A stretch of 64,000 bases of DNA from Nitrosopumilaceae archaeon (GTDB lineage Archaea > Thermoproteota > Nitrososphaeria > Nitrososphaerales > Nitrosopumilaceae). This document shows positions 1 to 64,000 of the stretch, piece by piece (the stretch's first letter is position 1; each line of letters starts with the position of its first letter). The notes below the pieces were generated by a model. It was not told the origin of the DNA. It did no database searches and worked only from the letters and a program-made list of their open reading frames with translations. The DNA is taken from the NCBI GenBank assembly GCA_965203465.1, contig CBDBCR010000001.1, positions 288,001 through 352,000 of the forward strand. Reading direction: 5' to 3'. The translations under genes and the position numbers were made by a program.

Positions 1-1
1 G

Positions 2-2227
2 GCGCGCGCCGGCAAAAGCCCCGCGGGCCCGCCCCGATCGGGCGCCCCGCCGCGCGGCACCGCCGCCGACTCCGGCAAAAGCCCGGGCCGCCCCGAGGGC
101 CTGTTCGGGCCCCCCTGGCCGGAGGCGCGCCTGGGCCAAGGCGCCGGCCGGGCGCGCCCCGGCGCCTACGAGGAGGGCATGAAGATGGCCGACGAGGGGG
201 ACGTGGCCGACGCGCAGCTGCACTTCGAGGACATGATCGACGCCGATCCGGACGACCCGGACGGGTACGCCGGCGCCGGGTTCATGTACGTCTCGGGCGG
301 CGGCGCCCGTATGGCAGAAGAGTACCTCGAGACGGCGATAAAGCTGGGCGACGAGCGGGCCGACACCGTCTTCAACCTGGGCAACGCGCGCAAGACGCTC
401 GGCGCGCACAAGGAAGCCATGGAGTGCTACCGCGGCGCGCTGGCCAAGCGGCCCGACTACGCCGCGGTACACTTCAACATGGCTTACATACACGCCGTTG
501 AAGGCGACTACGAAGGGGCGCTGAAGAGCGCCGACGAGGCCATGCGCCTGGACATGCCGCTTTTGGAGGCGGGAATAATACGGGACATCGCCCTGCTGAA
601 CCTGGGCAGGCGCGAGGAGGCGGTGGCCCACCTGGCGGCGGCTCTGGACGCCTCGCCCGGCTCCGGCTCGGCCAAGATGGGTTTGGGCTACGCGCTCCTG
701 CGCGACGGCGACGACGAGGGGGCGCTAAAGTGCTTCGAGGACGCGAGCAGCCGGGATCTGCTCGATCTGAGCGGCGACTTCAAAAAAGGCCTGGCGCTCT
801 CGGAGGCCGGCGACCACGCCAGCGCATACGAGGCGTACGCCGCCGTGGCCGAAGACGAGCAGCTGCTCACGGCGTACGCGCGCATGGTGTCCTCGTTCGT
901 ACGCATGCACTCTGGCGATCCGGGCGACGAATGGCGCGCCGAGGCGCTGCGGCTAGCGATAAAGTCCGTCGGCCTCGACGCGAGCTACACGTTCGTGCAC
1001 ACGATGCGCGACCGCCTCAAGCGGGCGGGACGGGAGGCGCTGCGCGGCGGCCCGGCCCCGCGCACGGGGGCCAGCTCGCCCGAATCCAGAAATGCCAGAA
1101 TCGCGGAAGGGATGCGCATCCTGATGCAGAAGGGCGACATCGCGGCCGGGCTGTCGCACTTTAGGGCCGTGGCCGAGACCGAGCCGGACTTTGCGGAGGG
1201 GCACGCGGGCCTGGGCGTGGCCCTTGGGATGTCGGGCGACGGCGAGGGGGCCCTATCCGAATTCAAGGAGGCGCTGAGGCTGGGCGCCGACGACGCGGTC
1301 ATCTACAACAACATGGGCAACGCGTACGGCATGCTGGGCATGCCCAAAGAGGCCGAAGAGTGCTACCGCAAGGCGGCCTCGCCGGGCCGCATAAAAAAAC
1401 TGGGGGACCGGGACGCCGTCGAAAACCGCCGCCGCACCGATGGGGGCGCGGCGGCCCGCGTGCAGGCGCTTTCGCACTCCAACCTGGCCAAGAGCTACCG
1501 GGAGCGCGGCAGGAGCGCCGACGCGGCAAAGTCGGCCGACGAGGCGCTGCGCCTGGTTCCGGGCGACTACCTGGCCAGCATCACAAAGGGCGCCGCGCTG
1601 GCCGACATGGGCAGGTTCTCCGAATCGCTGGAGCCGCTGCGGGACGCCGTCAGGGCCGCGCCGGAATCGTACGAGGCCCGCATGAGCCTGGGCGAGTCGC
1701 TCTCGGCGCTGAAGAAGACAGACGAGGCGCTGCGCTGCTTCGACGAGGCGGTGCGGCTCGACCCCGGCGATCCCAACGGGCACCACCAGAGGGGCATCAT
1801 GCTCTCGAGGCTCAAAAGGCTCAAGGAGGCATACGATTCGTACGCGAGGGCCGCGGAGCTGGGGCACCACCCCAAGACCTACGCCAACATGGCCATGCTG
1901 ATGTCCAACATGCACTTCGGCGACCCCCCCGGCGCGCACGGCGGGTGGCACGCCAAGGCGATGGGCCTGGCCGACAAGGCGCTCGAGCTGGACGACGACT
2001 ACGCCTTCGGCCACTTTACAAAGGCGCGCCTGCTCCGCGCGGCCGGCAGGGATTCCGAGGCGGACGAGCACGCCCTGCGCGCGCAGATGCTGGATCCGGA
2101 CTTTGTCTGGGATACCAACGCGTCCCACCTGGGCTCGGACAACGCAGCGTACAGGCGGGCGGCGCTGGCCTGGGAAAGGGGCAAGGGCCCCCGGCCGGGG
2201 GGCTGGCGCGACGGAAGGATGCCCTGA
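2..2227 (+). CDS. TPR-repeat protein (5' end lies upstream of window)
   Basis: Many TPR motifs (e.g. VIYNNMGNAYGMLG..EAEECYRKA, ALRCFDEAVRLDP); the frame is open from the window start to the ATG at 179. Confidence 0.9.
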   Translation, partial: ARAGKSPAGPPRSGAPPRGTAADSGKSPGRPEGLFGPPWPEARLGQGAGRARPGAYEEGMKMADEGDVADAQLHFEDMIDADPDDPDGYAGAGFMYVSGGGARMAEEYLETAIKLGDERADTVFNLGNARKTLGAHKEAMECYRGALAKRPDYAAVHFNMAYIHAVEGDYEGALKSADEAMRLDMPLLEAGIIRDIALLNLGRREEAVAHLAAALDASPGSGSAKMGLGYALLRDGDDEGALKCFEDASSRDLLDLSGDFKKGLALSEAGDHASAYEAYAAVAEDEQLLTAYARMVSSFVRMHSGDPGDEWRAEALRLAIKSVGLDASYTFVHTMRDRLKRAGREALRGGPAPRTGASSPESRNARIAEGMRILMQKGDIAAGLSHFRAVAETEPDFAEGHAGLGVALGMSGDGEGALSEFKEALRLGADDAVIYNNMGNAYGMLGMPKEAEECYRKAASPGRIKKLGDRDAVENRRRTDGGAAARVQALSHSNLAKSYRERGRSADAAKSADEALRLVPGDYLASITKGAALADMGRFSESLEPLRDAVRAAPESYEARMSLGESLSALKKTDEALRCFDEAVRLDPGDPNGHHQRGIMLSRLKRLKEAYDSYARAAELGHHPKTYANMAMLMSNMHFGDPPGAHGGWHAKAMGLADKALELDDDYAFGHFTKARLLRAAGRDSEADEHALRAQMLDPDFVWDTNASHLGSDNAAYRRAALAWERGKGPRPGGWRDGRMP

Positions 2228-2275
2228 TCCCCGGATGCTGAACCCACAAATACCTCGCGCGCCGCCGGCCCGGCG

Positions 2276-4366
2276 TTGACCAGAAGATCCGCACGCGGCC
2301 TGCGCAAAAGGGCGCGCGGCAGAAGCGCGAAGCGGGCACGCGGGCCGAACCTGTGCGAGAAGGGGCTCGAGATGCTGTTCGGCGGCGACCCGCGCGGGGC
2401 CGCGGACCTGTTCGCGTCCATGATCCGCGACGATCCGCAGGATCCGGGCGGGCACGCGGGGATGGGCGCCGCGTTCTCGATGGCCAGCAGGCCCAAGGAG
2501 GCGCTCGAGCACTTCAAGAAGGCGCTCAACCTCGGCGACGAGCGGGCCGACACGCGCCTCAACATGGGCAGCGCGTACAACGATCTGGACATGTACGACG
2601 AGGCAGCGACGTGCTACCGCGCGGCGCTGGAAAAGGCGCCCGACGTCGCGGCCATCCACTTCAGCCTGGCCGACGTGCGCCTCTCACAGGGAATGTACGA
2701 AGACGCGCTGAAAAGCGCCGACGAGGCGCTGCGCCTCGATCCGCGGTTCTACGAGGCCGCGGCGGTAAAGGGCGAGGCCCTGATCGCGCTGGAGAGGCAC
2801 CGGGAGGCCGCCGCGTTCCTCAGAGAGGCCGCACGCGCGCACCCCGGATCGGGCTCGGTGCAGGCGGCCCTCGGCCGCGCGCTTTTGGCCGGCGGCGACG
2901 CCGAGGCGGCCCTGCCGCACCTCGACGCGGCGATCGCCCGATCGCCGGGATCGGAGCTGCACCGCCAGAGGGGCGAGGCCCTGGCAAAGCTGGGGCGCCG
3001 CGGCCCAGCATACGAGGCGTACGCGGACGCGGTCGAGCTCGCTCCGGACGCCCGGACGTACGCGGCCATGGCCGAGCTGCTCCTCGGCATGCACGAGGGC
3101 GAGGCCGTCGGGGAGTGGCACGCCGAGGCGCTCTCGCTCGCCGACAAGGCGATAGGAAAGGATCCCGACTACGCGCCGGCGCACGCCGCAAAGGCCCGCC
3201 TGCTGGAGCTGTCCGGCGGGGATCCAAAGGCGCACGGGGACGCGGCGGCCCGGCTAGAAAAAAAACCGGACACGGGCGACCCGTCCGATCCCCTGCAGGT
3301 GCGGCTCTCGCGGGGCATGCACATGCTCATGGAAGAGGAGAACACGGAGGGCGCGCTGTCCCATTTCAGGGCAATGGTCCGCGACGCGCCCGGCTTCGGG
3401 GAAGGGCACGAGGGCCTGGGCATGGCGCTCGGGATATCGGGCGACGCCGAGGGCGCGCTGGCCGAGCTAAAGGAGGCGCACCGGCTAGGCGTGGACGACG
3501 CGGGCCTCCACTCCAACATGGGCAACGCCTACCACCTTTTGTGCATGACCAAAAAGGCCGAAAAATGCTACCTAAAGTCCGCGTCGATAGATCCGGAGCA
3601 CGCGCTGGCGCACGCCAACCTGGCCCGAATCTACCAGGAGGGCGGCAGGAGCGAGGAGGCCGTGGAGCGCGCCGACAGGGCGCTGCGCCTCGAGCCGGGC
3701 AACCCCGAAGCCAGCATGGCAAAGGGCCTGGCGCTGGCCGACATGGGCAGGTTCCCCGAGTCGCTAAAGCCGCTCGAGGAGGCGGTGCGGGCCACGCCGG
3801 AATCGTGCGAGGCGCGCGTGTACCTGGGCCAGTCGCTCTCGGCCGTAAAGGACACCGGTGGGGCTCTGCGCTGCTTCGAGGCGGCCGTGCGGCTCGACCC
3901 CGAAAACCCGGCGGCCCACCACGAGAGGGGCAACATGCTTGCAAGGCAGCAGAGGTTCCAGGAGGCCTACGATTCGTACGCCAGGTCGGCGGAGCTCGAG
4001 CCGCGCGCGCAGACGTACGCCAACATGGCCACGGCGCTTTCGAACATGCACGTGCTCGACGGCTCGGCCGTGCCGGAGGTCTCGGCCGTCGGCCAAGAGT
4101 GGCACGACAGGGCCATGGATCTCGCCGACAAGGCGCTAAAGATGGATCCCGGCTACGCGTACGGCCACTTTGCAAAGGCCCGGCTGCTCGAGATGGCGCA
4201 GCTGTACGCCGAGGCCGAGAGGCACTTTGAGCGGGCCGGCCAGCTCGACCACAAATTCATCGGGAGCGAGGACGGCTCGCACGTCAGCTCGGACAACGTC
4301 GAGCGCAGGCGGGCCGCCCGCGAGATGCACATGGAGGGCCGGCGCAGGCGCGCGGGCAGAAAGTGA
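2276..4366 (+). CDS. TPR-repeat protein
   Basis: TTG start, 696 aa, repeated TPR motifs; paralog of the upstream gene. Confidence 0.9.
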   Translation: MTRRSARGLRKRARGRSAKRARGPNLCEKGLEMLFGGDPRGAADLFASMIRDDPQDPGGHAGMGAAFSMASRPKEALEHFKKALNLGDERADTRLNMGSAYNDLDMYDEAATCYRAALEKAPDVAAIHFSLADVRLSQGMYEDALKSADEALRLDPRFYEAAAVKGEALIALERHREAAAFLREAARAHPGSGSVQAALGRALLAGGDAEAALPHLDAAIARSPGSELHRQRGEALAKLGRRGPAYEAYADAVELAPDARTYAAMAELLLGMHEGEAVGEWHAEALSLADKAIGKDPDYAPAHAAKARLLELSGGDPKAHGDAAARLEKKPDTGDPSDPLQVRLSRGMHMLMEEENTEGALSHFRAMVRDAPGFGEGHEGLGMALGISGDAEGALAELKEAHRLGVDDAGLHSNMGNAYHLLCMTKKAEKCYLKSASIDPEHALAHANLARIYQEGGRSEEAVERADRALRLEPGNPEASMAKGLALADMGRFPESLKPLEEAVRATPESCEARVYLGQSLSAVKDTGGALRCFEAAVRLDPENPAAHHERGNMLARQQRFQEAYDSYARSAELEPRAQTYANMATALSNMHVLDGSAVPEVSAVGQEWHDRAMDLADKALKMDPGYAYGHFAKARLLEMAQLYAEAERHFERAGQLDHKFIGSEDGSHVSSDNVERRRAAREMHMEGRRRRAGRK

Positions 4367-4390
4367 TCCGCGCGCAGCGGATCCGAGCGG

Positions 4391-4417
4391 GGGAAATACA
4401 TCTGAGCGGCGCTATAG
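4391..4417. repeat. Degenerate copy of the right arm of the MITE-like element at 32369-32455
   Basis: GGGAAATACATCTGAGCGGCGCTATAG vs GGGAAATACATCTGAGTGGTGTTATAG (three T->C changes). Confidence 0.7.
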
Positions 4418-4565
4418 ACGCCCTGCTACCGCGCCGTTCCGGCCGGAGTTGCGGGTGCGGCGCTTCGTTTCAGCGCAGGACCGCGCGCGCCCGCCGGCAT
4501 GCGCGAACCGCCCGCCGGAACGGCGCCCGGCAAGCCACAAATACTGCCGGCGCCGAAGCCTCGCG

Positions 4566-5528
4566 TTGGCAAGAAGAGCGCCCCCGGGGGGCCCCCGCAA
4601 AAAGCAAAAGCGCAAGATCCCCCGGATCCGCGCCGACACGTACGAGGAGGTGCTAGACAGGTTCTTCGACGGGGACGTGCCGCGCTCCCTGGACCGGTTC
4701 GCCGCCATGATCCGCGACGATCCGTCCAACCCCGACGGGCACGCGGGCCTGGGGTTCGCGTTCTCGTGGGCCTACGACAGCATCGGGGCGCTGCGCCACC
4801 TCAAAAAGGCGCGCCATCTGGGCGACGAGCGGCCCTACACGCTGCTCGCCATGGGCAACGCGTACAAGCTGATCGACATGCACGACGAGGCCGCCGAGTG
4901 CTTTCGCGCCGCGCTGGCCGCGCGCCCCGACTTTGCGCCGGCCCACGCCAACATGGCGTACCTGCACGCCAAGCGCGGTGCGCACCAAGACGCGGTGGAA
5001 AGCGCCGACAGGGCGCGCGAGCACGACGAATCCTCCGAGGCCGAGGCGGTGAAGGGGATCGCCCTGCTGAAGATGGGAATGCGCGGGGAAGCCGACGCCG
5101 TCCTGGCCGAGGCGGGGCGCGACAACCCCGAATCCCCCCATGTCAGGCTGGCCGCGTGCTACGCGCTGCTCGACGGCGGCGACGCGCGGGGGTTTTTGGG
5201 GCGCGTCAAGGACGCGCGCTGCCTCGAGCCCGACGATCTGGGCGGCCACTTCAAGAAGGGCCTAAAGCTCGAAAAGCGCGGGGACCACGCCGGCGCCTAC
5301 GGGGCGTACGCGGCGGCCGCGCGGCTGGAGCCGGCAGCGTCGGTGCACGCGGCCATGGCCGCCTCGCTGGTCCGCATGCACGGGGGCGACCCGGGCGAGC
5401 GGCCGCGGGCCGAGGCGCTGGAGCTGATACTGGACGCGGTAGGAAAGGATTCATGGTACACGTACATGTACTTTGGGCGGATCCACCTGGCAAAGAACCT
5501 GAACGTCGACGGGCGCGATCCGCTCTAG
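4566..5528 (+). CDS. TPR-repeat protein, short paralog of the N-terminal half of 6499-8475
   Basis: TTG start; MARRAPPGGPRKK..IRADTYEE N-terminus nearly identical to the gene at 6499. Confidence 0.8.
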   Translation: MARRAPPGGPRKKQKRKIPRIRADTYEEVLDRFFDGDVPRSLDRFAAMIRDDPSNPDGHAGLGFAFSWAYDSIGALRHLKKARHLGDERPYTLLAMGNAYKLIDMHDEAAECFRAALAARPDFAPAHANMAYLHAKRGAHQDAVESADRAREHDESSEAEAVKGIALLKMGMRGEADAVLAEAGRDNPESPHVRLAACYALLDGGDARGFLGRVKDARCLEPDDLGGHFKKGLKLEKRGDHAGAYGAYAAAARLEPAASVHAAMAASLVRMHGGDPGERPRAEALELILDAVGKDSWYTYMYFGRIHLAKNLNVDGRDPL

Positions 5529-5552
5529 GCCCGGCCGGAAGCGGGCCCGGAC

Positions 5553-6453
5553 ATGCGCGACGGCGGCGACGCGCCCGGCGCGCTGGCTCATTTCAGGAAG
5601 GCGCTAAAGCTGGGAGACGACCGGGCCGAGACGCGCCTGCACATGGGCAACGCGTGCAGGATGCTCGACATGCACGGCGAGGCATTGGAGTGCTACCGGG
5701 CCGCGCTGGACAGGCGCCCCGACCTCGCGCCGGCCCGCTTCGGCATGGCCTACACGCACGCCATCCGGGGCGAATACCAAGAGGCCGCTAAAAGCGCCGA
5801 CGAGGTGCTGCGGCACGACGGGCTCCTCGCCGAGGCCGGGACGATCAAGGGCATCGCCCTGCTGAACGCGGGACGGCGCGAGGAGGCGCTCGGCCTCTTG
5901 GCCGGGGCCGAACGCGCCGACCCGGGATCCGACCACGCCAAGATCGGCCTCGGAGCACGCGATCGAGACGTACGCGCGCATGGCCGCCTCGTTCATACGC
6001 GCGCACTCGGCCGATCCGGGCAAGGCGTGGCGCGCCGAGGCGCTGGAACTCGCGCTAAAGGCTGCAGGCAAGGACATGGGCTACGCGCTGTCGCAGTACA
6101 AGCGGTTCCGCTCGCGCGCGGCGCCGGCCCGCGCGGACGCGTCCGATCCGCGCCGGATCCGGCTGAAAGAGGGAACGGACATGCTGGCCGATCTAGACGT
6201 ACCCGGCGCGCTGTCGCGCCTAAAGGCGCTTGTAGAGGACGAGCCGGACTTTGGGGAAGGGCGCGCGGCCCTCGGCGCGGCCCTCGGCATGTCCGGCGAC
6301 ACCGACGGGGCGCTCGCGGAGCTCCGGGAGGCGCTGAGGCTGGGTGCCGACGAGCCGGAGGTATACCACAACATGGGCGCAGTATACGACATGGCGGGCA
6401 TGAAAAAAGAAGCGCGAGAGTGCCGCCGCCGGGCCGGGTCGGTTGCGCGGTAG
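5553..6453 (+). pseudogene. TPR gene with internal deletion/frameshift near 5950
   Basis: Follows the first TPR gene up to GSDHAKIGLG, then resumes in another frame at TYARMAASFIRAHSADPG, skipping a module. Confidence 0.75.
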
Positions 6454-6498
6454 CGGCGGCTACAACAACCACAAATACCGGCGCGCCAAAGCCCCGCG

Positions 6499-8475
6499 TT
6501 GGCAAGAAGAGCGCCCCCGGGCGGCCCCCGCAGAAAGGAGAAGCGCAAGCCCCCGCAGATCCGGGCCGACACCTACGAGGAGGCGCTGGGCATGTTCCTG
6601 GCAGGCGACGTGCCGCGCTCCCTGAAGCGGTTCACGGCCATGGCCCGCGACGATCCGGGCAGCCCCGACGGCCACGCGGGGCTGGGGTTCGCGCTGTCGT
6701 GGGCAGCGGACGGCAGGAAGGCGCTGCCCTACCTCGAAAAGGCGCGCGAGCTGGGCGACGAGCGGCCCCACACGCTGCTCTGCATGGGCAACGCGCGCAA
6801 GCTGCTAGACGAGTACGACGGGGCCGCCGAGTGCTTCCGCGCCGCGCTGGCCGCGCGCCCCGACTTTGCGCCCGCCCACGCGAACATGGCGTACGTGCAC
6901 ATAAAGCTCGGCGCGCACGGGGCCGCCGTGGAAAGCGCTGACAAGGCGCGCGAGCACGATCCGGAATCGCCGGAGGCTGCGGCCATCACGGGCATAGCCC
7001 TGGCGAAGGCCGGAATGCGCAGGGAAGCCGCCGTCGTCCTGGCCGAGGCCGCGCGCGACCACCCCGGATCGTACCACGCCAGGCTGGGCGCGGCCTACGC
7101 GCGGCTGGACGGCGGCGACGCGCGGGGGTTCCTGGAGAGCCTGGAGGGGGCCAACTACCAGGATCCCAGAGATCCGGCGGGGAACTTCAAGAGGGGCCGC
7201 AAGCTAGAAGAGCGCGGGGACCACGCAGCCGCCTACCGGGCGTACGCCGAGGCCGCGCGGGCAGAGCCGACCGCCTCGGCGTACGCGGCCATGGCCGCCT
7301 CGCTCGTGCGCGCGCGCGGGGACGGCCTGGGCGAGCCGCAGCGCGGCGAGGCGCTCGAGCTGACGCTCGACGCGATAGGCAAGGATTCGGGGTACACGTA
7401 CATGTCGTTCGTGCGGGCCCGCCTGAAGGCAAAGGGCCGGCACGGCGGCAAGCGTGGCCCGCCCCGGACACGGCTGGAAGAGGGCCTGGCCATGCTGGAT
7501 GCCGGCGACGCGCCCGGCGCGCTGTCGCACTTTCGCGCCCTAGCCGCGCAAGAGCCGGGCCTGGCCGACGCGCGCGTGTACTTGGCGCAGGCGCTGGTGA
7601 TGTCCGGCGAGGCCGGCCAGGCGCTGGCCGAATACGAGGAGGCCCTAAAGCTGGACGGCGGCAACACCATAATCTACCACAACATGGGCAACGCGTACGG
7701 CTCGCTCGGAATGAACGAAAAGGCCGAAGAGTGCTACAGGACGGCGCTGCACGGCTCGGCGGGCCCGACGACGCGCGTCAGCCTGGCGCAGCTCTACCTA
7801 GACTGGGGCAGGAGCGAGGACGCGGTGGGGGCCGCCGACTACGCCCTGAACCTGAATCCGGGCGACTGGAAGGCGCACGCGCTGAGGGGCGAGGCGCTCT
7901 CCGATCTGCAAAGGCCGCGCGAATCCGCGCAGTCGCTCGACAGGGCAGCGCAGCTGGCCCCCGGCTCGTTCTGGGCCCGCATGCGCCTCGGCGAGGCGCT
8001 CTCGTACGCCGGCCGCGCGGACGGGGCGCTGCGGTTCCTCGACGAGGCCGCGCGGCTCGGGCCGGATTCCGCCGATGCCCACCACGCGAGGGGCGTCGCG
8101 CTGGCCAGGCTGGGCCGGTTCCAAGAGGCGCGCGAGGCGTGCGCGAGGGCCGCGGATCTGTGCCCGAGCCCGCAGATCTACGCCGACCTGTCCCTGGCGA
8201 CGTGGAGCCTGCCCGGCGGCGCCAAGACGGCCGAGGCGCTGGCCCTCGCCGACAAGGCGCTCGGGCTGGATCCGGGCTGCGCGCTGGCCCACTTTGCAAA
8301 GTCGCGCATGCTGGCAGCGGACGGCCGGATCTCCGAGGCCGACGGGCACCTCTCGCGCGCCCGCGCGCTGGATCCCGACTTTGAGGGCGGCCGCCCCGCG
8401 CGCGGCGCCGCCAAGCGCGCGCGGGCAGCATACGACGCGGCCGCGCCCCGGCCCGATCGGGGCGGGGCCCCCTGA
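6499..8475 (+). CDS. TPR-repeat protein
   Basis: TTG start, 658 aa, TPR motifs throughout. Confidence 0.9.
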   Translation: MARRAPPGGPRRKEKRKPPQIRADTYEEALGMFLAGDVPRSLKRFTAMARDDPGSPDGHAGLGFALSWAADGRKALPYLEKARELGDERPHTLLCMGNARKLLDEYDGAAECFRAALAARPDFAPAHANMAYVHIKLGAHGAAVESADKAREHDPESPEAAAITGIALAKAGMRREAAVVLAEAARDHPGSYHARLGAAYARLDGGDARGFLESLEGANYQDPRDPAGNFKRGRKLEERGDHAAAYRAYAEAARAEPTASAYAAMAASLVRARGDGLGEPQRGEALELTLDAIGKDSGYTYMSFVRARLKAKGRHGGKRGPPRTRLEEGLAMLDAGDAPGALSHFRALAAQEPGLADARVYLAQALVMSGEAGQALAEYEEALKLDGGNTIIYHNMGNAYGSLGMNEKAEECYRTALHGSAGPTTRVSLAQLYLDWGRSEDAVGAADYALNLNPGDWKAHALRGEALSDLQRPRESAQSLDRAAQLAPGSFWARMRLGEALSYAGRADGALRFLDEAARLGPDSADAHHARGVALARLGRFQEAREACARAADLCPSPQIYADLSLATWSLPGGAKTAEALALADKALGLDPGCALAHFAKSRMLAADGRISEADGHLSRARALDPDFEGGRPARGAAKRARAAYDAAAPRPDRGGAP

Positions 8476-8518
8476 GGCCGCCCGGGCCGCCGGGCGAGAA
8501 CGGCGCCGACCTCAACAG

Positions 8519-8528
8519 TTTAAATATA
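8519..8528 (+). promoter_or_regulatory. Archaeal TATA box for atpK
   Basis: TTTAAATATA about 21-30 nt upstream of GTG 8549, in very GC-rich context. Confidence 0.65.
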
Positions 8529-8548
8529 GACCCCTGGGGGCCGGCTAC

Positions 8549-8851
8549 GTGAAACCGGCATTCCTGCTGTTGGGAGCCATGGCCGTGGCGCTGACCGGCC
8601 TTACCGGCGCGGCGTACGCGCAGGGCGATTCCATGAGCCAGGGCGATTCCATGAAGTTCCTCGGCGCCGGGCTGGCCTTCGGCATAGCGGCCGTCGGCGC
8701 CGGCATAGGCCTGGGGCAGGTGGGCGCGGCGGGCCTCGCGGTGATCAGCGAAAACCCGGCCCTGCAGTCAAAGGTGTTCATCTTTGTGGGCATGGTGGAA
8801 TCGATCGCCATCTACGGCATCGTCATGATGTTCATCATACTGGGCCAATAG
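8549..8851 (+). CDS. atpK: A-type ATP synthase proteolipid subunit K/c
   Basis: GAGLAFGIAAVGAGIGLG...FIFVGMVESIAIYG with the ion-binding Glu; signal-peptide-like N-terminus; 18-bp tandem duplication (QGDSMS QGDSMK). Confidence 0.95.
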   Translation: MKPAFLLLGAMAVALTGLTGAAYAQGDSMSQGDSMKFLGAGLAFGIAAVGAGIGLGQVGAAGLAVISENPALQSKVFIFVGMVESIAIYGIVMMFIILGQ

Positions 8852-8861
8852 CCCGCTTTTT

Positions 8862-9326
8862 CTATCCGTTGTACGCCAGGCGCGTAATGTCCAGTATGCG
8901 CTCGCAGTACCTGCACCGCATCACCCTCTTTTGGCCGTCGACTACGTCCATGACAGGCTCGGCGCCCTCGCCGCTGTTGGTTATGCACTCGGGGTTGGTG
9001 CAGCGGAATATCCTCTCTATCTGGTCGGGCAGCGCGACGCGCCGCTTCTCGGCCAGCCTGTAGCCGCGCACGATGTTGACCGTCGCGCTCGGCGCGATGA
9101 CGGCCAGCTTGCTGGTGTCCCCGTCCCCGAGGAACCTGCCCTCCACCTTGACGATGTCCTTTTTGCGGTACTTGCCGCTGGGCACGTTGAGGGCCAGCGT
9201 GACCAGGCTGCCGTCGCCCCCGTCTATGCCCAGGGCCCCGAGCACCTGCAGGCCCCTGCCGGCGTCTATGTGGTCTATGACGGTGCCCTCGCGTATGCGG
9301 CGCACCAGCAGCTCCGATTCCTCCAC
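8862..9326 (-). CDS. pyrI: Aspartate carbamoyltransferase regulatory subunit
   Basis: GTVIDHI, KDIVKVE, Zn motifs CTNPECIT and RCRYCE; GTG start at 9326 (track ORF is over-extended). Confidence 0.95.
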   Translation of the reverse strand: MEESELLVRRIREGTVIDHIDAGRGLQVLGALGIDGGDGSLVTLALNVPSGKYRKKDIVKVEGRFLGDGDTSKLAVIAPSATVNIVRGYRLAEKRRVALPDQIERIFRCTNPECITNSGEGAEPVMDVVDGQKRVMRCRYCERILDITRLAYNG

Positions 9327-9363
9327 AGAATACTTGTTATAGCCGCCCGTATATATTGGTGCG

Positions 9364-10284
9364 ATGGGCCTGGAGGGCAGGGACGTAATATCCGTAAAGG
9401 ACCTGGACAGGGACGCCCTGGAGGAGGTCTTTTCGGCCACCGAGAGGGTGATGTCGATGGAGCCGTCCGCGCGGCGCGAGCTGGCCCGGGGGCGCACCCT
9501 GGGGTACCTGTTCTTCGAGCCGAGCACCCGCACGCGGCTCAGCTTCGAGGCCGCCATGGCCTCGATAGGGGGGACGTCGCTGGGCATATCGGACGTGCGG
9601 TCCTCGTCGGTCCAAAAGGGCGAGAGCCTCTCGGATACGGTCCGCACCATGTCCATATACTCGGACGTGCTGGCGCTGCGCCACCCGCTCGACGGCTCGA
9701 GCAGGTTCGCCGCCGAGGTCTCGCCGAAGCCGGTCGTCAACGCGGGCAGCGGCACCGAGTCGCACCCCACGCAGACCATACAGGACCTGTTCACGATAAA
9801 AAAGGAAAAGGGCAGGATAGACGGCCTGACCATAGGCATAGTCGGGGACCTAAAGTACGGCAGGACCGTCTATTCGCTGCTGCACGGCCTGGCCGGCTAC
9901 GACGCCAAAGTGCGGCTCATCTCGCCCGAGCCGCTGCGCATACGCGACGATTCCATATACGGGGTGCGCCAGCGCCTCGACATGCAGGAGGGGAGCCTCG
10001 AGGACTGCATAGACGAGCTGGACGTGGTGTACGTGACCCGGATACAGAAGGAGCGATTCCCCGACGAGGAGGAATATTTGAAGGTGCGCGGCAGCTATAC
10101 GGTCGGCCTCGACATATTGGGGCGCATGAAGGAGGGCGCGATAATAATGCACCCCATGCCGCGCATAGACGAGATACCCGCGCGGGTGGACTCGTCGCCG
10201 GCGGCGCGCTACTTCGAGCAGGCCGAGTACGGCATGCACACGCGCGCCGCGCTCCTCGCCATGCTGCTCGGGGCCGGGCCCTAG
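9364..10284 (+). CDS. pyrB: Aspartate carbamoyltransferase catalytic subunit
   Basis: FFEPSTRTRLSF, HPTQ, GDLKYGRTV, HPMPR motifs; divergent from pyrI. Confidence 0.97.
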   Translation: MGLEGRDVISVKDLDRDALEEVFSATERVMSMEPSARRELARGRTLGYLFFEPSTRTRLSFEAAMASIGGTSLGISDVRSSSVQKGESLSDTVRTMSIYSDVLALRHPLDGSSRFAAEVSPKPVVNAGSGTESHPTQTIQDLFTIKKEKGRIDGLTIGIVGDLKYGRTVYSLLHGLAGYDAKVRLISPEPLRIRDDSIYGVRQRLDMQEGSLEDCIDELDVVYVTRIQKERFPDEEEYLKVRGSYTVGLDILGRMKEGAIIMHPMPRIDEIPARVDSSPAARYFEQAEYGMHTRAALLAMLLGAGP

Positions 10285-10319
10285 TCATGCTTAATTAGGG
10301 CCTTTGCAGGGGGCGCGCG

Positions 10320-11429
10320 TTGGCGCTCGAAGAGGACGAAAAGCCGCGGCTCACGACGGGCCTGTTCGGCATCGGCGACACCATCCGCACGCTGAGCGGC
10401 ATCGGGGTGTCCAAGACCAAGGTCAACCCCGCCCAGGGGATACTGATGGGCTGGCAGGCCGTCGGGTACCTGGCCTTCGCGGCCTTCCTGTCTTGGATGG
10501 TCATGTTCACCGTCAGCGACGACCTCTCGCCGGGCCTGGGCAAGTTTCTGGGCTTTATGATATTCGGCGTCTCGGCCCTGGTCCTGGTGATACTGTACGG
10601 CTCCAACCTGGTGACCGGCGACTACATGACCGCCGCGGTGGCCCTGATGACGCAGCGGGTGAGATGGCGCGAGGTGCTCTGGGAGTGGTCCATAACGCAC
10701 GCGGGCCACTGGATAGGGGGGTTCGTCATAGCCTGGATGATAATAGTGGGGGCCTCGCAGGCCGGGCCGGTCGGATCCGAGCTTGCCTCTATAATGGCCG
10801 GCATCGGCGAGGGCAAGGTAAACGGGCACACGTGGGAGGAGCTGTTTTACCGCGGGGTGCTGGCCAACTGGCTCATAGCGATGGGCGTCTGGGGGGCCTA
10901 CCGCGCAAAGGACATGGTCTCAAAGATTCTCCTGATAGGGATACCAGTGTCGGTGTTCTTCGCCATCGGCTTCGAGCACAGCATCGTCAACCACTTTGCG
11001 CTCTCGGCCGGGATATGGTCGGGCGGCGAGTACACGTGGGGCGAGGCATGGTTCAAGAATTTGGTGCCTGTCACGCTGGGCAACATAATCGGGGCCATGA
11101 TACTGCAGGGCATGATATACTGGTACGCCGGCGGCATGCAGGTGTGGGTCTCGCCGGGCAAGTGGAAGGCGCCGCACGGCACCTACCGGGACCTGGCCAG
11201 GGCGCTGTGCAACACGCTGACGCTCATGGTGTTTTTCGTCGGCATGGCGCCGCTGGCGGCCGGCGCCCTGTTCTTCTTGGTCGTCGAGCCGGCCCTGGGG
11301 ATACTGCCCGGCGTCGGGGACCCGACGTGGGGGATGCCCGCCGCCATCGGGGCGTACCTGCTTGGCACCGCGCTCTTGGTCAAGCGGTTCTTCATGCCGC
11401 GCCGCTGGCACGAGATCCCCGACGAGTAG
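10320..11429 (+). CDS. Formate/nitrite transporter (FNT) family protein with C-terminal extension
   Basis: LVTGD, GVLANWL, GFEHSIVN, VTLGNIIG motifs; multiple transmembrane segments. Confidence 0.9.
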   Translation: MALEEDEKPRLTTGLFGIGDTIRTLSGIGVSKTKVNPAQGILMGWQAVGYLAFAAFLSWMVMFTVSDDLSPGLGKFLGFMIFGVSALVLVILYGSNLVTGDYMTAAVALMTQRVRWREVLWEWSITHAGHWIGGFVIAWMIIVGASQAGPVGSELASIMAGIGEGKVNGHTWEELFYRGVLANWLIAMGVWGAYRAKDMVSKILLIGIPVSVFFAIGFEHSIVNHFALSAGIWSGGEYTWGEAWFKNLVPVTLGNIIGAMILQGMIYWYAGGMQVWVSPGKWKAPHGTYRDLARALCNTLTLMVFFVGMAPLAAGALFFLVVEPALGILPGVGDPTWGMPAAIGAYLLGTALLVKRFFMPRRWHEIPDE

Positions 11430-11451
11430 GCGCGGCGCCTACCGGACGTGC

Positions 11452-12084
11452 CTACGGGCCTTTTCCGCCGTGGACTACGAACTTTACGGCAAAGTCCGGA
11501 TCGCCGTCCAAGTCGCGGAACGACAGATCCATGGTGTGGAACTCGCGCGCTCCCCCGTAGTCTGCTAGGTACGCGTGTTCTATGTCCGCGTGGCCGAGCG
11601 CCCTGTATTCTCTACAGCCTATGCGTAAACGCGCTGGTTGGGGTTTTCTGTGCGCGGATCTGCGAGATTTTGGAGATCGCGCATAACCTCTTCTGTTCCT
11701 GACGGTGCCTTGCACGGAAGATGCTTTTTGGAAGATTCTGTAGCCGTGGCCGGATATTCCGTCCGATTCTACCAAGACAATCTCGCCTTTTCCTACGCCG
11801 CTCATCACGTAGTCTTTGAACTCGTTGCTTAAGGCCCTTGCCGCGTCTAGGACGGACGCGGTGTCGGAAATCTTTGAGCGCTTGACGCTCCGCTTGCGTA
11901 TCACGTGGATCGTCTCCATGATCAACAAGTACGAGACAACCACGCGTTTTTCGCCGTTTTTCATCAGTTCGATCAGATCTTTGGATGTCTGGTAGTGGTT
12001 ATCGCCTGCGCCCAAAAAATAACCCGCCCATACCGTGGTGTCGTAGTATAGTATCTTAGATTGACTTTGGATAATTTTTGGCAC
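11452..12084 (-). pseudogene. PIN-domain (VapC-like) gene interrupted at its 5' end by IS630; ORF now starts inside the IS end
   Basis: YYDTTVW, LIMETIHVI, GHADIEHA, FHTMDLSF acidic PIN motifs; removing the IS restores ...NDLVYYDTT. Confidence 0.8.
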
Positions 12085-13198
12085 GAACGATCAGGCCGTA
12101 AGATAGTCGTGCATCTTTATGATCTTGATGCCGCCGGATCTCAGAGCTTTCAACACCTCTCTCTTTATCTGCTCGATGTCGTCGAAAAACTGGTTGGCGA
12201 TGTAGCGCTTGACTTCCCTCCACTGGGACTCGATCGGCGCAAGCTCCGGCGTGTACTTTGGCAGGAACCTCGCCACGATGCCGCCGTCGGTTCTCTCGTA
12301 CAGCCTCCGGAACACGGCTTCGCTGTGGTACGAGGCGTTGTCCGTGTAGATCAGCAGCTTGCCCAGCTTTTTGTAGGCCCTCATGAGGAACGCCTCTACG
12401 TTCTTGGCGTTGCCCGTATCGCAGAACTCGAAATAGCTCTGGCCTCCGGCCGCCACGACTCCGAGCAGGGTGGCCCGGCCTTTCCGCCTGCCCGTGACGT
12501 CGACCCTGACCTGTTCGGCGCGCTTGCCTTTCCTCCTTTTCTTGCGGTACCATCCTTTCCGGACCACGCTCTGCATGGATACGTGCATTTCGTCAAAAGA
12601 AACGGCCAGATGCCCGCGCCCAGCGTAGATTGCTACGGTTCTGTGAGCTTTTTTTTTGAAATCCTTGATTTCTGCCGGAGACGCCCCGCGTGCGTCGCGG
12701 GGGCGGGGCTTGATGTACACGAAGCCCAGCCGGTTCACCAGATCCCAGACGGAGTGGACATGGTACTCTACGCCGAACTTTTTCTTGATGTGCGTCCTGA
12801 TCAGCGGTATCGTCCAAGCACCCGCTCCGAGTCCGATCGCTGCGGGACCCGCTTCCAGATCCCGCTCGAGCGCCTTGAGCTGGCGCTTGGTGAGCTTGCA
12901 CGCTGCCCCTTTGTTCTTTATGTCGTATCTCTTGTTCAGACCGTTCTTTTCGATGTTCCTTATCCAGTTGGTCACCGTGGTGCGCGGAATGTCCAGGGCC
13001 TTGGATATTTCCACGATGGTCTTTCCCTGCTTCCTTTGTATGCATACCAGCAGCCTGCGTTCTGCTTTTGGATCTTTTTCCTTCCGATGCATGTCGCACA
13101 GGCGGGCCATGGTCACTTTGGGAAGAAACCTCCTCGCCATGGGGCCCCCCCGACGTGCCGCTATTTAGATCTTTGCCCAAAGTCAATCGAAGATACTA
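12049..13198 (-). mobile_element. IS630-family insertion sequence, copy 1 (1150 bp)
   Basis: TIRs TAGTATCTTAGATTGACTTTGG / CCAAAGTCAATCGAAGATACTA; TA duplication at 12047-48 and 13199-200; matches 41488-42637. Confidence 0.95.
12091..13140 (-). CDS. IS630 transposase
   Basis: HTH + winged HTH (WTIPLI..HIKKKFGVEY); DDE motifs FDE, DNASYH, PKYTPELAPIESQW. Confidence 0.95.
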   Translation of the reverse strand: MARRFLPKVTMARLCDMHRKEKDPKAERRLLVCIQRKQGKTIVEISKALDIPRTTVTNWIRNIEKNGLNKRYDIKNKGAACKLTKRQLKALERDLEAGPAAIGLGAGAWTIPLIRTHIKKKFGVEYHVHSVWDLVNRLGFVYIKPRPRDARGASPAEIKDFKKKAHRTVAIYAGRGHLAVSFDEMHVSMQSVVRKGWYRKKRRKGKRAEQVRVDVTGRRKGRATLLGVVAAGGQSYFEFCDTGNAKNVEAFLMRAYKKLGKLLIYTDNASYHSEAVFRRLYERTDGGIVARFLPKYTPELAPIESQWREVKRYIANQFFDDIEQIKREVLKALRSGGIKIIKMHDYLTA

Positions 13199-13210
13199 TA
13201 TACTAAATCA

Positions 13211-13657
13211 TTACGGGTTGTCTCGGACAGATCGCACCAGCTCCACGGAATCTTCTTCCTCGTCGACGTAGTCTGCAAGCATTGAATCTAGGTCTCCTAT
13301 AGTTATGTTCCGGTTTCTGGGCCTGCCCAAAGACGCCTCGAGTGTTTGTATTAATCTCTTCGCACCCTCCGACAGTTCCGGCGCCTGCGTTCTGCGCGCG
13401 TTCTTGCCGCCTTGTTCACGCGCACGAGTGGTAGATGGCGGCTTTTCCCCCAAGCCAACTCCATAGCTAGAGTCCTTTGAACGAATTGGGAGATTTTCGA
13501 TGACGATCTGCTCCATCTTGAGCCATCTTCTCTCGGGCGCGCTCATGCACCTGCCTATCCACTCATCATAGAGCGGGATTTTATCAGACACGAGCCAACT
13601 GTCTTGCGGTTTGTCGACATCCGAATACTGCAAGATCACGCCAGTGGTGTTTGACAT
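13211..13657 (-). CDS. Putative antitoxin upstream of the PIN gene
   Basis: C-terminal DSVELVRSVRD resembles archaeal VapB tails; adjacent to the PIN gene once the IS is removed. Confidence 0.55.
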   Translation of the reverse strand: MSNTTGVILQYSDVDKPQDSWLVSDKIPLYDEWIGRCMSAPERRWLKMEQIVIENLPIRSKDSSYGVGLGEKPPSTTRAREQGGKNARRTQAPELSEGAKRLIQTLEASLGRPRNRNITIGDLDSMLADYVDEEEDSVELVRSVRDNP

Positions 13658-13661
13658 GTAA

Positions 13662-14072
13662 TCACCCGCGTGCGCCAGCGTCTTGCTGGTCACCGTCAAC
13701 CCTATCGGCCGTGTTTATGCATTTGAACTGGAATTTCGTGGCGTCGAACCGCAGGTCTTCCAGCACGCGGTATGCCTGGCTTTTGTCCTCTTTTTTGTAG
13801 GCTGAGGACAAGAGCGACAGTTTCTCGCAGACGTTGTCAACCATGTCCGAGCGGTCTTTGGGCGGGATGCGGTATTGGGAGAACAGTGGCCCGATCTGCA
13901 GCAACACGCTTTCGAGAACCTCGGTTATGAACACTCCGTGCTTCAAATCCGACATGGCGGCAAACTTGGTAAGATCGTGAGTCAACCTAAAACACGCTCT
14001 GAATTTACCATCGCGGGCAAGCGCCCCGACGCCGTCGAGGTTTTGGATGAATATACCGTTCACGTCGTCCAT
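13662..14072 (-). CDS. Hypothetical helical protein, first gene of the PIN operon
   Basis: Coding-like low-GC ORF; has a paralog at 20575-21111. Confidence 0.7.
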   Translation of the reverse strand: MDDVNGIFIQNLDGVGALARDGKFRACFRLTHDLTKFAAMSDLKHGVFITEVLESVLLQIGPLFSQYRIPPKDRSDMVDNVCEKLSLLSSAYKKEDKSQAYRVLEDLRFDATKFQFKCINTADRVDGDQQDAGARG

Positions 14073-14204
14073 GCTCCGCGTCGCCGGCTTTCCGATAAAT
14101 ACATTCCGCATGCGCGGGTGGAACCGCTTCGCTCTCGGCAGGCCCACGGCCCGGCGCCGGCCGTGCGCGGGGCGTCCGACGAGCAGGCGTTTCAGATCTG
14201 CCGG

Positions 14205-14501
14205 CTATACGTCGCCCGGCTGCCAGGGCGGGCTGCGCTCCGCGATCTTGCGGTAGTTTTCGGCGGGCAGGTACTGCGTCTCTCTCCTAAGCGTGCCGCT
14301 CTTTACGAGCATCCCGGAACTGATCATGCGCTCGACTATCTCGGATGTCGAGATGCGCATTCCGGGGCCCGCTATCCAGCTCAGCACGTATTCTTCCAGC
14401 TCGCCTTTGGTGACTCCGCCATCGTCTGCGCGCTCCCCGGCGTACTCGGCCAGCTCCAAGGCAGCTCCGGGCGCCCCTGCGCCATGCGACTGTCCGCTCA
14501 C
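14205..14501 (-). CDS. Small hypothetical protein (possibly winged-helix)
   Basis: VTKGELEEYV...EIVERMISSGMLVK pattern; GTG start. Confidence 0.45.
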   Translation of the reverse strand: MSGQSHGAGAPGAALELAEYAGERADDGGVTKGELEEYVLSWIAGPGMRISTSEIVERMISSGMLVKSGTLRRETQYLPAENYRKIAERSPPWQPGDV

Positions 14502-14584
14502 GCCCCCGCCCTGTTGCGGCAGGCATGTAAACTTTGCCGGCGTGTGCGCAAAGCCACACATCGACGCGGCGGCAAGCGCGCCGC

Positions 14585-14884
14585 ATGGACGAGCCGTGTT
14601 CCGCGTGCAAAGGTGCCGCATTGCCTCACTTCAAAAACCCCGCCGAGTACCGGGAGAGGATCGTGGCGCACGCCCGGCGGGCGTGCGGCGGCGGCGCGCC
14701 CGAGGACAAAGTCTTGAAAATAGCAATGTATTACGCGGTAAAGTGGACTGGCCTCTCTGAACGGGAAGCGCGGCGCATATTCATCGACAACGAGCCGCCG
14801 CGCCCAGTGACGCTCGACGATCTGAACCCAGAGGTGCGCGACTGGCTCTTGTCGTTTGACAAAAAGCCGGTCACGGCCAGGTAG
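14585..14884 (+). CDS. Small hypothetical protein
   Basis: 99-aa ORF with natural composition, divergent from the previous gene. Confidence 0.5.
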   Translation: MDEPCSACKGAALPHFKNPAEYRERIVAHARRACGGGAPEDKVLKIAMYYAVKWTGLSEREARRIFIDNEPPRPVTLDDLNPEVRDWLLSFDKKPVTAR

Positions 14885-14971
14885 CCTGCGCTACGTACCC
14901 TTTGGACTGCGCACGCCCCGGCGCGGCCCCCGCTCGCCGCGTTTTAATACGGCGCGGCCCCCCCGCGGGGC

Positions 14972-16273
14972 GTGAAGTTCCTGGCCGCGCTGGCGCTTGC
15001 CGCCCTCGTACCCGCGGCGTACGGCCACGGCATAGGCCTGGACACGGCCCCCCCGTTCGCCGTCGGCGGCGAGCAGATCTCGGTCACAGTCGAGATACCC
15101 TCGTACGCCGAGCCCTCCGAGCGCAGGACCGTCGCGGTCACGGCAAAGGACGGCGACGGAAACCCGGTCGAGGACGTGACCTACCTCATAGGGCTGTACC
15201 GCGGGGACCAGATGGTGTTCCGCAACTACTTTGCCGGCGGCGAGCGCCTCTCGATGGACCTGGTCGCCTCCGACGGCGACGTGCAGATAAGCGGCCTGCA
15301 GGAGCCGCTGCTGGGCGCCTGGACCTCGGCGCCCGGCTCGCCGCTGGAGATATCCGGCTCGCAGCTCGCAAAAGGAGGGCTGTACACCTTCGAGATAGAG
15401 GTGCGCGCCATAGGCGGCCCGCAGGGCGCCGTCGAGGGGCTCGGCGCGCGCACCGCCGACGTGACCGTGGTGGACGAGGCCGAGTTCGCCAGGGACGGCT
15501 CGGAGGGGCAGGTGCGGTTCACGACGCGCTCGTACTTTGACTCGGTGCGGGACCTGGACTACGACCCGCGGGCCGGCGCCGTCTCGCTGTTCATGCCCTT
15601 CGACTGGGGCGCCGAGCGCATATCCCACATACCGGTGGTCCACGTCGAGGTGCGCTTCCCCAAGGATTCCGAGATGGCCTCGCCCGGCTATACGGGCACC
15701 CTCAACGGCGTGGAGCTGTTCGATTCCTCGGTGGTAGTGGACGACTATACCTCGGAAGAGGACCGCATCGTCCATTTCGTGCTGCTGCAGGAGCACGTGC
15801 GGTTCGTAAAGAACAGCGGGGCCGGCCAGGACGGCATGCTGTTCACGCTATCAAAGTCCGACGAGGCCGCGTTCCCGGTCACGGCCTGGACGCGCGACGA
15901 ATCGCTGCGCGTGGACCTCTCGTGGGACCCGCCCGAGATTCTGCCCGGCCAGCAGACGCGCTTCGTCTATACCATACGCGACGGGGCCACCGCCGAGCCG
16001 CTGCGCGACTCCTCGTACGACCTGGTGATACTGCAGGGGGGCGAGGAGCTGCACCGCCAGTCGGGCAACGCGCGCGTGGGCGGCGACTATGCCGACTATG
16101 CCTTCCCGGAGGATTCGGGCGGGCCGGCCGTCGTGCGCTTCGAGAATTTGCGCGGGACGGGGCAGTCCACCGAGTTCGGCGTGGTCGTGGCCCCCGAGTT
16201 CGGCGCGGCCGCCCTTGCCCTCGCGGCCGCCTCGGCGCCGGTAATACTGCTACGGCTCCGGCGCCCTGCGTGA
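14972..16273 (+). CDS. Secreted PEFG-CTERM sorting-domain protein
   Basis: Signal peptide ending AYGHG; C-terminal VAPEFG + TM + basic tail; paralog of 34836-36443. Confidence 0.85.
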   Translation: MKFLAALALAALVPAAYGHGIGLDTAPPFAVGGEQISVTVEIPSYAEPSERRTVAVTAKDGDGNPVEDVTYLIGLYRGDQMVFRNYFAGGERLSMDLVASDGDVQISGLQEPLLGAWTSAPGSPLEISGSQLAKGGLYTFEIEVRAIGGPQGAVEGLGARTADVTVVDEAEFARDGSEGQVRFTTRSYFDSVRDLDYDPRAGAVSLFMPFDWGAERISHIPVVHVEVRFPKDSEMASPGYTGTLNGVELFDSSVVVDDYTSEEDRIVHFVLLQEHVRFVKNSGAGQDGMLFTLSKSDEAAFPVTAWTRDESLRVDLSWDPPEILPGQQTRFVYTIRDGATAEPLRDSSYDLVILQGGEELHRQSGNARVGGDYADYAFPEDSGGPAVVRFENLRGTGQSTEFGVVVAPEFGAAALALAAASAPVILLRLRRPA

Positions 16274-18904
16274 TTCCGAGACGCTGCGCGCCAAAAATAC
16301 AGCGGAGGCGGCGATCCCGGCGGCCATGAGCGGCCCGGCAAGCTCCGAATACCTGTACGAGGCCGGCTCTTTTTCGGCCCGCACGGGCGCCCCGTCGGCG
16401 ACTGCCACGTACCCCACCTTGCCGCCGTTCTGCTCGGCGAACCAGACGTTGCCGTCCCCGTCCGAGGCCAAAAACTGCACGAACGAGGACTGCGTCGGTA
16501 TCGGGATCTCGTCCGAGCCGCCCCCGTGCGGGTCGTGCACCCCGATATAGTCCACGACGTGCTCTGCGTACCATATGTTGCCGCGCGCGTCGCGCGCCAT
16601 CCCGAAGGGCAGCGCGTCGGGGTTGCCCACCGGCACCCTCTCGGCCGAATCGAGCAGCACGTTGTACTTTACCAGCCCGGGCCCCGAGTGCTCCGTTATC
16701 CACACGTTGCCCTCGCCGTCGTCGAGCAGCGCCTCGGGGCTAGCTAGCGGGCCCGTCGAGGCGTACCGGACCCCGCCGGTGCCCGGATCCAATATACCGA
16801 GCCTGCCCGTTCCGGATTCGGTAAACCAGACTTTATCTCCGCGCAGCATCACGGCGAACGGGCCGGACCGGCCGTCCTCGAGCCTGTACTCGCTGAACTC
16901 GCCCGTCTCTGGCGAGTACTTTAGCAGCGCCCCCTTTGCGACTATGGTTATCCACACGCCGTCGGCGCCGGCCGCGATGCCGCCGGGCACCGACTTTATG
17001 TGGAGCGGGACCACGCCGGGCAGCGGTATGTCTTCCGTATCCCCGGTGCCCGGATCCACGTACCCGATGCTGCCGCCGGCCCCGTCCGTATACCATACCT
17101 TTCCGTCCGGCGCGCCGGCCAGCATCTGCGAGGCCTGCCCCCCTATGGGGTACCTTTCCATCGCGGCCCCGTCGAACCTCCACACGGCCGGCATGCCGCT
17201 GTCGCTGACCCACACGTAGCCGCCGTGGTATATGGGGTGGAGCGGCCTGGATCCCTCGGGCATGTCGTACTCGTTTACGTCGGTCCTCGTGTCCCGTATG
17301 GACGGCTTTACCAGAAGGTCCAGGGCGACCTGCTCGTTGGGGGCCTCTGTCCGGCGCGCCTCGATCTCTACGAGCCACGTGTCCGTGAACCCGAACGTCA
17401 CCTCGCCGGCGTAGGCCTCGCCCTCGCGTGCCAGCTCCGTCCTTATCGGCGGTATGTTTTTGGCCGGGTTGGACACCTTGACCGAGACCCCGTCAAGATC
17501 GGGCAGCTGCTGGCCGTCGGCCGCCGAGGCCACCACCGCCACGGCGTTCGGGCCGGGCGCGAACGGGAACACCTCGAGGTCGAAGCGCACGCTCTGGGCA
17601 AAGGCCGACGCGTCCAGCCCGTACTCTGCCGCCGCAGCCTGGCCGGCCTCGCCGCCGGGCAGCGCCGAGTTGGTCAGCAGCGCGACCGCGCCGAGCAGCG
17701 CCACGCCGAGGGCCGATTCCGCCTTGAGGGCCCCGCGCATGCGCGCGTGCACGTTGGGGCGGCGCGCCACGAAGAACTGGTGGTACCCGCCTATGCAGGC
17801 CATGGCCCCCGCCAAGGCTATCTTTGAGGCGATCAAATGCCCGTACGTAGAAGAGGCGATGGCCGACGGGTCGTCGTCGAGCGTCCACATGAGCAGCGGC
17901 CCGGTTATCACCACTACGCCGATGCACGCGGTGGCCAGCACGGAGAACCTGGGTATGACCGCCAGGGCCAGGCGGTCGCGGCGCGGATCGGCGGCCGACG
18001 AGGGCAGTACCCCGAAGCACAGAAAGATTATCCCGCCTATCCACAGGGCCGCGACTATGTTGTGCATGTAGTCGAGGGCCGCGGCCTCGAACAGCCCGGT
18101 GGCCGCGCCGTGGCCGGTCATGGTGGACGTGGCCGCAAGGGCCAGCGCGGAGGCCAGCATGGGCAGGCGCGCCCGGGCCGAATGCATGCGGTTTTTGGCG
18201 GCAAACCAGCAGGCCAGCACGGCCCCCGTGAGGCCCATCCTCAGCATCCATGTCTGGCCGAACGAGGTGCCCAGCGCCTCGAGCGGGGAGGCCTCGAGCC
18301 TCCATGCGTGGACCGCCAGCACCAGTACGTTGGAGGCCAGCACCGCCACGGCGCCGGCGCCGGCCACCGAGGCCAGCCCGCCCGACGGGTCGGCCGCGCG
18401 CGAGGCCGGGCCCTTTCCGCGCCAGCCCCAGACGAGCAGAGATGCGGCCAGCGCGCCGATCACCGCGGACTGGCCCACCAGGCCGGGAAACGCGGCCGCA
18501 GCTTCGGGATAGTACGCCGCCTCGGAGGCCGCCGCTTGCTGCTCCACGACGGCGCCGCCGACGCCGAAGACGAACGCGTCCGGAACAAGGTGGCCGTCCA
18601 CCTTTGAGAGCACCTTGCTGGACACCGTATAGATGCCCTCGCCGAGGGGCGGCACGCTGACCCTGAGCGCCTTTTCGCCGCCGTGGTACCCGGTGTCGCC
18701 GTTGTCTATCCTGTTTCCCGAGCCGTCGAACACCTTCAGCTCGCTGAACTCTATCTCTACTTCCTCGGAGTACTGCACGGTTATTACAGACGTCCCCTCG
18801 CGCGCGCTCGAGAGGCGCTCGGGGTCCGTCTCAAGCATGAACGGGTGGGCGTGGGCCTGCGCGACTAGCGCGAGGGCCAGCACCGCGGCGAGCACCAGTT
18901 TCAC
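16250..18904 (-). CDS. CopC/CopD copper-resistance fusion with C-terminal Vgb-like beta-propeller
   Basis: AHAHP mature start, SKVDGH CopC motif, CopD TM block (HNIVAALWIGG), repeated DGxVW(F/Y)TE propeller blades. Confidence 0.9.
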   Translation of the reverse strand: MKLVLAAVLALALVAQAHAHPFMLETDPERLSSAREGTSVITVQYSEEVEIEFSELKVFDGSGNRIDNGDTGYHGGEKALRVSVPPLGEGIYTVSSKVLSKVDGHLVPDAFVFGVGGAVVEQQAAASEAAYYPEAAAAFPGLVGQSAVIGALAASLLVWGWRGKGPASRAADPSGGLASVAGAGAVAVLASNVLVLAVHAWRLEASPLEALGTSFGQTWMLRMGLTGAVLACWFAAKNRMHSARARLPMLASALALAATSTMTGHGAATGLFEAAALDYMHNIVAALWIGGIIFLCFGVLPSSAADPRRDRLALAVIPRFSVLATACIGVVVITGPLLMWTLDDDPSAIASSTYGHLIASKIALAGAMACIGGYHQFFVARRPNVHARMRGALKAESALGVALLGAVALLTNSALPGGEAGQAAAAEYGLDASAFAQSVRFDLEVFPFAPGPNAVAVVASAADGQQLPDLDGVSVKVSNPAKNIPPIRTELAREGEAYAGEVTFGFTDTWLVEIEARRTEAPNEQVALDLLVKPSIRDTRTDVNEYDMPEGSRPLHPIYHGGYVWVSDSGMPAVWRFDGAAMERYPIGGQASQMLAGAPDGKVWYTDGAGGSIGYVDPGTGDTEDIPLPGVVPLHIKSVPGGIAAGADGVWITIVAKGALLKYSPETGEFSEYRLEDGRSGPFAVMLRGDKVWFTESGTGRLGILDPGTGGVRYASTGPLASPEALLDDGEGNVWITEHSGPGLVKYNVLLDSAERVPVGNPDALPFGMARDARGNIWYAEHVVDYIGVHDPHGGGSDEIPIPTQSSFVQFLASDGDGNVWFAEQNGGKVGYVAVADGAPVRAEKEPASYRYSELAGPLMAAGIAASAVFLARSVSESRRAPEP

Positions 18905-19214
18905 GGGGCGCGTTCTTTCTGTTCAAATTTAAGTCGTCAAGGTGGGCGTTTGGGAGGCGTTGCCTGCGAGAATCCGCAGGTTTGCCTGTCGCTGCCTGCC
19001 TAGGGCCGGGCAGATGCCCGTGCCGCGAAAGGCCAGCGTGCTGATTTTTACACGTCCTATGCCTCGCCGCCCGACAGTTAGGCATAAAGGGCCCCGCAGT
19101 TCAGATCGGGCATGGGTCAGGGGGACAAGGAAGTCCAAACAGGGATGAGAAGATTTGTAGACGTCGAGGTCGAAGAAGACGCGGAACTCCAAATTATGCG
19201 ACGACAAGAACGTC

Positions 19215-20002
19215 GTGCTTTTGGCCTTTGTTAGCTCTTACGTACCAAGAAAGTACAATTCCACAAGTTCAGTACGTGCCACGATTAGCATCGGGGACGA
19301 ATTCGGGATAGAAGAGGCTCTAAATCAGATTAAACGGAGCACAAGCAAGGCAAAGACCAAGAAGGCATACCTGCTGATTAATTCGCCTGGAGGTTTAGAA
19401 AGCTCGTCGTTTAAGATAGCCCAAGCAATAAGGGACACGTTTGAGGATATTACGGTATTTGTCCCGCACATTGCAGCTAGCGGCGGCACGCTTTTGGCCT
19501 TGACTGGAAACAGGATCAGAATGGGAATAATGAGTCAGCTCCAGTTGACCCCCAAATACCATATTCGAATCGCGTGCTTGTGTCGGTAAACTCTATCATG
19601 CGAGCCAAAGAAATGTTAGATCAGAAATTTGAAAAACAACCAGAACAAGAAATTAGTTCTCTGGACAAATATATGGTAGAAATGTTAGATCCAGTAATAT
19701 ACGAAGAGGTTTGCGGGTTACTTAAGGCTAGTAAAGCATACCTTTCTATCATTCTTCAGAAGACAAAATACACACCAGAAGAAATAGACAAAATATCGCG
19801 CATTTTGATATTCGGTCTGCCAACACACAGTTGCGTGATTGACAAGAATTTAGCCGCAGAGATAGGGCTGAAAATCGTATCAGATGGGGATGCAACGGAA
19901 TGGGATTTAATGAAAAAGTGGTTAGCAAAATATGTAAACGAAGAAACCGATCACCATTTCATTAGGTATTGTATTCCCAAAACAGAGAAAGTGGCGGATT
20001 AG
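19215..20002 (+). pseudogene. ClpP-class (SDH/SppA-like) serine protease, frameshifted near 19540
   Basis: LLINSPGG and VPHIAASGGTLLAL in one frame; the PVDPQ motif and LPTH lie in the next frame; AT-rich island. Confidence 0.8.
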
Positions 20003-20100
20003 TCGTCGTTGCTGAGCTTCTCCCACTTGTCGTAAGCTTTCTTGGCGCGGGTATCTTCGACATCCGCCAGTTTCATGGTTATGTCCTTTGCTTCAGTCAT
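19999..20100 (-). CDS. 33-aa small protein MTEAKDITMKLADVEDTRAKKAYDKWEKLSNDD
   Basis: ATG preceded by GGAGG and a TTATACAAA TATA-like box; stop overlaps the protease stop. Confidence 0.5.
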   Translation of the reverse strand: MTEAKDITMKLADVEDTRAKKAYDKWEKLSNDD

Positions 20101-20316
20101 GCCTCCCCTTGCGCCAACTTTGTATAAGAGTGTTTACGGCTTTAGCCCGCTTGGTTTAGGCACGGCGAGCACCCACTCGCGAATATCCGAACTAGCGGAT
20201 CCAAGACATGCCTAGACGGGTGTCTGAGCACCGACTTGCAACGCATGCGCCCGCCCCTCCCGGCCTATCGTGTTTAACAAAACCGGATTCGTGGGGGGGG
20301 GGGGAGAGCTGAGCGC

Positions 20317-20578
20317 ATGCACCGCCTCATCCCGGAGACTTACGTCCGCGGCGCGGATCTGCCCGCCTGCGAGGTCGCGTATTCGGAGGCTGGCCTGCGG
20401 GTTGGGCGCCGCCCCGGGCAGGATGGCCTGCCGGCGCGGCTCGATGGCTGCATGGCGGACATGTCAAGGGACGAAGGCGGGCTCCGTATGCACGGTTCCG
20501 GCGTTGCCGGGGCAGTCGGCTACGGCGAGAAAGGGGGCCGCGCCGGACGGCGGTTCGGAAGAGGCGCCGAATCGCTAG
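20317..20578 (+). pseudogene. Decayed hicB paralog
   Basis: VRGADLPACEVAYSE...VCTVPALPG aligns with 27702-28025 across frameshifts. Confidence 0.8.
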
Positions 20579-21111
20579 CCGCCCCGGACGGATCTGATCA
20601 ACGCCACGGAATCTTCCCCCTCGTCGACGCAGCCGGCCAGCATGGAATCGAGGTCGCGCGCGGTTATGCCGGGGTCCGCGGGCCGGTCCATGGACGCCTC
20701 GAGCACCTCTATGCACTCCCGCGCGCTTTCGGGCAGTCCGGGAGGATCTGCGCCCGCGTACCTGAGGTGCAGCCTGGCCGCCTCGAAACTGAGATCCTCC
20801 AAGATCGCGTACACTCTAGCTCTGTTCCCCTCTCGGCACGCGGACGACAGGCGCGAGAGGCTTTCGCCCGCGCGGGCCGCCGCGTCCGCCCGGTCCCGGG
20901 GCGGGACGCAGCGCCGCGACAGCAGCGACTCGAGCCCGGAAAACGCGCCCTCGAGGACGCCCGCGACGAACACCCCGTGCTTGGAGCCCGACGCGGCCGC
21001 AGCCGCGCCCAGTCGGCGAAAAGACGCCGAGCACGCCCCGAACCTCAGGTCTCTGGCCAACGCCGCCGCGTCGCCCAGCTTGCGTGCAAACGCCGCTTCG
21101 GCTACGTCCAC
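20575..21111 (-). CDS. Fusion paralog of 13662-14072 and the C-terminus of 13211-13657
   Basis: KHGVF..VLE and LEDL.F.A match the first gene; DLDSMLA..VDE.EDSV.L.RSVR matches the second. Confidence 0.7.
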   Translation of the reverse strand: MDVAEAAFARKLGDAAALARDLRFGACSASFRRLGAAAAASGSKHGVFVAGVLEGAFSGLESLLSRRCVPPRDRADAAARAGESLSRLSSACREGNRARVYAILEDLSFEAARLHLRYAGADPPGLPESARECIEVLEASMDRPADPGITARDLDSMLAGCVDEGEDSVALIRSVRGG

Positions 21112-21177
21112 GCCCGCGGGGGGGCCGCGGTTCGGATAAATTCATTCCGCCCCGTTCCGGCGAAGCCGGCGCCGCGC

Positions 21178-21490
21178 TCACGCGGCCTCTTGGGGCTCGC
21201 CGGACGGCCTGCGCCCGCGCGCGGCAGTCGGCGCCTCGATCTCGGGCGCGCCCGTCACGCGCCACCCGCCGTCGCCCGTCGCGGCCCACACCGCAAAGCT
21301 GTCCGGCAGGCGCGCGCCCGGATCGTGCCACGCGATCCAGGGCCTGTCCCACCCGCGCCCCACGAGCGCGGCGGCGGACTCTTCGGAGACGCACGCGGGC
21401 CTGCCGTCCGGCGAGAGCACCGGCGACATGTCGCCGCACTCCCCGTGCGCGGCCGCGGCCAGTGCGAGCGCGAGCGCTACCGCCGGAGCC
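21178..21490 (-). pseudogene. Fragment of a secreted thaumarchaeal-type protein (GRPACVSEESAAALVGRGW motif)
   Basis: Signal-peptide-like ALALALAAAAHG with no usable start codon; truncated. Confidence 0.4.
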
Positions 21491-21596
21491 AAGGGCGGGG
21501 TCGGGGCCCGCGTTTCGTAAATGGCTTTCGGCCGGGCCCGGTTCCTGCGGACGAAAGATCGGCAGCGCTTAAACCAAAGCGCGGGCTCTTTACCGC

Positions 21597-21693
21597 ATGG
21601 GCCAGAGGCCGGGGCGGAAAAGCCGACTTGGGCAGCCACGCCAACCAGCTCAACCCCAACAACCCAAAGTACGGCGGTTCCAAAGAGGACTAG
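21597..21693 (+). pseudogene. Microprotein with SHANQLNPNN motif; ATG one base out of frame
   Basis: Removing one G from ATGGGCC gives MARGRGGKADLGSHANQLNPNNPKYGGSKED; followed by a T-tract. Confidence 0.5.
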
Positions 21694-21895
21694 CCGCTCT
21701 CCTTTTTTCGCGAAACGGGGCCGAGCTCCCCGGAACCGTCACCCGGCGGCCCGACGGTTTTCGTAGCGGTCTTGCGCGCTTTGGATCCGCCGCCCGGCCC
21801 GGGCGCCGGCCCGCGCCCCCCAAATTACAACATTCTGCAATTCTGCCCCCGCCGGCGTTAGCTATATTACGGGGTGGTCGGGCCATAGTGCCAAC

Positions 21896-22120
21896 ATGAG
21901 TGAAGAAGCACTCGCAGAGATCCTCTCCATCCTAAAGGAGAACAACACTCTGCTAAAGGCAAACCACGAGTACCTAAAGGAGAACAACTCCCTCCTGAAA
22001 GAGAACGACTCCCTCCTAAAGGAGAACGACACGTTCCTGAGGGAGAACAACGCCTTCCTGAGGGAGAACAACGGCCTACTGAAGGAAAACAACGCCATCC
22101 TCAAGAACAAGTCCTGCTAG
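21896..22120 (+). CDS. Heptad-repeat coiled-coil microprotein (LKENNxL)n
   Basis: About 8 imperfect 21-bp tandem repeats; upstream CTATATTA, downstream T-tract. Confidence 0.75.
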   Translation: MSEEALAEILSILKENNTLLKANHEYLKENNSLLKENDSLLKENDTFLRENNAFLRENNGLLKENNAILKNKSC

Positions 22121-22147
22121 CGCGATTGCGCGGCTTTTTTTATCCCA

Positions 22148-22744
22148 TCAGCGGCGCCTGATCATGGACGCCGCGGCCACGGCCACCCCGGCCGCGCCCA
22201 GCGAGACCCCGAACACGGCCAGGTCGTAGGCGGCCCCGCCGTCGCCGCCCCCGCCGGCCTCGCGCTGCAGCGAGGCCAGCGCGTTCTTTATGGCCCCGAT
22301 CTCCTCCGAGCCGCCCGAGGCGCGGGGCGGAAAGTCGAGCACGGCGGTCCGCTCGACGTCCTCGACGGGCACGCTCAGCTCCACCGGCTCCCCGCCAAGC
22401 TCCCCCTCTATCCGCACAGAGTACGAGCCGGCGCTGGTCGGTATGATGTCGGCAAAGTAGCGGCCCGGCCTCTGGTCGGCCGAGATGTCCAGCCGCTTGG
22501 AGGCGCCGCCGAACTCTACGTGGGCCTCCATGGAGCGGAACGCGTGCGGCACGCCCCTTGCGACCCCCTCGGTCTCGCCCGGCTCGGTGACGTGGAACAC
22601 CAAGGCGTTCCTGTACGATACCACGGGCGGCTCGGTGCCCCACCCCGCCTCTATGGAGTAGATCCCGGCCTCGACGGTGGTGTGCGCGTACGCCTGCGCG
22701 GCGCCGGCGGCCAAGACCAGGACGGCCGCGGCCAGAACCTTCAC
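22148..22744 (-). CDS. Membrane-anchored secreted hypothetical protein
   Basis: Signal peptide AYAH, GWGTEPP motif, C-terminal TM + RRR. Confidence 0.8.
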   Translation of the reverse strand: MKVLAAAVLVLAAGAAQAYAHTTVEAGIYSIEAGWGTEPPVVSYRNALVFHVTEPGETEGVARGVPHAFRSMEAHVEFGGASKRLDISADQRPGRYFADIIPTSAGSYSVRIEGELGGEPVELSVPVEDVERTAVLDFPPRASGGSEEIGAIKNALASLQREAGGGGDGGAAYDLAVFGVSLGAAGVAVAAASMIRRR

Positions 22745-22844
22745 GGAAGTGGGAGGGGGCAGGAATCTCTTTAAACATTGCGAAAGGGCCCGCCCCCGGG
22801 CCCGTCCAATAAAACAAACGCTGTTGAAAAAGTGTGTTGGGTTC

Positions 22845-23837
22845 CTATATCCTGGGAACCAGTCTGGTCTTTGCCGTTATCGCTATGATGCTCACGATGG
22901 CTACGCCGAGCACGGCCATGGCGACCGCGCCGAACTCGGGCACGACCTTGTAAGAGGCAACGTCGCCCGACGGGCCCGTTATCTCTTCAACGCCGAAGCC
23001 GTACAGGTACACCGAGACGTCTACGGGCGTCTCGCTAGCGTCAGCGAGCAGCGGCGCCGTGCTGTGGTCGCCCATTCCGGTGTGGCTGTGGGCGGGGCTG
23101 CTCTCGGTGCCGTCCTCCAGCACCGTCCCGTCTCCCTGCATCGCGGTCACCCTGTAGTTTACGTGCGACAGCTCATTGCCGTCAGAGTCGGTGAACGCCA
23201 CGCTGATCTGCACCGGGCTTCCCATGTCGCCGCCCTGCGTCTCGATCGAGACCATCACGTCGTCAAGGGATTCGGGCACCTTGCCTTCCATCATCATAGT
23301 ACCGTCGCCCATCATCATCTTGTCATCGTCCATCTTTTCTCCGTCCATCATCTTTTCGCCGGTCATGGCGTCCCTGTCGCCGTCCATCATCTTTTCGCCG
23401 TCCTTTTCCATCATGCTGCCGTTTGCCTCCATGCTGTCGCCGTGGGATTCGGTCACGTACAGGGTGCCGACCATCCACGGATGGACAGTGCAAAAGTACG
23501 GGTACGTCCCCTCTACCAGATCCTCTACGGTGTATGCGTCACCCGCATTTATGAGGCCGCTTTGGAAGCCGTTGGGATAGTCGTATCCGACCATGTTCGG
23601 ATCCTCTTTGAGGTTGCCGGCCGCCACAGTGTGTAACGCCGAGTCGTCGTTGGTCCACGTGATGCTGCCGCCCACGTCGACCGAGACTTCCGACGGGATA
23701 AAGCACTCGTCGGTCTTCTCACAACCGGGAGTGACGGATCCTTGGGGCATCGAGACGGTGGCGGTGGGGTGGTCTGCGAACGCCGCCGGCACCAGTGCCA
23801 GCAGCGCAAAAAGCGATATCGTCGTTAGTATCTTCAT
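22845..23837 (-). CDS. Cupredoxin (plastocyanin-like) with Met-rich linker and PEFG-CTERM
   Basis: WTNDDSALHTV and YFCTVHPWM type-1 Cu ligands; GEKMMD repeats; VVPEFG + TM. Confidence 0.93.
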   Translation of the reverse strand: MKILTTISLFALLALVPAAFADHPTATVSMPQGSVTPGCEKTDECFIPSEVSVDVGGSITWTNDDSALHTVAAGNLKEDPNMVGYDYPNGFQSGLINAGDAYTVEDLVEGTYPYFCTVHPWMVGTLYVTESHGDSMEANGSMMEKDGEKMMDGDRDAMTGEKMMDGEKMDDDKMMMGDGTMMMEGKVPESLDDVMVSIETQGGDMGSPVQISVAFTDSDGNELSHVNYRVTAMQGDGTVLEDGTESSPAHSHTGMGDHSTAPLLADASETPVDVSVYLYGFGVEEITGPSGDVASYKVVPEFGAVAMAVLGVAIVSIIAITAKTRLVPRI

Positions 23838-23887
23838 TGGGGCCGGTTTCCGGCGTTTCACATAAAAACCGTGCGCCTTTTAACAGG

Positions 23888-25702
23888 GTATGCACTCACC
23901 TCCCCATCCGACGCCTGAGACGGACTGACGCTGCCCGTAGCGCGTCCGGCGGCCCGTCAGGAGCGGTCAGGCAACAGCCGCCGCCGGAGCCGGTAGCTGC
24001 CCCGCCTCGGCCCCGGGCGGCCTCGACAGGCCGGAGGCGGGCGAATCGAATACCGACCAGTCGCGCGGCGCCGGCGGCCCGGGGTTGAACATGTCCCATC
24101 CGGGGTCGCGCAGCATCTCGACTACGGCCCTGCACGGAAAAATATGGTTCATGCCGCACGTCATGATGAACGTCAGCAGCCTGGAAAAGACCTCGCGCCC
24201 CTCCGGCGTCGTGATCTGGTGGCGCACGTTGCGGTGCCTGACCGGGCCGTCCCTTATGGCAAGCTCGGTGGCGTTGTTGTGCGGCGGCATGCCCGGGTAC
24301 GACAGGAACGTGAACATGTCCGGCACCGCCTTGGCCAGGTGGTTTTTCGCCTTGCCTTCCGGGTACGCCGAGATCATCGACCGCACCTCGCGGGTAAGCT
24401 CCGTCACGGTGAACGGCGCGGCCGTCTTCATGCGCTTGATCTTGTGGTAAAAGCCCGAGGCCTGCTCGTGCCTCGCCCGATCGCCCGCGCCGCCGTCCAC
24501 GGCCGGCGCCTCCACGTGGCCGAGCAGGTGCCTCCAGCAGCACTGCCGGTCAGCGAACGCGTTGTACGACTGGTTTCTGTCGGAGACCACGGGCAGGTGC
24601 AGGAGCCAGCCGAAATGCTCCCGCAGGAACGGGATACTCTTGTGGGTCGTGGCCACGACGAACGCCGCGCGCTTGCATATGAACACCCACACGGTGCCCA
24701 CCTTGCCGACTATCCCTATCTTGATGCCGGTCTCGTCGCCCTGCACGAAGTTGCACGTCAGGAACGCCTGCTGTATGAGGTACAGCTGCCTGTCCAGCGC
24801 GCAGGAGACGGCCTTGCGCGCCGAGGCTATGGCAGTCTCCGACACCTTGAACTCGAAGAACGATTCGAGAAGGCGCGAAATGTCCGCGTCGGTGCACCGC
24901 ATCCCGTACAGCTCCGTTATCAGGCCCAGCAGCACCGGCCCCATCGACGTGCCCTCCAGGAACGGCGACGGGGCGACTATGCGCTTCTTGCAGTCGGGGC
25001 ACCACCCCGTCTCCAGGACGGCGGTGAACGTGACTACCTTTTTGCACTTGTCGAAATCCGAAACCGTCTTGTGTATGCATTCCCCGCGCTCGATCCGCGC
25101 CCCGCACCCGCAGCGCGAGACGTGGTACCTTATGCACAGCACCGGCACGTTGGCGTGCGAGACGCCGGCGTGCCCCATCGGCGGGCCCCTCTTGCGCCCC
25201 TTGCCGTCCGGCCGCACCGGCCTGTCCGAGCCGGACCCGTCGCTCCCCCGCGCCCCGTGCTTTTTGCGGTACTTGTTGCGCCTGTGGTTGAACTGCGACT
25301 TTGTCGACGACGGGGCGTTGGGGCCCTCGTACAGGGCCAGCCTGGCCTTGTACTTTTCCTTCTCTGCCCTCTCCGAGGCCGCCTGCTCTTTCAGTACCAC
25401 GATCTGGTTGTCCCGGTCGAAGATCGTGATGTGGGCCGCGACCAGTTCCCCGCGCAGCAGCACAGCTTCCGACGTCATGGGCGCGGCCCGAAAGACCCCG
25501 GATCTAAAGGTGTCGATCAATTTTTGTTGACTTTTTGTTTACTCTGTCTTGACAACGGGAGGATGGACAGGCCCCGGTCGGGGCGGCCCGGACGGGCGCG
25601 CGCCGCGGCTGCGGGCGCCCGACCGTGGGTTCACTCGCCCCCGTAGTGCGTCAGATTGGGCGTTTCGTGCCTACGGGCCGGGGGGGGGGGGTGAGTGCAT
25701 AC
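23888..25702 (-). mobile_element. IS66-family element (single TnpC, ISBst12-group-like), 1815 bp
   Basis: TIR GTATGCACTCACC(T/C)CCCC at both ends; 9-bp direct repeat TTTAACAGG at 23879-87 and 25703-11. Confidence 0.9.
23967..25520 (-). CDS. IS66 transposase TnpC
   Basis: Coiled-coil, Zn finger (CGC..CPDC), DDE motifs GDETG, VVSDR, QCCWRHL, NNATELAIR. Confidence 0.92.
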   Translation of the reverse strand: MIDTFRSGVFRAAPMTSEAVLLRGELVAAHITIFDRDNQIVVLKEQAASERAEKEKYKARLALYEGPNAPSSTKSQFNHRRNKYRKKHGARGSDGSGSDRPVRPDGKGRKRGPPMGHAGVSHANVPVLCIRYHVSRCGCGARIERGECIHKTVSDFDKCKKVVTFTAVLETGWCPDCKKRIVAPSPFLEGTSMGPVLLGLITELYGMRCTDADISRLLESFFEFKVSETAIASARKAVSCALDRQLYLIQQAFLTCNFVQGDETGIKIGIVGKVGTVWVFICKRAAFVVATTHKSIPFLREHFGWLLHLPVVSDRNQSYNAFADRQCCWRHLLGHVEAPAVDGGAGDRARHEQASGFYHKIKRMKTAAPFTVTELTREVRSMISAYPEGKAKNHLAKAVPDMFTFLSYPGMPPHNNATELAIRDGPVRHRNVRHQITTPEGREVFSRLLTFIMTCGMNHIFPCRAVVEMLRDPGWDMFNPGPPAPRDWSVFDSPASGLSRPPGAEAGQLPAPAAAVA

Positions 25703-25703
25703 T

Positions 25704-26483
25704 TTAACAGGCGCGGCGCGCGCCCAGCACGAGCGCGGCGGGCAGCCCCGCGTAAAAGCCGAGGTTTATCAGTATGGCCGCCGCGCCGTAGCCGGCCACC
25801 GAGGCCTCCGAGTCGGCGAGCTCCATGACCGAAAGCGAGTGCAGCATGGGCGTTATGGCCATCTTGACCGCCTCCCGGAAGAGGGGGCTCTGCCGCTCCA
25901 GGTCGGCGACGGCGGGCGAAAACGAATAGTAGGCGGCCTCAAAATACCTCATGAACTCGGAGCCCGCTCCGGTCTGGCGCAGCTGCGAGTCGCGGATCTC
26001 GCGCAGCTTTTGCACCTGCGGGGCGAGCTCCGTGCCGTGGGCCGCAGTGGCCACGAGGCAGCCGTTCTGCCCGCCCATCGGGTCCGTCTGCGCGGCGGCG
26101 CCGCCGACGATTATGGGGAACGATGCGGTCTCTTCGTCTATGGGGTTGAACAGTATCCCCTTTACGGCCACGTCCAGCGTGTACTGCCCGTCCCTCTCGA
26201 AGGTGAACGGCACGCTGATCCTGCCCTCCGAGGTGTGTATCAGGTTGGTGGGCCCGAAGATCTGCTCGCCGCCCTCGCTGACGGTCAGAAAGTAGTCTAT
26301 GTGGACCTGCGTCTTTTGCGTGCTGGGGTTGAGGAAGTCTATGCGCATCTTGGCCTCCTGGCCGGCCTCGAGGGTCTCGGGCACGGTGACCAGCTCCACA
26401 TCCAGGGTGCCCCCGTCGGTAGGCTGGACGGCGGCGAACGCGGGCAGGGGCGCGAACGCCAGCAACACCAAGAGAGCCTTCAC
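25704..26483 (-). CDS. Secreted CFI-box-CTERM domain protein
   Basis: Signal peptide; GCLVATAAHGTELAPQVQKLREIRD...YYSFSPAVAD C-terminal domain + TM. Confidence 0.88.
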   Translation of the reverse strand: MKALLVLLAFAPLPAFAAVQPTDGGTLDVELVTVPETLEAGQEAKMRIDFLNPSTQKTQVHIDYFLTVSEGGEQIFGPTNLIHTSEGRISVPFTFERDGQYTLDVAVKGILFNPIDEETASFPIIVGGAAAQTDPMGGQNGCLVATAAHGTELAPQVQKLREIRDSQLRQTGAGSEFMRYFEAAYYSFSPAVADLERQSPLFREAVKMAITPMLHSLSVMELADSEASVAGYGAAAILINLGFYAGLPAALVLGARRAC

Positions 26484-27440
26484 GGAGCCTGTCCGGGCGC
26501 GCGTAATAATAGGATTCTCAATTCCGGCACCTTGTTCCACGCGGGGGAAACGGCCGCCCGCGCGGTTCAAAGGGGCCAGCCGGGGGCCTATCGACGTGCC
26601 GTTTATCCCGGGCGTCGGCGCCTGCGTGTCCGCGCCGCATCCGGCGCGCGTGACTCTGCACCGCGTGCGCCTCAGTCGCGGCTTTGGGCAGCCGCGGCAT
26701 GCCGGCGGTCAGCTTCGGCCTGCATGTCCTTGACGAACTCGGCGCAGCCGCGCTTGCCGCATTTTTCGGTCACGTGGTGGACCATCTCCGATGCCTTTCT
26801 GCCGTGAGGTTTGCCCGGGCGCCCCTCTTTGGCGCCGCCCGTGTTCCTGAGCCCGGCCTTGCCGCTTCCGTTCTATGGACTCGACGGGGGGGCTGTGCGG
26901 GTTCCCGTACAGGTTCGGGCGGTGCCCCGTCTAGGCCGTCTCGGCCTGCATCTCTGCGAGAGAAACCACCTCCGCCGCGAACGCGACCAGCTCGCAGATC
27001 GCGGCGTCCTCGGCTCTGCCGTTCTAGATCCCCTCGGCGAGGCCGGCCCGGAGGATCCCGGACTCGGACTCGGGCATGCGCCGCACCCTCTAAAACGCCC
27101 GTGTCAGAAAAAATTGCGCCAAGGGCACCGGAGAACCGCGCCGGACCTGGCCGCCTGCCCGGCCCGGTGCAGACTCGGGTCGGGCGCGCAGAGGCCGAAC
27201 CGCCTCTCAGCACTTTTTTGGGGACGGCATTGCCCGCGCGGGGACGGCGAGATCCGGCGCGGGCACGGCGACGCACGCGCCGTCGACGCCGGCACCGTGC
27301 CGCTCAACGTAACGGACAACGCCATGAGGACAGAAGGGCACGCTCTGGGCCGCGATCTGGTTCGGGCTCAACGCCCCGAGGCCGGCTGCGGGGCGGCCGA
27401 TCCGCATGCGAGCGGCGCGAACGGCGCCTTGCCTACGGAT

Positions 27441-27689
27441 TCAACGCCCGCCGCGGGTTTTGCCGCTTTTCCATTCGAGGAATTCAAGCTTGGGGATCTC
27501 TGCCTGCCGCAGTATCGCCAGCAAAACCCCGCGTCCCATTTCCTTTCTTTTCGGAACCGAGAGCATCCTGCGCGCGTCTTTTTTCAGAATCACGTGATCG
27601 CCCCGCACGTGAGCTTGAACGTACCCTCTAGTATTCAGGAACCGAATCAGTTCTTCAGACGACGGTCTGGGAAATTTGGCCATTGTCAT
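27441..27689 (-). CDS. hicA: HicA family mRNA interferase toxin
   Basis: ELIRFL..RGY...VRGDHVIL..SVP...GVLLAILRQAEI. Confidence 0.85.
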   Translation of the reverse strand: MTMAKFPRPSSEELIRFLNTRGYVQAHVRGDHVILKKDARRMLSVPKRKEMGRGVLLAILRQAEIPKLEFLEWKSGKTRGGR

Positions 27690-27701
27690 GCACGTGATCG
27701 T

Positions 27702-28025
27702 TTACTTTACGCTAAACACGACGAACTTTTTCTTTATTCCCATGGCCTCGTGCATGGCCTCTATGGCTTCGGCTACGTTGTCCAGCGCGGCGCCTTTTGT
27801 CCCGCCGTCGCTGATCGCCCCCGGCAGCGCCGGAACCGTGCATACGTAGCGCCCGTCCCCGTCTCTCGACACATCCACCATGTAGCTGTCAAGCCGCTCC
27901 GGCAGGCCGTCCCGTTCCTGCCCGGGGCGGCGCCTCACCTGCAGGACTGTCTCCGAATACGCAACCTCGTACGCGGACAGATCCGCGCCCCGAACCATTT
28001 CTAGCTGCTTCTCGACGGTGGCCAC
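27702..28025 (-). CDS. hicB: HicB family antitoxin (hicBA order)
   Basis: YVCTVPALPGAISDGGTKGAALDNVAEAI. Confidence 0.85.
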   Translation of the reverse strand: MATVEKQLEMVRGADLSAYEVAYSETVLQVRRRPGQERDGLPERLDSYMVDVSRDGDGRYVCTVPALPGAISDGGTKGAALDNVAEAIEAMHEAMGIKKKFVVFSVK

Positions 28026-28568
28026 GCAACATCTCCCGTATTATACCATAATAACCTATCAGTTAACTCCAGTTAACCCAAAAGTACCTTGCCAAGGCCG
28101 GAAAAGCGATCGCCGGCAGGGCCCACCGAAAGATCCAAAAACGGGCGCCCGCGCGGCGGCCCGGGATCCGGCCTCCGCTGCCGGATCAGCGACAACCGCG
28201 GGGCGCCACATTATACAAATATCACCCCGACAGCGCGATCCGTGGTTCCCGCAAGCGGCGCGTTTGAACGGCGCGGCGATCTTGGCCCGCGCCCGCTGGC
28301 GTGCCTCACAGGCGCGGGTTGCAAAGCCGGACCGTCAGGACGCTGGACTAGGCACTCCCTGCGACACGCGTCGGCACGCCGCCAGATCCGTAAAAACCGC
28401 GGAAGGGCGTGCAGCGCCCCGAACGGCAGATCCTGTTGCCCCGGCACGTCGGCTGTTGGAGAAGCGGGGCTCAGGCGGGGCAAACTGCAAACTCTAGACC
28501 GAGGATCTTTGCGCCAAAGGGGAAACGGCCGGACGGGGGCGGCGGCCATCGGAGGGCCGGGAGGGTAA

Positions 28569-29519
28569 ATGCCGTTCCAGAGGGGCGACGATTCCGGGCA
28601 GAAAGCGCCCGGGCCTGCCGGCCGAAATCCAGACGAGCTGCTCCGGCAGGGGAACGGCGGGGCCGGGCCGGCGTGCGGACTGCCAGAGTTCGACGAAAAG
28701 ACGATTGCCAAGAACACGGACGAGTACGACGTTAAGATGCGCGCTTATGCGGAAAAATACGAGCAAGAGCTCGAGACGCTGGAGAAACAGATAGATAAAA
28801 CAGCCATGGCCTACCTTGAATTTGGTCAGATTACAAAAGAAGAGGCGGTTGCGTTGGAGGAGACCTACGACATTTCTGTAAAGTCTAGCATATACGAGAC
28901 GGGCGAGCCGAACTACATCCAGTTGTGGAACCGGCTTGCGGCGAAATCGCCCGTTGTCAAACACGTATGGAGATTCGTGACCGGCATGCTGGAAAGCGCC
29001 AGACACGAAAGCAAAAAATCCTACAAGGAAAGCAAGTCGTTTTACAGGGGCACCTCCATGTCGGAGTTGGCGAAGGTGGTGCGGGACGGGGGCATTGCGG
29101 TCCGCCTGCCGGGCGAGGGGGCCGTCGGAGACAGCGACCCGACATCGCTCACGCCCGTCTTGGAGGTGGCAATGCAGTATGCCAGCGGCAGGGGCGAAGG
29201 CGGCAGCGATACGAGGCCGGACGGGGTCGTATTGGAGTACGACGCAGAGTCGATCAGGAGAACCGGCAAGGCCAGACTCATGGAATACAACGTCATGGGC
29301 AGGTGGAGCAGGCGCAAGATACTGCCCCTGCGATGGTCACACCAGCGGGAAATCACGATACCGCACGGTTTAAAAGAGCCCGAGCTGGTAGGGGTGATAA
29401 TGCATGAAAGCGGGGCCCGTCTCAACCCGGACATCGTGGCGGCGTTGAAGGACAAGGGCATAAAACTGACGGTGATCAAGGAATGGAGCGATGCGTCCAT
29501 CTACCCAAGAGATGGCTAG
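28569..29519 (+). CDS. Hypothetical protein with putative ADP-ribosyltransferase-fold C-terminal domain
   Basis: FYRGTS, TSLTP..A.QYA, VVLEYD and QRE motifs in ART order. Confidence 0.55.
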   Translation: MPFQRGDDSGQKAPGPAGRNPDELLRQGNGGAGPACGLPEFDEKTIAKNTDEYDVKMRAYAEKYEQELETLEKQIDKTAMAYLEFGQITKEEAVALEETYDISVKSSIYETGEPNYIQLWNRLAAKSPVVKHVWRFVTGMLESARHESKKSYKESKSFYRGTSMSELAKVVRDGGIAVRLPGEGAVGDSDPTSLTPVLEVAMQYASGRGEGGSDTRPDGVVLEYDAESIRRTGKARLMEYNVMGRWSRRKILPLRWSHQREITIPHGLKEPELVGVIMHESGARLNPDIVAALKDKGIKLTVIKEWSDASIYPRDG

Positions 29520-29928
29520 TCCGGCAACCCTAATGGCACGGAGCATACTCCGCGGCGACAAGGACATGAGCGACGAGGAGGCTACAAGAGCGGTGGCGTC
29601 CTACATACGCAGCTGGCTCCCGGTGGACGAACGGGACAGGGCCGAAAAGATAGGGGCCGAGGCCGTCAAGGACGCGCGCGAATACCTCAAAAAGCCGAAA
29701 AAAACGCTCGGGATCGACCGGCGTCGGGCCTTGGTCGAGGAGATCAAAAAAGAACTCCAAGATGCCGAGGTGCAGCCAAGGCGCATCGTTTTAGCCAAAC
29801 TGTCTACCGAGGAGACAAGAGCTCAAAAACGCGAGCTCGCGCCAAACACACACGACCCGCCAAAGCCCGTCGTTCTGCACAAACGGCGGGATCCGCGATC
29901 CGGGCCGCCCGATCACGACGCCGCCTAG
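29512..29928 (+). CDS. Hypothetical protein overlapping the ART-like gene
   Basis: ATG overlaps the end of the upstream gene; helical, charged 138 aa. Confidence 0.6.
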   Translation: MASPATLMARSILRGDKDMSDEEATRAVASYIRSWLPVDERDRAEKIGAEAVKDAREYLKKPKKTLGIDRRRALVEEIKKELQDAEVQPRRIVLAKLSTEETRAQKRELAPNTHDPPKPVVLHKRRDPRSGPPDHDAA

Positions 29929-30074
29929 AGCTGGTTGCAACCCGGCAGTCGCGGAAAGCCGCGCCGGCGCCAGGCCGCCCAAGATCCGAACGGCGGGCGC
30001 GCCGCGGCGGAGTCTTCTCCCGCGCGGGCACCGGTTCGTATCGACTTATTAACGCAGAACCCGCACCGCCGCCG

Positions 30075-31052
30075 TTGGTCGGAAATCCAGGATACGACGC
30101 GATGTTCACCAAGTTCTTCAACTCGGCCCAGCTCGCCAGCACGTACAAGCCCGTCTTCCTCAGGTCGCTCTTGGACGTGGGCGATCTGGCAGACAGATCC
30201 AAAAGGGCCAAGATCGTCGGCAGAAAATGGCTCAAGTTCAGGTGCAACGGCGAGAGGCTATTCGTCGATCTCAACTTTATCGCGGTCCGGTTCGCAAAGT
30301 ACTACTGGGACATGGAATACAGGTTCAAGCTCAGGCAGTCGCAGGATCGCCAAGACGCGAACATCCTGAAGATCATAAGAGGAGCGCAGGCCGCTAGGAA
30401 AAAACCGCCCACGATCAGGGCGCTGGCGAGCACTTCCATGTCCGAGTTCCGCGCACAAGTAATCCGAAAGAGCATAAGGCCGGAAGTCCTCGTGCACCTC
30501 AAAACCAACATGCCCAGCCTCTACAAAAAAGAGAAGACCGGCGAGATATCATTCAATGCTAAAATAGTGCCGTACATCAAACGCAATAGGACGCTGCTGA
30601 GGAACGGGCTCAACTACACCATCGCCCGATACCTTGAAAAAATAAACCGGGGCACGCCCAGCATAGCCAAAAAAGTAGGCTACAACTCCGACAGCATCGT
30701 CAAGCCCATGCTCTGCCCCGGCGCGATCAAGGACATGCGCAGGTGGCAGTATTCGCGCTGCTTTTACTGCGGGGGCAACTTGCGCAAGCACCACGTAGAC
30801 CACGTCATACCGTTCAATTTCGTCTTCTCCACAGAGCTTTACAACTGCGTCCTGTCGTGCCCGGGTTGCAACTGCAAAAAGTCTGACACGCTGCCAGAGA
30901 GGAGCCGGTTCGCCAAAGTGGTGGCCCGCAACCGGAAAAAACTAGACTACATCCAAAAGCAAGAAATAGCGTACAAAGAAGAGTCGTACTGCCTGCTGTT
31001 CAACACCTGCGTGATTCAATACAACGGCAAAAAGTTCTTCAGGCCAAGCTAG
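30075..31052 (+). CDS. HNH endonuclease with TYK..L / F..YYW N-terminal domain
   Basis: CFYC..HVDHVIP..N.VLSC..CN..K; paralog of 43633-44685. Confidence 0.9.
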   Translation: MVGNPGYDAMFTKFFNSAQLASTYKPVFLRSLLDVGDLADRSKRAKIVGRKWLKFRCNGERLFVDLNFIAVRFAKYYWDMEYRFKLRQSQDRQDANILKIIRGAQAARKKPPTIRALASTSMSEFRAQVIRKSIRPEVLVHLKTNMPSLYKKEKTGEISFNAKIVPYIKRNRTLLRNGLNYTIARYLEKINRGTPSIAKKVGYNSDSIVKPMLCPGAIKDMRRWQYSRCFYCGGNLRKHHVDHVIPFNFVFSTELYNCVLSCPGCNCKKSDTLPERSRFAKVVARNRKKLDYIQKQEIAYKEESYCLLFNTCVIQYNGKKFFRPS

Positions 31053-31247
31053 GCGCCGCGGCCCCGTACCGGCTCGGCTTTCCGATCCATGTCTCTGGCC
31101 AGTTCAGGCCAGAGTTGGCGGCGCCGGACTTAATCCCGGTCAACCCTTGGGCTTCTTGTTCGAGCCTGCACCATGCAGCTTTCAGCGCCTCGCTAGTCAG
31201 AGTCGACTGCCTCGGCACGGCCTTTGCGGATCAGTCCGTACAGCGCA

Positions 31248-32086
31248 CTATCGCATTGGCGGCAGCCGGGCGCGCACCATTCCGGCACGCCGTCCTTGTT
31301 TTACGATAACAGACCGGGCAGTTCTTGCCAGACTGGCGAATTTGAGACCGAGCTGAGTTCGCGGCGGTGCTGTTGCCGACGTAAAGCCCAACGACGGCAA
31401 TTCGGGAATCCGTTCAACAACCCAGTCCACAATCTCTGGATTATTCTAGAAAAACCTGTTTATCCTGACGGCAGACCGGAATGCCCTAATCCATTGCATT
31501 GTAGACGACATGGCGGCTCTCCCTCCTGCATTGCCTGAACCCGGGCCGTTTGCCGGGGTTCCAGATCGCGACACTTTCGACTCCACACGATCTTTGATCG
31601 CAACGTGCTCCACGGCGCCGGCTTCATAATGCATACCCTGCGTCATGCGTGTGGTTATTAACCCTGCCGGTCGACTCCCCCGTCGGCTTACATCAAGCAC
31701 ATAAACGAAGTGGATTAGCAACCCGTCCGTGTATCTTTTCTTCGTGGTTCCGGGCCTGCAAAGGGGCGCGTGACGCCTGACATGAAAGACTGAGACGCGG
31801 TGATTAAAACAATATCCCAGTAAGGTCAGGGATCTTCCGGATCCGGGCCGACGTCGGGGTAGTCCAAGCCCAGAGTCTTGGCTATCTTGCCGGAAACCGG
31901 GCGCCCTTTGGGTTGCCCGTCCAAGATATCGTCGCCATGGCCCTTGGCGGGTTGATGGACTATCAAAACATCGCATTGGCCGGCAGTTGACCTCGGTCCC
32001 GCTAACGGGCGGACGGATGCGTGCAATATGCGCCGGCCGACCCTGCGCCAGTCCCTGGCGGCCGTCACCTCTGTCCTGCCGCGCAC
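31248..32086 (-). pseudogene. Fragmented lower-GC gene remnant of unknown family
   Basis: Coding-like pieces separated by in-frame stops (RINRFF*NNPEIVDWVVERIP; EDP*PYWDIVLI). Confidence 0.35.
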
Positions 32087-32368
32087 TATACTGTACGCGA
32101 TGCGCTAGGGGCACCCCGCGGCCGAGCGCGCCCGTCCTGCAGCTCTTTCCGCGAGCGCTCGGGCCTTGGCGGCAACGGGCGGATGACGCCGCTCCGCAAC
32201 GCGCGCGCCCAAAGTCGCAGAACGGCGCCGGCTCGCCGGGACGGGCGGGGAAGCGCGTGCGCCGGTTCGGGATTTGTCCGCAAACGGGCCCCGATACAGC
32301 GCGCAAAAGAGCCGGTCCAGGTCTTGGACGCGTCCGCTGCCCGACGCGGGGCGGCCTTTGCGGCGAAT

Positions 32369-32455
32369 CCTATAACACCACGCCAAAGCAATTTCCCTCT
32401 CGTACTTCGGGCGTAGGCTAGGGTGGAGGGAAATACATCTGAGTGGTGTTATAGG
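32369..32455. mobile_element. MITE-like 87-bp inverted-repeat element
   Basis: CCTATAACACCAC / GTGGTGTTATAGG outer arms and ATTTCCCTC / GAGGGAAAT inner arms; TA-type ends; partial copy at 4391. Confidence 0.65.
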
Positions 32456-32713
32456 TTCCATTTTGCTCTGAAAAATCCCCAGCCGACGCGTATTACATGC
32501 GCCCGCGCGGCCTGTCAAGTGCCCAGGGCCCACATTTACACCAGAACAGCAGAACCGCCCGAAAGCTTCAGCCACCTGGATAATTCAAGCCCTGATGCCG
32601 CGTGCCGCGCGCACGGCTTAATCAATTTGTCTGGAGCAGGTCGAGTTCAGCCTAGCCCCCCGCTAGGCGCCCCCAGCTCCGCGACGGAGGGCCTTTGGGC
32701 CTGTGCTGCCGTC

Positions 32714-33640
32714 TCATTTCCTGCGCCTTATCGGCACCACGTGTATGGCGCAGTGGCGCGATTCGTCCACGGACGCGCTCGTTTCCAGCTCCAGACTAAA
32801 GTCGCTCGCGGACCTGGCCTCCGGATATTCCTCTGCGAGGTGCGCCTCCAGCAAGTCGATCATCATGGCCCGCTCGGGCGGCCTCAGCTCGAAATAGTTG
32901 GGCATGTGCCTCTTTGGGACGATGACTACGTGCTGCCCGTAACGCGTGCGCTTTACCTGCGCCGCGCCGGCCAGGAAGTTTTGCATTTTCATCTCGCGCT
33001 TGCACCAACGGCATCCTTTGTGGCCGAACGCCTTGCGGTTGATCTCCTGCAGAAAGTCGAGATCGTCGCGGTCCCTCTTTTGGCTGTTGCACTTGTAGCA
33101 GAGCGCCTGCAGGTTGGACAGCTCGTCCGGGCCGCCCTTGCTCCTCGGCACGATGTGGTCCACCTCGATCGCCCTTTCCAGGCTAGAGACGCCGCAGGCC
33201 ACGCAGCGGCCCCCCGACTTTGCCAAGACCTTGTACCGCATGGAGCCGCTGACTGCCTTGGGGGAGTGGGGCCCGTCGCCGTGCGGCGGGATGCCTTTGC
33301 GCATTTTGTACTCGTTCAGCCTGTGCCTGCACGAAGCCACCAAGTTCTCGCGCTGCCTTTTAGTCAGCCCGGACGCGGTGAGCGTGAACATGCGGTTGCG
33401 ATCCCCGATGCCCGATTCGGTGATCACCCCGTGTTTTTTGAGCGTGCGGCGCGGCCACCTGTTCACTATGTGTATGTAATATTCGAGCTGCGCGTAGTCG
33501 TTCCTCAAAAACTCCCTGGCCGCACCCCAAGCGCTGACCGTGCCGCCGTTCCTCAGCATCTTTTCTATCATGACGGGCTGGTACACGCCGGTCATGCTCA
33601 TCCTGTTCTCTATGAAGTCCATCAGTTCTTTGTAATTCAA
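32714..33640 (-). CDS. HNH endonuclease-HIT domain fusion
   Basis: YQPVMI N-domain; CVACG..EVDHIVP..NLQALC..CN; HIT-like CRWC, HVVIVPKRH, HCAIHVVP. Confidence 0.85.
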   Translation of the reverse strand: MNYKELMDFIENRMSMTGVYQPVMIEKMLRNGGTVSAWGAAREFLRNDYAQLEYYIHIVNRWPRRTLKKHGVITESGIGDRNRMFTLTASGLTKRQRENLVASCRHRLNEYKMRKGIPPHGDGPHSPKAVSGSMRYKVLAKSGGRCVACGVSSLERAIEVDHIVPRSKGGPDELSNLQALCYKCNSQKRDRDDLDFLQEINRKAFGHKGCRWCKREMKMQNFLAGAAQVKRTRYGQHVVIVPKRHMPNYFELRPPERAMMIDLLEAHLAEEYPEARSASDFSLELETSASVDESRHCAIHVVPIRRRK

Positions 33641-33727
33641 CGCTGTGAGACGGGCGGCATGCAGATTTAAGCATGGCGGCATCCTTCAACCACCTCCTGT
33701 CTTGCGCCAGTCACCGGTAGCCCACGT

Positions 33728-34747
33728 CTACTCGATCATGTATCCTTCCAAGAGGCGGTCCCAGCTGGACGACATCTGACTGTATTCGTATTGGCAGTTC
33801 TTCGCCCTCTCTGGGTGGAGGTAGTCGCCGCCTACCAAGATTCTGTTGTATTCGGGATCGGCGCCGTACGCGTAGCAGGCGATGTTGTAGAACCTCTCTA
33901 TGCTCAGCGAGTGGACGTCGTGGTAGGCGGGCGGCCCCTCCTCTTCGTTCCACTCTTGGCGCCACCAATCAGCCACGTCGATCATCATGTTTACCCCCGT
34001 CTCGTAGCGGGGATCGTAGTCGCCGTAGGTGCGCGACTGGATCAGGGCCGCGAACTGATCCACCGCGTCCTCCTCGAGCCCGGTTATCGGCAGGCCGTAT
34101 ATGTCCACGAGGGCGTGCCCCGTCTCGTGCAGCAGAATGCCGTCCAGCACGTTGTACGCAAAGCTTTCTGGCCTATCTGCGTAGTCGGGATACAGAGCAT
34201 CGCCGTCGTTCAGAACATCGTCTACCAACTCGTAGCACATTGTGATCTTCTTTTCGCTCGGGCTGTAGCGCGCGTTTACTTCGTCGCACTCTGCCCCCTC
34301 GATCAGCACGTCGTACGGCAGCTTGTAGTTTTCGTTGAGCCATTCCGCGTTGTCCTCCAGCAGGTACGTACCCTGCAGGTACGCGGCGGCATCCGGGTAC
34401 GAGGCACTGGGTTCGTACCCTACGTAAAAGTCGCCCTCGTCGGCGTACACCTCGACGGCCCGCACGATGCCGTTGTCCACCAGGAATTGGATGGCCGACA
34501 GGATCTCCCGATCGGACACCTGCCCGTCGGTGTCCGCATCGTCCAAGTACCCGATCATGGCCACCCACAAGAGCTCGGCTTCGGATATGTGGCCCGCTAC
34601 GTACAGCTCAAAGACGTGCTCCATCCATTCTAGCACCCAGGTGCCGGGCCGGGCGTGCGCCTCGCCCAAAAGCTCGTCCACCTGGCCGCGCGCCTCCAGC
34701 GCCGAGGCGCACGCGAGCGCCGCGACCGCCAAGCACGCCCACCGCAT
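33728..34747 (-). CDS. Secreted zinc metallopeptidase (DUF4344-like)
   Basis: HETGHAL, GLEEDAVDQFA, DVHSL..ERFYNIACYAYG; signal peptide. Confidence 0.85.
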   Translation of the reverse strand: MRWACLAVAALACASALEARGQVDELLGEAHARPGTWVLEWMEHVFELYVAGHISEAELLWVAMIGYLDDADTDGQVSDREILSAIQFLVDNGIVRAVEVYADEGDFYVGYEPSASYPDAAAYLQGTYLLEDNAEWLNENYKLPYDVLIEGAECDEVNARYSPSEKKITMCYELVDDVLNDGDALYPDYADRPESFAYNVLDGILLHETGHALVDIYGLPITGLEEDAVDQFAALIQSRTYGDYDPRYETGVNMMIDVADWWRQEWNEEEGPPAYHDVHSLSIERFYNIACYAYGADPEYNRILVGGDYLHPERAKNCQYEYSQMSSSWDRLLEGYMIE

Positions 34748-34835
34748 ACCCAACTCGGGCGGGCCGCGCCGCTTGCCATATGAACCGAACCCGCGCATTT
34801 TATCTTTAAATAAGGAACGGGCCGAATACGAACGC

Positions 34836-36443
34836 TTGGCACGCATCATGATACTGGCCGTCCTGCTCGCCGCCGCGCCGGCCCTCGCCTACGGCCACGG
34901 CCTCGGCGCCGACCAGGCCCCCCCGATAACCTTCGAGGGCATGGACGTGACCATACGCACCGAGCTGACCCCGTCGGACATCACGGCCGGCCAGTTCGAG
35001 GACGCCAACATCGGGATACGCTTCTTCGACGAGCGCACCGACGCCAACCTGCGCGACGTGACCTACCGCGTGGAGATATACCGCAGCCAGGACCTGCTGG
35101 CGAGGGACCTGTTCTACGACACCGACGGCGAGCTCAACGTCGAGGTAAGGCCCGTCCCCTCGTGCGCGCAGGACCCGCTCTGGCAGTGCACAAAGACGTA
35201 CGGCGAGACGCACCCCATAGCCGGGGCGCTGTTCGCCCGCGGAGAGGGGCGGCCCATAATAGAGGGGCCCATATTCGACAAGGGCGGCCTGTACAACATA
35301 CGGGTGGACATCGAGGGCGCCTCTAGCCCGAGGACGCTGGTCGGCGAGCCGCTCAGCTTCGAGACGTTCGTCAGCGTCGCGCAGGACCAGAACTTCCTGA
35401 TACAGACGGCAGACGCGCAGGAGGTGCCCGTGACCGTAAAGACCTACTACGACGACGTGACCTCGCTGGAATACTCGGATGCGGACGACTCGATCACCTT
35501 CGAGATGCCCTTCGACTGGGATCCGGGCTACATATCGCAGGTGCAGGTGGTCCACGAGGAGGTCAGGATACCCAAGGACTTTGCCCCGTACGCGCCCGGC
35601 TCGTCCTTCGAGGGGTACGTAAACGGCGTAAAGGTGGCGAGCCGCGCCCTGCTGCTCGACCCGTACAGCTCCGACGAGCAGAACATACTGCACTTCCTGG
35701 TCACGAACTCAGAGCTGGAGAGGATAAACGGGATACTCGGGGAAGAAAACCACGCCTCGGGCTCCATGACGTTCAGGCTGGTGCCCACCTCCGAGGCCGG
35801 CCTGGAGTCGGCCGAGTTCTACCTGGTGGACGTGCAGTCGGGCGAGCGCTCGGGGGCCAACGTGGGCCTGAGCTGGGACGGCCGGTCCGCCGGGCCCGTC
35901 CCGGTGAGCATCTCGTTCCGCGACGATTCGGGGGCCCTCATACGGGACGCAAAGTACGCGTACTTTTTGATGGACCGGGGCGGCCGGACGGTGCAGTCGG
36001 GCGGCGACGATCCGGCAGACCCGGGAATAGAGGCGTTCGAGGGCATCGACGTGCAGCGCCTCGAGGTGCGGCCCGGCCAGCCGTACCGGCTCGACGTGTG
36101 GCTCTTGGGGAGGGGGCTGGACCTGGACCAGGCCAACGCGGGGATAGGCTCGGCGCTCATCGAGGTGGGCCCGCCGGCGCTGCCCTCGTGGATAAAGACC
36201 AACGCGGGCCTGTGGGCCTCGGGCCAGATAGACGACGGCACGTTCGTCGGCGCCATCCAGTACCTGATCAGCGAGGGGATAATATCGGTGCCGCCAGGCT
36301 CTGCGCCTTCCGGTTCGGCCGACGGGATACCGGGCTGGGTGCGCTCCAACGCGCAGCTGTGGGCCTCTGATCAGATAGACGACGCCACGTTTACCGGCGG
36401 GCTGCAGTGGATGGTCTCCAACGGGATAATCGATGTGCCATGA
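34836..36443 (+). CDS. Secreted surface protein with two C-terminal WxxxNAxxWAxxQIDD repeats
   Basis: Signal peptide AYGHG; paralog of 14972-16273; thaumarchaeal-type C-terminal repeats. Confidence 0.88.
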   Translation: MARIMILAVLLAAAPALAYGHGLGADQAPPITFEGMDVTIRTELTPSDITAGQFEDANIGIRFFDERTDANLRDVTYRVEIYRSQDLLARDLFYDTDGELNVEVRPVPSCAQDPLWQCTKTYGETHPIAGALFARGEGRPIIEGPIFDKGGLYNIRVDIEGASSPRTLVGEPLSFETFVSVAQDQNFLIQTADAQEVPVTVKTYYDDVTSLEYSDADDSITFEMPFDWDPGYISQVQVVHEEVRIPKDFAPYAPGSSFEGYVNGVKVASRALLLDPYSSDEQNILHFLVTNSELERINGILGEENHASGSMTFRLVPTSEAGLESAEFYLVDVQSGERSGANVGLSWDGRSAGPVPVSISFRDDSGALIRDAKYAYFLMDRGGRTVQSGGDDPADPGIEAFEGIDVQRLEVRPGQPYRLDVWLLGRGLDLDQANAGIGSALIEVGPPALPSWIKTNAGLWASGQIDDGTFVGAIQYLISEGIISVPPGSAPSGSADGIPGWVRSNAQLWASDQIDDATFTGGLQWMVSNGIIDVP

Positions 36444-36646
36444 GGGACATCAACGACGTGCTGCCGCCGGTCCCGGACATGAAGTGGGGGGCCCTTACCA
36501 ACGTGCCGCCCACGCGCCGGCGCATACGCGAGATGGACAGGGTGTTCCCGGCCAACGGGCGCTGGCACACCGTCTTCGAGGACGCCGAAAAGGTGCACGT
36601 CGACGGGGCGGTGATCTGGAAAAAGAGACCAGAGTCGTGGACCTGA
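36440..36646 (+). CDS. Small hypothetical protein
   Basis: ATGA overlap with the upstream gene and abuts the rhomboid; 68 aa. Confidence 0.75.
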   Translation: MRDINDVLPPVPDMKWGALTNVPPTRRRIREMDRVFPANGRWHTVFEDAEKVHVDGAVIWKKRPESWT

Positions 36647-37399
36647 ATGATACCGCTGCGCGACGACACGCCGCACCCGCCCGGCTTCAAGCCGCGCCTC
36701 ACGCAGGCGCTCATCGTGGCCAACGTGGCCGTCTTTTTCTTGGAGGTGGCCGTCACGGGGCAGTTTCTCGACTTTACCAACCGCAACGCGGCGGTCATGT
36801 TCTACCAGTGGGGGGCCGTCCCCGCCTGCATAACGGGCCTGGACGCCGAGGTGCCCTGCCAGCCCGAGCCGTACCTGGGCCTGCTTACGTCCACGTTCAT
36901 GCACGGCGGGCTGCTGCACCTGGGGGGCAACATGCTGTTTTTGTGGATTTTCGCGGACAACATAGAGGCGAAACTGGGCCGCCTGAAGTTTTTGGGGGTG
37001 TACCTTGCCTGGGGGGTCGGCGCCGGCCTCATACATGTGGCCGCCGACCCGGCCAGCCCGATACCTGCGGTGGGTGCCTCAGGGGCCATATCGGGGGTGC
37101 TCGGGGCGTACCTGATGATCTTTCCGCGCGCCCGGATACTGACGTTCGTGTTTTTGGGGTTTTTCATGCAGATGATACGGATACCGGCAAAGTGGTTCCT
37201 TCCGTTCTGGCTGGTGTTTCAGAACTTGCTGCCCTTTTTCATAGGGGGCTTCGGGCTGGGCTTGGACGGCGGGGGCGGGGTGGCCTACATGGCCCACATC
37301 GGCGGGTTCGCCCTGGGCTTGGCCGGCGGGTACCTGTACAAGCGCACGCACACCGACCAGTTCACCTACGGGACGCGGTACGGGTGGAGGGGGGACTAG
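36647..37399 (+). CDS. Rhomboid intramembrane serine protease
   Basis: FMHGGLLHLGGNM, GASG, AHIGG. Confidence 0.95.
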   Translation: MIPLRDDTPHPPGFKPRLTQALIVANVAVFFLEVAVTGQFLDFTNRNAAVMFYQWGAVPACITGLDAEVPCQPEPYLGLLTSTFMHGGLLHLGGNMLFLWIFADNIEAKLGRLKFLGVYLAWGVGAGLIHVAADPASPIPAVGASGAISGVLGAYLMIFPRARILTFVFLGFFMQMIRIPAKWFLPFWLVFQNLLPFFIGGFGLGLDGGGGVAYMAHIGGFALGLAGGYLYKRTHTDQFTYGTRYGWRGD

Positions 37400-37414
37400 G
37401 CCGGACAGGCGCGG

Positions 37415-37786
37415 CTTTTCCGCTCTGCGGCCCCATTGAAGCGTTCTGTACATGTCCTCGATCGGCGTCTAGACTTTCCGCAACCGCTCTGCGGCCCCAT
37501 TGAAGCTACGACACTGTGGACACACCGCGGTATCTGGGCCGCATCTTTCCGCAACGTGTTGCGGCCCCATTGAAGATCGTTGTACGGATCCTTCAGGAAC
37601 ACCATCATCTCGCCTTCTGCAACTTTCAAGTTGCGGCTCCATTGAAGAGGCCCCTCTCCGAGCCCGAGTGCCTTCTGCTTGTTTTTCCCGCAACCCTGTT
37701 GCGGCCCCATTGAAGCGGCGGCTTGCTCTGGTCTATGGCGAGCACCGCGTCCGCCTTCCGCAGCCAAAGTTGCGGCCCCGTTGGAG
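37415..37786 (+). CRISPR. Orphan degenerate CRISPR-like array, 6 repeats / 5 spacers
   Basis: Repeats at 37415, 37474, 37545, 37613, 37684, 37754; consensus CTTTCCGCAAC-loop-GTTGCGGCCCCATTGAAG; unique spacers of about 32-39 nt. Confidence 0.85.
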
Positions 37787-38231
37787 CTGGTTCGATCTGG
37801 CGTCCGAGCGGATCGTGCAGGTTTCATGGATGATCCGGCCGCGGGCCGATCTCTCGGCCCCGTGCGGCACGCGGCTGAAGGCCGGGCGCGGCGCGCGCTT
37901 TTGCAATCTGCGCGCCGCTATCTCCCCTTTGTCCCCAGAGTCGCCTTGTGCAGGCCGCACTCGAAACGGAAACCGCCGAGCAGGCCAGGCCAAACAGCAA
38001 AGTCCGTCTCGTCTCCGCTGCCCGAATCCGGCTTCAAAACCCCCATGTCAACGTTACGCAGGTTGTATGGCCGGCTCCCGCGTCCGCCAAGAAACGGATC
38101 TTGCCAAAACCGCATTCGAGCAGCGGCGGGCTGGCGACCGTGCCGTTGATCCCGATCGGCGCGCCGCCCACCTTCGTTGCTGTTTTCATACGCGTCCCGC
38201 TTGTTGCCTACACGCGGTTCTTTGCGGACCG

Positions 38232-38555
38232 CTAGAACAGCCGCCCTACCTCTTGCCTGTTGATGCGGTCTATGACCACGTTTCTCCTGTCGATCCCCTT
38301 CCTGTCGATCTCTTCCAAAAGTTCCGAAAAGTCCTCGTGGCTGGCGCGGACCTTTTTGCCGAGGACGGCTACGTACATGTCGCCGTAGTCTTTTTTGAGC
38401 GCCTCGCGGTTGTCCACCACCCACCCCGTATCGGCGCTGAATCTTGCAAGATCGGCGCATATCTGGTCGTAGTTTTTGGCGATCATCTCTTTCGCCTCTT
38501 TTACGTGCGGCAAGGACTCTCCTTCTCCCACGTACACGATGCTGGGACGGCTCAA
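38232..38555 (-). CDS. DUF5678-like small protein
   Basis: WVVDNREALKKDYGDMYVAVLGKKV pattern. Confidence 0.6.
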   Translation of the reverse strand: MSRPSIVYVGEGESLPHVKEAKEMIAKNYDQICADLARFSADTGWVVDNREALKKDYGDMYVAVLGKKVRASHEDFSELLEEIDRKGIDRRNVVIDRINRQEVGRLF

Positions 38556-38726
38556 CCGGCATGCTTTCTTCGGGCCTGCATAAAAAACCGCCGGATTGCA
38601 GGGGGCATGGGCGCCGGCGCGAATTCGCAGGACGGCCCCCGACTAGGCACGGCTTGGCGGGCAGCCTCCGAGCCCGGTTCTTGCCGGTATCTGGAGGCAC
38701 AAATACGGACTTGCGGCATATCGGGC

Positions 38727-38927
38727 ATGGAATACGACGCAAGGGGCGTGCTCAAGATGCACGGCAACCCGTACACGGCGGTCGAGGCAATCATGCGCTG
38801 GGATCACTTGAGCTTGGACGAAGCCGTCGAGTCGGTGAGGGCCGCCGCCGGCATGGTCGAACAGAGGTACGTGGACAATTTCAGGCGGCTGCTGGCCAAA
38901 GCTGAACGCGCTTCCCGGTCTGGGTGA
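38727..38927 (+). CDS. Small hypothetical protein (66 aa)
   Basis: CACAAATAC motif 21 nt upstream; decayed paralog at 46321-46467. Confidence 0.6.
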   Translation: MEYDARGVLKMHGNPYTAVEAIMRWDHLSLDEAVESVRAAAGMVEQRYVDNFRRLLAKAERASRSG

Positions 38928-39054
38928 GGGACCGGCCGCCGTCTTGGAATCATCGTCCGCCGCTTGGCCCCTCCGCGAAGATCCGGGCCTCCGCGCAGGC
39001 CGCGCCTTCCCGGGCTGGCTCCGCGGGGCGGCGCCGTCCGGCGGGCCCGGCCCG

Positions 39055-40635
39055 CTAACGGCCGAAAAAGCGCCGGGCGGGGTGCGACCCCATGCCGACG
39101 CTCTCGGGCCAGCCCTCCCTGCCCAGCCGCTCGGCTATCTTTCTTGCCTCCGGCACCCGGCGCGCGTACCCGAACATGTCCATGCACCTGTCCAGCAGGC
39201 CGGCCCGCTCGAGCTCCTTGGCCGGGAACATGTCCGTTTCGTGCTCTTTCCACCACTTGATCCACAGGTACACGTGCAGCGCTTTGGGGGCGATGTACAG
39301 CTCGGCGCGGCCCTGTACTATCTTCCTGTCCCGCATCCTTGCCAGCAGGGGGCCGAACAGGCCTTCGGGCACCGCCCCCTTGGCCGCCAGCAGCCCGCGT
39401 ATGCGGGCGAGCTCGCCCTCGTTTCCGAGCCTGCTGAACAGGCTCAGCCACGTCATGGCGCCGAGCCTGTCCTCGAATTGGGGGCCGTCGCCCCAGGCCC
39501 GCTTGTCCGCTATGTACCTGCCCCACACGTCCACCGTGTCGGGGGGCGCAAGTACGTCTTGCGGGTTGTCTCTCAGGTTCTGCCCCACCGTGTGGGCGGC
39601 CCGCGCCGACCTGCCGCAAAATTCGGCCCACTCGCCCAGATCCGGCGCGTCCCCGACGTAATGCCGCAGTACCTGCTCCGTGCCGGCCCGATCGAGGCCC
39701 CCTACTTCGAGGCGCCCGGCCGGCCCCTCGCCGTTACAGATAGTCACCAGCCGGACGCCCTTTTTCCTCCCCAGCCTGTCGTGCAGGTCCGCCTGGCAGG
39801 CAAAGTCGCACCCGTCCACCACCAGTATCGCCCCCGATTCGCCGCCGCACAGGCCTGCAAAAAAGCCCCGCCCCGCCAGCGCCGACGGGCCGTCCGCGTA
39901 CACCACGAGGGGGCGCAGATCGTCCGTGTCCGTCGCCTCCAGGACCAGCCGGGTCTTGCCGGACCCCGGCGCCCCGCCGATCCTGATGTGCGCCGGTCCG
40001 GGCCCGCGCAGCTCTGCCCTTATCTGGGCTATCTGATCCTCCTGCTCTTTTCCGCGGTGGAACTTGCGCCTCATCTCGGCCTGCTGCGACCAGTCTTCGT
40101 GGAGCAGAAAGCCGGCGTTCTCCACGCCTAGCACCTTTAGCCGGAGCGAGGGGAAACGGCGCAGAAACCCAGCGATCGCGCCCCGGTCCCACACCTCCAC
40201 GGACGCCCCGGCGTACCTCGGATCGAAGCCCTCGAGGTGCCCGGCGATCTCGTCCCCCGCTCCGCCCGGCTCGTCCTGCCCGGTGAGCGCGACCACCAGC
40301 GTGCCGTTTTCGTCGAGGCACGACTTTATCCTGCTCTTGATCTTTTCCCCGTCGAACAGGATCTCCTTGAGGCCGCGCCGCCCGATTTTTCCGGGCTTTA
40401 CCCGGTAGCACGTGAGGCCCTTTTTTACGATCCCGTGCCTGCCGCCTTTAGGCGCGCCGCGCACGACCCCGTCGACGCCGCCGTTGGGCGAGCCCGACGC
40501 CTGAGGCACGTCTATCCGGTCGTACGGGATGCCCGAGGCGCGCGCGTCGGCGTATATCAGATCCCTGAGCAGGCAGACGGCCTCGCCCTGCCCCATCGCG
40601 TCCATGTGCTCCGGCCCGACCTCGAATGCGCACAA
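39055..40635 (-). CDS. REase-like + STAND P-loop NTPase protein, probably C-terminally truncated
   Basis: PNGGVDG..YRVK nuclease-like N-domain; Walker A GAPGSGKT; Walker B ILVVDGC. Confidence 0.7.
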   Translation of the reverse strand: MCAFEVGPEHMDAMGQGEAVCLLRDLIYADARASGIPYDRIDVPQASGSPNGGVDGVVRGAPKGGRHGIVKKGLTCYRVKPGKIGRRGLKEILFDGEKIKSRIKSCLDENGTLVVALTGQDEPGGAGDEIAGHLEGFDPRYAGASVEVWDRGAIAGFLRRFPSLRLKVLGVENAGFLLHEDWSQQAEMRRKFHRGKEQEDQIAQIRAELRGPGPAHIRIGGAPGSGKTRLVLEATDTDDLRPLVVYADGPSALAGRGFFAGLCGGESGAILVVDGCDFACQADLHDRLGRKKGVRLVTICNGEGPAGRLEVGGLDRAGTEQVLRHYVGDAPDLGEWAEFCGRSARAAHTVGQNLRDNPQDVLAPPDTVDVWGRYIADKRAWGDGPQFEDRLGAMTWLSLFSRLGNEGELARIRGLLAAKGAVPEGLFGPLLARMRDRKIVQGRAELYIAPKALHVYLWIKWWKEHETDMFPAKELERAGLLDRCMDMFGYARRVPEARKIAERLGREGWPESVGMGSHPARRFFGR

Positions 40636-40751
40636 CGTGGGCTGTCGGAGGGCCGGCGCTATAAAAATCGCGTGGCGGCCCGTTCCGGCAACGGCTGCAA
40701 CCTCCGCGGCCGGGCGCGCCTGTTCGACTCTTTCCGGAGCCGCCTCCGGCA

Positions 40752-40998
40752 GGCCGCACCCGAAACGGAAACCACCGAGCGGATCCGTGGCAAAGCCTGC
40801 CTCGTCTCTGCCGCCCGAATCAGGCTTAAACCGTGTCGACGTTTCGCAGGATGGGCACGTGAGAACGCCGGCGACGCGTTCGTGCGTACGTCACGCGCGC
40901 AGCTTGCACACGATCCTTCGCGCAAACCACGCTAGAACGTCAGCTCCGCATACTGCCTGTTGATGCGGCTTATGGGCACGTTTCTCCCGTCGATCCCC
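40752..40998. repeat. Diverged duplicate of 37953-38298 (3' end of the DUF5678-like gene and downstream remnant)
   Basis: Shared blocks GGCCGCAC.CGAAACGGAAACC.CCGAGC and TGCCTGTTGATGCGG..TATG..CACGTTTCTCC.GTCGATCCCC. Confidence 0.7.
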
Positions 40999-41487
40999 GC
41001 GGAGTGGCAGTGCCAAAGGCTAGCGCGAGGCCCACCAGACGGAGATTACGCGCTACCTCTACTGCGACACCCCCATGGAAAGAGGAAACCATAATTTGTC
41101 TCGGAGTTCGTCTAGGCCTCTTAAGTTGACTATCAAGATCGACCACATGGCGGTTCTGCACATCGGACTATCCACCTGACTCATAGAGATAGGGCAGTCA
41201 TACACCACGGCGTTTTTTTGCACATGTCGTACAGTCTGATTATTTTTGTCAACCTCGCGTGAGACGATGTTGGCATTTATGACTATAGTTGGCATAAACC
41301 ATTGCTCCCACCTATTTTTGTCTAACGGGCCTGGGCGTTTCAAATACTCTTCAGCTACGCAGAACGTTTCTCTTGCGATCTGACATGCCACATCTAACAG
41401 CGAGCCGCCGAGCTTCCATACACCGTTGTTGTGTTTTTTGAACACTTGGCCTTGGGCATATCTGTGTGTCTCTAGACGAAGGTTATA

Positions 41488-42637
41488 TAGTATCTTAGAT
41501 TGACTTTGGATAATTTTTGGCACGAACGATCAGGCCGTAAGATAGTCGTGCATCTTTATGATCTTGATGCCGCCGGATCTCAGAGCTTTCAACACCTCTC
41601 TCTTTATCTGCTCGATGTCGTCGAAAAACTGGTTGGCGATGTAGCGCTTGACTTCCCTCCACTGGGACTCGATCGGCGCAAGCTCCGGCGTGTACTTTGG
41701 CAGGAACCTCGCCACGATGCCGCCGTCGGTTCTCTCGTACAGCCTCCGGAACACGGCTTCGCTGTGGTACGAGGCGTTGTCCGTGTAGATCAGCAGCTTG
41801 CCCAGCTTTTTGTAGGCCCTCATGAGGAACGCCTCTACGTTCTTGGCGTTGCCCGTATCGCAGAACTCGAAATAGCTCTGGCCTCCGGCCGCCACGACTC
41901 CGAGCAGGGTGGCCCGGCCTTTCCGCCTGCCCGTGACGTCGACCCTGACCTGTTCGGCGCGCTTGCCTTTCCTCCTTTTCTTGCGGTACCATCCTTTCCG
42001 GACCACGCTCTGCATGGATACGTGCATTTCGTCAAAAGAAACGGCCAGATGCCCGCGCCCAGCGTAGATTGCTACGGTTCTGTGAGCTTTTTTTTTGAAA
42101 TCCTTGATTTCTGCCGGAGACGCCCCGCGTGCGTCGCGGGGGCGGGGCTTGATGTACACGAAGCCCAGCCGGTTCACCAGATCCCAGACGGAGTGGACAT
42201 GGTACTCTACGCCGAACTTTTTCTTGATGTGCGTCCTGATCAGCGGTATCGTCCAAGCACCCGCTCCGAGTCCGATCGCTGCGGGACCCGCTTCCAGATC
42301 CCGCTCGAGCGCCTTGAGCTGGCGCTTGGTGAGCTTGCACGCTGCCCCTTTGTTCTTTATGTCGTATCTCTTGTTCAGACCGTTCTTTTCGATGTTCCTT
42401 ATCCAGTTGGTCACCGTGGTGCGCGGAATGTCCAGGGCCTTGGATATTTCCACGATGGTCTTTCCCTGCTTCCTTTGTATGCATACCAGCAGCCTGCGTT
42501 CTGCTTTTGGATCTTTTTCCTTCCGATGCATGTCGCACAGGCGGGCCATGGTCACTTTGGGAAGAAACCTCCTCGCCATGGGGCCCCCCCGACGTGCCGC
42601 TATTTAGATCTTTGCCCAAAGTCAATCGAAGATACTA
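41488..42637 (-). mobile_element. IS630-family insertion sequence, copy 2
   Basis: Same TIRs, length and transposase as copy 1; TA duplication at 41486-87 and 42638-39. Confidence 0.95.
41530..42579 (-). CDS. IS630 transposase
   Basis: Protein identical to 12091-13140. Confidence 0.95.
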   Translation of the reverse strand: MARRFLPKVTMARLCDMHRKEKDPKAERRLLVCIQRKQGKTIVEISKALDIPRTTVTNWIRNIEKNGLNKRYDIKNKGAACKLTKRQLKALERDLEAGPAAIGLGAGAWTIPLIRTHIKKKFGVEYHVHSVWDLVNRLGFVYIKPRPRDARGASPAEIKDFKKKAHRTVAIYAGRGHLAVSFDEMHVSMQSVVRKGWYRKKRRKGKRAEQVRVDVTGRRKGRATLLGVVAAGGQSYFEFCDTGNAKNVEAFLMRAYKKLGKLLIYTDNASYHSEAVFRRLYERTDGGIVARFLPKYTPELAPIESQWREVKRYIANQFFDDIEQIKREVLKALRSGGIKIIKMHDYLTA

Positions 42638-43632
42638 TATTCTCCCATTCGAATAGAGGAAGGAACTCTGTCACGTGTTCCCGGAGAGTGTAAAAGATCG
42701 TCTGATCTTTGCTCCGAACAGATCCTGTAGATGGCAGAAACTCCCTCTCGGGTCAGGTCGGAACTGGTAAAAACCCAACTCATACGTGTAGGGTCTAGCC
42801 AGTGTGTCCCCACACACAACGCGAGCCTAGAGCCGCATGTCGCAACCATGTCTACCAACGCCCTTTCTCCAACGTGCCCTTCTTGGTTGCCGCCAACATC
42901 GTTTTTGGACTCTGAAACGTCGTATCCTGGCCCATTAGCGGCTAGCGTTGCATAGTCGGGTTTAAAAGAATACTTGACCGATGTAGCGGTTAGGCATGGA
43001 TTTGGTCTAACAACCCGCTTGGATTCTTCTAGCTTTTTGTGTACTAAGGCGCGCAAGCTCACGGCGTCAGACACATCGTGCTGTTTTCTTGGATCTCGCT
43101 CAGACAACGGGTTGCCTCCTTGGCTGTTCTTCATTCGGGCCGCGTCCAACGACACCATTTATTTCAGGCCACCGCGCTTTTTGGCGCGGTTGCGGCGTGC
43201 TTGGAACCGGTAGCCGAGGGCTCGCCACGGTATCTCGGATCTCTTCGCGGCACGTGTTGCGCCAGCGCATGGGCGAGTCTGCCGCGATCGGACCGTTGCG
43301 CATCTCCAGCAACTCTGTCGGGCCAAACGGCATGCCATCCCTGTGGACCCCTTCCTCGTATATACTGCAAGATGCAGGCAAAAAGTAGCACTGGTGCGAC
43401 TTCGCGGGGTAGGCGCACCTTGGGCACGACGGCCCGATCGACGCGAATGCGGGGGAACAGGGGTGCGAGACGGCCGTGGCGGGGCGCCGCTTTCCTAAAC
43501 TGAACTGCGGCCCGGTTCTACGACGGCGATCCGGCGCCCGTTTCCAGGCTAGGCACCCCTGCCCCGAGGATCGCAAACGGTGCCCCGTGCCCGTCCCTGG
43601 AATGCTTATAAGCAGACAGTCCGGCCAAGCCC

Positions 43633-44685
43633 GTGCGGTTCCCGAAAAAGACTGACGCCCAGTTCCACAAAATATTCACGAGCATCATCACGGCCGACAA
43701 AAACAACACGTACAAGCTGGCTCTGGCCCTATTCCTGCTAGAGCACAGCAAGTCCAAACCGCGATCCTGCAAGGTCAAATACGAGGAGATCGCCCGGTTT
43801 TTTCTGAGATACTATTGGTCTCACGTGTGCAAGTCAAAGCTCCGCCAGGGGCCGGCAAACCAGGTTCCGCTGGTGGTGAAAATAATACGGGGCGAGTTCA
43901 ACAAGGACGTCTATCCGATGGACTTTTCCGACCTCGAAAAGGCAGAGCCGTGCAAGGTGGAAAAATGTGTAGGCATGATCACGAAAAGGTGCTTCAAGGA
44001 CGTAGTGCCGCGCTTCCACAGGATCGACGGGCGCAACCAGTGCGTCTTTTACAAATACTGGTCCAAAAAATACCGCGACAAATCGTGCAACGAAAGGCCG
44101 ATCCTGCCCAAAGGAATCCTGATCAACCCCGCGGCCGCGAAATTCCTCAGAAAGAACTGCGTTCCCCTGCGCAAAAGCGTCATCCTGGAGTGGGTCAAGT
44201 TCCTCGAGACCAAAAACTTCGGGGCCCCCAACCTATCGAAAAAAGTGGAAGCCAAAGTCCGCGGCCCGCAAGACCAGCGCAAGTTCCTCACGCTGCTCAG
44301 CCCGTTTTCCAAAAAATGCTTCTACTGCCGCAAAAAACTAAAGTTCGACCGCGCTACCCACGTCGATCACGTCATCCCGTACGACTATATGGGCGAGACC
44401 GAGCTGTGGAACGCCGTGCTGGCGTGCCAGAGCTGCAACTGCACAAAACTCGACAGGCTGCCGCCCGAGAGGTTCGTCAAAGCCCTGATAACGCAAAACC
44501 GCAGATGCTACCACAAGATCGGGGACTTGCGCAAGTCCATCGACAGCATGCACGGGGGCCGCCACACAGCCCGCATTTCCAAGAGCGCGGCCGAATCCCT
44601 CAGAAAGAACATCTACTGGCACTACCGTAGCGCCGCCGACTCTGGCTACCCGCCTCTGAGAGCGTTCCCGCCAAGATCGGCGTGA
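43633..44685 (+). CDS. HNH endonuclease with TYK..L / F..YYW N-terminal domain
   Basis: CFYC..HVDHVIP..NAVLACQSCN..K; CTTATAAG TATA upstream. Confidence 0.9.
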   Translation: MRFPKKTDAQFHKIFTSIITADKNNTYKLALALFLLEHSKSKPRSCKVKYEEIARFFLRYYWSHVCKSKLRQGPANQVPLVVKIIRGEFNKDVYPMDFSDLEKAEPCKVEKCVGMITKRCFKDVVPRFHRIDGRNQCVFYKYWSKKYRDKSCNERPILPKGILINPAAAKFLRKNCVPLRKSVILEWVKFLETKNFGAPNLSKKVEAKVRGPQDQRKFLTLLSPFSKKCFYCRKKLKFDRATHVDHVIPYDYMGETELWNAVLACQSCNCTKLDRLPPERFVKALITQNRRCYHKIGDLRKSIDSMHGGRHTARISKSAAESLRKNIYWHYRSAADSGYPPLRAFPPRSA

Positions 44686-44909
44686 CCGCGCCGTTCTTTC
44701 GAGTGTCCGAGCCTCGCGCTTGGCGGCGGATGCGGGCCTTGCCGGGCACGCGCGCAATCTGCGCCTGCGGGAGGCGCCCGCCGGGCAGGCCGGAGATGCA
44801 GGACCGCCCTTGCGCGGCGCACGGCCGGCTCGCGGGGCCGCTCCACATGGTCAAACGCGCGCCACCCGCAGAATCCCCCGTGCGCCTCTTCTGCCCCTGG
44901 ACGGGGCCT

Positions 44910-46151
44910 CTAGCCGAACGGCACTTCCCGGTATTCCAACTTGTCCTCTTCCAGCATATTTTTCAGCTTGTCCGGTATCTGGGGCGAGACCAAGAAGAAC
45001 CTCGCCCCTTCCATGCCCGTGACTTTTTTGTAGTCGTCCCGGTACCCGGATATCTGGCGCTTGTCCCTGAGCGCCGCCGCCGGATACTTTAGCTCCAGCC
45101 CGACCGCCCTGCCCGAACTGTCCCTGCACAAAAAGTCGATGCTGCCGGTGGGTAGCCGGTATTCGGACGACTGCAACAGCAGGCCGTCTTCGATTAGATT
45201 CAAGTTGGCCCTTATGTATTCTTGGTAGTCTTTTTCTTTCTTGATGGCCCCGTCCAGCTGCTTCTGCAGCCGGTCCGGGTTGTCTACATAGCTGTAGAGC
45301 CACTCGTGGTCGACGGACATGTAGAACGCGGCGACTTCCCTGCGTTCTGCGATGCCTTCCGAGACCAGTTTGTTCAGGAATTTGTTGCAGGCGGACGTGG
45401 GGATGCCCTCCGAGACGATGAGATCCTCTTCCGCGTCTGGAGCCAGCCCGCCTTTTAGCAGCTTTATCAGCTTGCACTGCCAGTTCAGCGTCTTGAGCTG
45501 CCTTGAGTCAAACAGGGACGCCAGCATGTTGATCCTTTCTGCCATGTCGTAGGTTCCGGCAAGCTGCACCACCTTGTCCCTGAGGCTTTCGAACTCTTGC
45601 CTCGGCACGCTTTCTCCCAGCATCTTTGCGGCGCGTTCGATGATCTCTTTGTTGGCCTGGTCTATCATCTCGTCGCGCGTCCTATGCAGGCCCTCGGTCG
45701 TTTCGTGCGTAAAACTGTTCATCTTGTTTTCGGTACGCGACTCTAGATCTGAAAAACCCGTGGAGAGGCTCTGCATGCTCTGCTGCATCATCGACATCTC
45801 GCTGGCGTGTGGAAGCTCGGTCTTGAGTTCGGTAAGATCGGAGCAGGTTGTTTTCAGCTGTTCGCCGATTCTCGACACGTCGTACTGGATCTTTGGGTCT
45901 ATGCCCCGGAGGGGGCGGATGGCGTTTTCGAGTTCGGTAAGATCGGAGCAGGTGGTTCTCAGCCGTTCGTCTATCCTCGACACGTCGTACTGGATCTTTG
46001 GGTCTATGCCCCTGAGCGGCTGGAGGTTCTTTTTGATCTCCGAGATGCCCCTGCGCTGCAGGACGTAGAATATGGAGCAGATGACCACCGTCGCAATCAT
46101 TGCCGCAAGCACGGCTGCCCCTTCTGCTTGCAGCGCCATGCCTCCGAGCAT
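44910..46151 (-). CDS. Membrane-anchored coiled-coil protein with C-terminal NucS-like PD-(D/E)xK nuclease
   Basis: N-terminal TM; 105-bp tandem duplication (about 45825-46025); EKDYQEYI..SEY..IDFLCRD...LELK. Confidence 0.8.
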   Translation of the reverse strand: MLGGMALQAEGAAVLAAMIATVVICSIFYVLQRRGISEIKKNLQPLRGIDPKIQYDVSRIDERLRTTCSDLTELENAIRPLRGIDPKIQYDVSRIGEQLKTTCSDLTELKTELPHASEMSMMQQSMQSLSTGFSDLESRTENKMNSFTHETTEGLHRTRDEMIDQANKEIIERAAKMLGESVPRQEFESLRDKVVQLAGTYDMAERINMLASLFDSRQLKTLNWQCKLIKLLKGGLAPDAEEDLIVSEGIPTSACNKFLNKLVSEGIAERREVAAFYMSVDHEWLYSYVDNPDRLQKQLDGAIKKEKDYQEYIRANLNLIEDGLLLQSSEYRLPTGSIDFLCRDSSGRAVGLELKYPAAALRDKRQISGYRDDYKKVTGMEGARFFLVSPQIPDKLKNMLEEDKLEYREVPFG

Positions 46152-46320
46152 CCAAGCGCGCCGATCGCGTGAGCCATAAATTGGTATCCATTGGCTGTTC
46201 TGTAGGCACTGTTGCGAGTTCGGGGCTAGTTTCTGACTCGACACGGCCGGCCCGATCGCCCCGGGCCCCTGTTCCTGCCGGTATCCGGAGGCACGAATAA
46301 GGGCTTGCGGAGGGCCAGTC

Positions 46321-46467
46321 ATGGCATGCGACGCCAGAACGGTGCTAGAAATGTACGGAGCCGCACATGGTGGCCGAGGCGGTGAGGGCGGCCGCTTCGA
46401 TCAGAGATACGTGGACAACGTCGGGCGGCTGCTGGCCGAAGCTAGACCTGTTGGCCGGCCCGCGTGA
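46321..46467 (+). pseudogene. Decayed paralog of 38727-38927 including its upstream region
   Basis: MACDARTVLEMYG..VRAAA..QRYVDN..RLLA; upstream GTTC.TGCCGGTATC.GGAGGCAC.AATA shared. Confidence 0.7.
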
Positions 46468-46686
46468 GGCACCGGCTGCCGTTCCGGCAGTCTTTGGCGG
46501 CATGCGTATTTCGTGCCCGAGTCACCCCGCAACGCCGATGTTGAAACGGCGAAAGCCGTGTCACGGCGTCTCGCCGCCGCCAAGGTTGTAGTACAGCAGC
46601 TCGGCCTTGTCCTTTCCCGCCGCTGCTTTTACTGTGCGCATGCGGCTCACTGCTAGGTTGATAAGGCGGCGCCCGCGAATGGCTCC

Positions 46687-46884
46687 GTGCTGATGACTCC
46701 AACGAACGAAAGCAAAGCGGCCGGGGCCACCGCGGCGTCCGTGCGAGCCGCGATGCCTGCGCACATCCAGCAGATGGGCGCGGAGGCCGGCGAGACGCTA
46801 GTGTGGGATCTCGACAAAGTAAAGGGCCGGCGGATAGCGACCATAACCGAGGCCGGCGGAAACAAGCCGGAGGCGGCGGCATGA
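46687..46884 (+). CDS. AbrB/MazE-like DNA-binding protein
   Basis: SVRAAMPAHIQQMGAEAGETLVWD pattern. Confidence 0.55.
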   Translation: MLMTPTNESKAAGATAASVRAAMPAHIQQMGAEAGETLVWDLDKVKGRRIATITEAGGNKPEAAA

Positions 46885-47273
46885 GGCGCCACCGGCGGTA
46901 CAGGCGGCGCGGGATAAACGCCAAGGTGCTGATCGTGGTAGTCGTCGCAATCGGCGCGGTGTCGTTCTTGGGCGTGAACGCTCAGTCGCTGACCACGTCG
47001 GAGGAAATATTCAGTTTCGAGAACGCGATCGAAGCCGAGATTGCCGAGAAGGTCAACGACGCGGTGTCAGAACACAATGCCGAGCACAGGAGAAACCAGT
47101 ACTGTTTGGAACGCTTGTACGAGGAATGGGACGGCATCGCCGGCACACAGATACCGGACGGCGAAAAGCGCGAGACGCTCGATCGGATGTTCAAGCCGTT
47201 TGGTTCTTTCGGCTTTTTTGACCCGTGCAGGGAACTAGCCGAAACCAGGATACGCGCGGAATTGCGGGGTTAA
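46881..47273 (+). CDS. Hypothetical membrane-anchored protein
   Basis: ATGA overlap; Arg-rich N-terminus followed by a hydrophobic helix. Confidence 0.6.
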   Translation: MRRHRRYRRRGINAKVLIVVVVAIGAVSFLGVNAQSLTTSEEIFSFENAIEAEIAEKVNDAVSEHNAEHRRNQYCLERLYEEWDGIAGTQIPDGEKRETLDRMFKPFGSFGFFDPCRELAETRIRAELRG

Positions 47274-47748
47274 GGCACGAAGAGTCAAAGTTCCACGCCG
47301 CCGGTAAGTCAGCGCAGCCGCACGGTCCGGGCGGCCGGCGCTCCCCCACGTATAGCAATCTGGGCCGCGATGAGCCCGGCTACTTGGGCATAACCTACAG
47401 CATGAGCTAGGACGATGTCCGAGGATAGCATGTAATTTGCGTCTGCTGGCCCGACTCTGGCCTTTTGCCGCGGCCGCCCATGTCCTACCGTGCACGATCT
47501 TGTGCGTGACACGGGGGAGATCGGGCCCCTCAGAGGTCGGCCTGGTCGGGCGGCTCCCGGCAGGCGCACGCGCATCCCCAGCGCGGCCGGCCCCCGCGTC
47601 CACGACCGACCGCCCAGGCCCCCCGCGCCCTTGATATTGGGGTACAGAAAAGCCGCCCCGCGGCCCAGTCACGGCTGTTTCCCGGGCCCGCCGGCGAGGG
47701 CGCCGGCGCCCGGGTATCTACAAATAGGACCGCCGCGGCCCCGAACAC

Positions 47749-47925
47749 GTGCCCCTCATCAAGGTCTCGCTGTACCCCGGCCGCACCGACGAACAGAAGC
47801 AAAAGTACGCCGAAGAGATAACGCGGGCCGCCTCGGACATACTGGGCGCCAAAAAAGAGCACGTCATCGTGATATACGACGAGCGGCCGCGCCCCGACTG
47901 GTACCTGGCGGGCAAACAACTTTGA
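47749..47925 (+). CDS. 4-oxalocrotonate tautomerase family protein
   Basis: PLIKVSLYPGRTDEQKQKYAEEIT...HVIVIYDE..DWYLAG with catalytic Pro1 (below the ORF-track cutoff). Confidence 0.9.
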   Translation: MPLIKVSLYPGRTDEQKQKYAEEITRAASDILGAKKEHVIVIYDERPRPDWYLAGKQL

Positions 47926-48707
47926 GCCGCGTCACGCTAGTCCAGATGCGCGCGTCCCCCGACAAGGAGCGCAACCTCCGGCACGTACTGCGCTCCATAA
48001 GGTCGGCCGCGCGGCGCGGCTCTTCGCTGTGCGCCTTTCCGGAGTTCATGATGGCCCCCCTGCCGGGGGGCAGGGCCGAGCTTGCAGGGCTTGCCGAGCC
48101 GCTGGGCGGCCCGTTCGTATCCGAAATATCGCGCGCGGCGCGCGAGCACCGCGTGGAGGTGGTCGGCACGCTCTACGAGTCCGAAAGGGGCGCCGTGTAC
48201 GACACCTCCTTCCTTGTCTCGCGCGCGGGGCGCCTGGTCTCGTCGTACCGCAAGACGCACCTGTACGACGCGCTCGGGTTCCGAGAATCGTCGAGGCTGA
48301 CGGCCGGCTCAAAGCTGCCCGGCACGGCCCCCTCGTCGCTCGGCAGGCTGGGCATGCTGGTCTGCTACGACCTGCGCTTCCCGGAGGTCTCGCGCGGCCT
48401 TGCCGCCTCGGGCGCGCGAGTGCTCGTGGCCCCCTCTGCGTGGGTCCCGGGGCCGATGAAGGCCGAGCACTGGCGCGTGGCCAACAGGGCGCGCGCCGTG
48501 GAGAACGGCTGCTACGTGGTCTCGCCGGACCGCGCCGGCCCCGAGTACTGCGGGCTCAGCTGCGTCATAGACCCGATGGGCGGGACTGTCCTGGAGATGG
48601 GCGCCGGGCCCGGCTCGGCGACGGCCGAGATCTCTGCCGAAAAGGTGCGCCGGGCGCGCCGCTCGCTGCCCCTGCTCAAGGGGCGGCGGACCGACCTGTA
48701 CCGGTGA
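47922..48707 (+). CDS. Carbon-nitrogen hydrolase (nitrilase family)
   Basis: FPE, YRKTHLYD, VCYDLRFPE triad; RAVENG. Confidence 0.93.
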   Translation: MSRVTLVQMRASPDKERNLRHVLRSIRSAARRGSSLCAFPEFMMAPLPGGRAELAGLAEPLGGPFVSEISRAAREHRVEVVGTLYESERGAVYDTSFLVSRAGRLVSSYRKTHLYDALGFRESSRLTAGSKLPGTAPSSLGRLGMLVCYDLRFPEVSRGLAASGARVLVAPSAWVPGPMKAEHWRVANRARAVENGCYVVSPDRAGPEYCGLSCVIDPMGGTVLEMGAGPGSATAEISAEKVRRARRSLPLLKGRRTDLYR

Positions 48708-48962
48708 GGGGGCAGCGCAGGTTGGAGCACCTGCGCTGCCGGGGCCTCCCCCCGGCCGCAGCGCAGCGCCGCCACGGGCCACCGGCACGAGGCGCACTTT
48801 GCGCGCGGCGCGCAGCGGGCCCCTCCGGGGCAGGCGGGGACGAGGCCGGGCAGCCGCCCCGGTTGGAGCACCCCGCGAAGCGCTTGCCCGTCGAGCGCGA
48901 GCGGACCGCCATCAGCATGCCGCCCCCGCAGGAGGGGCAGGGGACCGGCCCCGCGCCGGGCC
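48663..48962. repeat. Left copy of the ~300-bp direct repeat flanking the type III R-M cassette (intact nitrilase tail, decayed Zn-ribbon 3' part)
   Basis: Aligns with 54484-54787. Confidence 0.9.
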
Positions 48963-49025
48963 GTCTGAGACAAGACTGCCGTCCTGCCGATAGCTCTAAA
49001 AAGAGGGCTCGAACGGCGGCCGCAG

Positions 49026-51507
49026 TTGGCAAAAAAAGACTCGGTGGATCAGTACACCCACCCGGACTCCACGCGGACGAACAACCCGCCGGCGGGACTG
49101 GTCACACTGGAGACCGACCCGGACAGGCCCAGCAAGCACTACTCGCACGATCCCCGCCTTGATCCGCACCTCCAATGGTCCGGCAAACGGGAAAACTCCG
49201 AGTTTGAAGTGGATACCGTATCCCTACACGTGCACGAGACAGTTGATCCTGCCACCATTTTGGAAAAAGCAATGCAGCTGAGGCGGGGGGGGGGGTGGAT
49301 CCCAGCAAACGCTGTTTGGGTATTTCGACGAGCGGCTCTCTTTGCGTCATGCAGTAGAGTTCTACAAACACGATCAAAACTGGTCTAACCGACTGGTCGC
49401 CGGAGATTCCTTGCTGGTCATGAATTCGCTGTTGCAGAAAGAAGGCATGGGGGGCAAAGTACAGATGATCTACATAGACCCCCCGTACGGAATAAAGTAC
49501 AGTTCCAACTTTCAACCGTTCGTAAGCAAGCGCAACGTAACGGATGGCAAGGATGCCGATCTTACACAAGAGCCTGAAATGATAAAGGCGTTCAGAGACA
49601 CGTGGGAACTGGGAATACACTCGTACCTGTCATACTTGCGAGACAGGTTGCTGCTGTCCAAACAGCTACTTGCGGAGAGCGGCAGTGTGTTTGTGCAGAT
49701 TTCAAGCAAAAACCTCCACCACGTGTTGGAAATCATGAGCGAAGTGTTCGGTAGCGAGAATTTTGTCAACGTAATAAGCTATAGAACTACATCTGGCGAT
49801 ACTGCTGCGCTATTGCCATCAATGGTGGATTACCTCGTTTGGTTTGCTAAGGACAAAAAACACATCAAATTTCACCAAATTTTTCTCGACAAAGAGGTAG
49901 GCGCGAGTCGTGCATACAATTATGTCGAAGAACCAAACGGCACGATTAGAAAAATACACAAAGAAGAAATTAAAAACCCAAATTTGATCCCAAAAAACTG
50001 TCGAATATTCACTATGGCTGATTTGCATCATGCAGGTTTTCGTGAAACCACTACCTTTGAATTTGAGTTTAAAAGAAAAAAATTCCATCCAGGAAGCAAC
50101 CATCATTGGAAGACAAACAAGAAAGGAATGGACAGGTTGAAGAAAGCAGAGCGCCTTGTTCTAAGCACAAATACTCTACGTTACAAGAAATACTTTGGTG
50201 ACTTTCCGGTAACACATTTGGGCAACATGTGGATCGATACTGGAGGCGCAGCCAACAAAAAATACGTAGTTCAGACATCGCCCAAGATCATACAACGTTG
50301 CATGTTGATGGTTACAGACCCGGGTGACTTGGTGTTTGATCCTACATGCGGAGGCGGCACTACTGCATTTGTAGCAGAGCAGTGGGGAAGAAGGTGGATC
50401 ACATGTGATACGTCAAGAGTCGCTTTGGCATTAACAAAACAGAGATTAATGACTGCCGTCTATAATTATTATAAACTACACAAACCAGACGAAGGTGTCT
50501 CTTCTGGGTTTCTATACAAAACCGTGCAACACAAAACATTGCGGTCGATCGCAAATAATGAACCGCCAGATCTTGTGACGTTGTATGACAAACCAATCAC
50601 CCAAAGCAACAAAATGAGAATCTCTGGCCCGTTCACCATCGAGGCGGTCCCGGCGCCAACAGCAAAGTCGCTTGACGTTCTGTCCGCTGACCCGGAAGAC
50701 GATCCCACGACTGCGCCGGGCGCGTCCTCGCACCAGCAGCAATGGCGCGACGAACTGCTGAAGACCGGGATACGCGGAAAGTCCAACCAGAGAATCGAAT
50801 TCACCAGGGTGGAACCCCATCCTGCCACAAAGTGGCTCCACGCAGACGCAGAGACCAAAGACAAACCGAAGCGCGCGATGGTCTCGTTCGGCCCGGAGCA
50901 CGCCCCCTTGGAGCAGCGCCAGGTAGAGAACGCGATCAAGGAGGCGCAAACCCTGGTCCCCCCGCCCGAGATGCTGATATTCGCAGCGATGCAGTTTGAT
51001 CCCGAGGCCGCAAAGGACATCGACGGGTTGAACTGGCCGGGCGTCACAACGCTCAAAGTCGAGATGAACAAGGATCTTTTAACCTCGGATCTGAAAACCA
51101 AGCGCGCGAGCAACGAGTCGTTCTGGCTGATGGGCCAGCCCGACGTGGAGGTCGGAAAGACCGGCGACAAGCACGTGGTGACAGTCAACGGATTCGACTA
51201 CTACAACACGAAAACCGGAGAGATCGAATCGGGCGATTCTTCAAAGATCTCCATGTGGATGCTCGACGAGGACTACGACGGCAGGAGCGTGTACCCGAAG
51301 CAGATATTCTTCCCCATGGAAGGCGAGGACGGGGGGTGGGTCAAGCTTGCCAAGACGCTACGGGCCCAGATCGACGCGGATCTCATACACAAGTACCACG
51401 GAAAGACGTCGATCCCGTTCGAGGCGGGGCCCAACAAGCAGGCCGCCGTAAAGATCATCGACGACCGGGGGATTGAGTCGCTAAAGGTAATCCACCTCGA
51501 AAAATGA
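49026..51507 (+). CDS. mod: Type III R-M methyltransferase Mod, frameshifted at a G11 tract
   Basis: IYIDPPYG and DPTCGGGTT motifs; the N-terminal part (DPHLQWSGK..VSLHVHE) joins in frame if the tract is G10 or G13. Confidence 0.88.
49285..49295 (+). repeat. G11 homopolymer in mod
   Basis: AGGC-G11-TGGAT at the frameshift point. Confidence 0.9.
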
Positions 51508-54365
51508 TGTCCCGCATACCGAACCTCATAATATGCAATCCGTACCGAGTGCCTTCAGAGCACTGGAAGTACGATCGCGCCAGAAGGAAATTCGAAAAAA
51601 CCCCCGGAAGGCGGCCCGCCGGATTCCTGATCGCAAGCGGCGACAGCAAGTCCTTCGACGATCCGGGCGAGTTCAGGGAGCTGGATCTAGTCAACAGAGT
51701 GCGGGAGAGGGTGGACAGCTGGCGGGATCTGGGCTATCCGGGCATCACCGGCGTCACGAGGCAGCTGCTCGGGTTCTGGCGCGACGGAACGCGGCGGACA
51801 AACCCGTTCTTTTTCTGCCAGCTGGAGGCGATAGAGACGCTGATCTGGCTGGTGGAGGCCCCCGAGGCGGAAAAGCAGGGAATACGGATTCCGTCCGACG
51901 GGGGGCGGTTCCAGAGGCTGTGCTGCAAGATGGCGACGGGCACCGGCAAGACGGTCGTGATGGCGATGCTGATCGCGTGGCAGGTAGCAAACAAGAGCGC
52001 TTACCCGCAGGATGCGCGCTTTTCAAAGAACGTGCTGCTGATGGCCCCCAGCCTGACCGTAAAGTCCCGGCTGCAGGTCCTCGATCCTGCCAAAAAAGAC
52101 AACTTTTACGACCTGTTCGGCGTCGTTCCGGAAGGCCTGCACAGGCGGCTGTTCGAGGGAAACTTCGTCGTACACAACTGGCACACGCTCATGCCGGAGG
52201 CCGATTCCCCCAAGAGCGTGGTCAAACTGGGCCCGGAGAGCGACGGGGCCTTTTCGAAAAGAATCCTAAAGCACGATCTGCGGAACATAATCGTGATCAA
52301 CGACGAGGCGCACCACGCGTACAGGGCGAGCGCGGATCAGACAAAGAACATCAACAAGAAAGATCTGGAGCGCGACAAGCGGTGGATAGAGGGCCTGGAC
52401 AAGATACACAACGCAAGAAACATCGCGCACTGCTTCGACTTTTCGGCGACCCCCTTCATCCCGTCCGGCAGGAACGTCACCGAGGACACCCTGTTTGAGT
52501 GGATAGTCTCGGACTTTTCGCTAAACGACGCGATCGAATCCGGCATCACCAAGACGCCCAGGATAGCCATAAAGGACGACAGCGGCAAGTTCTCCAAAGA
52601 GTACAGTTCCAGATTCTACCACCTGTACAAAGACCCCGAGGTAGAGCACGATCTCAACCGGAAGGCAAAACCCCACGAACGCCTGCCGACCCTTGTGGCA
52701 AACGCCTACCTCCTCTTGGGCCAGGACTGGCTGGAAACCAAGAGCCTCTGGGACGGTGCGGGCTCCAAGATCCCGCCCGTGATGATAACTGTCTGCAACG
52801 AAACCCACACCGCGGCAAGGATAGCGCACTCTTTTCAAAAGGGGCAATTAGAACCGAAGGATCTCTCGGCCCCGGAGCACATGCTGCACATAGACTCTGC
52901 GGCCATAAGCAAGGCGGAGGGGGGCGAGGCAGGCGAAAAATCCGCCGGCACGGAGGAGGAATTGAGGCAGAAAGTCGACACCGTCGGCAAGCGGGGCAAG
53001 CCCGGGGAGCAGATCCGAAACATCATCGCCGTGCAGATGCTCACGGAGGGGTGGGACGCCAGAAACGTGACCCACATAATGGGCCTGAGGGCGTTCACCA
53101 GCCAGCTGCTCTGCGAGCAGGTGGTCGGGAGGGGCCTGCGCAGGACATCGTACGACGTCGATCCGGAGACCGGGCTGTTTTCGCCAGAGTACGTCAACGT
53201 GTTCGGCGTGCCGTTTACGTTCCTGCCCCACGAGGGAGGCGACGGGACGCCGCCTCCCCCGACGGATCCGGTCACGACCATAGAGCCGGATCCCGAAAAA
53301 AGCGAGCACAGAATATCGTGGCCCAACATCGAAAGAATAGACTCCGAGTATTCCACGCGCCTCTCGGTGGACTGGGAGAAACTGGGTCCTTTGGATCTGC
53401 ACAGCGGCGGGATCAGCACCACTGTGGGCATGGCCCAGATCATCGAGGGAAAGCCGAGCGTGGACCAGATGTCGGAGATCGACCTGTACCGGCTCCACAA
53501 GACGATAAGGCTGCAGCGCATCATCTTCCTGGCCTCCAAGGACGTCTATGATCTCATGTCCCCCGGCTGGAAGGGCGGCAGGGACCTCCTTTTGATGCAG
53601 GTAGTGCGGCTCGTGGAGGAGTTCATACGCTCGGGGGGGATTCGGGTAGTGGACGTCCCCGACGACGAGCTCAGGACCAGAGTAACCATCCTGTTCAACA
53701 TGCAGAAGGTAGTCTCGCACGTCTGCAAGGGCATCACGGATTCCAGCACGGAGAGCCGCCGCATGGCGCTGCACCCCGACACGCCGATAAAATCCACCGG
53801 GAACATGCGCCCGTGGCACACCAAAAAGCCCGCCGAGCGCGCCGCAAAATCGCACGTCAACTTGGCGGTCTACGACTCTACGTGGGAGATGGGCGCGGGC
53901 CAGGAACTGGAAAGGAACGGCAACGTGGCATCGTGGGCCAGGAACGACCACTTGGGGTTCGTCGTGCGATACATGTACAAGGGAGTCCCCCGCGAATACC
54001 ACCCGGACTTTCTGATCCGCCTCAAAAACGGCGTCACGCTGGTTTTGGAGATCAAGGGGATTGACAGCGACCAGGACCGGGAGAAGCGGCGGCACCTCCA
54101 AGAGTGGGTGGACGTAGTGAACGAAAGCGGCGCGTACGGCACGTGGACGTGCGACGTCGCGTTCAATCCGGGCGACGTGCGCGGCATAGTCGCAAAGCAC
54201 TCCGAGACGGAGGCCTCTGCGAGGGAGAGCGCCAAATGCCCGAGGTGCCGCAAAAAGGCCGCGTCAAGGAAAGAAGTCGAGAAAAGGTTCGGGTTCCGCA
54301 ACGCGGACGGCGTGGTCAGGCCGCAGTCCTGGTGCAGAGCCTGCCGCAAGAGCATCGGCGGCTGA
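51504..54365 (+). CDS. res: Type III R-M restriction subunit Res with C-terminal Zn finger
   Basis: MATGTGKT, NDEAHH, FSATP, LTEGWD, QVVGRGLR helicase motifs; PDF..LEIKG nuclease; CPRC..WCRAC tail. Confidence 0.93.
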   Translation: MMSRIPNLIICNPYRVPSEHWKYDRARRKFEKTPGRRPAGFLIASGDSKSFDDPGEFRELDLVNRVRERVDSWRDLGYPGITGVTRQLLGFWRDGTRRTNPFFFCQLEAIETLIWLVEAPEAEKQGIRIPSDGGRFQRLCCKMATGTGKTVVMAMLIAWQVANKSAYPQDARFSKNVLLMAPSLTVKSRLQVLDPAKKDNFYDLFGVVPEGLHRRLFEGNFVVHNWHTLMPEADSPKSVVKLGPESDGAFSKRILKHDLRNIIVINDEAHHAYRASADQTKNINKKDLERDKRWIEGLDKIHNARNIAHCFDFSATPFIPSGRNVTEDTLFEWIVSDFSLNDAIESGITKTPRIAIKDDSGKFSKEYSSRFYHLYKDPEVEHDLNRKAKPHERLPTLVANAYLLLGQDWLETKSLWDGAGSKIPPVMITVCNETHTAARIAHSFQKGQLEPKDLSAPEHMLHIDSAAISKAEGGEAGEKSAGTEEELRQKVDTVGKRGKPGEQIRNIIAVQMLTEGWDARNVTHIMGLRAFTSQLLCEQVVGRGLRRTSYDVDPETGLFSPEYVNVFGVPFTFLPHEGGDGTPPPPTDPVTTIEPDPEKSEHRISWPNIERIDSEYSTRLSVDWEKLGPLDLHSGGISTTVGMAQIIEGKPSVDQMSEIDLYRLHKTIRLQRIIFLASKDVYDLMSPGWKGGRDLLLMQVVRLVEEFIRSGGIRVVDVPDDELRTRVTILFNMQKVVSHVCKGITDSSTESRRMALHPDTPIKSTGNMRPWHTKKPAERAAKSHVNLAVYDSTWEMGAGQELERNGNVASWARNDHLGFVVRYMYKGVPREYHPDFLIRLKNGVTLVLEIKGIDSDQDREKRRHLQEWVDVVNESGAYGTWTCDVAFNPGDVRGIVAKHSETEASARESAKCPRCRKKAASRKEVEKRFGFRNADGVVRPQSWCRACRKSIGG

Positions 54366-54483
54366 AGCGCCCGCGCGGCCGACGCCCCGGATTTGGGCCG
54401 GGATCGGGCGGCCCGGCTCGGAGGCTGGCTTTTGCCGCGCCGGGAAGCATAGCGTCTCCGCTCCGGCCCTCCCCGATCCGACC

Positions 54484-54787
54484 GTCGCCGCCCCCGCTCA
54501 GGGGGCGGCGGACCTACCCGTGCCGGTGAGGGGGCAGCGCAGGTTGGAGCACCTGCGCTGCCAGGGCCTGCCCCGGCCGTAGCGCAGCGCCACCACGGGC
54601 CACCGGCACGAGGCGCACTTTGTGCGCGTGGCGCGCAGCAGGCCCCTCTGGGGCAGCGGGGACGAGGCCGAGCAGCCGCCCCGGTAGTTGGAGCACCCCA
54701 CGAAGCGCTTGCCCGTCGAGCGCGAGCGGATCACCATCAGCATGCCGCCCCCGCAGGAGGGGCAGGGGACCAGCCCCGCGCTGGGCC
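54484..54787. repeat. Right copy of the direct repeat (decayed nitrilase tail, intact Zn-ribbon gene 3' part)
   Basis: Aligns with 48663-48962. Confidence 0.9.
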
Positions 54788-54911
54788 TGCCGGTGCCGGC
54801 GATGGTGTACAGCCTCTTTCCGGCAGACCAGGACAGGTACCCGGCCGGGTCGGCGTACTGGCGCAGCCGGTCGCGGAACTTTTTGACGCTCGACTCCGTC
54901 GCGCTGGCCAC
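54498..54911 (-). CDS. Stand-alone topoisomerase-IA-type C4 zinc-ribbon protein
   Basis: CPSCGGG.L.VIRS..TGKRFVGCSNY..C..S.PLPQ..CASC..CSNLRC. Confidence 0.8.
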   Translation of the reverse strand: MASATESSVKKFRDRLRQYADPAGYLSWSAGKRLYTIAGTGRPSAGLVPCPSCGGGMLMVIRSRSTGKRFVGCSNYRGGCSASSPLPQRGLLRATRTKCASCRWPVVALRYGRGRPWQRRCSNLRCPLTGTGRSAAP

Positions 54912-55042
54912 GTGCCTGCCCGCCACGGCCGGCTTTGCGGGCGCGGGCAAGATAAGCGTGGCGCGCGGGGCGGAAAACGTTGACAAGGGGTCTGAAACAT
55001 TTGACAGAGGCCATTAAATTGCCCGGGCGCGACGTAGCTGCG

Positions 55043-58000
55043 ATGCGGGTCTTGTTGGCTGCGGCGCTGGCCGCCGCGGCCGTGCTGGCGGCGGGCGCGC
55101 CGGGCGCCGAGGGGACGACGCCGACGCTGAGCACCAAGGTCATGGACACGAACAACGACGGCACGTGGGCGTCCGTCCTGACCCTGACGTTCAACACAAA
55201 CGTCCAGGTGCACACCAGCGTGGACGACACGCTTCAGGACATCACAGTCGAAGGGAACCGGGGCTCATCGCTGGAGGTTAGCGGATCCACGGTCAAGATA
55301 TTCTACCTGCCGCCTGCCGAAAACGGAATTCGGGAGGCTACAAAAGACGGCCTGCATGTCTCCATAACGGACACCGCGCTAAAGTCGACGGATGACAGCA
55401 CCGACCTTGCGGCCGTCACGAATTCAGTCGTTACCGTGACCGGCGACAGCACGGGCCCCAAGGTGGTCAGCGCAGCGCTGGACAGGGACGGCGGGGTGCT
55501 GTACATAGTCATGGACGAGTCCCTAGCGTACGGCAACTACAACGTCGACTCAACCACCGGCGGAGACCTACGCATCAGTAGCAGCAAAGTCTTGCGTTAC
55601 GGGACCGCCTTTGAAAACGTCACAAAATACCACCTGCGCGACGGCGCGACTGCCTCGAGCGGCCTCACTATGGCTTCCTCCAACAGCCCGAGCGTGCACC
55701 GCTCGCCGATCCACGAGATCCGCTTCGCGCTCACCCCGACCCAGCTTTCCACGGTGACTGGCTATACGAGCCCGCACCTGCACATGGACGCGGGCGCGGT
55801 CACGGGCATAGGTTCTAACAAGCAAATAAGCAACGACGCCAATTCAATAACAAACAACGCGGCCATCGCAAAGGCGATAAACTACCTGCCGCGCGTCTCG
55901 GCCGCCGAGCTTGTGACGAACACGCGGGCGCTGTCGATCACGTTCGACGAGTCGGTCACCAAGAAATCGGGCACATTCTACATACGCAACAGCGCCACGG
56001 GCGCGTACAATTCGGGAACCGACGTGACGGGAACGCTGGCCGTATCTGGAACCGCCGGAACCGCCACGCTGACCGCCCAGCAGGTCGCGAGGGTGCAGGG
56101 CATGTCCACGCCGCACCTTCACCTCAACGCCGGGGCGGTGACAGACGGCGGCGGCGCGGACAACGTCAAGATCGCCAAGGCGATGACCGTCACGAATCCG
56201 GGGCCGGTGCTGTTCGGGGCCACGCTCGACGAGGCCACCCGCACGCTCACGCTCACGCTAGACAAGGCCGTAAAGTCGGCCGGCGCGGACGTGGACCAGT
56301 CCAAGATACGCGTCAGGGACGGGGCTGGCACCACCGGCGGCACCGCGCTGTCCGGCTCGACGGTATCATCGACGGGTGACAGCACGACCGTCACTATCAC
56401 GCTTACTTCTTCGCAGGTGGCGACCGTCACGGGGTACGCCGCGCCACACGCATACCTGGAGGCGGGCGCGGTGACGAGCGCCTCGAACGTGGCCAGCGTT
56501 GCCCCCCTGCTGTCCAAGCCGGTGCTGCTGTACCCGCACTTGGACTCGGCCGTCGTCGACCTCAACAACTTTTCGACCGGCAGCGGCCAAAACACGACAT
56601 ATTACGCGGGCAAGCTGGTGCTCAAATTCAACGTGGACGTGGGCGTGAACACCAGCGACGCGGACACGCTCCCAAAGATAACGGTCCGCGACGCGGACAA
56701 CTCGCCGACGCTCACGCTGGACACGAACGCCTCGGTTATCACGAGCACGGCCACCGTCGAGATAGGGCTGAGCAACGCGCAAAAAGAGGCCGTCAGGGCG
56801 ATGTCGGGCGACCTGGAGGTGCTGATAGGTGCAAACGCCTTCAAGTCCGACACGGGCTCGCTGGCGCTGCCGGCGGTCGGCGACGGCGACGGGCCCATCC
56901 CGGGCGCCAGCGTGACGCCGGACACCACCCGCCCGGCGATAACCTCGGTCTCCCTGGACGGAGAGTCGGGCCTGCTCGCGCTCAACTTTGACGAGCTCGT
57001 GCAGGCAGACCCGGGGGACATCAACCTGAGCCACATGCAGCTGTACTATCCCCAGCGGGGAAACTTCCACCTGGGGGACCTGCAGGCGGGGTACGCCGCC
57101 CTGTCCACCCCGTGCGTGCCCGCGCCCTGCCCCCAAGGCGGCTCCACGGTCACGTCTTCGGGCGATTCCACCGCGGTCACGGTCCAGCTCAGCGAGGAGC
57201 ACCGCAAAAGGGCCATAGCCCTGCTCGATCCGCAATACTGGATACAGCACCAAGAGTCGATAAAGGACACGTCGGGAAACTTCACACCGAGTGCCACCTT
57301 CGGCGGGGCCTCCTACACGCCCGACACGACGGCCCCGACGCTCGTGGCCACGGGACAAAACAGGCCCGCCCTCGACGAGGGGACCGGCGTATTGACGCTG
57401 ACGTTCAGCGAATCCGTAAAGGAGGGATCGAACGTGGATCTGACAAAGATCTTCATTGCGGGCAGCACGACCGCGAGCGGCGGCACGGCCCTGAGCGTCT
57501 CGGGGGACGCCTCCGAGCTCACCTCGACGGTCGATACCGACTCTGAAATAACGATAAAACTGCGCGAGACGGCGCGGAAGGCGGCCATCGGACACGCGAC
57601 GCCGTATGTGTACTTTGCCTCGGGCGCCGTGGTGGATCTTTCAAACCAGACCCTGGCCGCCTCGACCAGCAGCGCCGAGATCGCCGACACGGCCGACACG
57701 ACGCCCCCGACGCTCGTGACCGCGGCGCCGAACGGGCCGGCCCTCGACGAGGGCACCGGGATATTGACGCTGGCGTTCGACGAATCGGTAAAGGACGGCG
57801 CCGACGTCGATCTGACGAAGATCTTCATAGCCGGCGGCACGGCCGCGAGCGGCGGCACGGCCCTGAGCGTCTCGGGGGACGCCTCCGCGGTGACATCGAC
57901 GGTCGACACGGACGCGGTCATCACGATAACGCTGCGCGAGGCGGCCAGGCAGGCGGCCATCGGACACGCGACGCCGCACGTGTACTTTGCCTCGGGCGCC

Positions 58001-61000
58001 GTAAAGGATCTGTCCGACCAGAACGTCGCGGCATCGACGGCCGCCGCCGAGATCGCCGACACGCCCGACACCACCGCGCCGACGCTCGTGGCGACCGGGC
58101 AGGACGGCCCGGCGCTCGACGAGGGCACCGGGATACTCACGCTGACCTTCGACGAGTACGTAAAGGCCGCGGCTTCGGATGTCGACCTGACCAAGATATT
58201 CATGAACGACGGCTCGTTCACCGCCGGCGGCACGGCGCTGGCCGCCGGCACGCCGCCTGCCGGCGCGACGGTCACCTCGACGGGCGACGGCGCGGCCGTG
58301 ACGGTACAACTCACCGAAGCGCAGCGCAAGTCGGCCATCGGATACGCGACGCCGCACGTGTACCTAGGCGCGGGCGCCGTAAAGGACACCTCGGACCAGA
58401 CGATCGCCGCCTCTGCGGCCAGCGCCGAGATCGCCGACACGGCCGACACGACGCCCCCGACGCTCGTGACCGCGGCGCCGAACGGGCCGGCCCTCGACGA
58501 GGGCACCGGGATATTGACGCTGGCGTTCGACGAATCGGTAAAGGACGGCGCCGACGTCGATCTGACGAAGATCTTCATAGCCGGCGGCACGGCCGCGAGC
58601 GGCGGCACGGCCCTGAGCGTCTCGGGGGACGCCTCCGCGGTGACATCGACGGTCGACACGGACGCGGTCATCACGATAACGCTGCGCGAGGCGGCCAGGC
58701 AGGCGGCCATCGGACACGCGACGCCGCACGTGTACTTTACCTCGGGCGCCGTAAAGGATCTGTCCGACCAGAACGTCGCGGCATCGACGGCCGCCGCCGA
58801 GATCGCCGACACGGCCGACACGACCGCTCCGCAGCTCGTGGCGACCGGGCAGGACGGGCCGGCCCTCGACGAGGGCACCGGGATACTCACGCTGACGTTC
58901 GACGAGTACGTAAAGGCCGCGGCTTCGGACGTCGACCTGACCAAGATATTCATGAACGACGGCTCGTTCACCGCCGGCGGCACGGCGCTGGCCGCCGGCA
59001 CGCCGCCTGCCGGCGCGACGGTCACCTCGACGGGCGACGGCGCGGCCGTGACGGTACAACTCACCGAAGCGCAGCGCAAGTCGGCCATCGGATACGCGAC
59101 GCCGCACGTGTACCTGGGCGCGGGCGCCGTAAAGGACACCTCGGACCAGACGATCGCCGCCTCTGCGGCCAGCGCCGAGATCGCCGACACGGCCGACACG
59201 ACGCCCCCGACGCTGGTGACCGCGGCGCCGAACGGGCCGGCCCTCGACGAGGGCACCGGGATATTGACGCTGGCGTTCGACGAATCGGTAAAGGACGGCG
59301 CCGACGTCGATCTGACGAAGATCTTCATCGGCGACGGCGCGTTCAGCTCGGGCGGCGAGCCGCTGACCGGCTCGGCGGTGACGTCCGCCGAGGACACGGA
59401 CGCCGCGATAACCGTAAAACTGAGCGAACACCTCCGGCAGGCGGCCATCGGGTACGCCGACCCGTACGTGCGCCTAGGCGAGGGGGCCGTAAAGGATCTC
59501 TCCGACCAGAACGTGGCGGCTTCTGCCGGCTCCCGGATCGACGACACGCCCGACGACGACCCGCCCGGCCTCAAGGCCGCCACGGTGCACCTCGGCACGC
59601 TGGAGATGACGGCCGTCTTCGACGAGACCGTAAAGGCGGTGCCTAGGTCGAACACCACCGTCATGTACGCCTCCGAGGCCGGAAGCTCCGGGTATAACGC
59701 GGCCACCGACGTGGCAATCGACCCGCCCGCGACCCACGGCACGCGGGTCTCCAAAACGCTGACCGCGGCCGAATTCGCGCTCTACGACGCGATGAGCACG
59801 CCGACGCTCTACCTCAATTCTGATGTCGTCTTGGACACCTCGACCAACAAAAACCGGGCTGACACCGCGCAATTTACGCCCGCGCCCCCCTCCATCAGGG
59901 GTACCCCGACGGCCGACGCGGGGACGGGCAGGGTGGTGGCAGGCTTCGACTACGAGGTAGGCGCGGGTACCGGCAATTTCGGCATACGCGACGGGCCCGG
60001 CGCGCCGGCCGGCCCCGTGCGGGTGGCAGCCTCGGCCGTGGTGTTTTCGAGCAACACCGCCACGTTCACCCTCTCAGAGACCGACCGCCAGGCCCTGATA
60101 GGCATGTCCGATCCGTACCTGTTCCTCGAAGCTTCGGCGGTGGTGACAACCAGGACTGCCAACGGGGACGTGCTTGCAGGCGAGGCCGGATCCGCGAGGC
60201 TGGACAGGGCGCCGGACACGCTCCGGCCGCGCCTGCTGCACGATTCGACCACGCTGGCCTCCGACGAGCTATGGATAGTATTCAGCGAGACCGTAAAGAC
60301 GATAGACGCGACAAAGCTCTCGTTCTTTGACGGGACCGTGTCCCACAAGCTCTCCTCGCAGACCTCGCCCTCGGAGGTATCAAAGGACGGCCAGACGGTA
60401 AAGGTGAGCCTGCGCGGCCAGATAATAGCGGCCGCCCAGAACGCCGGCGACGACCTGAGGCTGCGCGCGGAGCAGGGCGCCGTGGCCGACACATCCAACA
60501 ACGCGTCGGTGCCGTACGCGGGCGACGGGCAGCCGCGGGCCCCGCCTGTCATACGCTCGGCCTCGGCGGTCTCGCTCAGCTCGGTCATGGTATCGTTCAG
60601 CGAGCCGCTTTTGGGGGGGGGGAGTGGTCCGTAGAGGGGTTCGACTCGGCCGGCATCGAGGCCTCGGCTGTAGAGCTTGCGCGCCCCGGCAGGTTCCTCT
60701 CGCTGGACCTGTCCTCGCCGCTGCCCGACACGGCCCCCGACCTGGTACTGCGCTACGAGCCGGGGGGCCTGGTCTCTGAGAGCGGCGCCCAGCTGCGCGC
60801 CGCGTCGCTGCCCGTCTCGGATTCGATAGCCCCGCGCCTCGTCTCGGCCGAGGCGGTCTCGCCGCGGACGGTGCGGGCCACGTTCAGCGAGCCGGTCCGG
60901 ACCGACCAGACCGGCGGGGGCGGCTGGTCGCTGTCCGGGCCGGACGCCTCGGGCCTGATAGTCACGGGGGTGCGCCCCGGCGGGGACGCCATAGAGGTCT

Positions 61001-63123
61001 CGCTCTCGCGGGACTTGGCCGGCACGGCGCCCGACGCCCAGCTGCGCTACCGCAGCTCGGGGGCCGTCGAGGACCAGTCGTCCAACTCGCTGCCGCCATT
61101 CCAGGCGCCGCTGGCAGACCGAATACCGCCGAGGCTCGTCTCTCTGGCAGTCACCGGGCCCGTCTCGGTGCTGGCGCAGTACTCCGAGCCGGTGCGCTCC
61201 GGGCCGGCCGACTATGAGTTTGCGACCGCCGTGGGGCCAAGCTCGGCCTCGGGCGTGGCCGGCTCGCAGACCTCGTCGATATTGGTGCTATCGGGCAGGA
61301 CGTTTACGGGCATGGCGGTAAAGGACAGCGTCCGGGACCTGGGGGGCAACGCGCTGGCCAACCCGGCAAGCAGGACGCTGGGCGCGGCCCCGGACAGGCT
61401 GGCGCTTGGCGATACGGACCGAGACGGGCGCGCCGGCCTCATAGTGCCCGCGCAGGCCTCGTTCCGGACCGTCTCGCTGGAGCGGGGGACCTCGCTGGTC
61501 ATGGGCGTGGGGCAGCTGCCCGATCCGCCCTCGCCGCCGCAGAGGCCCGACGGCTCGGGCGCCGGTACCGCGCGGTTCGACAGCCAGGTCGCGGTGGCAT
61601 TCGACTCGGGTACGATCACGTTCTACGCCGGCTCGGGGGTGTCCGGCCTGGGGCTGCCCGAATCGATAACGGTCGATCCGGGCGCCTCGGCCCGGGTGCC
61701 CTCCGAGTTCGCGCGGGCCGTCGGCTTGGGGGTCTCGGGGGCGCGCACCCTGGTGGACGCGGGCGGGCCGGCGGGGACGCTGGCCTTCAGCAAGCCGGTG
61801 CGGATAGAGCTGGCAGAGCCGCTCGACGACCTGGTGTACGTGATTCGCGGCGAGACGGCCAAAAAGGTGCCCGCCTGCGGCGTAGAGGCGGACACCCCCG
61901 ACCGAGCGTCCTCGGCCATAGCGCGCGCGGCCAGGGGCGCGCCGGCCACCGCCGACATCCACTCTTGCCATTCGGGAGATTCCATATGGACATTCAGGCT
62001 CTCGGTGTGGGGGACCGGGCCCGAGGTGCTCATACCGCAGCCGGCCCCGCGCGCCAGCGGTGGCGGGGGCGGCGGGGGAGGCGGCGGTGGCGGTGGAGGC
62101 GGAGGCGGCGGGGGCTCCGTGCGCACCGCCGGCGTGGCCGAGGTCCACGTGGCCCAGGTGAGCTGGGACTGCCGCGCAGGCGAGGTCACGGTGCTGGCCG
62201 CGCCCGACTCTGACGGCTTGGCGGTGTCGGTGCAGAGCAGCAAGCTGGGGTACGTGCAGGCGGCCGAAGAGGGCAGCGAGGGGGGCCTGCGCAAGTTCGT
62301 GGCCCCCATGGCCGAGGGCGAGAACTTCCTGTCGGTGAGCGCCACATCGGTGCAGGGCAGGAGCCTCGCCTCGGACAGGCAGTCGGTCTCGCCCGGCTCG
62401 TGCACCGGCTCTGCCACCTTTTGGGTGCAGCCCTCGCCTGCGGCTGCGCTGCAGCAGGGTACTCTGGACGCGCCGGCGAGGGCGGTAGCGGACGAGCCGG
62501 CGACAGAGCCCGCAAAGGCCGAGCCCCAAAGGACGGGCCTCGTCGTAGAGTGCCCCGCGGGCACCGAAAAGAACAGCTCCGGCATATGCGTGAGGCCCGC
62601 GTCGCCGGAGCCGCCTGCCGCGGTATCTCCGCCGCCGGCAACGCCTCCCGCGCCCCCCTCGCAGACGCACCCGGCCGATCTTGCGTGCGGCGCGGGTACC
62701 GAGCTGAAGGACGGGGCGTGCGTGCCGGTGCCGTCGGCGCCCGCCGCCTCGGGAGGCGGGTGCCTGATAGCAACGGCCGCCTACGGGACAGAGCTTGCCG
62801 GGCCGGTGCAGAAACTGCGCGAGGCGCGCGACGGGGCCCTGCTGGGAACCGGGGCGGGCAGTTCCTTCATGTCCGGGTTCAACTCGATATACTATGCGTT
62901 CTCGCCTGCAGTGGCCGACCTGGAGAGGCAAAATCCGCTGTTCAGGGAGGCCGTGCGGGTATCCATAACGCCGATGGTGTACTCGATGCAGCTGTTGGCC
63001 GAGGCGGATTCGGATTCCGTCGTGGCGTACGGCTTGGCCGTGATAGCCCTGAACGCGGCCATGTACGCGGGGCCTGTGGCCGCAGTGGTGTATGTTAGGC
63101 GCCGGGTGGGGTGCGGGGCGTAA
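55043..63123 (+). CDS. Giant repetitive surface protein (~2690 aa) with CFI-box-CTERM, frameshifted at a G10 tract
   Basis: Signal peptide; ~120-aa Ig-like DTT.PTL..LDEGTG.LTL.F.E repeats; G11 or G8 joins FSEPLLGG to EWSVEGF and runs into the 60871 ORF; poly-Gly, Cys-rich and GGGCLIATAAYG C-terminus. Confidence 0.85.
57671..59330. repeat. Near-perfect 750-bp tandem repeat (2 units plus a partial third)
   Basis: AGCGCCGAGATCGCCGACACGGCCGACACGACGCCCCCG at 57671, 58421 and 59171. Confidence 0.9.
60613..60622 (+). repeat. G10 homopolymer in the surface-protein gene
   Basis: CTTTT-G10-AGTGG at the frameshift point. Confidence 0.9.
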
Positions 63124-63272
63124 CTCGACGCTAACGATCACCATATATTTATAATATGATTTTTTACCCAAAACATGATGCCGACTATGCCGCTCCGACT
63201 TGATTTGGCACAGGCTGTGGATCAAAAGATCTTGGTCAGCGGAGCCTCGACATCTATCTTGAGGTGCCTAAG

Positions 63273-64000
63273 ATGACCGCTGTGACATACATGCCGAATG
63301 GGCGACGATTCATTGCCGGCGAGCACAAACACATACCATACAATCCAGACACACTTGCAGAATTCTACATTGATTCAGAATCGGGGTTGCCTTGTGTGCG
63401 ATATTATGCCAAATGCGACTACTCACAAAAGAATCTGATTCAGGCGTACTGCAAAATGTGCAGTCTATTGCAAAAACGGGCACCTCTCAATTCTCTGTTC
63501 TGCAACTATTTCTCCGACGAGCTGCTCATCCGGCGTGGTTATGAAATCACTCCCACGAAGTTACAACTTCACAATTACGGACCTAACGCGTCCAAAAACA
63601 CATCTGACCAGATCACCTTTGACTTGCAGAACGAAATGGACTCATACGAAATAGCATTCAACCTCTCGACAGACGTAGACTTTGATAGACTTCCTTCGAA
63701 TATTATGCATGCGTTGCTCCAGCGAGAAGGGCGTGCATCTGTTGCACTCAGACGACTACCACATCATTACATAAAGGACGCCGATGACGATGCGGCAAAG
63801 TTCCAAACCACGGCTACTGACAGTGACGCCCAGCGTATCCGCCACTCACGCGCCGAGACGTTGACAGAGATCGAGAATTGCCGTTCTGCGTTTTTACGTG
63901 CTTTTCAATTGCAATTGACACATCTTGCATTCTCTACAAACACGGCACCCACGATAGCTCAGAACTTAAGGCCCGAACCCCGTCTCTTCAACGAAGATTG
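63273..64000 (+). CDS. Hypothetical protein in a low-GC island, runs off the window end
   Basis: GAGGTG upstream of the ATG; open frame MTAVTYMPNGRRFIAGEH... to the window end. Confidence 0.6.
   Translation, partial: MTAVTYMPNGRRFIAGEHKHIPYNPDTLAEFYIDSESGLPCVRYYAKCDYSQKNLIQAYCKMCSLLQKRAPLNSLFCNYFSDELLIRRGYEITPTKLQLHNYGPNASKNTSDQITFDLQNEMDSYEIAFNLSTDVDFDRLPSNIMHALLQREGRASVALRRLPHHYIKDADDDAAKFQTTATDSDAQRIRHSRAETLTEIENCRSAFLRAFQLQLTHLAFSTNTAPTIAQNLRPEPRLFNED

Follow-up and report, generated by a model that had tools for sequence, protein, structure and literature searches.

The window, a 64-kb stretch of contig C1 in an archaeal genome of 2.26 Mb, carries six repeat-like units separated by five spacers, and the identical 36-nt type I-G repeats found on another contig of this genome, C4, are the parent form of these units. 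Changes in the units are concentrated in the hairpin tip and have largely spared the CCGC/GCGG base of the stem, the CCCC linker and the handle, ATTGAAGC. We give about an even chance to the interpretation that this is a locked, degenerate type I-G mini-array, without spacer acquisition, that is processed in trans and still encodes crRNAs.

The six units and their parent repeat

A repeat search of the window located the six copies at positions 37416-37787, with start-to-start distances of 64, 70, 72, 68 and 71 nt. Units are 27-36 nt long and the spacers, all different, measure 31-38 nt (Table 1). The array has the regular spacing and the unique, similar-sized spacers of a CRISPR but not its near-identical repeats. 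The six hairpins listed in an earlier note on this DNA were all confirmed in the sequence. That note had also assigned a different loop to every repeat and had placed the array 15 nt after the rhomboid stop codon; R1 and R2 in fact have the same 23-nt core, which leaves five hairpin tip types among the six units, and the stop codon ends at 37399 with the first unit beginning at 37416, so that 16 nt separate the two.

Table 1. Features of the array and of the insertion around it (window positions).
Feature	Position	Strand	Description
Rhomboid protease gene	36647..37399	+	Pfam PF01694, 103.5 bits; syntenic in relatives; directly upstream of array
Lineage-specific insertion, ~10.3 kb	37400..47748	.	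Synteny in five relatives; array forms the left edge
Unit R1, 27 nt	37416..37442	+	Hairpin CCGC-TCT-GCGG, CCCC, intact ATTGAAGC handle; model 30.6 bits, E = 3.5e-7
Spacer S1, 31 nt	37443..37473	+	
Unit R2, 33 nt	37474..37506	+	Relic 5′ arm CCGCAA, then CCGC-TCT-GCGG core and tail as in R1; model 35.6 bits
Spacer S2, 38 nt	37507..37544	+	
Unit R3, 32 nt	37545..37576	+	CCGCAAC-GT-GTTGCGG; handle ATTGAAGA; model 33.3 bits
Spacer S3, 36 nt	37577..37612	+	
Unit R4, 36 nt, full length	37613..37648	+	Model 30.2 bits
Spacer S4, 35 nt	37649..37683	+	
Unit R5, 33 nt	37684..37716	+	CCGCAAC-CCT-GTTGCGG; intact tail and handle; model 32.8 bits
Spacer S5, 37 nt	37717..37753	+	
Unit R6 (last), 34 nt	37754..37787	+	7-bp hairpin with G-U pair; degenerate handle GTTGGAGC; model 18.7 bits, E = 1.1e-3
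Protospacer	45631..45665	+	Identical to spacer c5 of the canonical C4 array (sixth extracted from the leader end); 5′ flank ..TTTGCG
58-aa ORF	47749..47925	+	Right edge of the insertion; directly after the rhomboid gene in relatives

A covariance model built from 40 canonical I-G repeats, in which the 3′ 13 nt were fixed by the search pattern, was run without filters over 16 kb and matched all six units (E from 1.1e-8 to 1.1e-3), with the next-best match at E = 1. When up to two mismatches are allowed, the genome contains 75 copies of the 15-mer GCGGCCCCATTGAAG (14 forward and 61 reverse), compared with 5 of the reversed control; a chance origin of the units is excluded. Tandem Repeats Finder reported nothing at the array, as is expected for units so unlike each other, and the only Rfam match, to CRISPR-DR16 at 37683-37716, was sub-threshold, with 21.6 bits where the gathering score is 35 (E = 0.13). 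Two ORFs overlap the array (37396-37827 on the reverse strand and 37500-38927 on the forward strand); a protein-coding reading of them was rejected because they fall short of the GC3 criterion that true genes pass and match no family.

The parent repeat, CCTTCCGCAACTATCAAGTTGCGGCCCCATTGAAGC, is present in 54 identical copies on contig C4, and its lineage-specific arms CCGCAAC/GTTGCGG are common to the window units. Canonical C4 spacers are 34-39 nt long, a range similar to that of the window spacers. The C4 array is adjoined by Cas2 and by Cas4g/Cas1g (686.8 bits, cut-off 560), and the contig also encodes a Cas8g2-like protein and two copies each of Cas3g, Csb2 and Csb1. Two effector modules are present on C4. 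Besides the window array, the genome carries three other mini-arrays. The earlier note had described an orphan array of type I-G style in a 64-kb stretch devoid of cas genes, to be followed up by a genome search for cas loci and further arrays. That search returned the C4 cas genes and the 54-repeat array; the label orphan is thus correct within the window and wrong for the genome, and the subtype is borne out by Cas4g/Cas1g, Cas3g, Csb1 and Csb2, all encoded on C4. With regard to the window, 46 ORFs were called by a GC3-based criterion, and among the 34 scanned against PADLOC, for which the statement on cas genes holds, the sole cas-type match was a weak Csa3-like one (E = 5e-4).

The C4 leader was not matched anywhere between 30 and 46 kb of the window, and the DNA 5′ of the array is rhomboid coding sequence, in agreement with the previous remark that an AT-rich leader is missing. 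Read-through transcription, which had also been proposed, is plausible from gene order: in five relatives, the rhomboid gene is followed directly, and on the same strand, by a gene from which it is here separated by 10.3 kb. The rhomboid gene is the presumed source of read-through transcription into the array.

Distribution of changes and proposed processing in trans

Across the six window units, CCGC, GCGGCCCC and the handle (the core) accumulated 6 changes in 120 positions, while the 4-nt 5′ flank accumulated 7 changes in 24 (Fisher P = 0.0013). The central TATCAA is shortened or replaced in five of the six units, no length change was noticed at other positions, and all length changes are shortenings. 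Unit R4 differs from the C4 repeat by four substitutions, one of which converts a C-G pair to U-G. An even spread of changes over stem and loop, which the earlier note had set against its own proposal, was not observed: relative to the canonical C4 array, they gather in the hairpin tip.

Among the 40 canonical I-G repeats, which come from other species, variation and covariation are found only in the distal four pairs, and conservation of the proximal CCGC is 87% or higher. Stem changes in the degenerate units of this genome are mixed, with about four preserving a pair and three breaking one, and are not clearly compensatory. The earlier claim of selection on RNA structure was not supported: conservation of the four pairs at the stem base, of CCCC and of the handle is one of primary sequence and not of covarying structure. 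When units were folded singly, all six hairpins formed, and five of the six formed in a whole-transcript fold; the whole-array fold is no more stable than shuffled sequence (z = -1.04). The idea that recombination had built the array, from different arrays, was discarded on the basis of the CCGCAAC/GTTGCGG arms that its units share with the C4 repeat and with the repeats of relatives.

Handle decay depends on unit position. In the genome's four mini-arrays, last units showed 13 mismatches in 32 handle positions and the others 2 in 80 (Fisher P = 7e-7). The handle is intact in eight of the ten non-last units, altered at the final base only in the remaining two, and degenerate in all four last units. 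For the window array alone, the comparison (2/8 in the last unit versus 2/40) is not significant (P = 0.12). The most reduced hairpins, in turn, are the first units of these mini-arrays, and the part of the CreTA paper cited here describes the same first-unit/last-unit logic for psiR1 and psiR2 (PMC9458426).

The array is also present on contigs from runs of four different studies. Contigs X3, X4 and X12 are identical over the covered parts of the array. In X8, differences affect 24 of 502 positions in the rhomboid gene but only 7 of 875 in the segment 37426-38300, and none of the differences listed falls in a hairpin core or handle; the low divergence extends beyond the array to 38300 and may reflect recent transfer of the island rather than selection on the array. 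One population strain alters only the relic arm of R2, at 37481 and 37483. In three metagenome runs, an R3-like unit adjoins loose-end sequences that this genome does not contain. Of the 16 runs listed for the genome, none is an RNA run.

According to the published biochemistry, as given in the portion of the paper cited, Csb2 binds the hairpin, cuts 4 nt 3′ of the hairpin base and leaves an 8-nt handle (PMC9638904). The retained unit parts match this description, which we count in favour of a locked array that still encodes crRNAs. In such an array, leaderless as it is, transcription would probably occur by read-through from the rhomboid operon. Since the internal units keep the elements for Csb2 processing, that is, the CCGC/GCGG hairpin base, the 4-nt CCCC linker and the 8-nt handle, and since Cas4g/Cas1g, Cas3g, Csb1 and Csb2 are available from C4, one of the two C4 Csb2 proteins could process the transcript in trans, and the five resulting crRNAs could be loaded by the C4 Cascade. 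The hairpin tip, unconstrained for processing, would have been shortened or replaced and, as a side effect, the units would be too unlike for easy recombination and probably unusable for spacer integration, which would leave the spacer set ‘locked’. The four-pair stems with 3-nt loops of R1 and of the R2 core may be too weak for Csb2, and a mutational bias could account for the concentration of indels at hairpin tips.

It is possible, though on balance doubtful, that the array is instead a neutral relic, the decaying remnant of a dead array brought or cut off by the island insertion, in which tip changes arose by slippage or template switching in short palindromes and not by selection on the remainder. 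The array has no leader, no adjacent cas gene and no spacer target that we could find, and the fact that every length change is a shortening fits a deletional bias. Also, R1 resembles R2 after a deletion between its two CCGC copies, entire units are missing from minor variants in the population (joints 37442>37698 in X3 and 37548>37688 in X4), and shortened units are as rare in the family (3 of 401 genomes) as an oddity would be. Decay with a bias directed to the tip, however, leaves unexplained why handles persist in eight of ten non-last units and degenerate in four of four last ones, and why changes are six times as frequent in the 5′ flank as in the core. In addition, trailer-end degenerate units in the large arrays of two relatives (G070 and G088), a small sample, show full-length point changes and no tip loss; repeat centres in relatives retain 6 nt.

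Search for spacer targets and the surrounding island

With blastn-short, S1-S5 produced no significant match in their own genome; the best matches of mini-array spacers (20 nt with one mismatch, E = 0.011, and 23 nt with two mismatches, E = 0.043) are at chance level. None of the five matched IMG/VR when searched as 22-mers (for S1, the first 22 nt were used). When the array was compared with 400 family genomes, all of the ~150 matches listed, out of ~780, were repeat-driven and no spacer target was among the matches listed. The absence of protospacers may mean that the collections do not hold the relevant elements. Inside the 26-kb cas region, the longest 5′-anchored runs of the window spacers, counted with every sixth position free, extend over 8-9 positions, which is chance level, and the longest run over all the genome's mini-array spacers extends over 10. 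Within 3 kb on either side of the array, S1-S5 showed no 5′-anchored match above chance. The regulatory role proposed in the earlier note thus gained no target in the cas region, in these flanks or in the genome itself. A spacer of the mini-array at C1:715k has a 5′-anchored 16/18 match 2.5 kb away; this site is GC-rich, is probably coding DNA and has a GCA flank, and it was not counted as a target.

A DUF5678 gene and an HNH gene lie in the insertion that begins with the array, as do an IS630-like element, an ORF of 526 aa and another with a NucS_C domain; internal duplications and multi-copy modules are also present. The main C4 array carries a perfect spacer against this island, and island and spacer coexist in one genome. 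Neither domain nor repeat searches of the island revealed an integrase, a hallmark gene of viruses or plasmids, or att repeats.

One reading of this arrangement, which we consider unlikely, is that the array serves a mobile island as a weapon or shield: multiplex repeat mimics, trimmed to the Csb2 core, would capture the host I-G proteins in trans. They would then blunt the host array that bears the island spacer or turn Cascade on rival elements, and the unlikeness of the units would guard against recombination and against the host spacer-integration machinery. If true, RNA-based Cas hijacking of this kind would be without precedent for type I-G, and in an archaeon, within the literature searched; the supplementary tables of the cited bioRxiv papers may list I-G or archaeal cases.

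Stated as island-borne counter-defence or competition by an array that hijacks host type I-G proteins, on an island that is or was mobile, the proposal is distinctly unlikely. The array might act as a decoy that occupies Csb2 and Cas7 (like Racr), as cas-silencing guides (like Cracr) or as guides against rivals (like viral mini-arrays). Its location at the edge of a lineage-specific insertion, the coexistence of the island with a perfect host spacer against one of its genes, the IS element and the multi-copy modules would all be in line with this, as would the much lower divergence between strains of the island region than of the flanking core gene. Furthermore, viral contigs in IMG/VR bear solitary units and mini-arrays of I-G type, with a CCGC arm upstream in 58 of 148 matches to the 15-mer, one IMG/VR contig (L204) has seven mutually different units, and phage arrays of degenerate crRNA-like genes are described in the cited part of a preprint (bioRxiv 10.1101/2024.10.29.618823). 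The lack of any detected integrase, virus hallmark gene or att repeat argues against it, however, and two island proteins have no relatives in IMG/VR. The island genes look more defence-like, with a PD-Lambda-4_A-like gene and a PtuB-like HNH gene, and the island is neighboured by a type III restriction system. Moreover, the self-target is flanked by GCG and not by TTN, the I-G PAM published for Thioalkalivibrio sulfidiphilus in the cited part of that study, which may not be the PAM of this host (PMC9638904); hence no anti-CRISPR is needed to explain survival. Seed matches of the window spacers to the cas locus, at no more than 9 positions, do not exceed chance, and no rival-element target was found in IMG/VR, in the genome itself or among the matches listed from the 400 family genomes.

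Finally, it is very improbable that the spacers are host regulators of the CreA/CreR type, which guide Cascade to partly matching host promoters for repression without cleavage: the degenerate pseudo-repeats do follow the first- and last-unit logic of CreTA, creA-like elements are noted in I-U (now I-G) cas intergenic regions in the cited part of one report (bioRxiv 10.1101/2023.03.10.532045) and one such element lies between cas genes of this genome (C4:34324-34574), but the window array is neither in nor beside the cas locus, its spacers have no 5′-anchored match above chance in the cas region, within 3 kb or genome-wide, and it has five of them, more than the CreA/CreR genes described in the texts cited, in which a single spacer is accompanied by one or two ectopic repeats.

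Comparison with known systems

If the five guides were made, the units would provide a natural map of the minimal Csb2 RNA, consisting of four basal pairs, a 3-nt loop, CCCC and the handle. Such a map is not available from the solved structure of the I-G effector because Csb2 is not visible in it, as stated in the part of the paper cited (PMC9638904). Guides from this array would also extend the principle that repeat degeneration stabilises fixed guides from the one-spacer CreA/CreR to a five-guide, cas-remote array, to subtype I-G and to an archaeon. The combination of the array, a host spacer against the island and three mini-arrays in one genome offers a compact test of whether the host, the island or nobody is served. 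If the array were only a relic, the finding would be an ordinary one.

Orphan or remote CRISPR arrays lie at a distance from cas genes and have a last repeat that is degenerate at its 3′ end. In the window array, by comparison, all units are degenerate and the damage, which includes length changes, is concentrated in the hairpin tip. The canonical I-G array of T. sulfidiphilus, as described in the cited part of PMC9638904, belongs to the same repeat family, with a hairpin, 4 nt and an 8-nt ATTGAAGC handle; canonical spacers of ~35 nt are like those of the window, and Csb2, Csb1, Cas3g and Cas4g/Cas1g are present in our genome as well. Unlike canonical I-G arrays, the window array has units of 27-36 nt that differ from one another, no leader, cas genes on another contig and no sign of acquisition.

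The likeness to CreTA (PMC9458426) and CreR (bioRxiv 10.1101/2023.03.10.532045) lies in degenerate repeats that retain processing and handle signals, in a first unit that keeps the handle and loses the repeat middle, and in a last unit that loses the handle. In the cited parts of these two reports, such degeneracy is presented as protection against recombination, and the CreA/CreR elements have one spacer, sit inside cas loci and partially match a nearby promoter, whereas the window array lies at a distance from cas and has five spacers, none with a detectable target. The types covered there are I-B, I-E, I-F and V-A, with haloarchaeal repeats that have no conserved hairpin; in the window units, the hairpin base is conserved.

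As in Racr (PMC10651486) and the viral mini-arrays (PMC11656645), we are dealing with repeat mimics located away from cas on DNA that was probably acquired horizontally, although the mobility of this island is putative. Racr and Cracr likewise have a conserved stem base, and multiplexed arrays of degenerate units exist, as far as the cited part of the Cracr preprint goes (bioRxiv 10.1101/2024.10.29.618823). However, Racr is a solitary repeat and not six units with five spacers, the viral mini-arrays described contain 1-2 spacers and repeats that do not differ from those of the host, and the Cracr arrays described in the cited part contain 2-3 spacers with matches to cas or CreA/R targets. Type I-G is absent from the main text of the Racr paper and from the type list in the cited Cracr section of the preprint.

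The window array and the type I-G system of the genome

The genome under study (G000) comprises 2.26 Mb in 4 contigs with a G+C content of ~65%, and its SSU rRNA is archaeal (1441.8 bits with the archaeal model vs 1088.5 with the bacterial one). Searching it with the 15-mer GCGGCCCCATTGAAG, allowing up to 2 mismatches, returned 75 sites, against 5 for the reversed control. On contig C4 (78 kb) an array is made up of 54 copies of one 36-nt repeat (CCTTCCGCAACTATCAAGTTGCGGCCCCATTGAAGC), all identical, with Cas2 and a Cas4g/Cas1g fusion (NF049935, 686.8 bits, cut-off 560) at its leader end. Past the other end lies a first effector module (Csb1/Cas7g, Csb2, Cas3g and a Cas3-extension protein), followed by a second one containing Cas3g, a Cas8g2-like protein (below cut-off), Csb1 and Csb2. 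The type I-G assignment made for the window array in an earlier note was thus correct, and the repeat-processing protein Csb2 is available to that array in trans. The description of the array as an orphan holds only locally: no cas gene was found among the 34 of 46 GC3-called window ORFs scanned against PADLOC, the sole match being weak and Csa3-like (E 5e-4), but cas genes and the 54-repeat array are present on C4.

The leader end of the C4 array is irregular (C4:48782-48953), as is that of a canonical array in another genome (G105 C2:2348946-2349148). In both, a gap of 98-103 nt separates a first unit from those after it, which follow one another at intervals of only 38-43 nt, so that the repeats stand nearly back to back; one of them has a damaged 5′ arm. 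This layout, found in two genomes, may be a conserved leader-proximal element.

The window array occupies 37416-37787 and consists of six repeat-like units (R1 to R6, see table), which a repeat search of the window recovered as six copies spaced 64, 70, 72, 68 and 71 nt. The five spacers between them (S1 to S5; 31, 38, 36, 35 and 37 nt) are all unique. Tandem Repeats Finder made no call at the site, and the Rfam match there, to CRISPR-DR16, is below threshold (21.6 bits vs 35). All the hairpins named in the earlier note are present; its claim of a different loop in every unit has to be reduced to five tip types among six units, since the cores of R1 and R2 are identical. This common 23-nt core reads CCGC-TCT-GCGG followed by CCCCATTGAAGC, and in R2 it is preceded by a relic 5′ arm, CCGCAA.

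Coordinates of the array units and of neighbouring insertion genes in the window
Feature	Position	Strand	Length	Location
R1	37416-37442	+	27 nt	array
R2	37474-37506	+	33 nt	array
R3	37545-37576	+	32 nt	array
R4	37613-37648	+	36 nt	array
R5	37684-37716	+	33 nt	array
R6	37754-37787	+	34 nt	array
DUF5678 gene, multi-copy module	38232-38555			island
526-aa ORF, weak PD-Lambda-4_A match	39055-40635			island
IS630-like element, 25-nt inverted ends	41485-42640			island
HNH gene, PtuB-like	43633-44685			island
ORF with NucS_C nuclease domain	44910-46322			island
Type III methylase	49342-51507			second insertion
Res helicase-nuclease	51504-54365			second insertion

Conserved and altered positions of the repeat units

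For the I-G system of T. sulfidiphilus, binding of the repeat hairpin by the C-terminal Cas6-like domain of Csb2 is reported, with cleavage 4 nt 3′ of the hairpin base, which leaves an 8-nt 5′ handle (PMC9638904). The G000 repeat fits the layout described there exactly: hairpin, CCCC, ATTGAAGC. We compared it with 40 different canonical repeats of other species having the same 3′ end, whose 3′ 13 nt are therefore invariant by construction. The proximal pairs C-G, C-G, G-C and C-G were present in 35-39 of the 40 repeats, whereas the four distal pairs vary and covary, with 63 cells of two-sided change vs 19.2 ± 5.4 after shuffling (0 of 500 shuffles as high). The model built from these repeats matched all six window units (E 1.1e-8 to 1.1e-3; 16 kb, filters off), the next-best match in the same 16 kb having E = 1. 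Taken together, the model and the pair statistics indicate that the window units differ at the positions that are variable in the family and hold to those that the family conserves.

Across the six units, CCGC, GCGGCCCC and ATTGAAGC accumulate 6 changes in 120 positions, in contrast to 7 in 24 positions of the 4-nt 5′ flank (Fisher p = 0.0013). The central TATCAA is retained only in R4, with one change, and is replaced in the other five units by nothing, CGC, GT, CCT or CAAA. All length changes relative to the parent repeat are shortenings and are confined to the central twelve positions; by our own arithmetic, 4-5 independent indels would all fall in the central third with p ~0.01 to 0.004 under an even spread over 36 positions. 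As the earlier note had anticipated, changes with respect to the canonical array are not evenly spread but concentrated in the hairpin centre. Folded singly, every unit forms the hairpin at the same place; in the whole-transcript fold 5 of the 6 hairpins form, with a stability that is not unusual (z = -1.04). The selection on RNA structure proposed earlier is not borne out as covariation within the degenerate units of this genome, where true compensatory change is scarce and single stem changes are mixed (by our reading, ~4 keep the pair and ~3 break it). The signal in these units is primary-sequence conservation at the stem base and in the tail, not covariation.

All units of the genome were located with a covariance model of the repeat family. 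Besides the window array, there is a mini-array of four units in the interval separating the two effector modules (C4:34324-34574; locus L009, about 4324-4574), a position matching that published for creA/creR-like elements; its units all keep the 36-nt length, and its spacers gave nothing above chance on C4. Its neighbours are the Cas3-extension gene of one module and cas3g of the other. Two further elements, at C1:357756-357853 and C1:715097-715200 (loci L156/L157), have two units and one spacer each; their first units combine a minimal or imperfect hairpin with an intact handle, and the handles of their second units are degenerate. Each of the two has multi-copy elements beside it and is set in a region that shows little conservation in relatives. 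A 5′-anchored match (16/18) to the C1:715k spacer, at a distance of 2.5 kb, is probably fortuitous. The model also located a partial solo unit near C1:805290.

Over the four mini-arrays, handle mismatches amount to 13/32 in the four last units vs 2/80 in the ten others (Fisher p = 7e-7), the latter two both at the eighth base; for the window array alone the figures are 2/8 and 2/40 (p = 0.12). The most reduced hairpins belong to first units, with four pairs in those of the window and C1:357k and interrupted stems in those of C1:715k and C4. Such decay of first and last units is the pattern expected if every spacer needs an upstream handle and a downstream hairpin.

That the window array derives, by degeneration, from the type I-G repeat of G000 itself is close to certain. 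According to the best-supported reading, to which we give an even chance, guides are still made from the array and processed in trans; this reading draws on the agreement between the parts kept and those that Csb2 uses, and on the first-unit/last-unit logic. A neutral relic subject to a mutation bias directed at hairpin tips is the next candidate, possible though less probable: it would account for the shortening but leaves the handle pattern unexplained.

Genomic setting, populations and targets

In five relatives (G010, G003, G023, G022 and G004) the rhomboid gene is directly followed by orthologues of 47749-47925 and 47919-48704, after which comes the orthologue of 54531-54965. This synteny identifies 37400-47748 (10.3 kb) as an insertion in the G000 lineage whose left edge is formed by the array; a further insertion, at about 48705-54530, contains the two genes of a type III restriction-modification pair. 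In the relatives the rhomboid gene directly adjoins the gene downstream of it on one strand, so that transcription leaving the rhomboid gene could plausibly read through into the array. Integrase, tRNA and flanking direct repeats were sought in the island and none was found, ARAGORN detected no tRNA anywhere in the window, and two island proteins had no relatives in IMG/VR.

Duplicated modules make up part of the island. The IS630-like element encodes a DDE_3 transposase and has five near-full-length further copies (89-99.9% identity) and a sixth, partial one (83%); the DUF5678-gene segment 38060-38545 has four other genome copies (72-81%). Two segment pairs are duplicated inside the island at 70-85% identity (37935-38298/40734-40998 and 38641-38942/46235-46482), and an 85-nt element at 32370-32454 has at least 6 other genome copies, one of them 100% identical (C1:735461). 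The NucS_C ORF (470 aa) contains a 105-nt tandem duplication (45818-46027) and, besides its C-terminal, PD-(D/E)xK-like NucS_C domain, shows weak similarity to Csa3 (E 5e-4). Its product may be a nuclease ancillary to CRISPR that is equipped with a sensor domain.

Spacer c5 of the C4 array, the sixth extracted from the leader end (C4:48462-48496), matches island positions 45631-45665, within the NucS_C ORF, perfectly. The 5′ flank of this target is ..TTTGCG, that is, GCG and not TTN, the PAM reported for T. sulfidiphilus I-G (PMC9638904); TTT lies 3 nt further upstream. The insertion, this host spacer against it and viral I-G units elsewhere would fit an array that serves a mobile island in counter-defence or competition. 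We consider this unlikely, as the searches found neither hallmark genes nor targets and the non-TTN flank makes an anti-CRISPR unnecessary.

Contigs from four runs of four different studies were compared over 36900-38300. Those of X3, X4 and X12 equal the window sequence over the array parts covered (37477-38300, 37479-38300 and 37613-37799, respectively). The X8 contig differs at 24/502 positions of the rhomboid gene and at 7/875, plus one gap, over 37426-38300; of the listed differences, the four that fall inside the array affect the end of S1 and the relic arm of R2. Its coordinates imply ~65 extra letters after R1, from which we infer one additional unit. The low divergence of X8 reaches beyond the array and may have arisen because the island spread recently and not because the array is under selection. 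Minor contigs of X3 and X4 show joints from 37442 to 37698 and from 37548 to 37688, with whole units lost. Contigs of the metagenome runs X3, X4 and X8 also contain an R3-like unit (window 37540-37575) whose flanks, similar but not identical among the three, are both absent from G000; a related organism or locus thus carries a solitary R3-like unit.

The window spacers matched their own genome at chance level only. Their seeds reached at most 9 positions in the cas region and in 3 kb either side of the array, the maximum over all mini-array spacers of the genome being 10 (cas region and 3-kb flanks). None of the 5 window-spacer 22-mers was found in IMG/VR, and in 400 family genomes the ~150 matches listed of ~780, the other ~630 being weaker, included only repeat-driven ones. 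With location and target tests both failed, a host regulator of the CreA/CreR kind is highly improbable.

The 15-mer query (up to 1 mismatch) occurred in 18 of 101 sampled family genomes, G000 counted. Canonical repeats of relatives retain the arms CCGCAAC/GTTGCGG around a 6-nt centre; among 401 family genomes, three yielded units that combine a shortened hairpin with an intact tail: G000 with six of them, G088 with an element of two units, and G170 with a single doubtful match. I-G-type solitary units and small arrays also occur on IMG/VR contigs: a CCGC arm lies 3-16 nt upstream in 58 of the 148 15-mer matches at the loci examined. By our own estimate, a collection of the size of IMG/VR should give ~100 matches to a 15-mer by chance; armless single matches are uninformative. 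The same I-G-type solitary unit (..CTCCGCGGACTAGCCGCGGCCCCATTGAAGC) is present on each of four viral contigs (L166, L198, L212 and L257), and a 74.6-kb viral contig (L204/L246) bears a seven-unit array of slightly different repeats at 75-85 nt spacing.

Comparison with known degenerate arrays

Our literature search found no account of an I-G array that has several spacers, a remote position and shortened hairpin tips, and none of such an array in an archaeon, although supplementary tables of preprints may hold cases. Degenerate mini-CRISPRs have been described for types I-B, I-E, I-F, I-C and V-A, and noted for I-U within cas loci (PMC9458426; bioRxiv 10.1101/2023.03.10.532045; bioRxiv 10.1101/2024.10.29.618823), and Racr units and viral mini-arrays are in print (PMC10651486, PMC11656645). 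PMC9458426 also reports that degenerate repeats resist recombination, and that in CreTA psiR1 keeps the Cas5-binding handle and has lost the mid-repeat adaptation anchors, while psiR2 has lost the handle. As described there, the decay of psiR1 and psiR2 follows the same pattern as that of the first and last units of the G000 mini-arrays.
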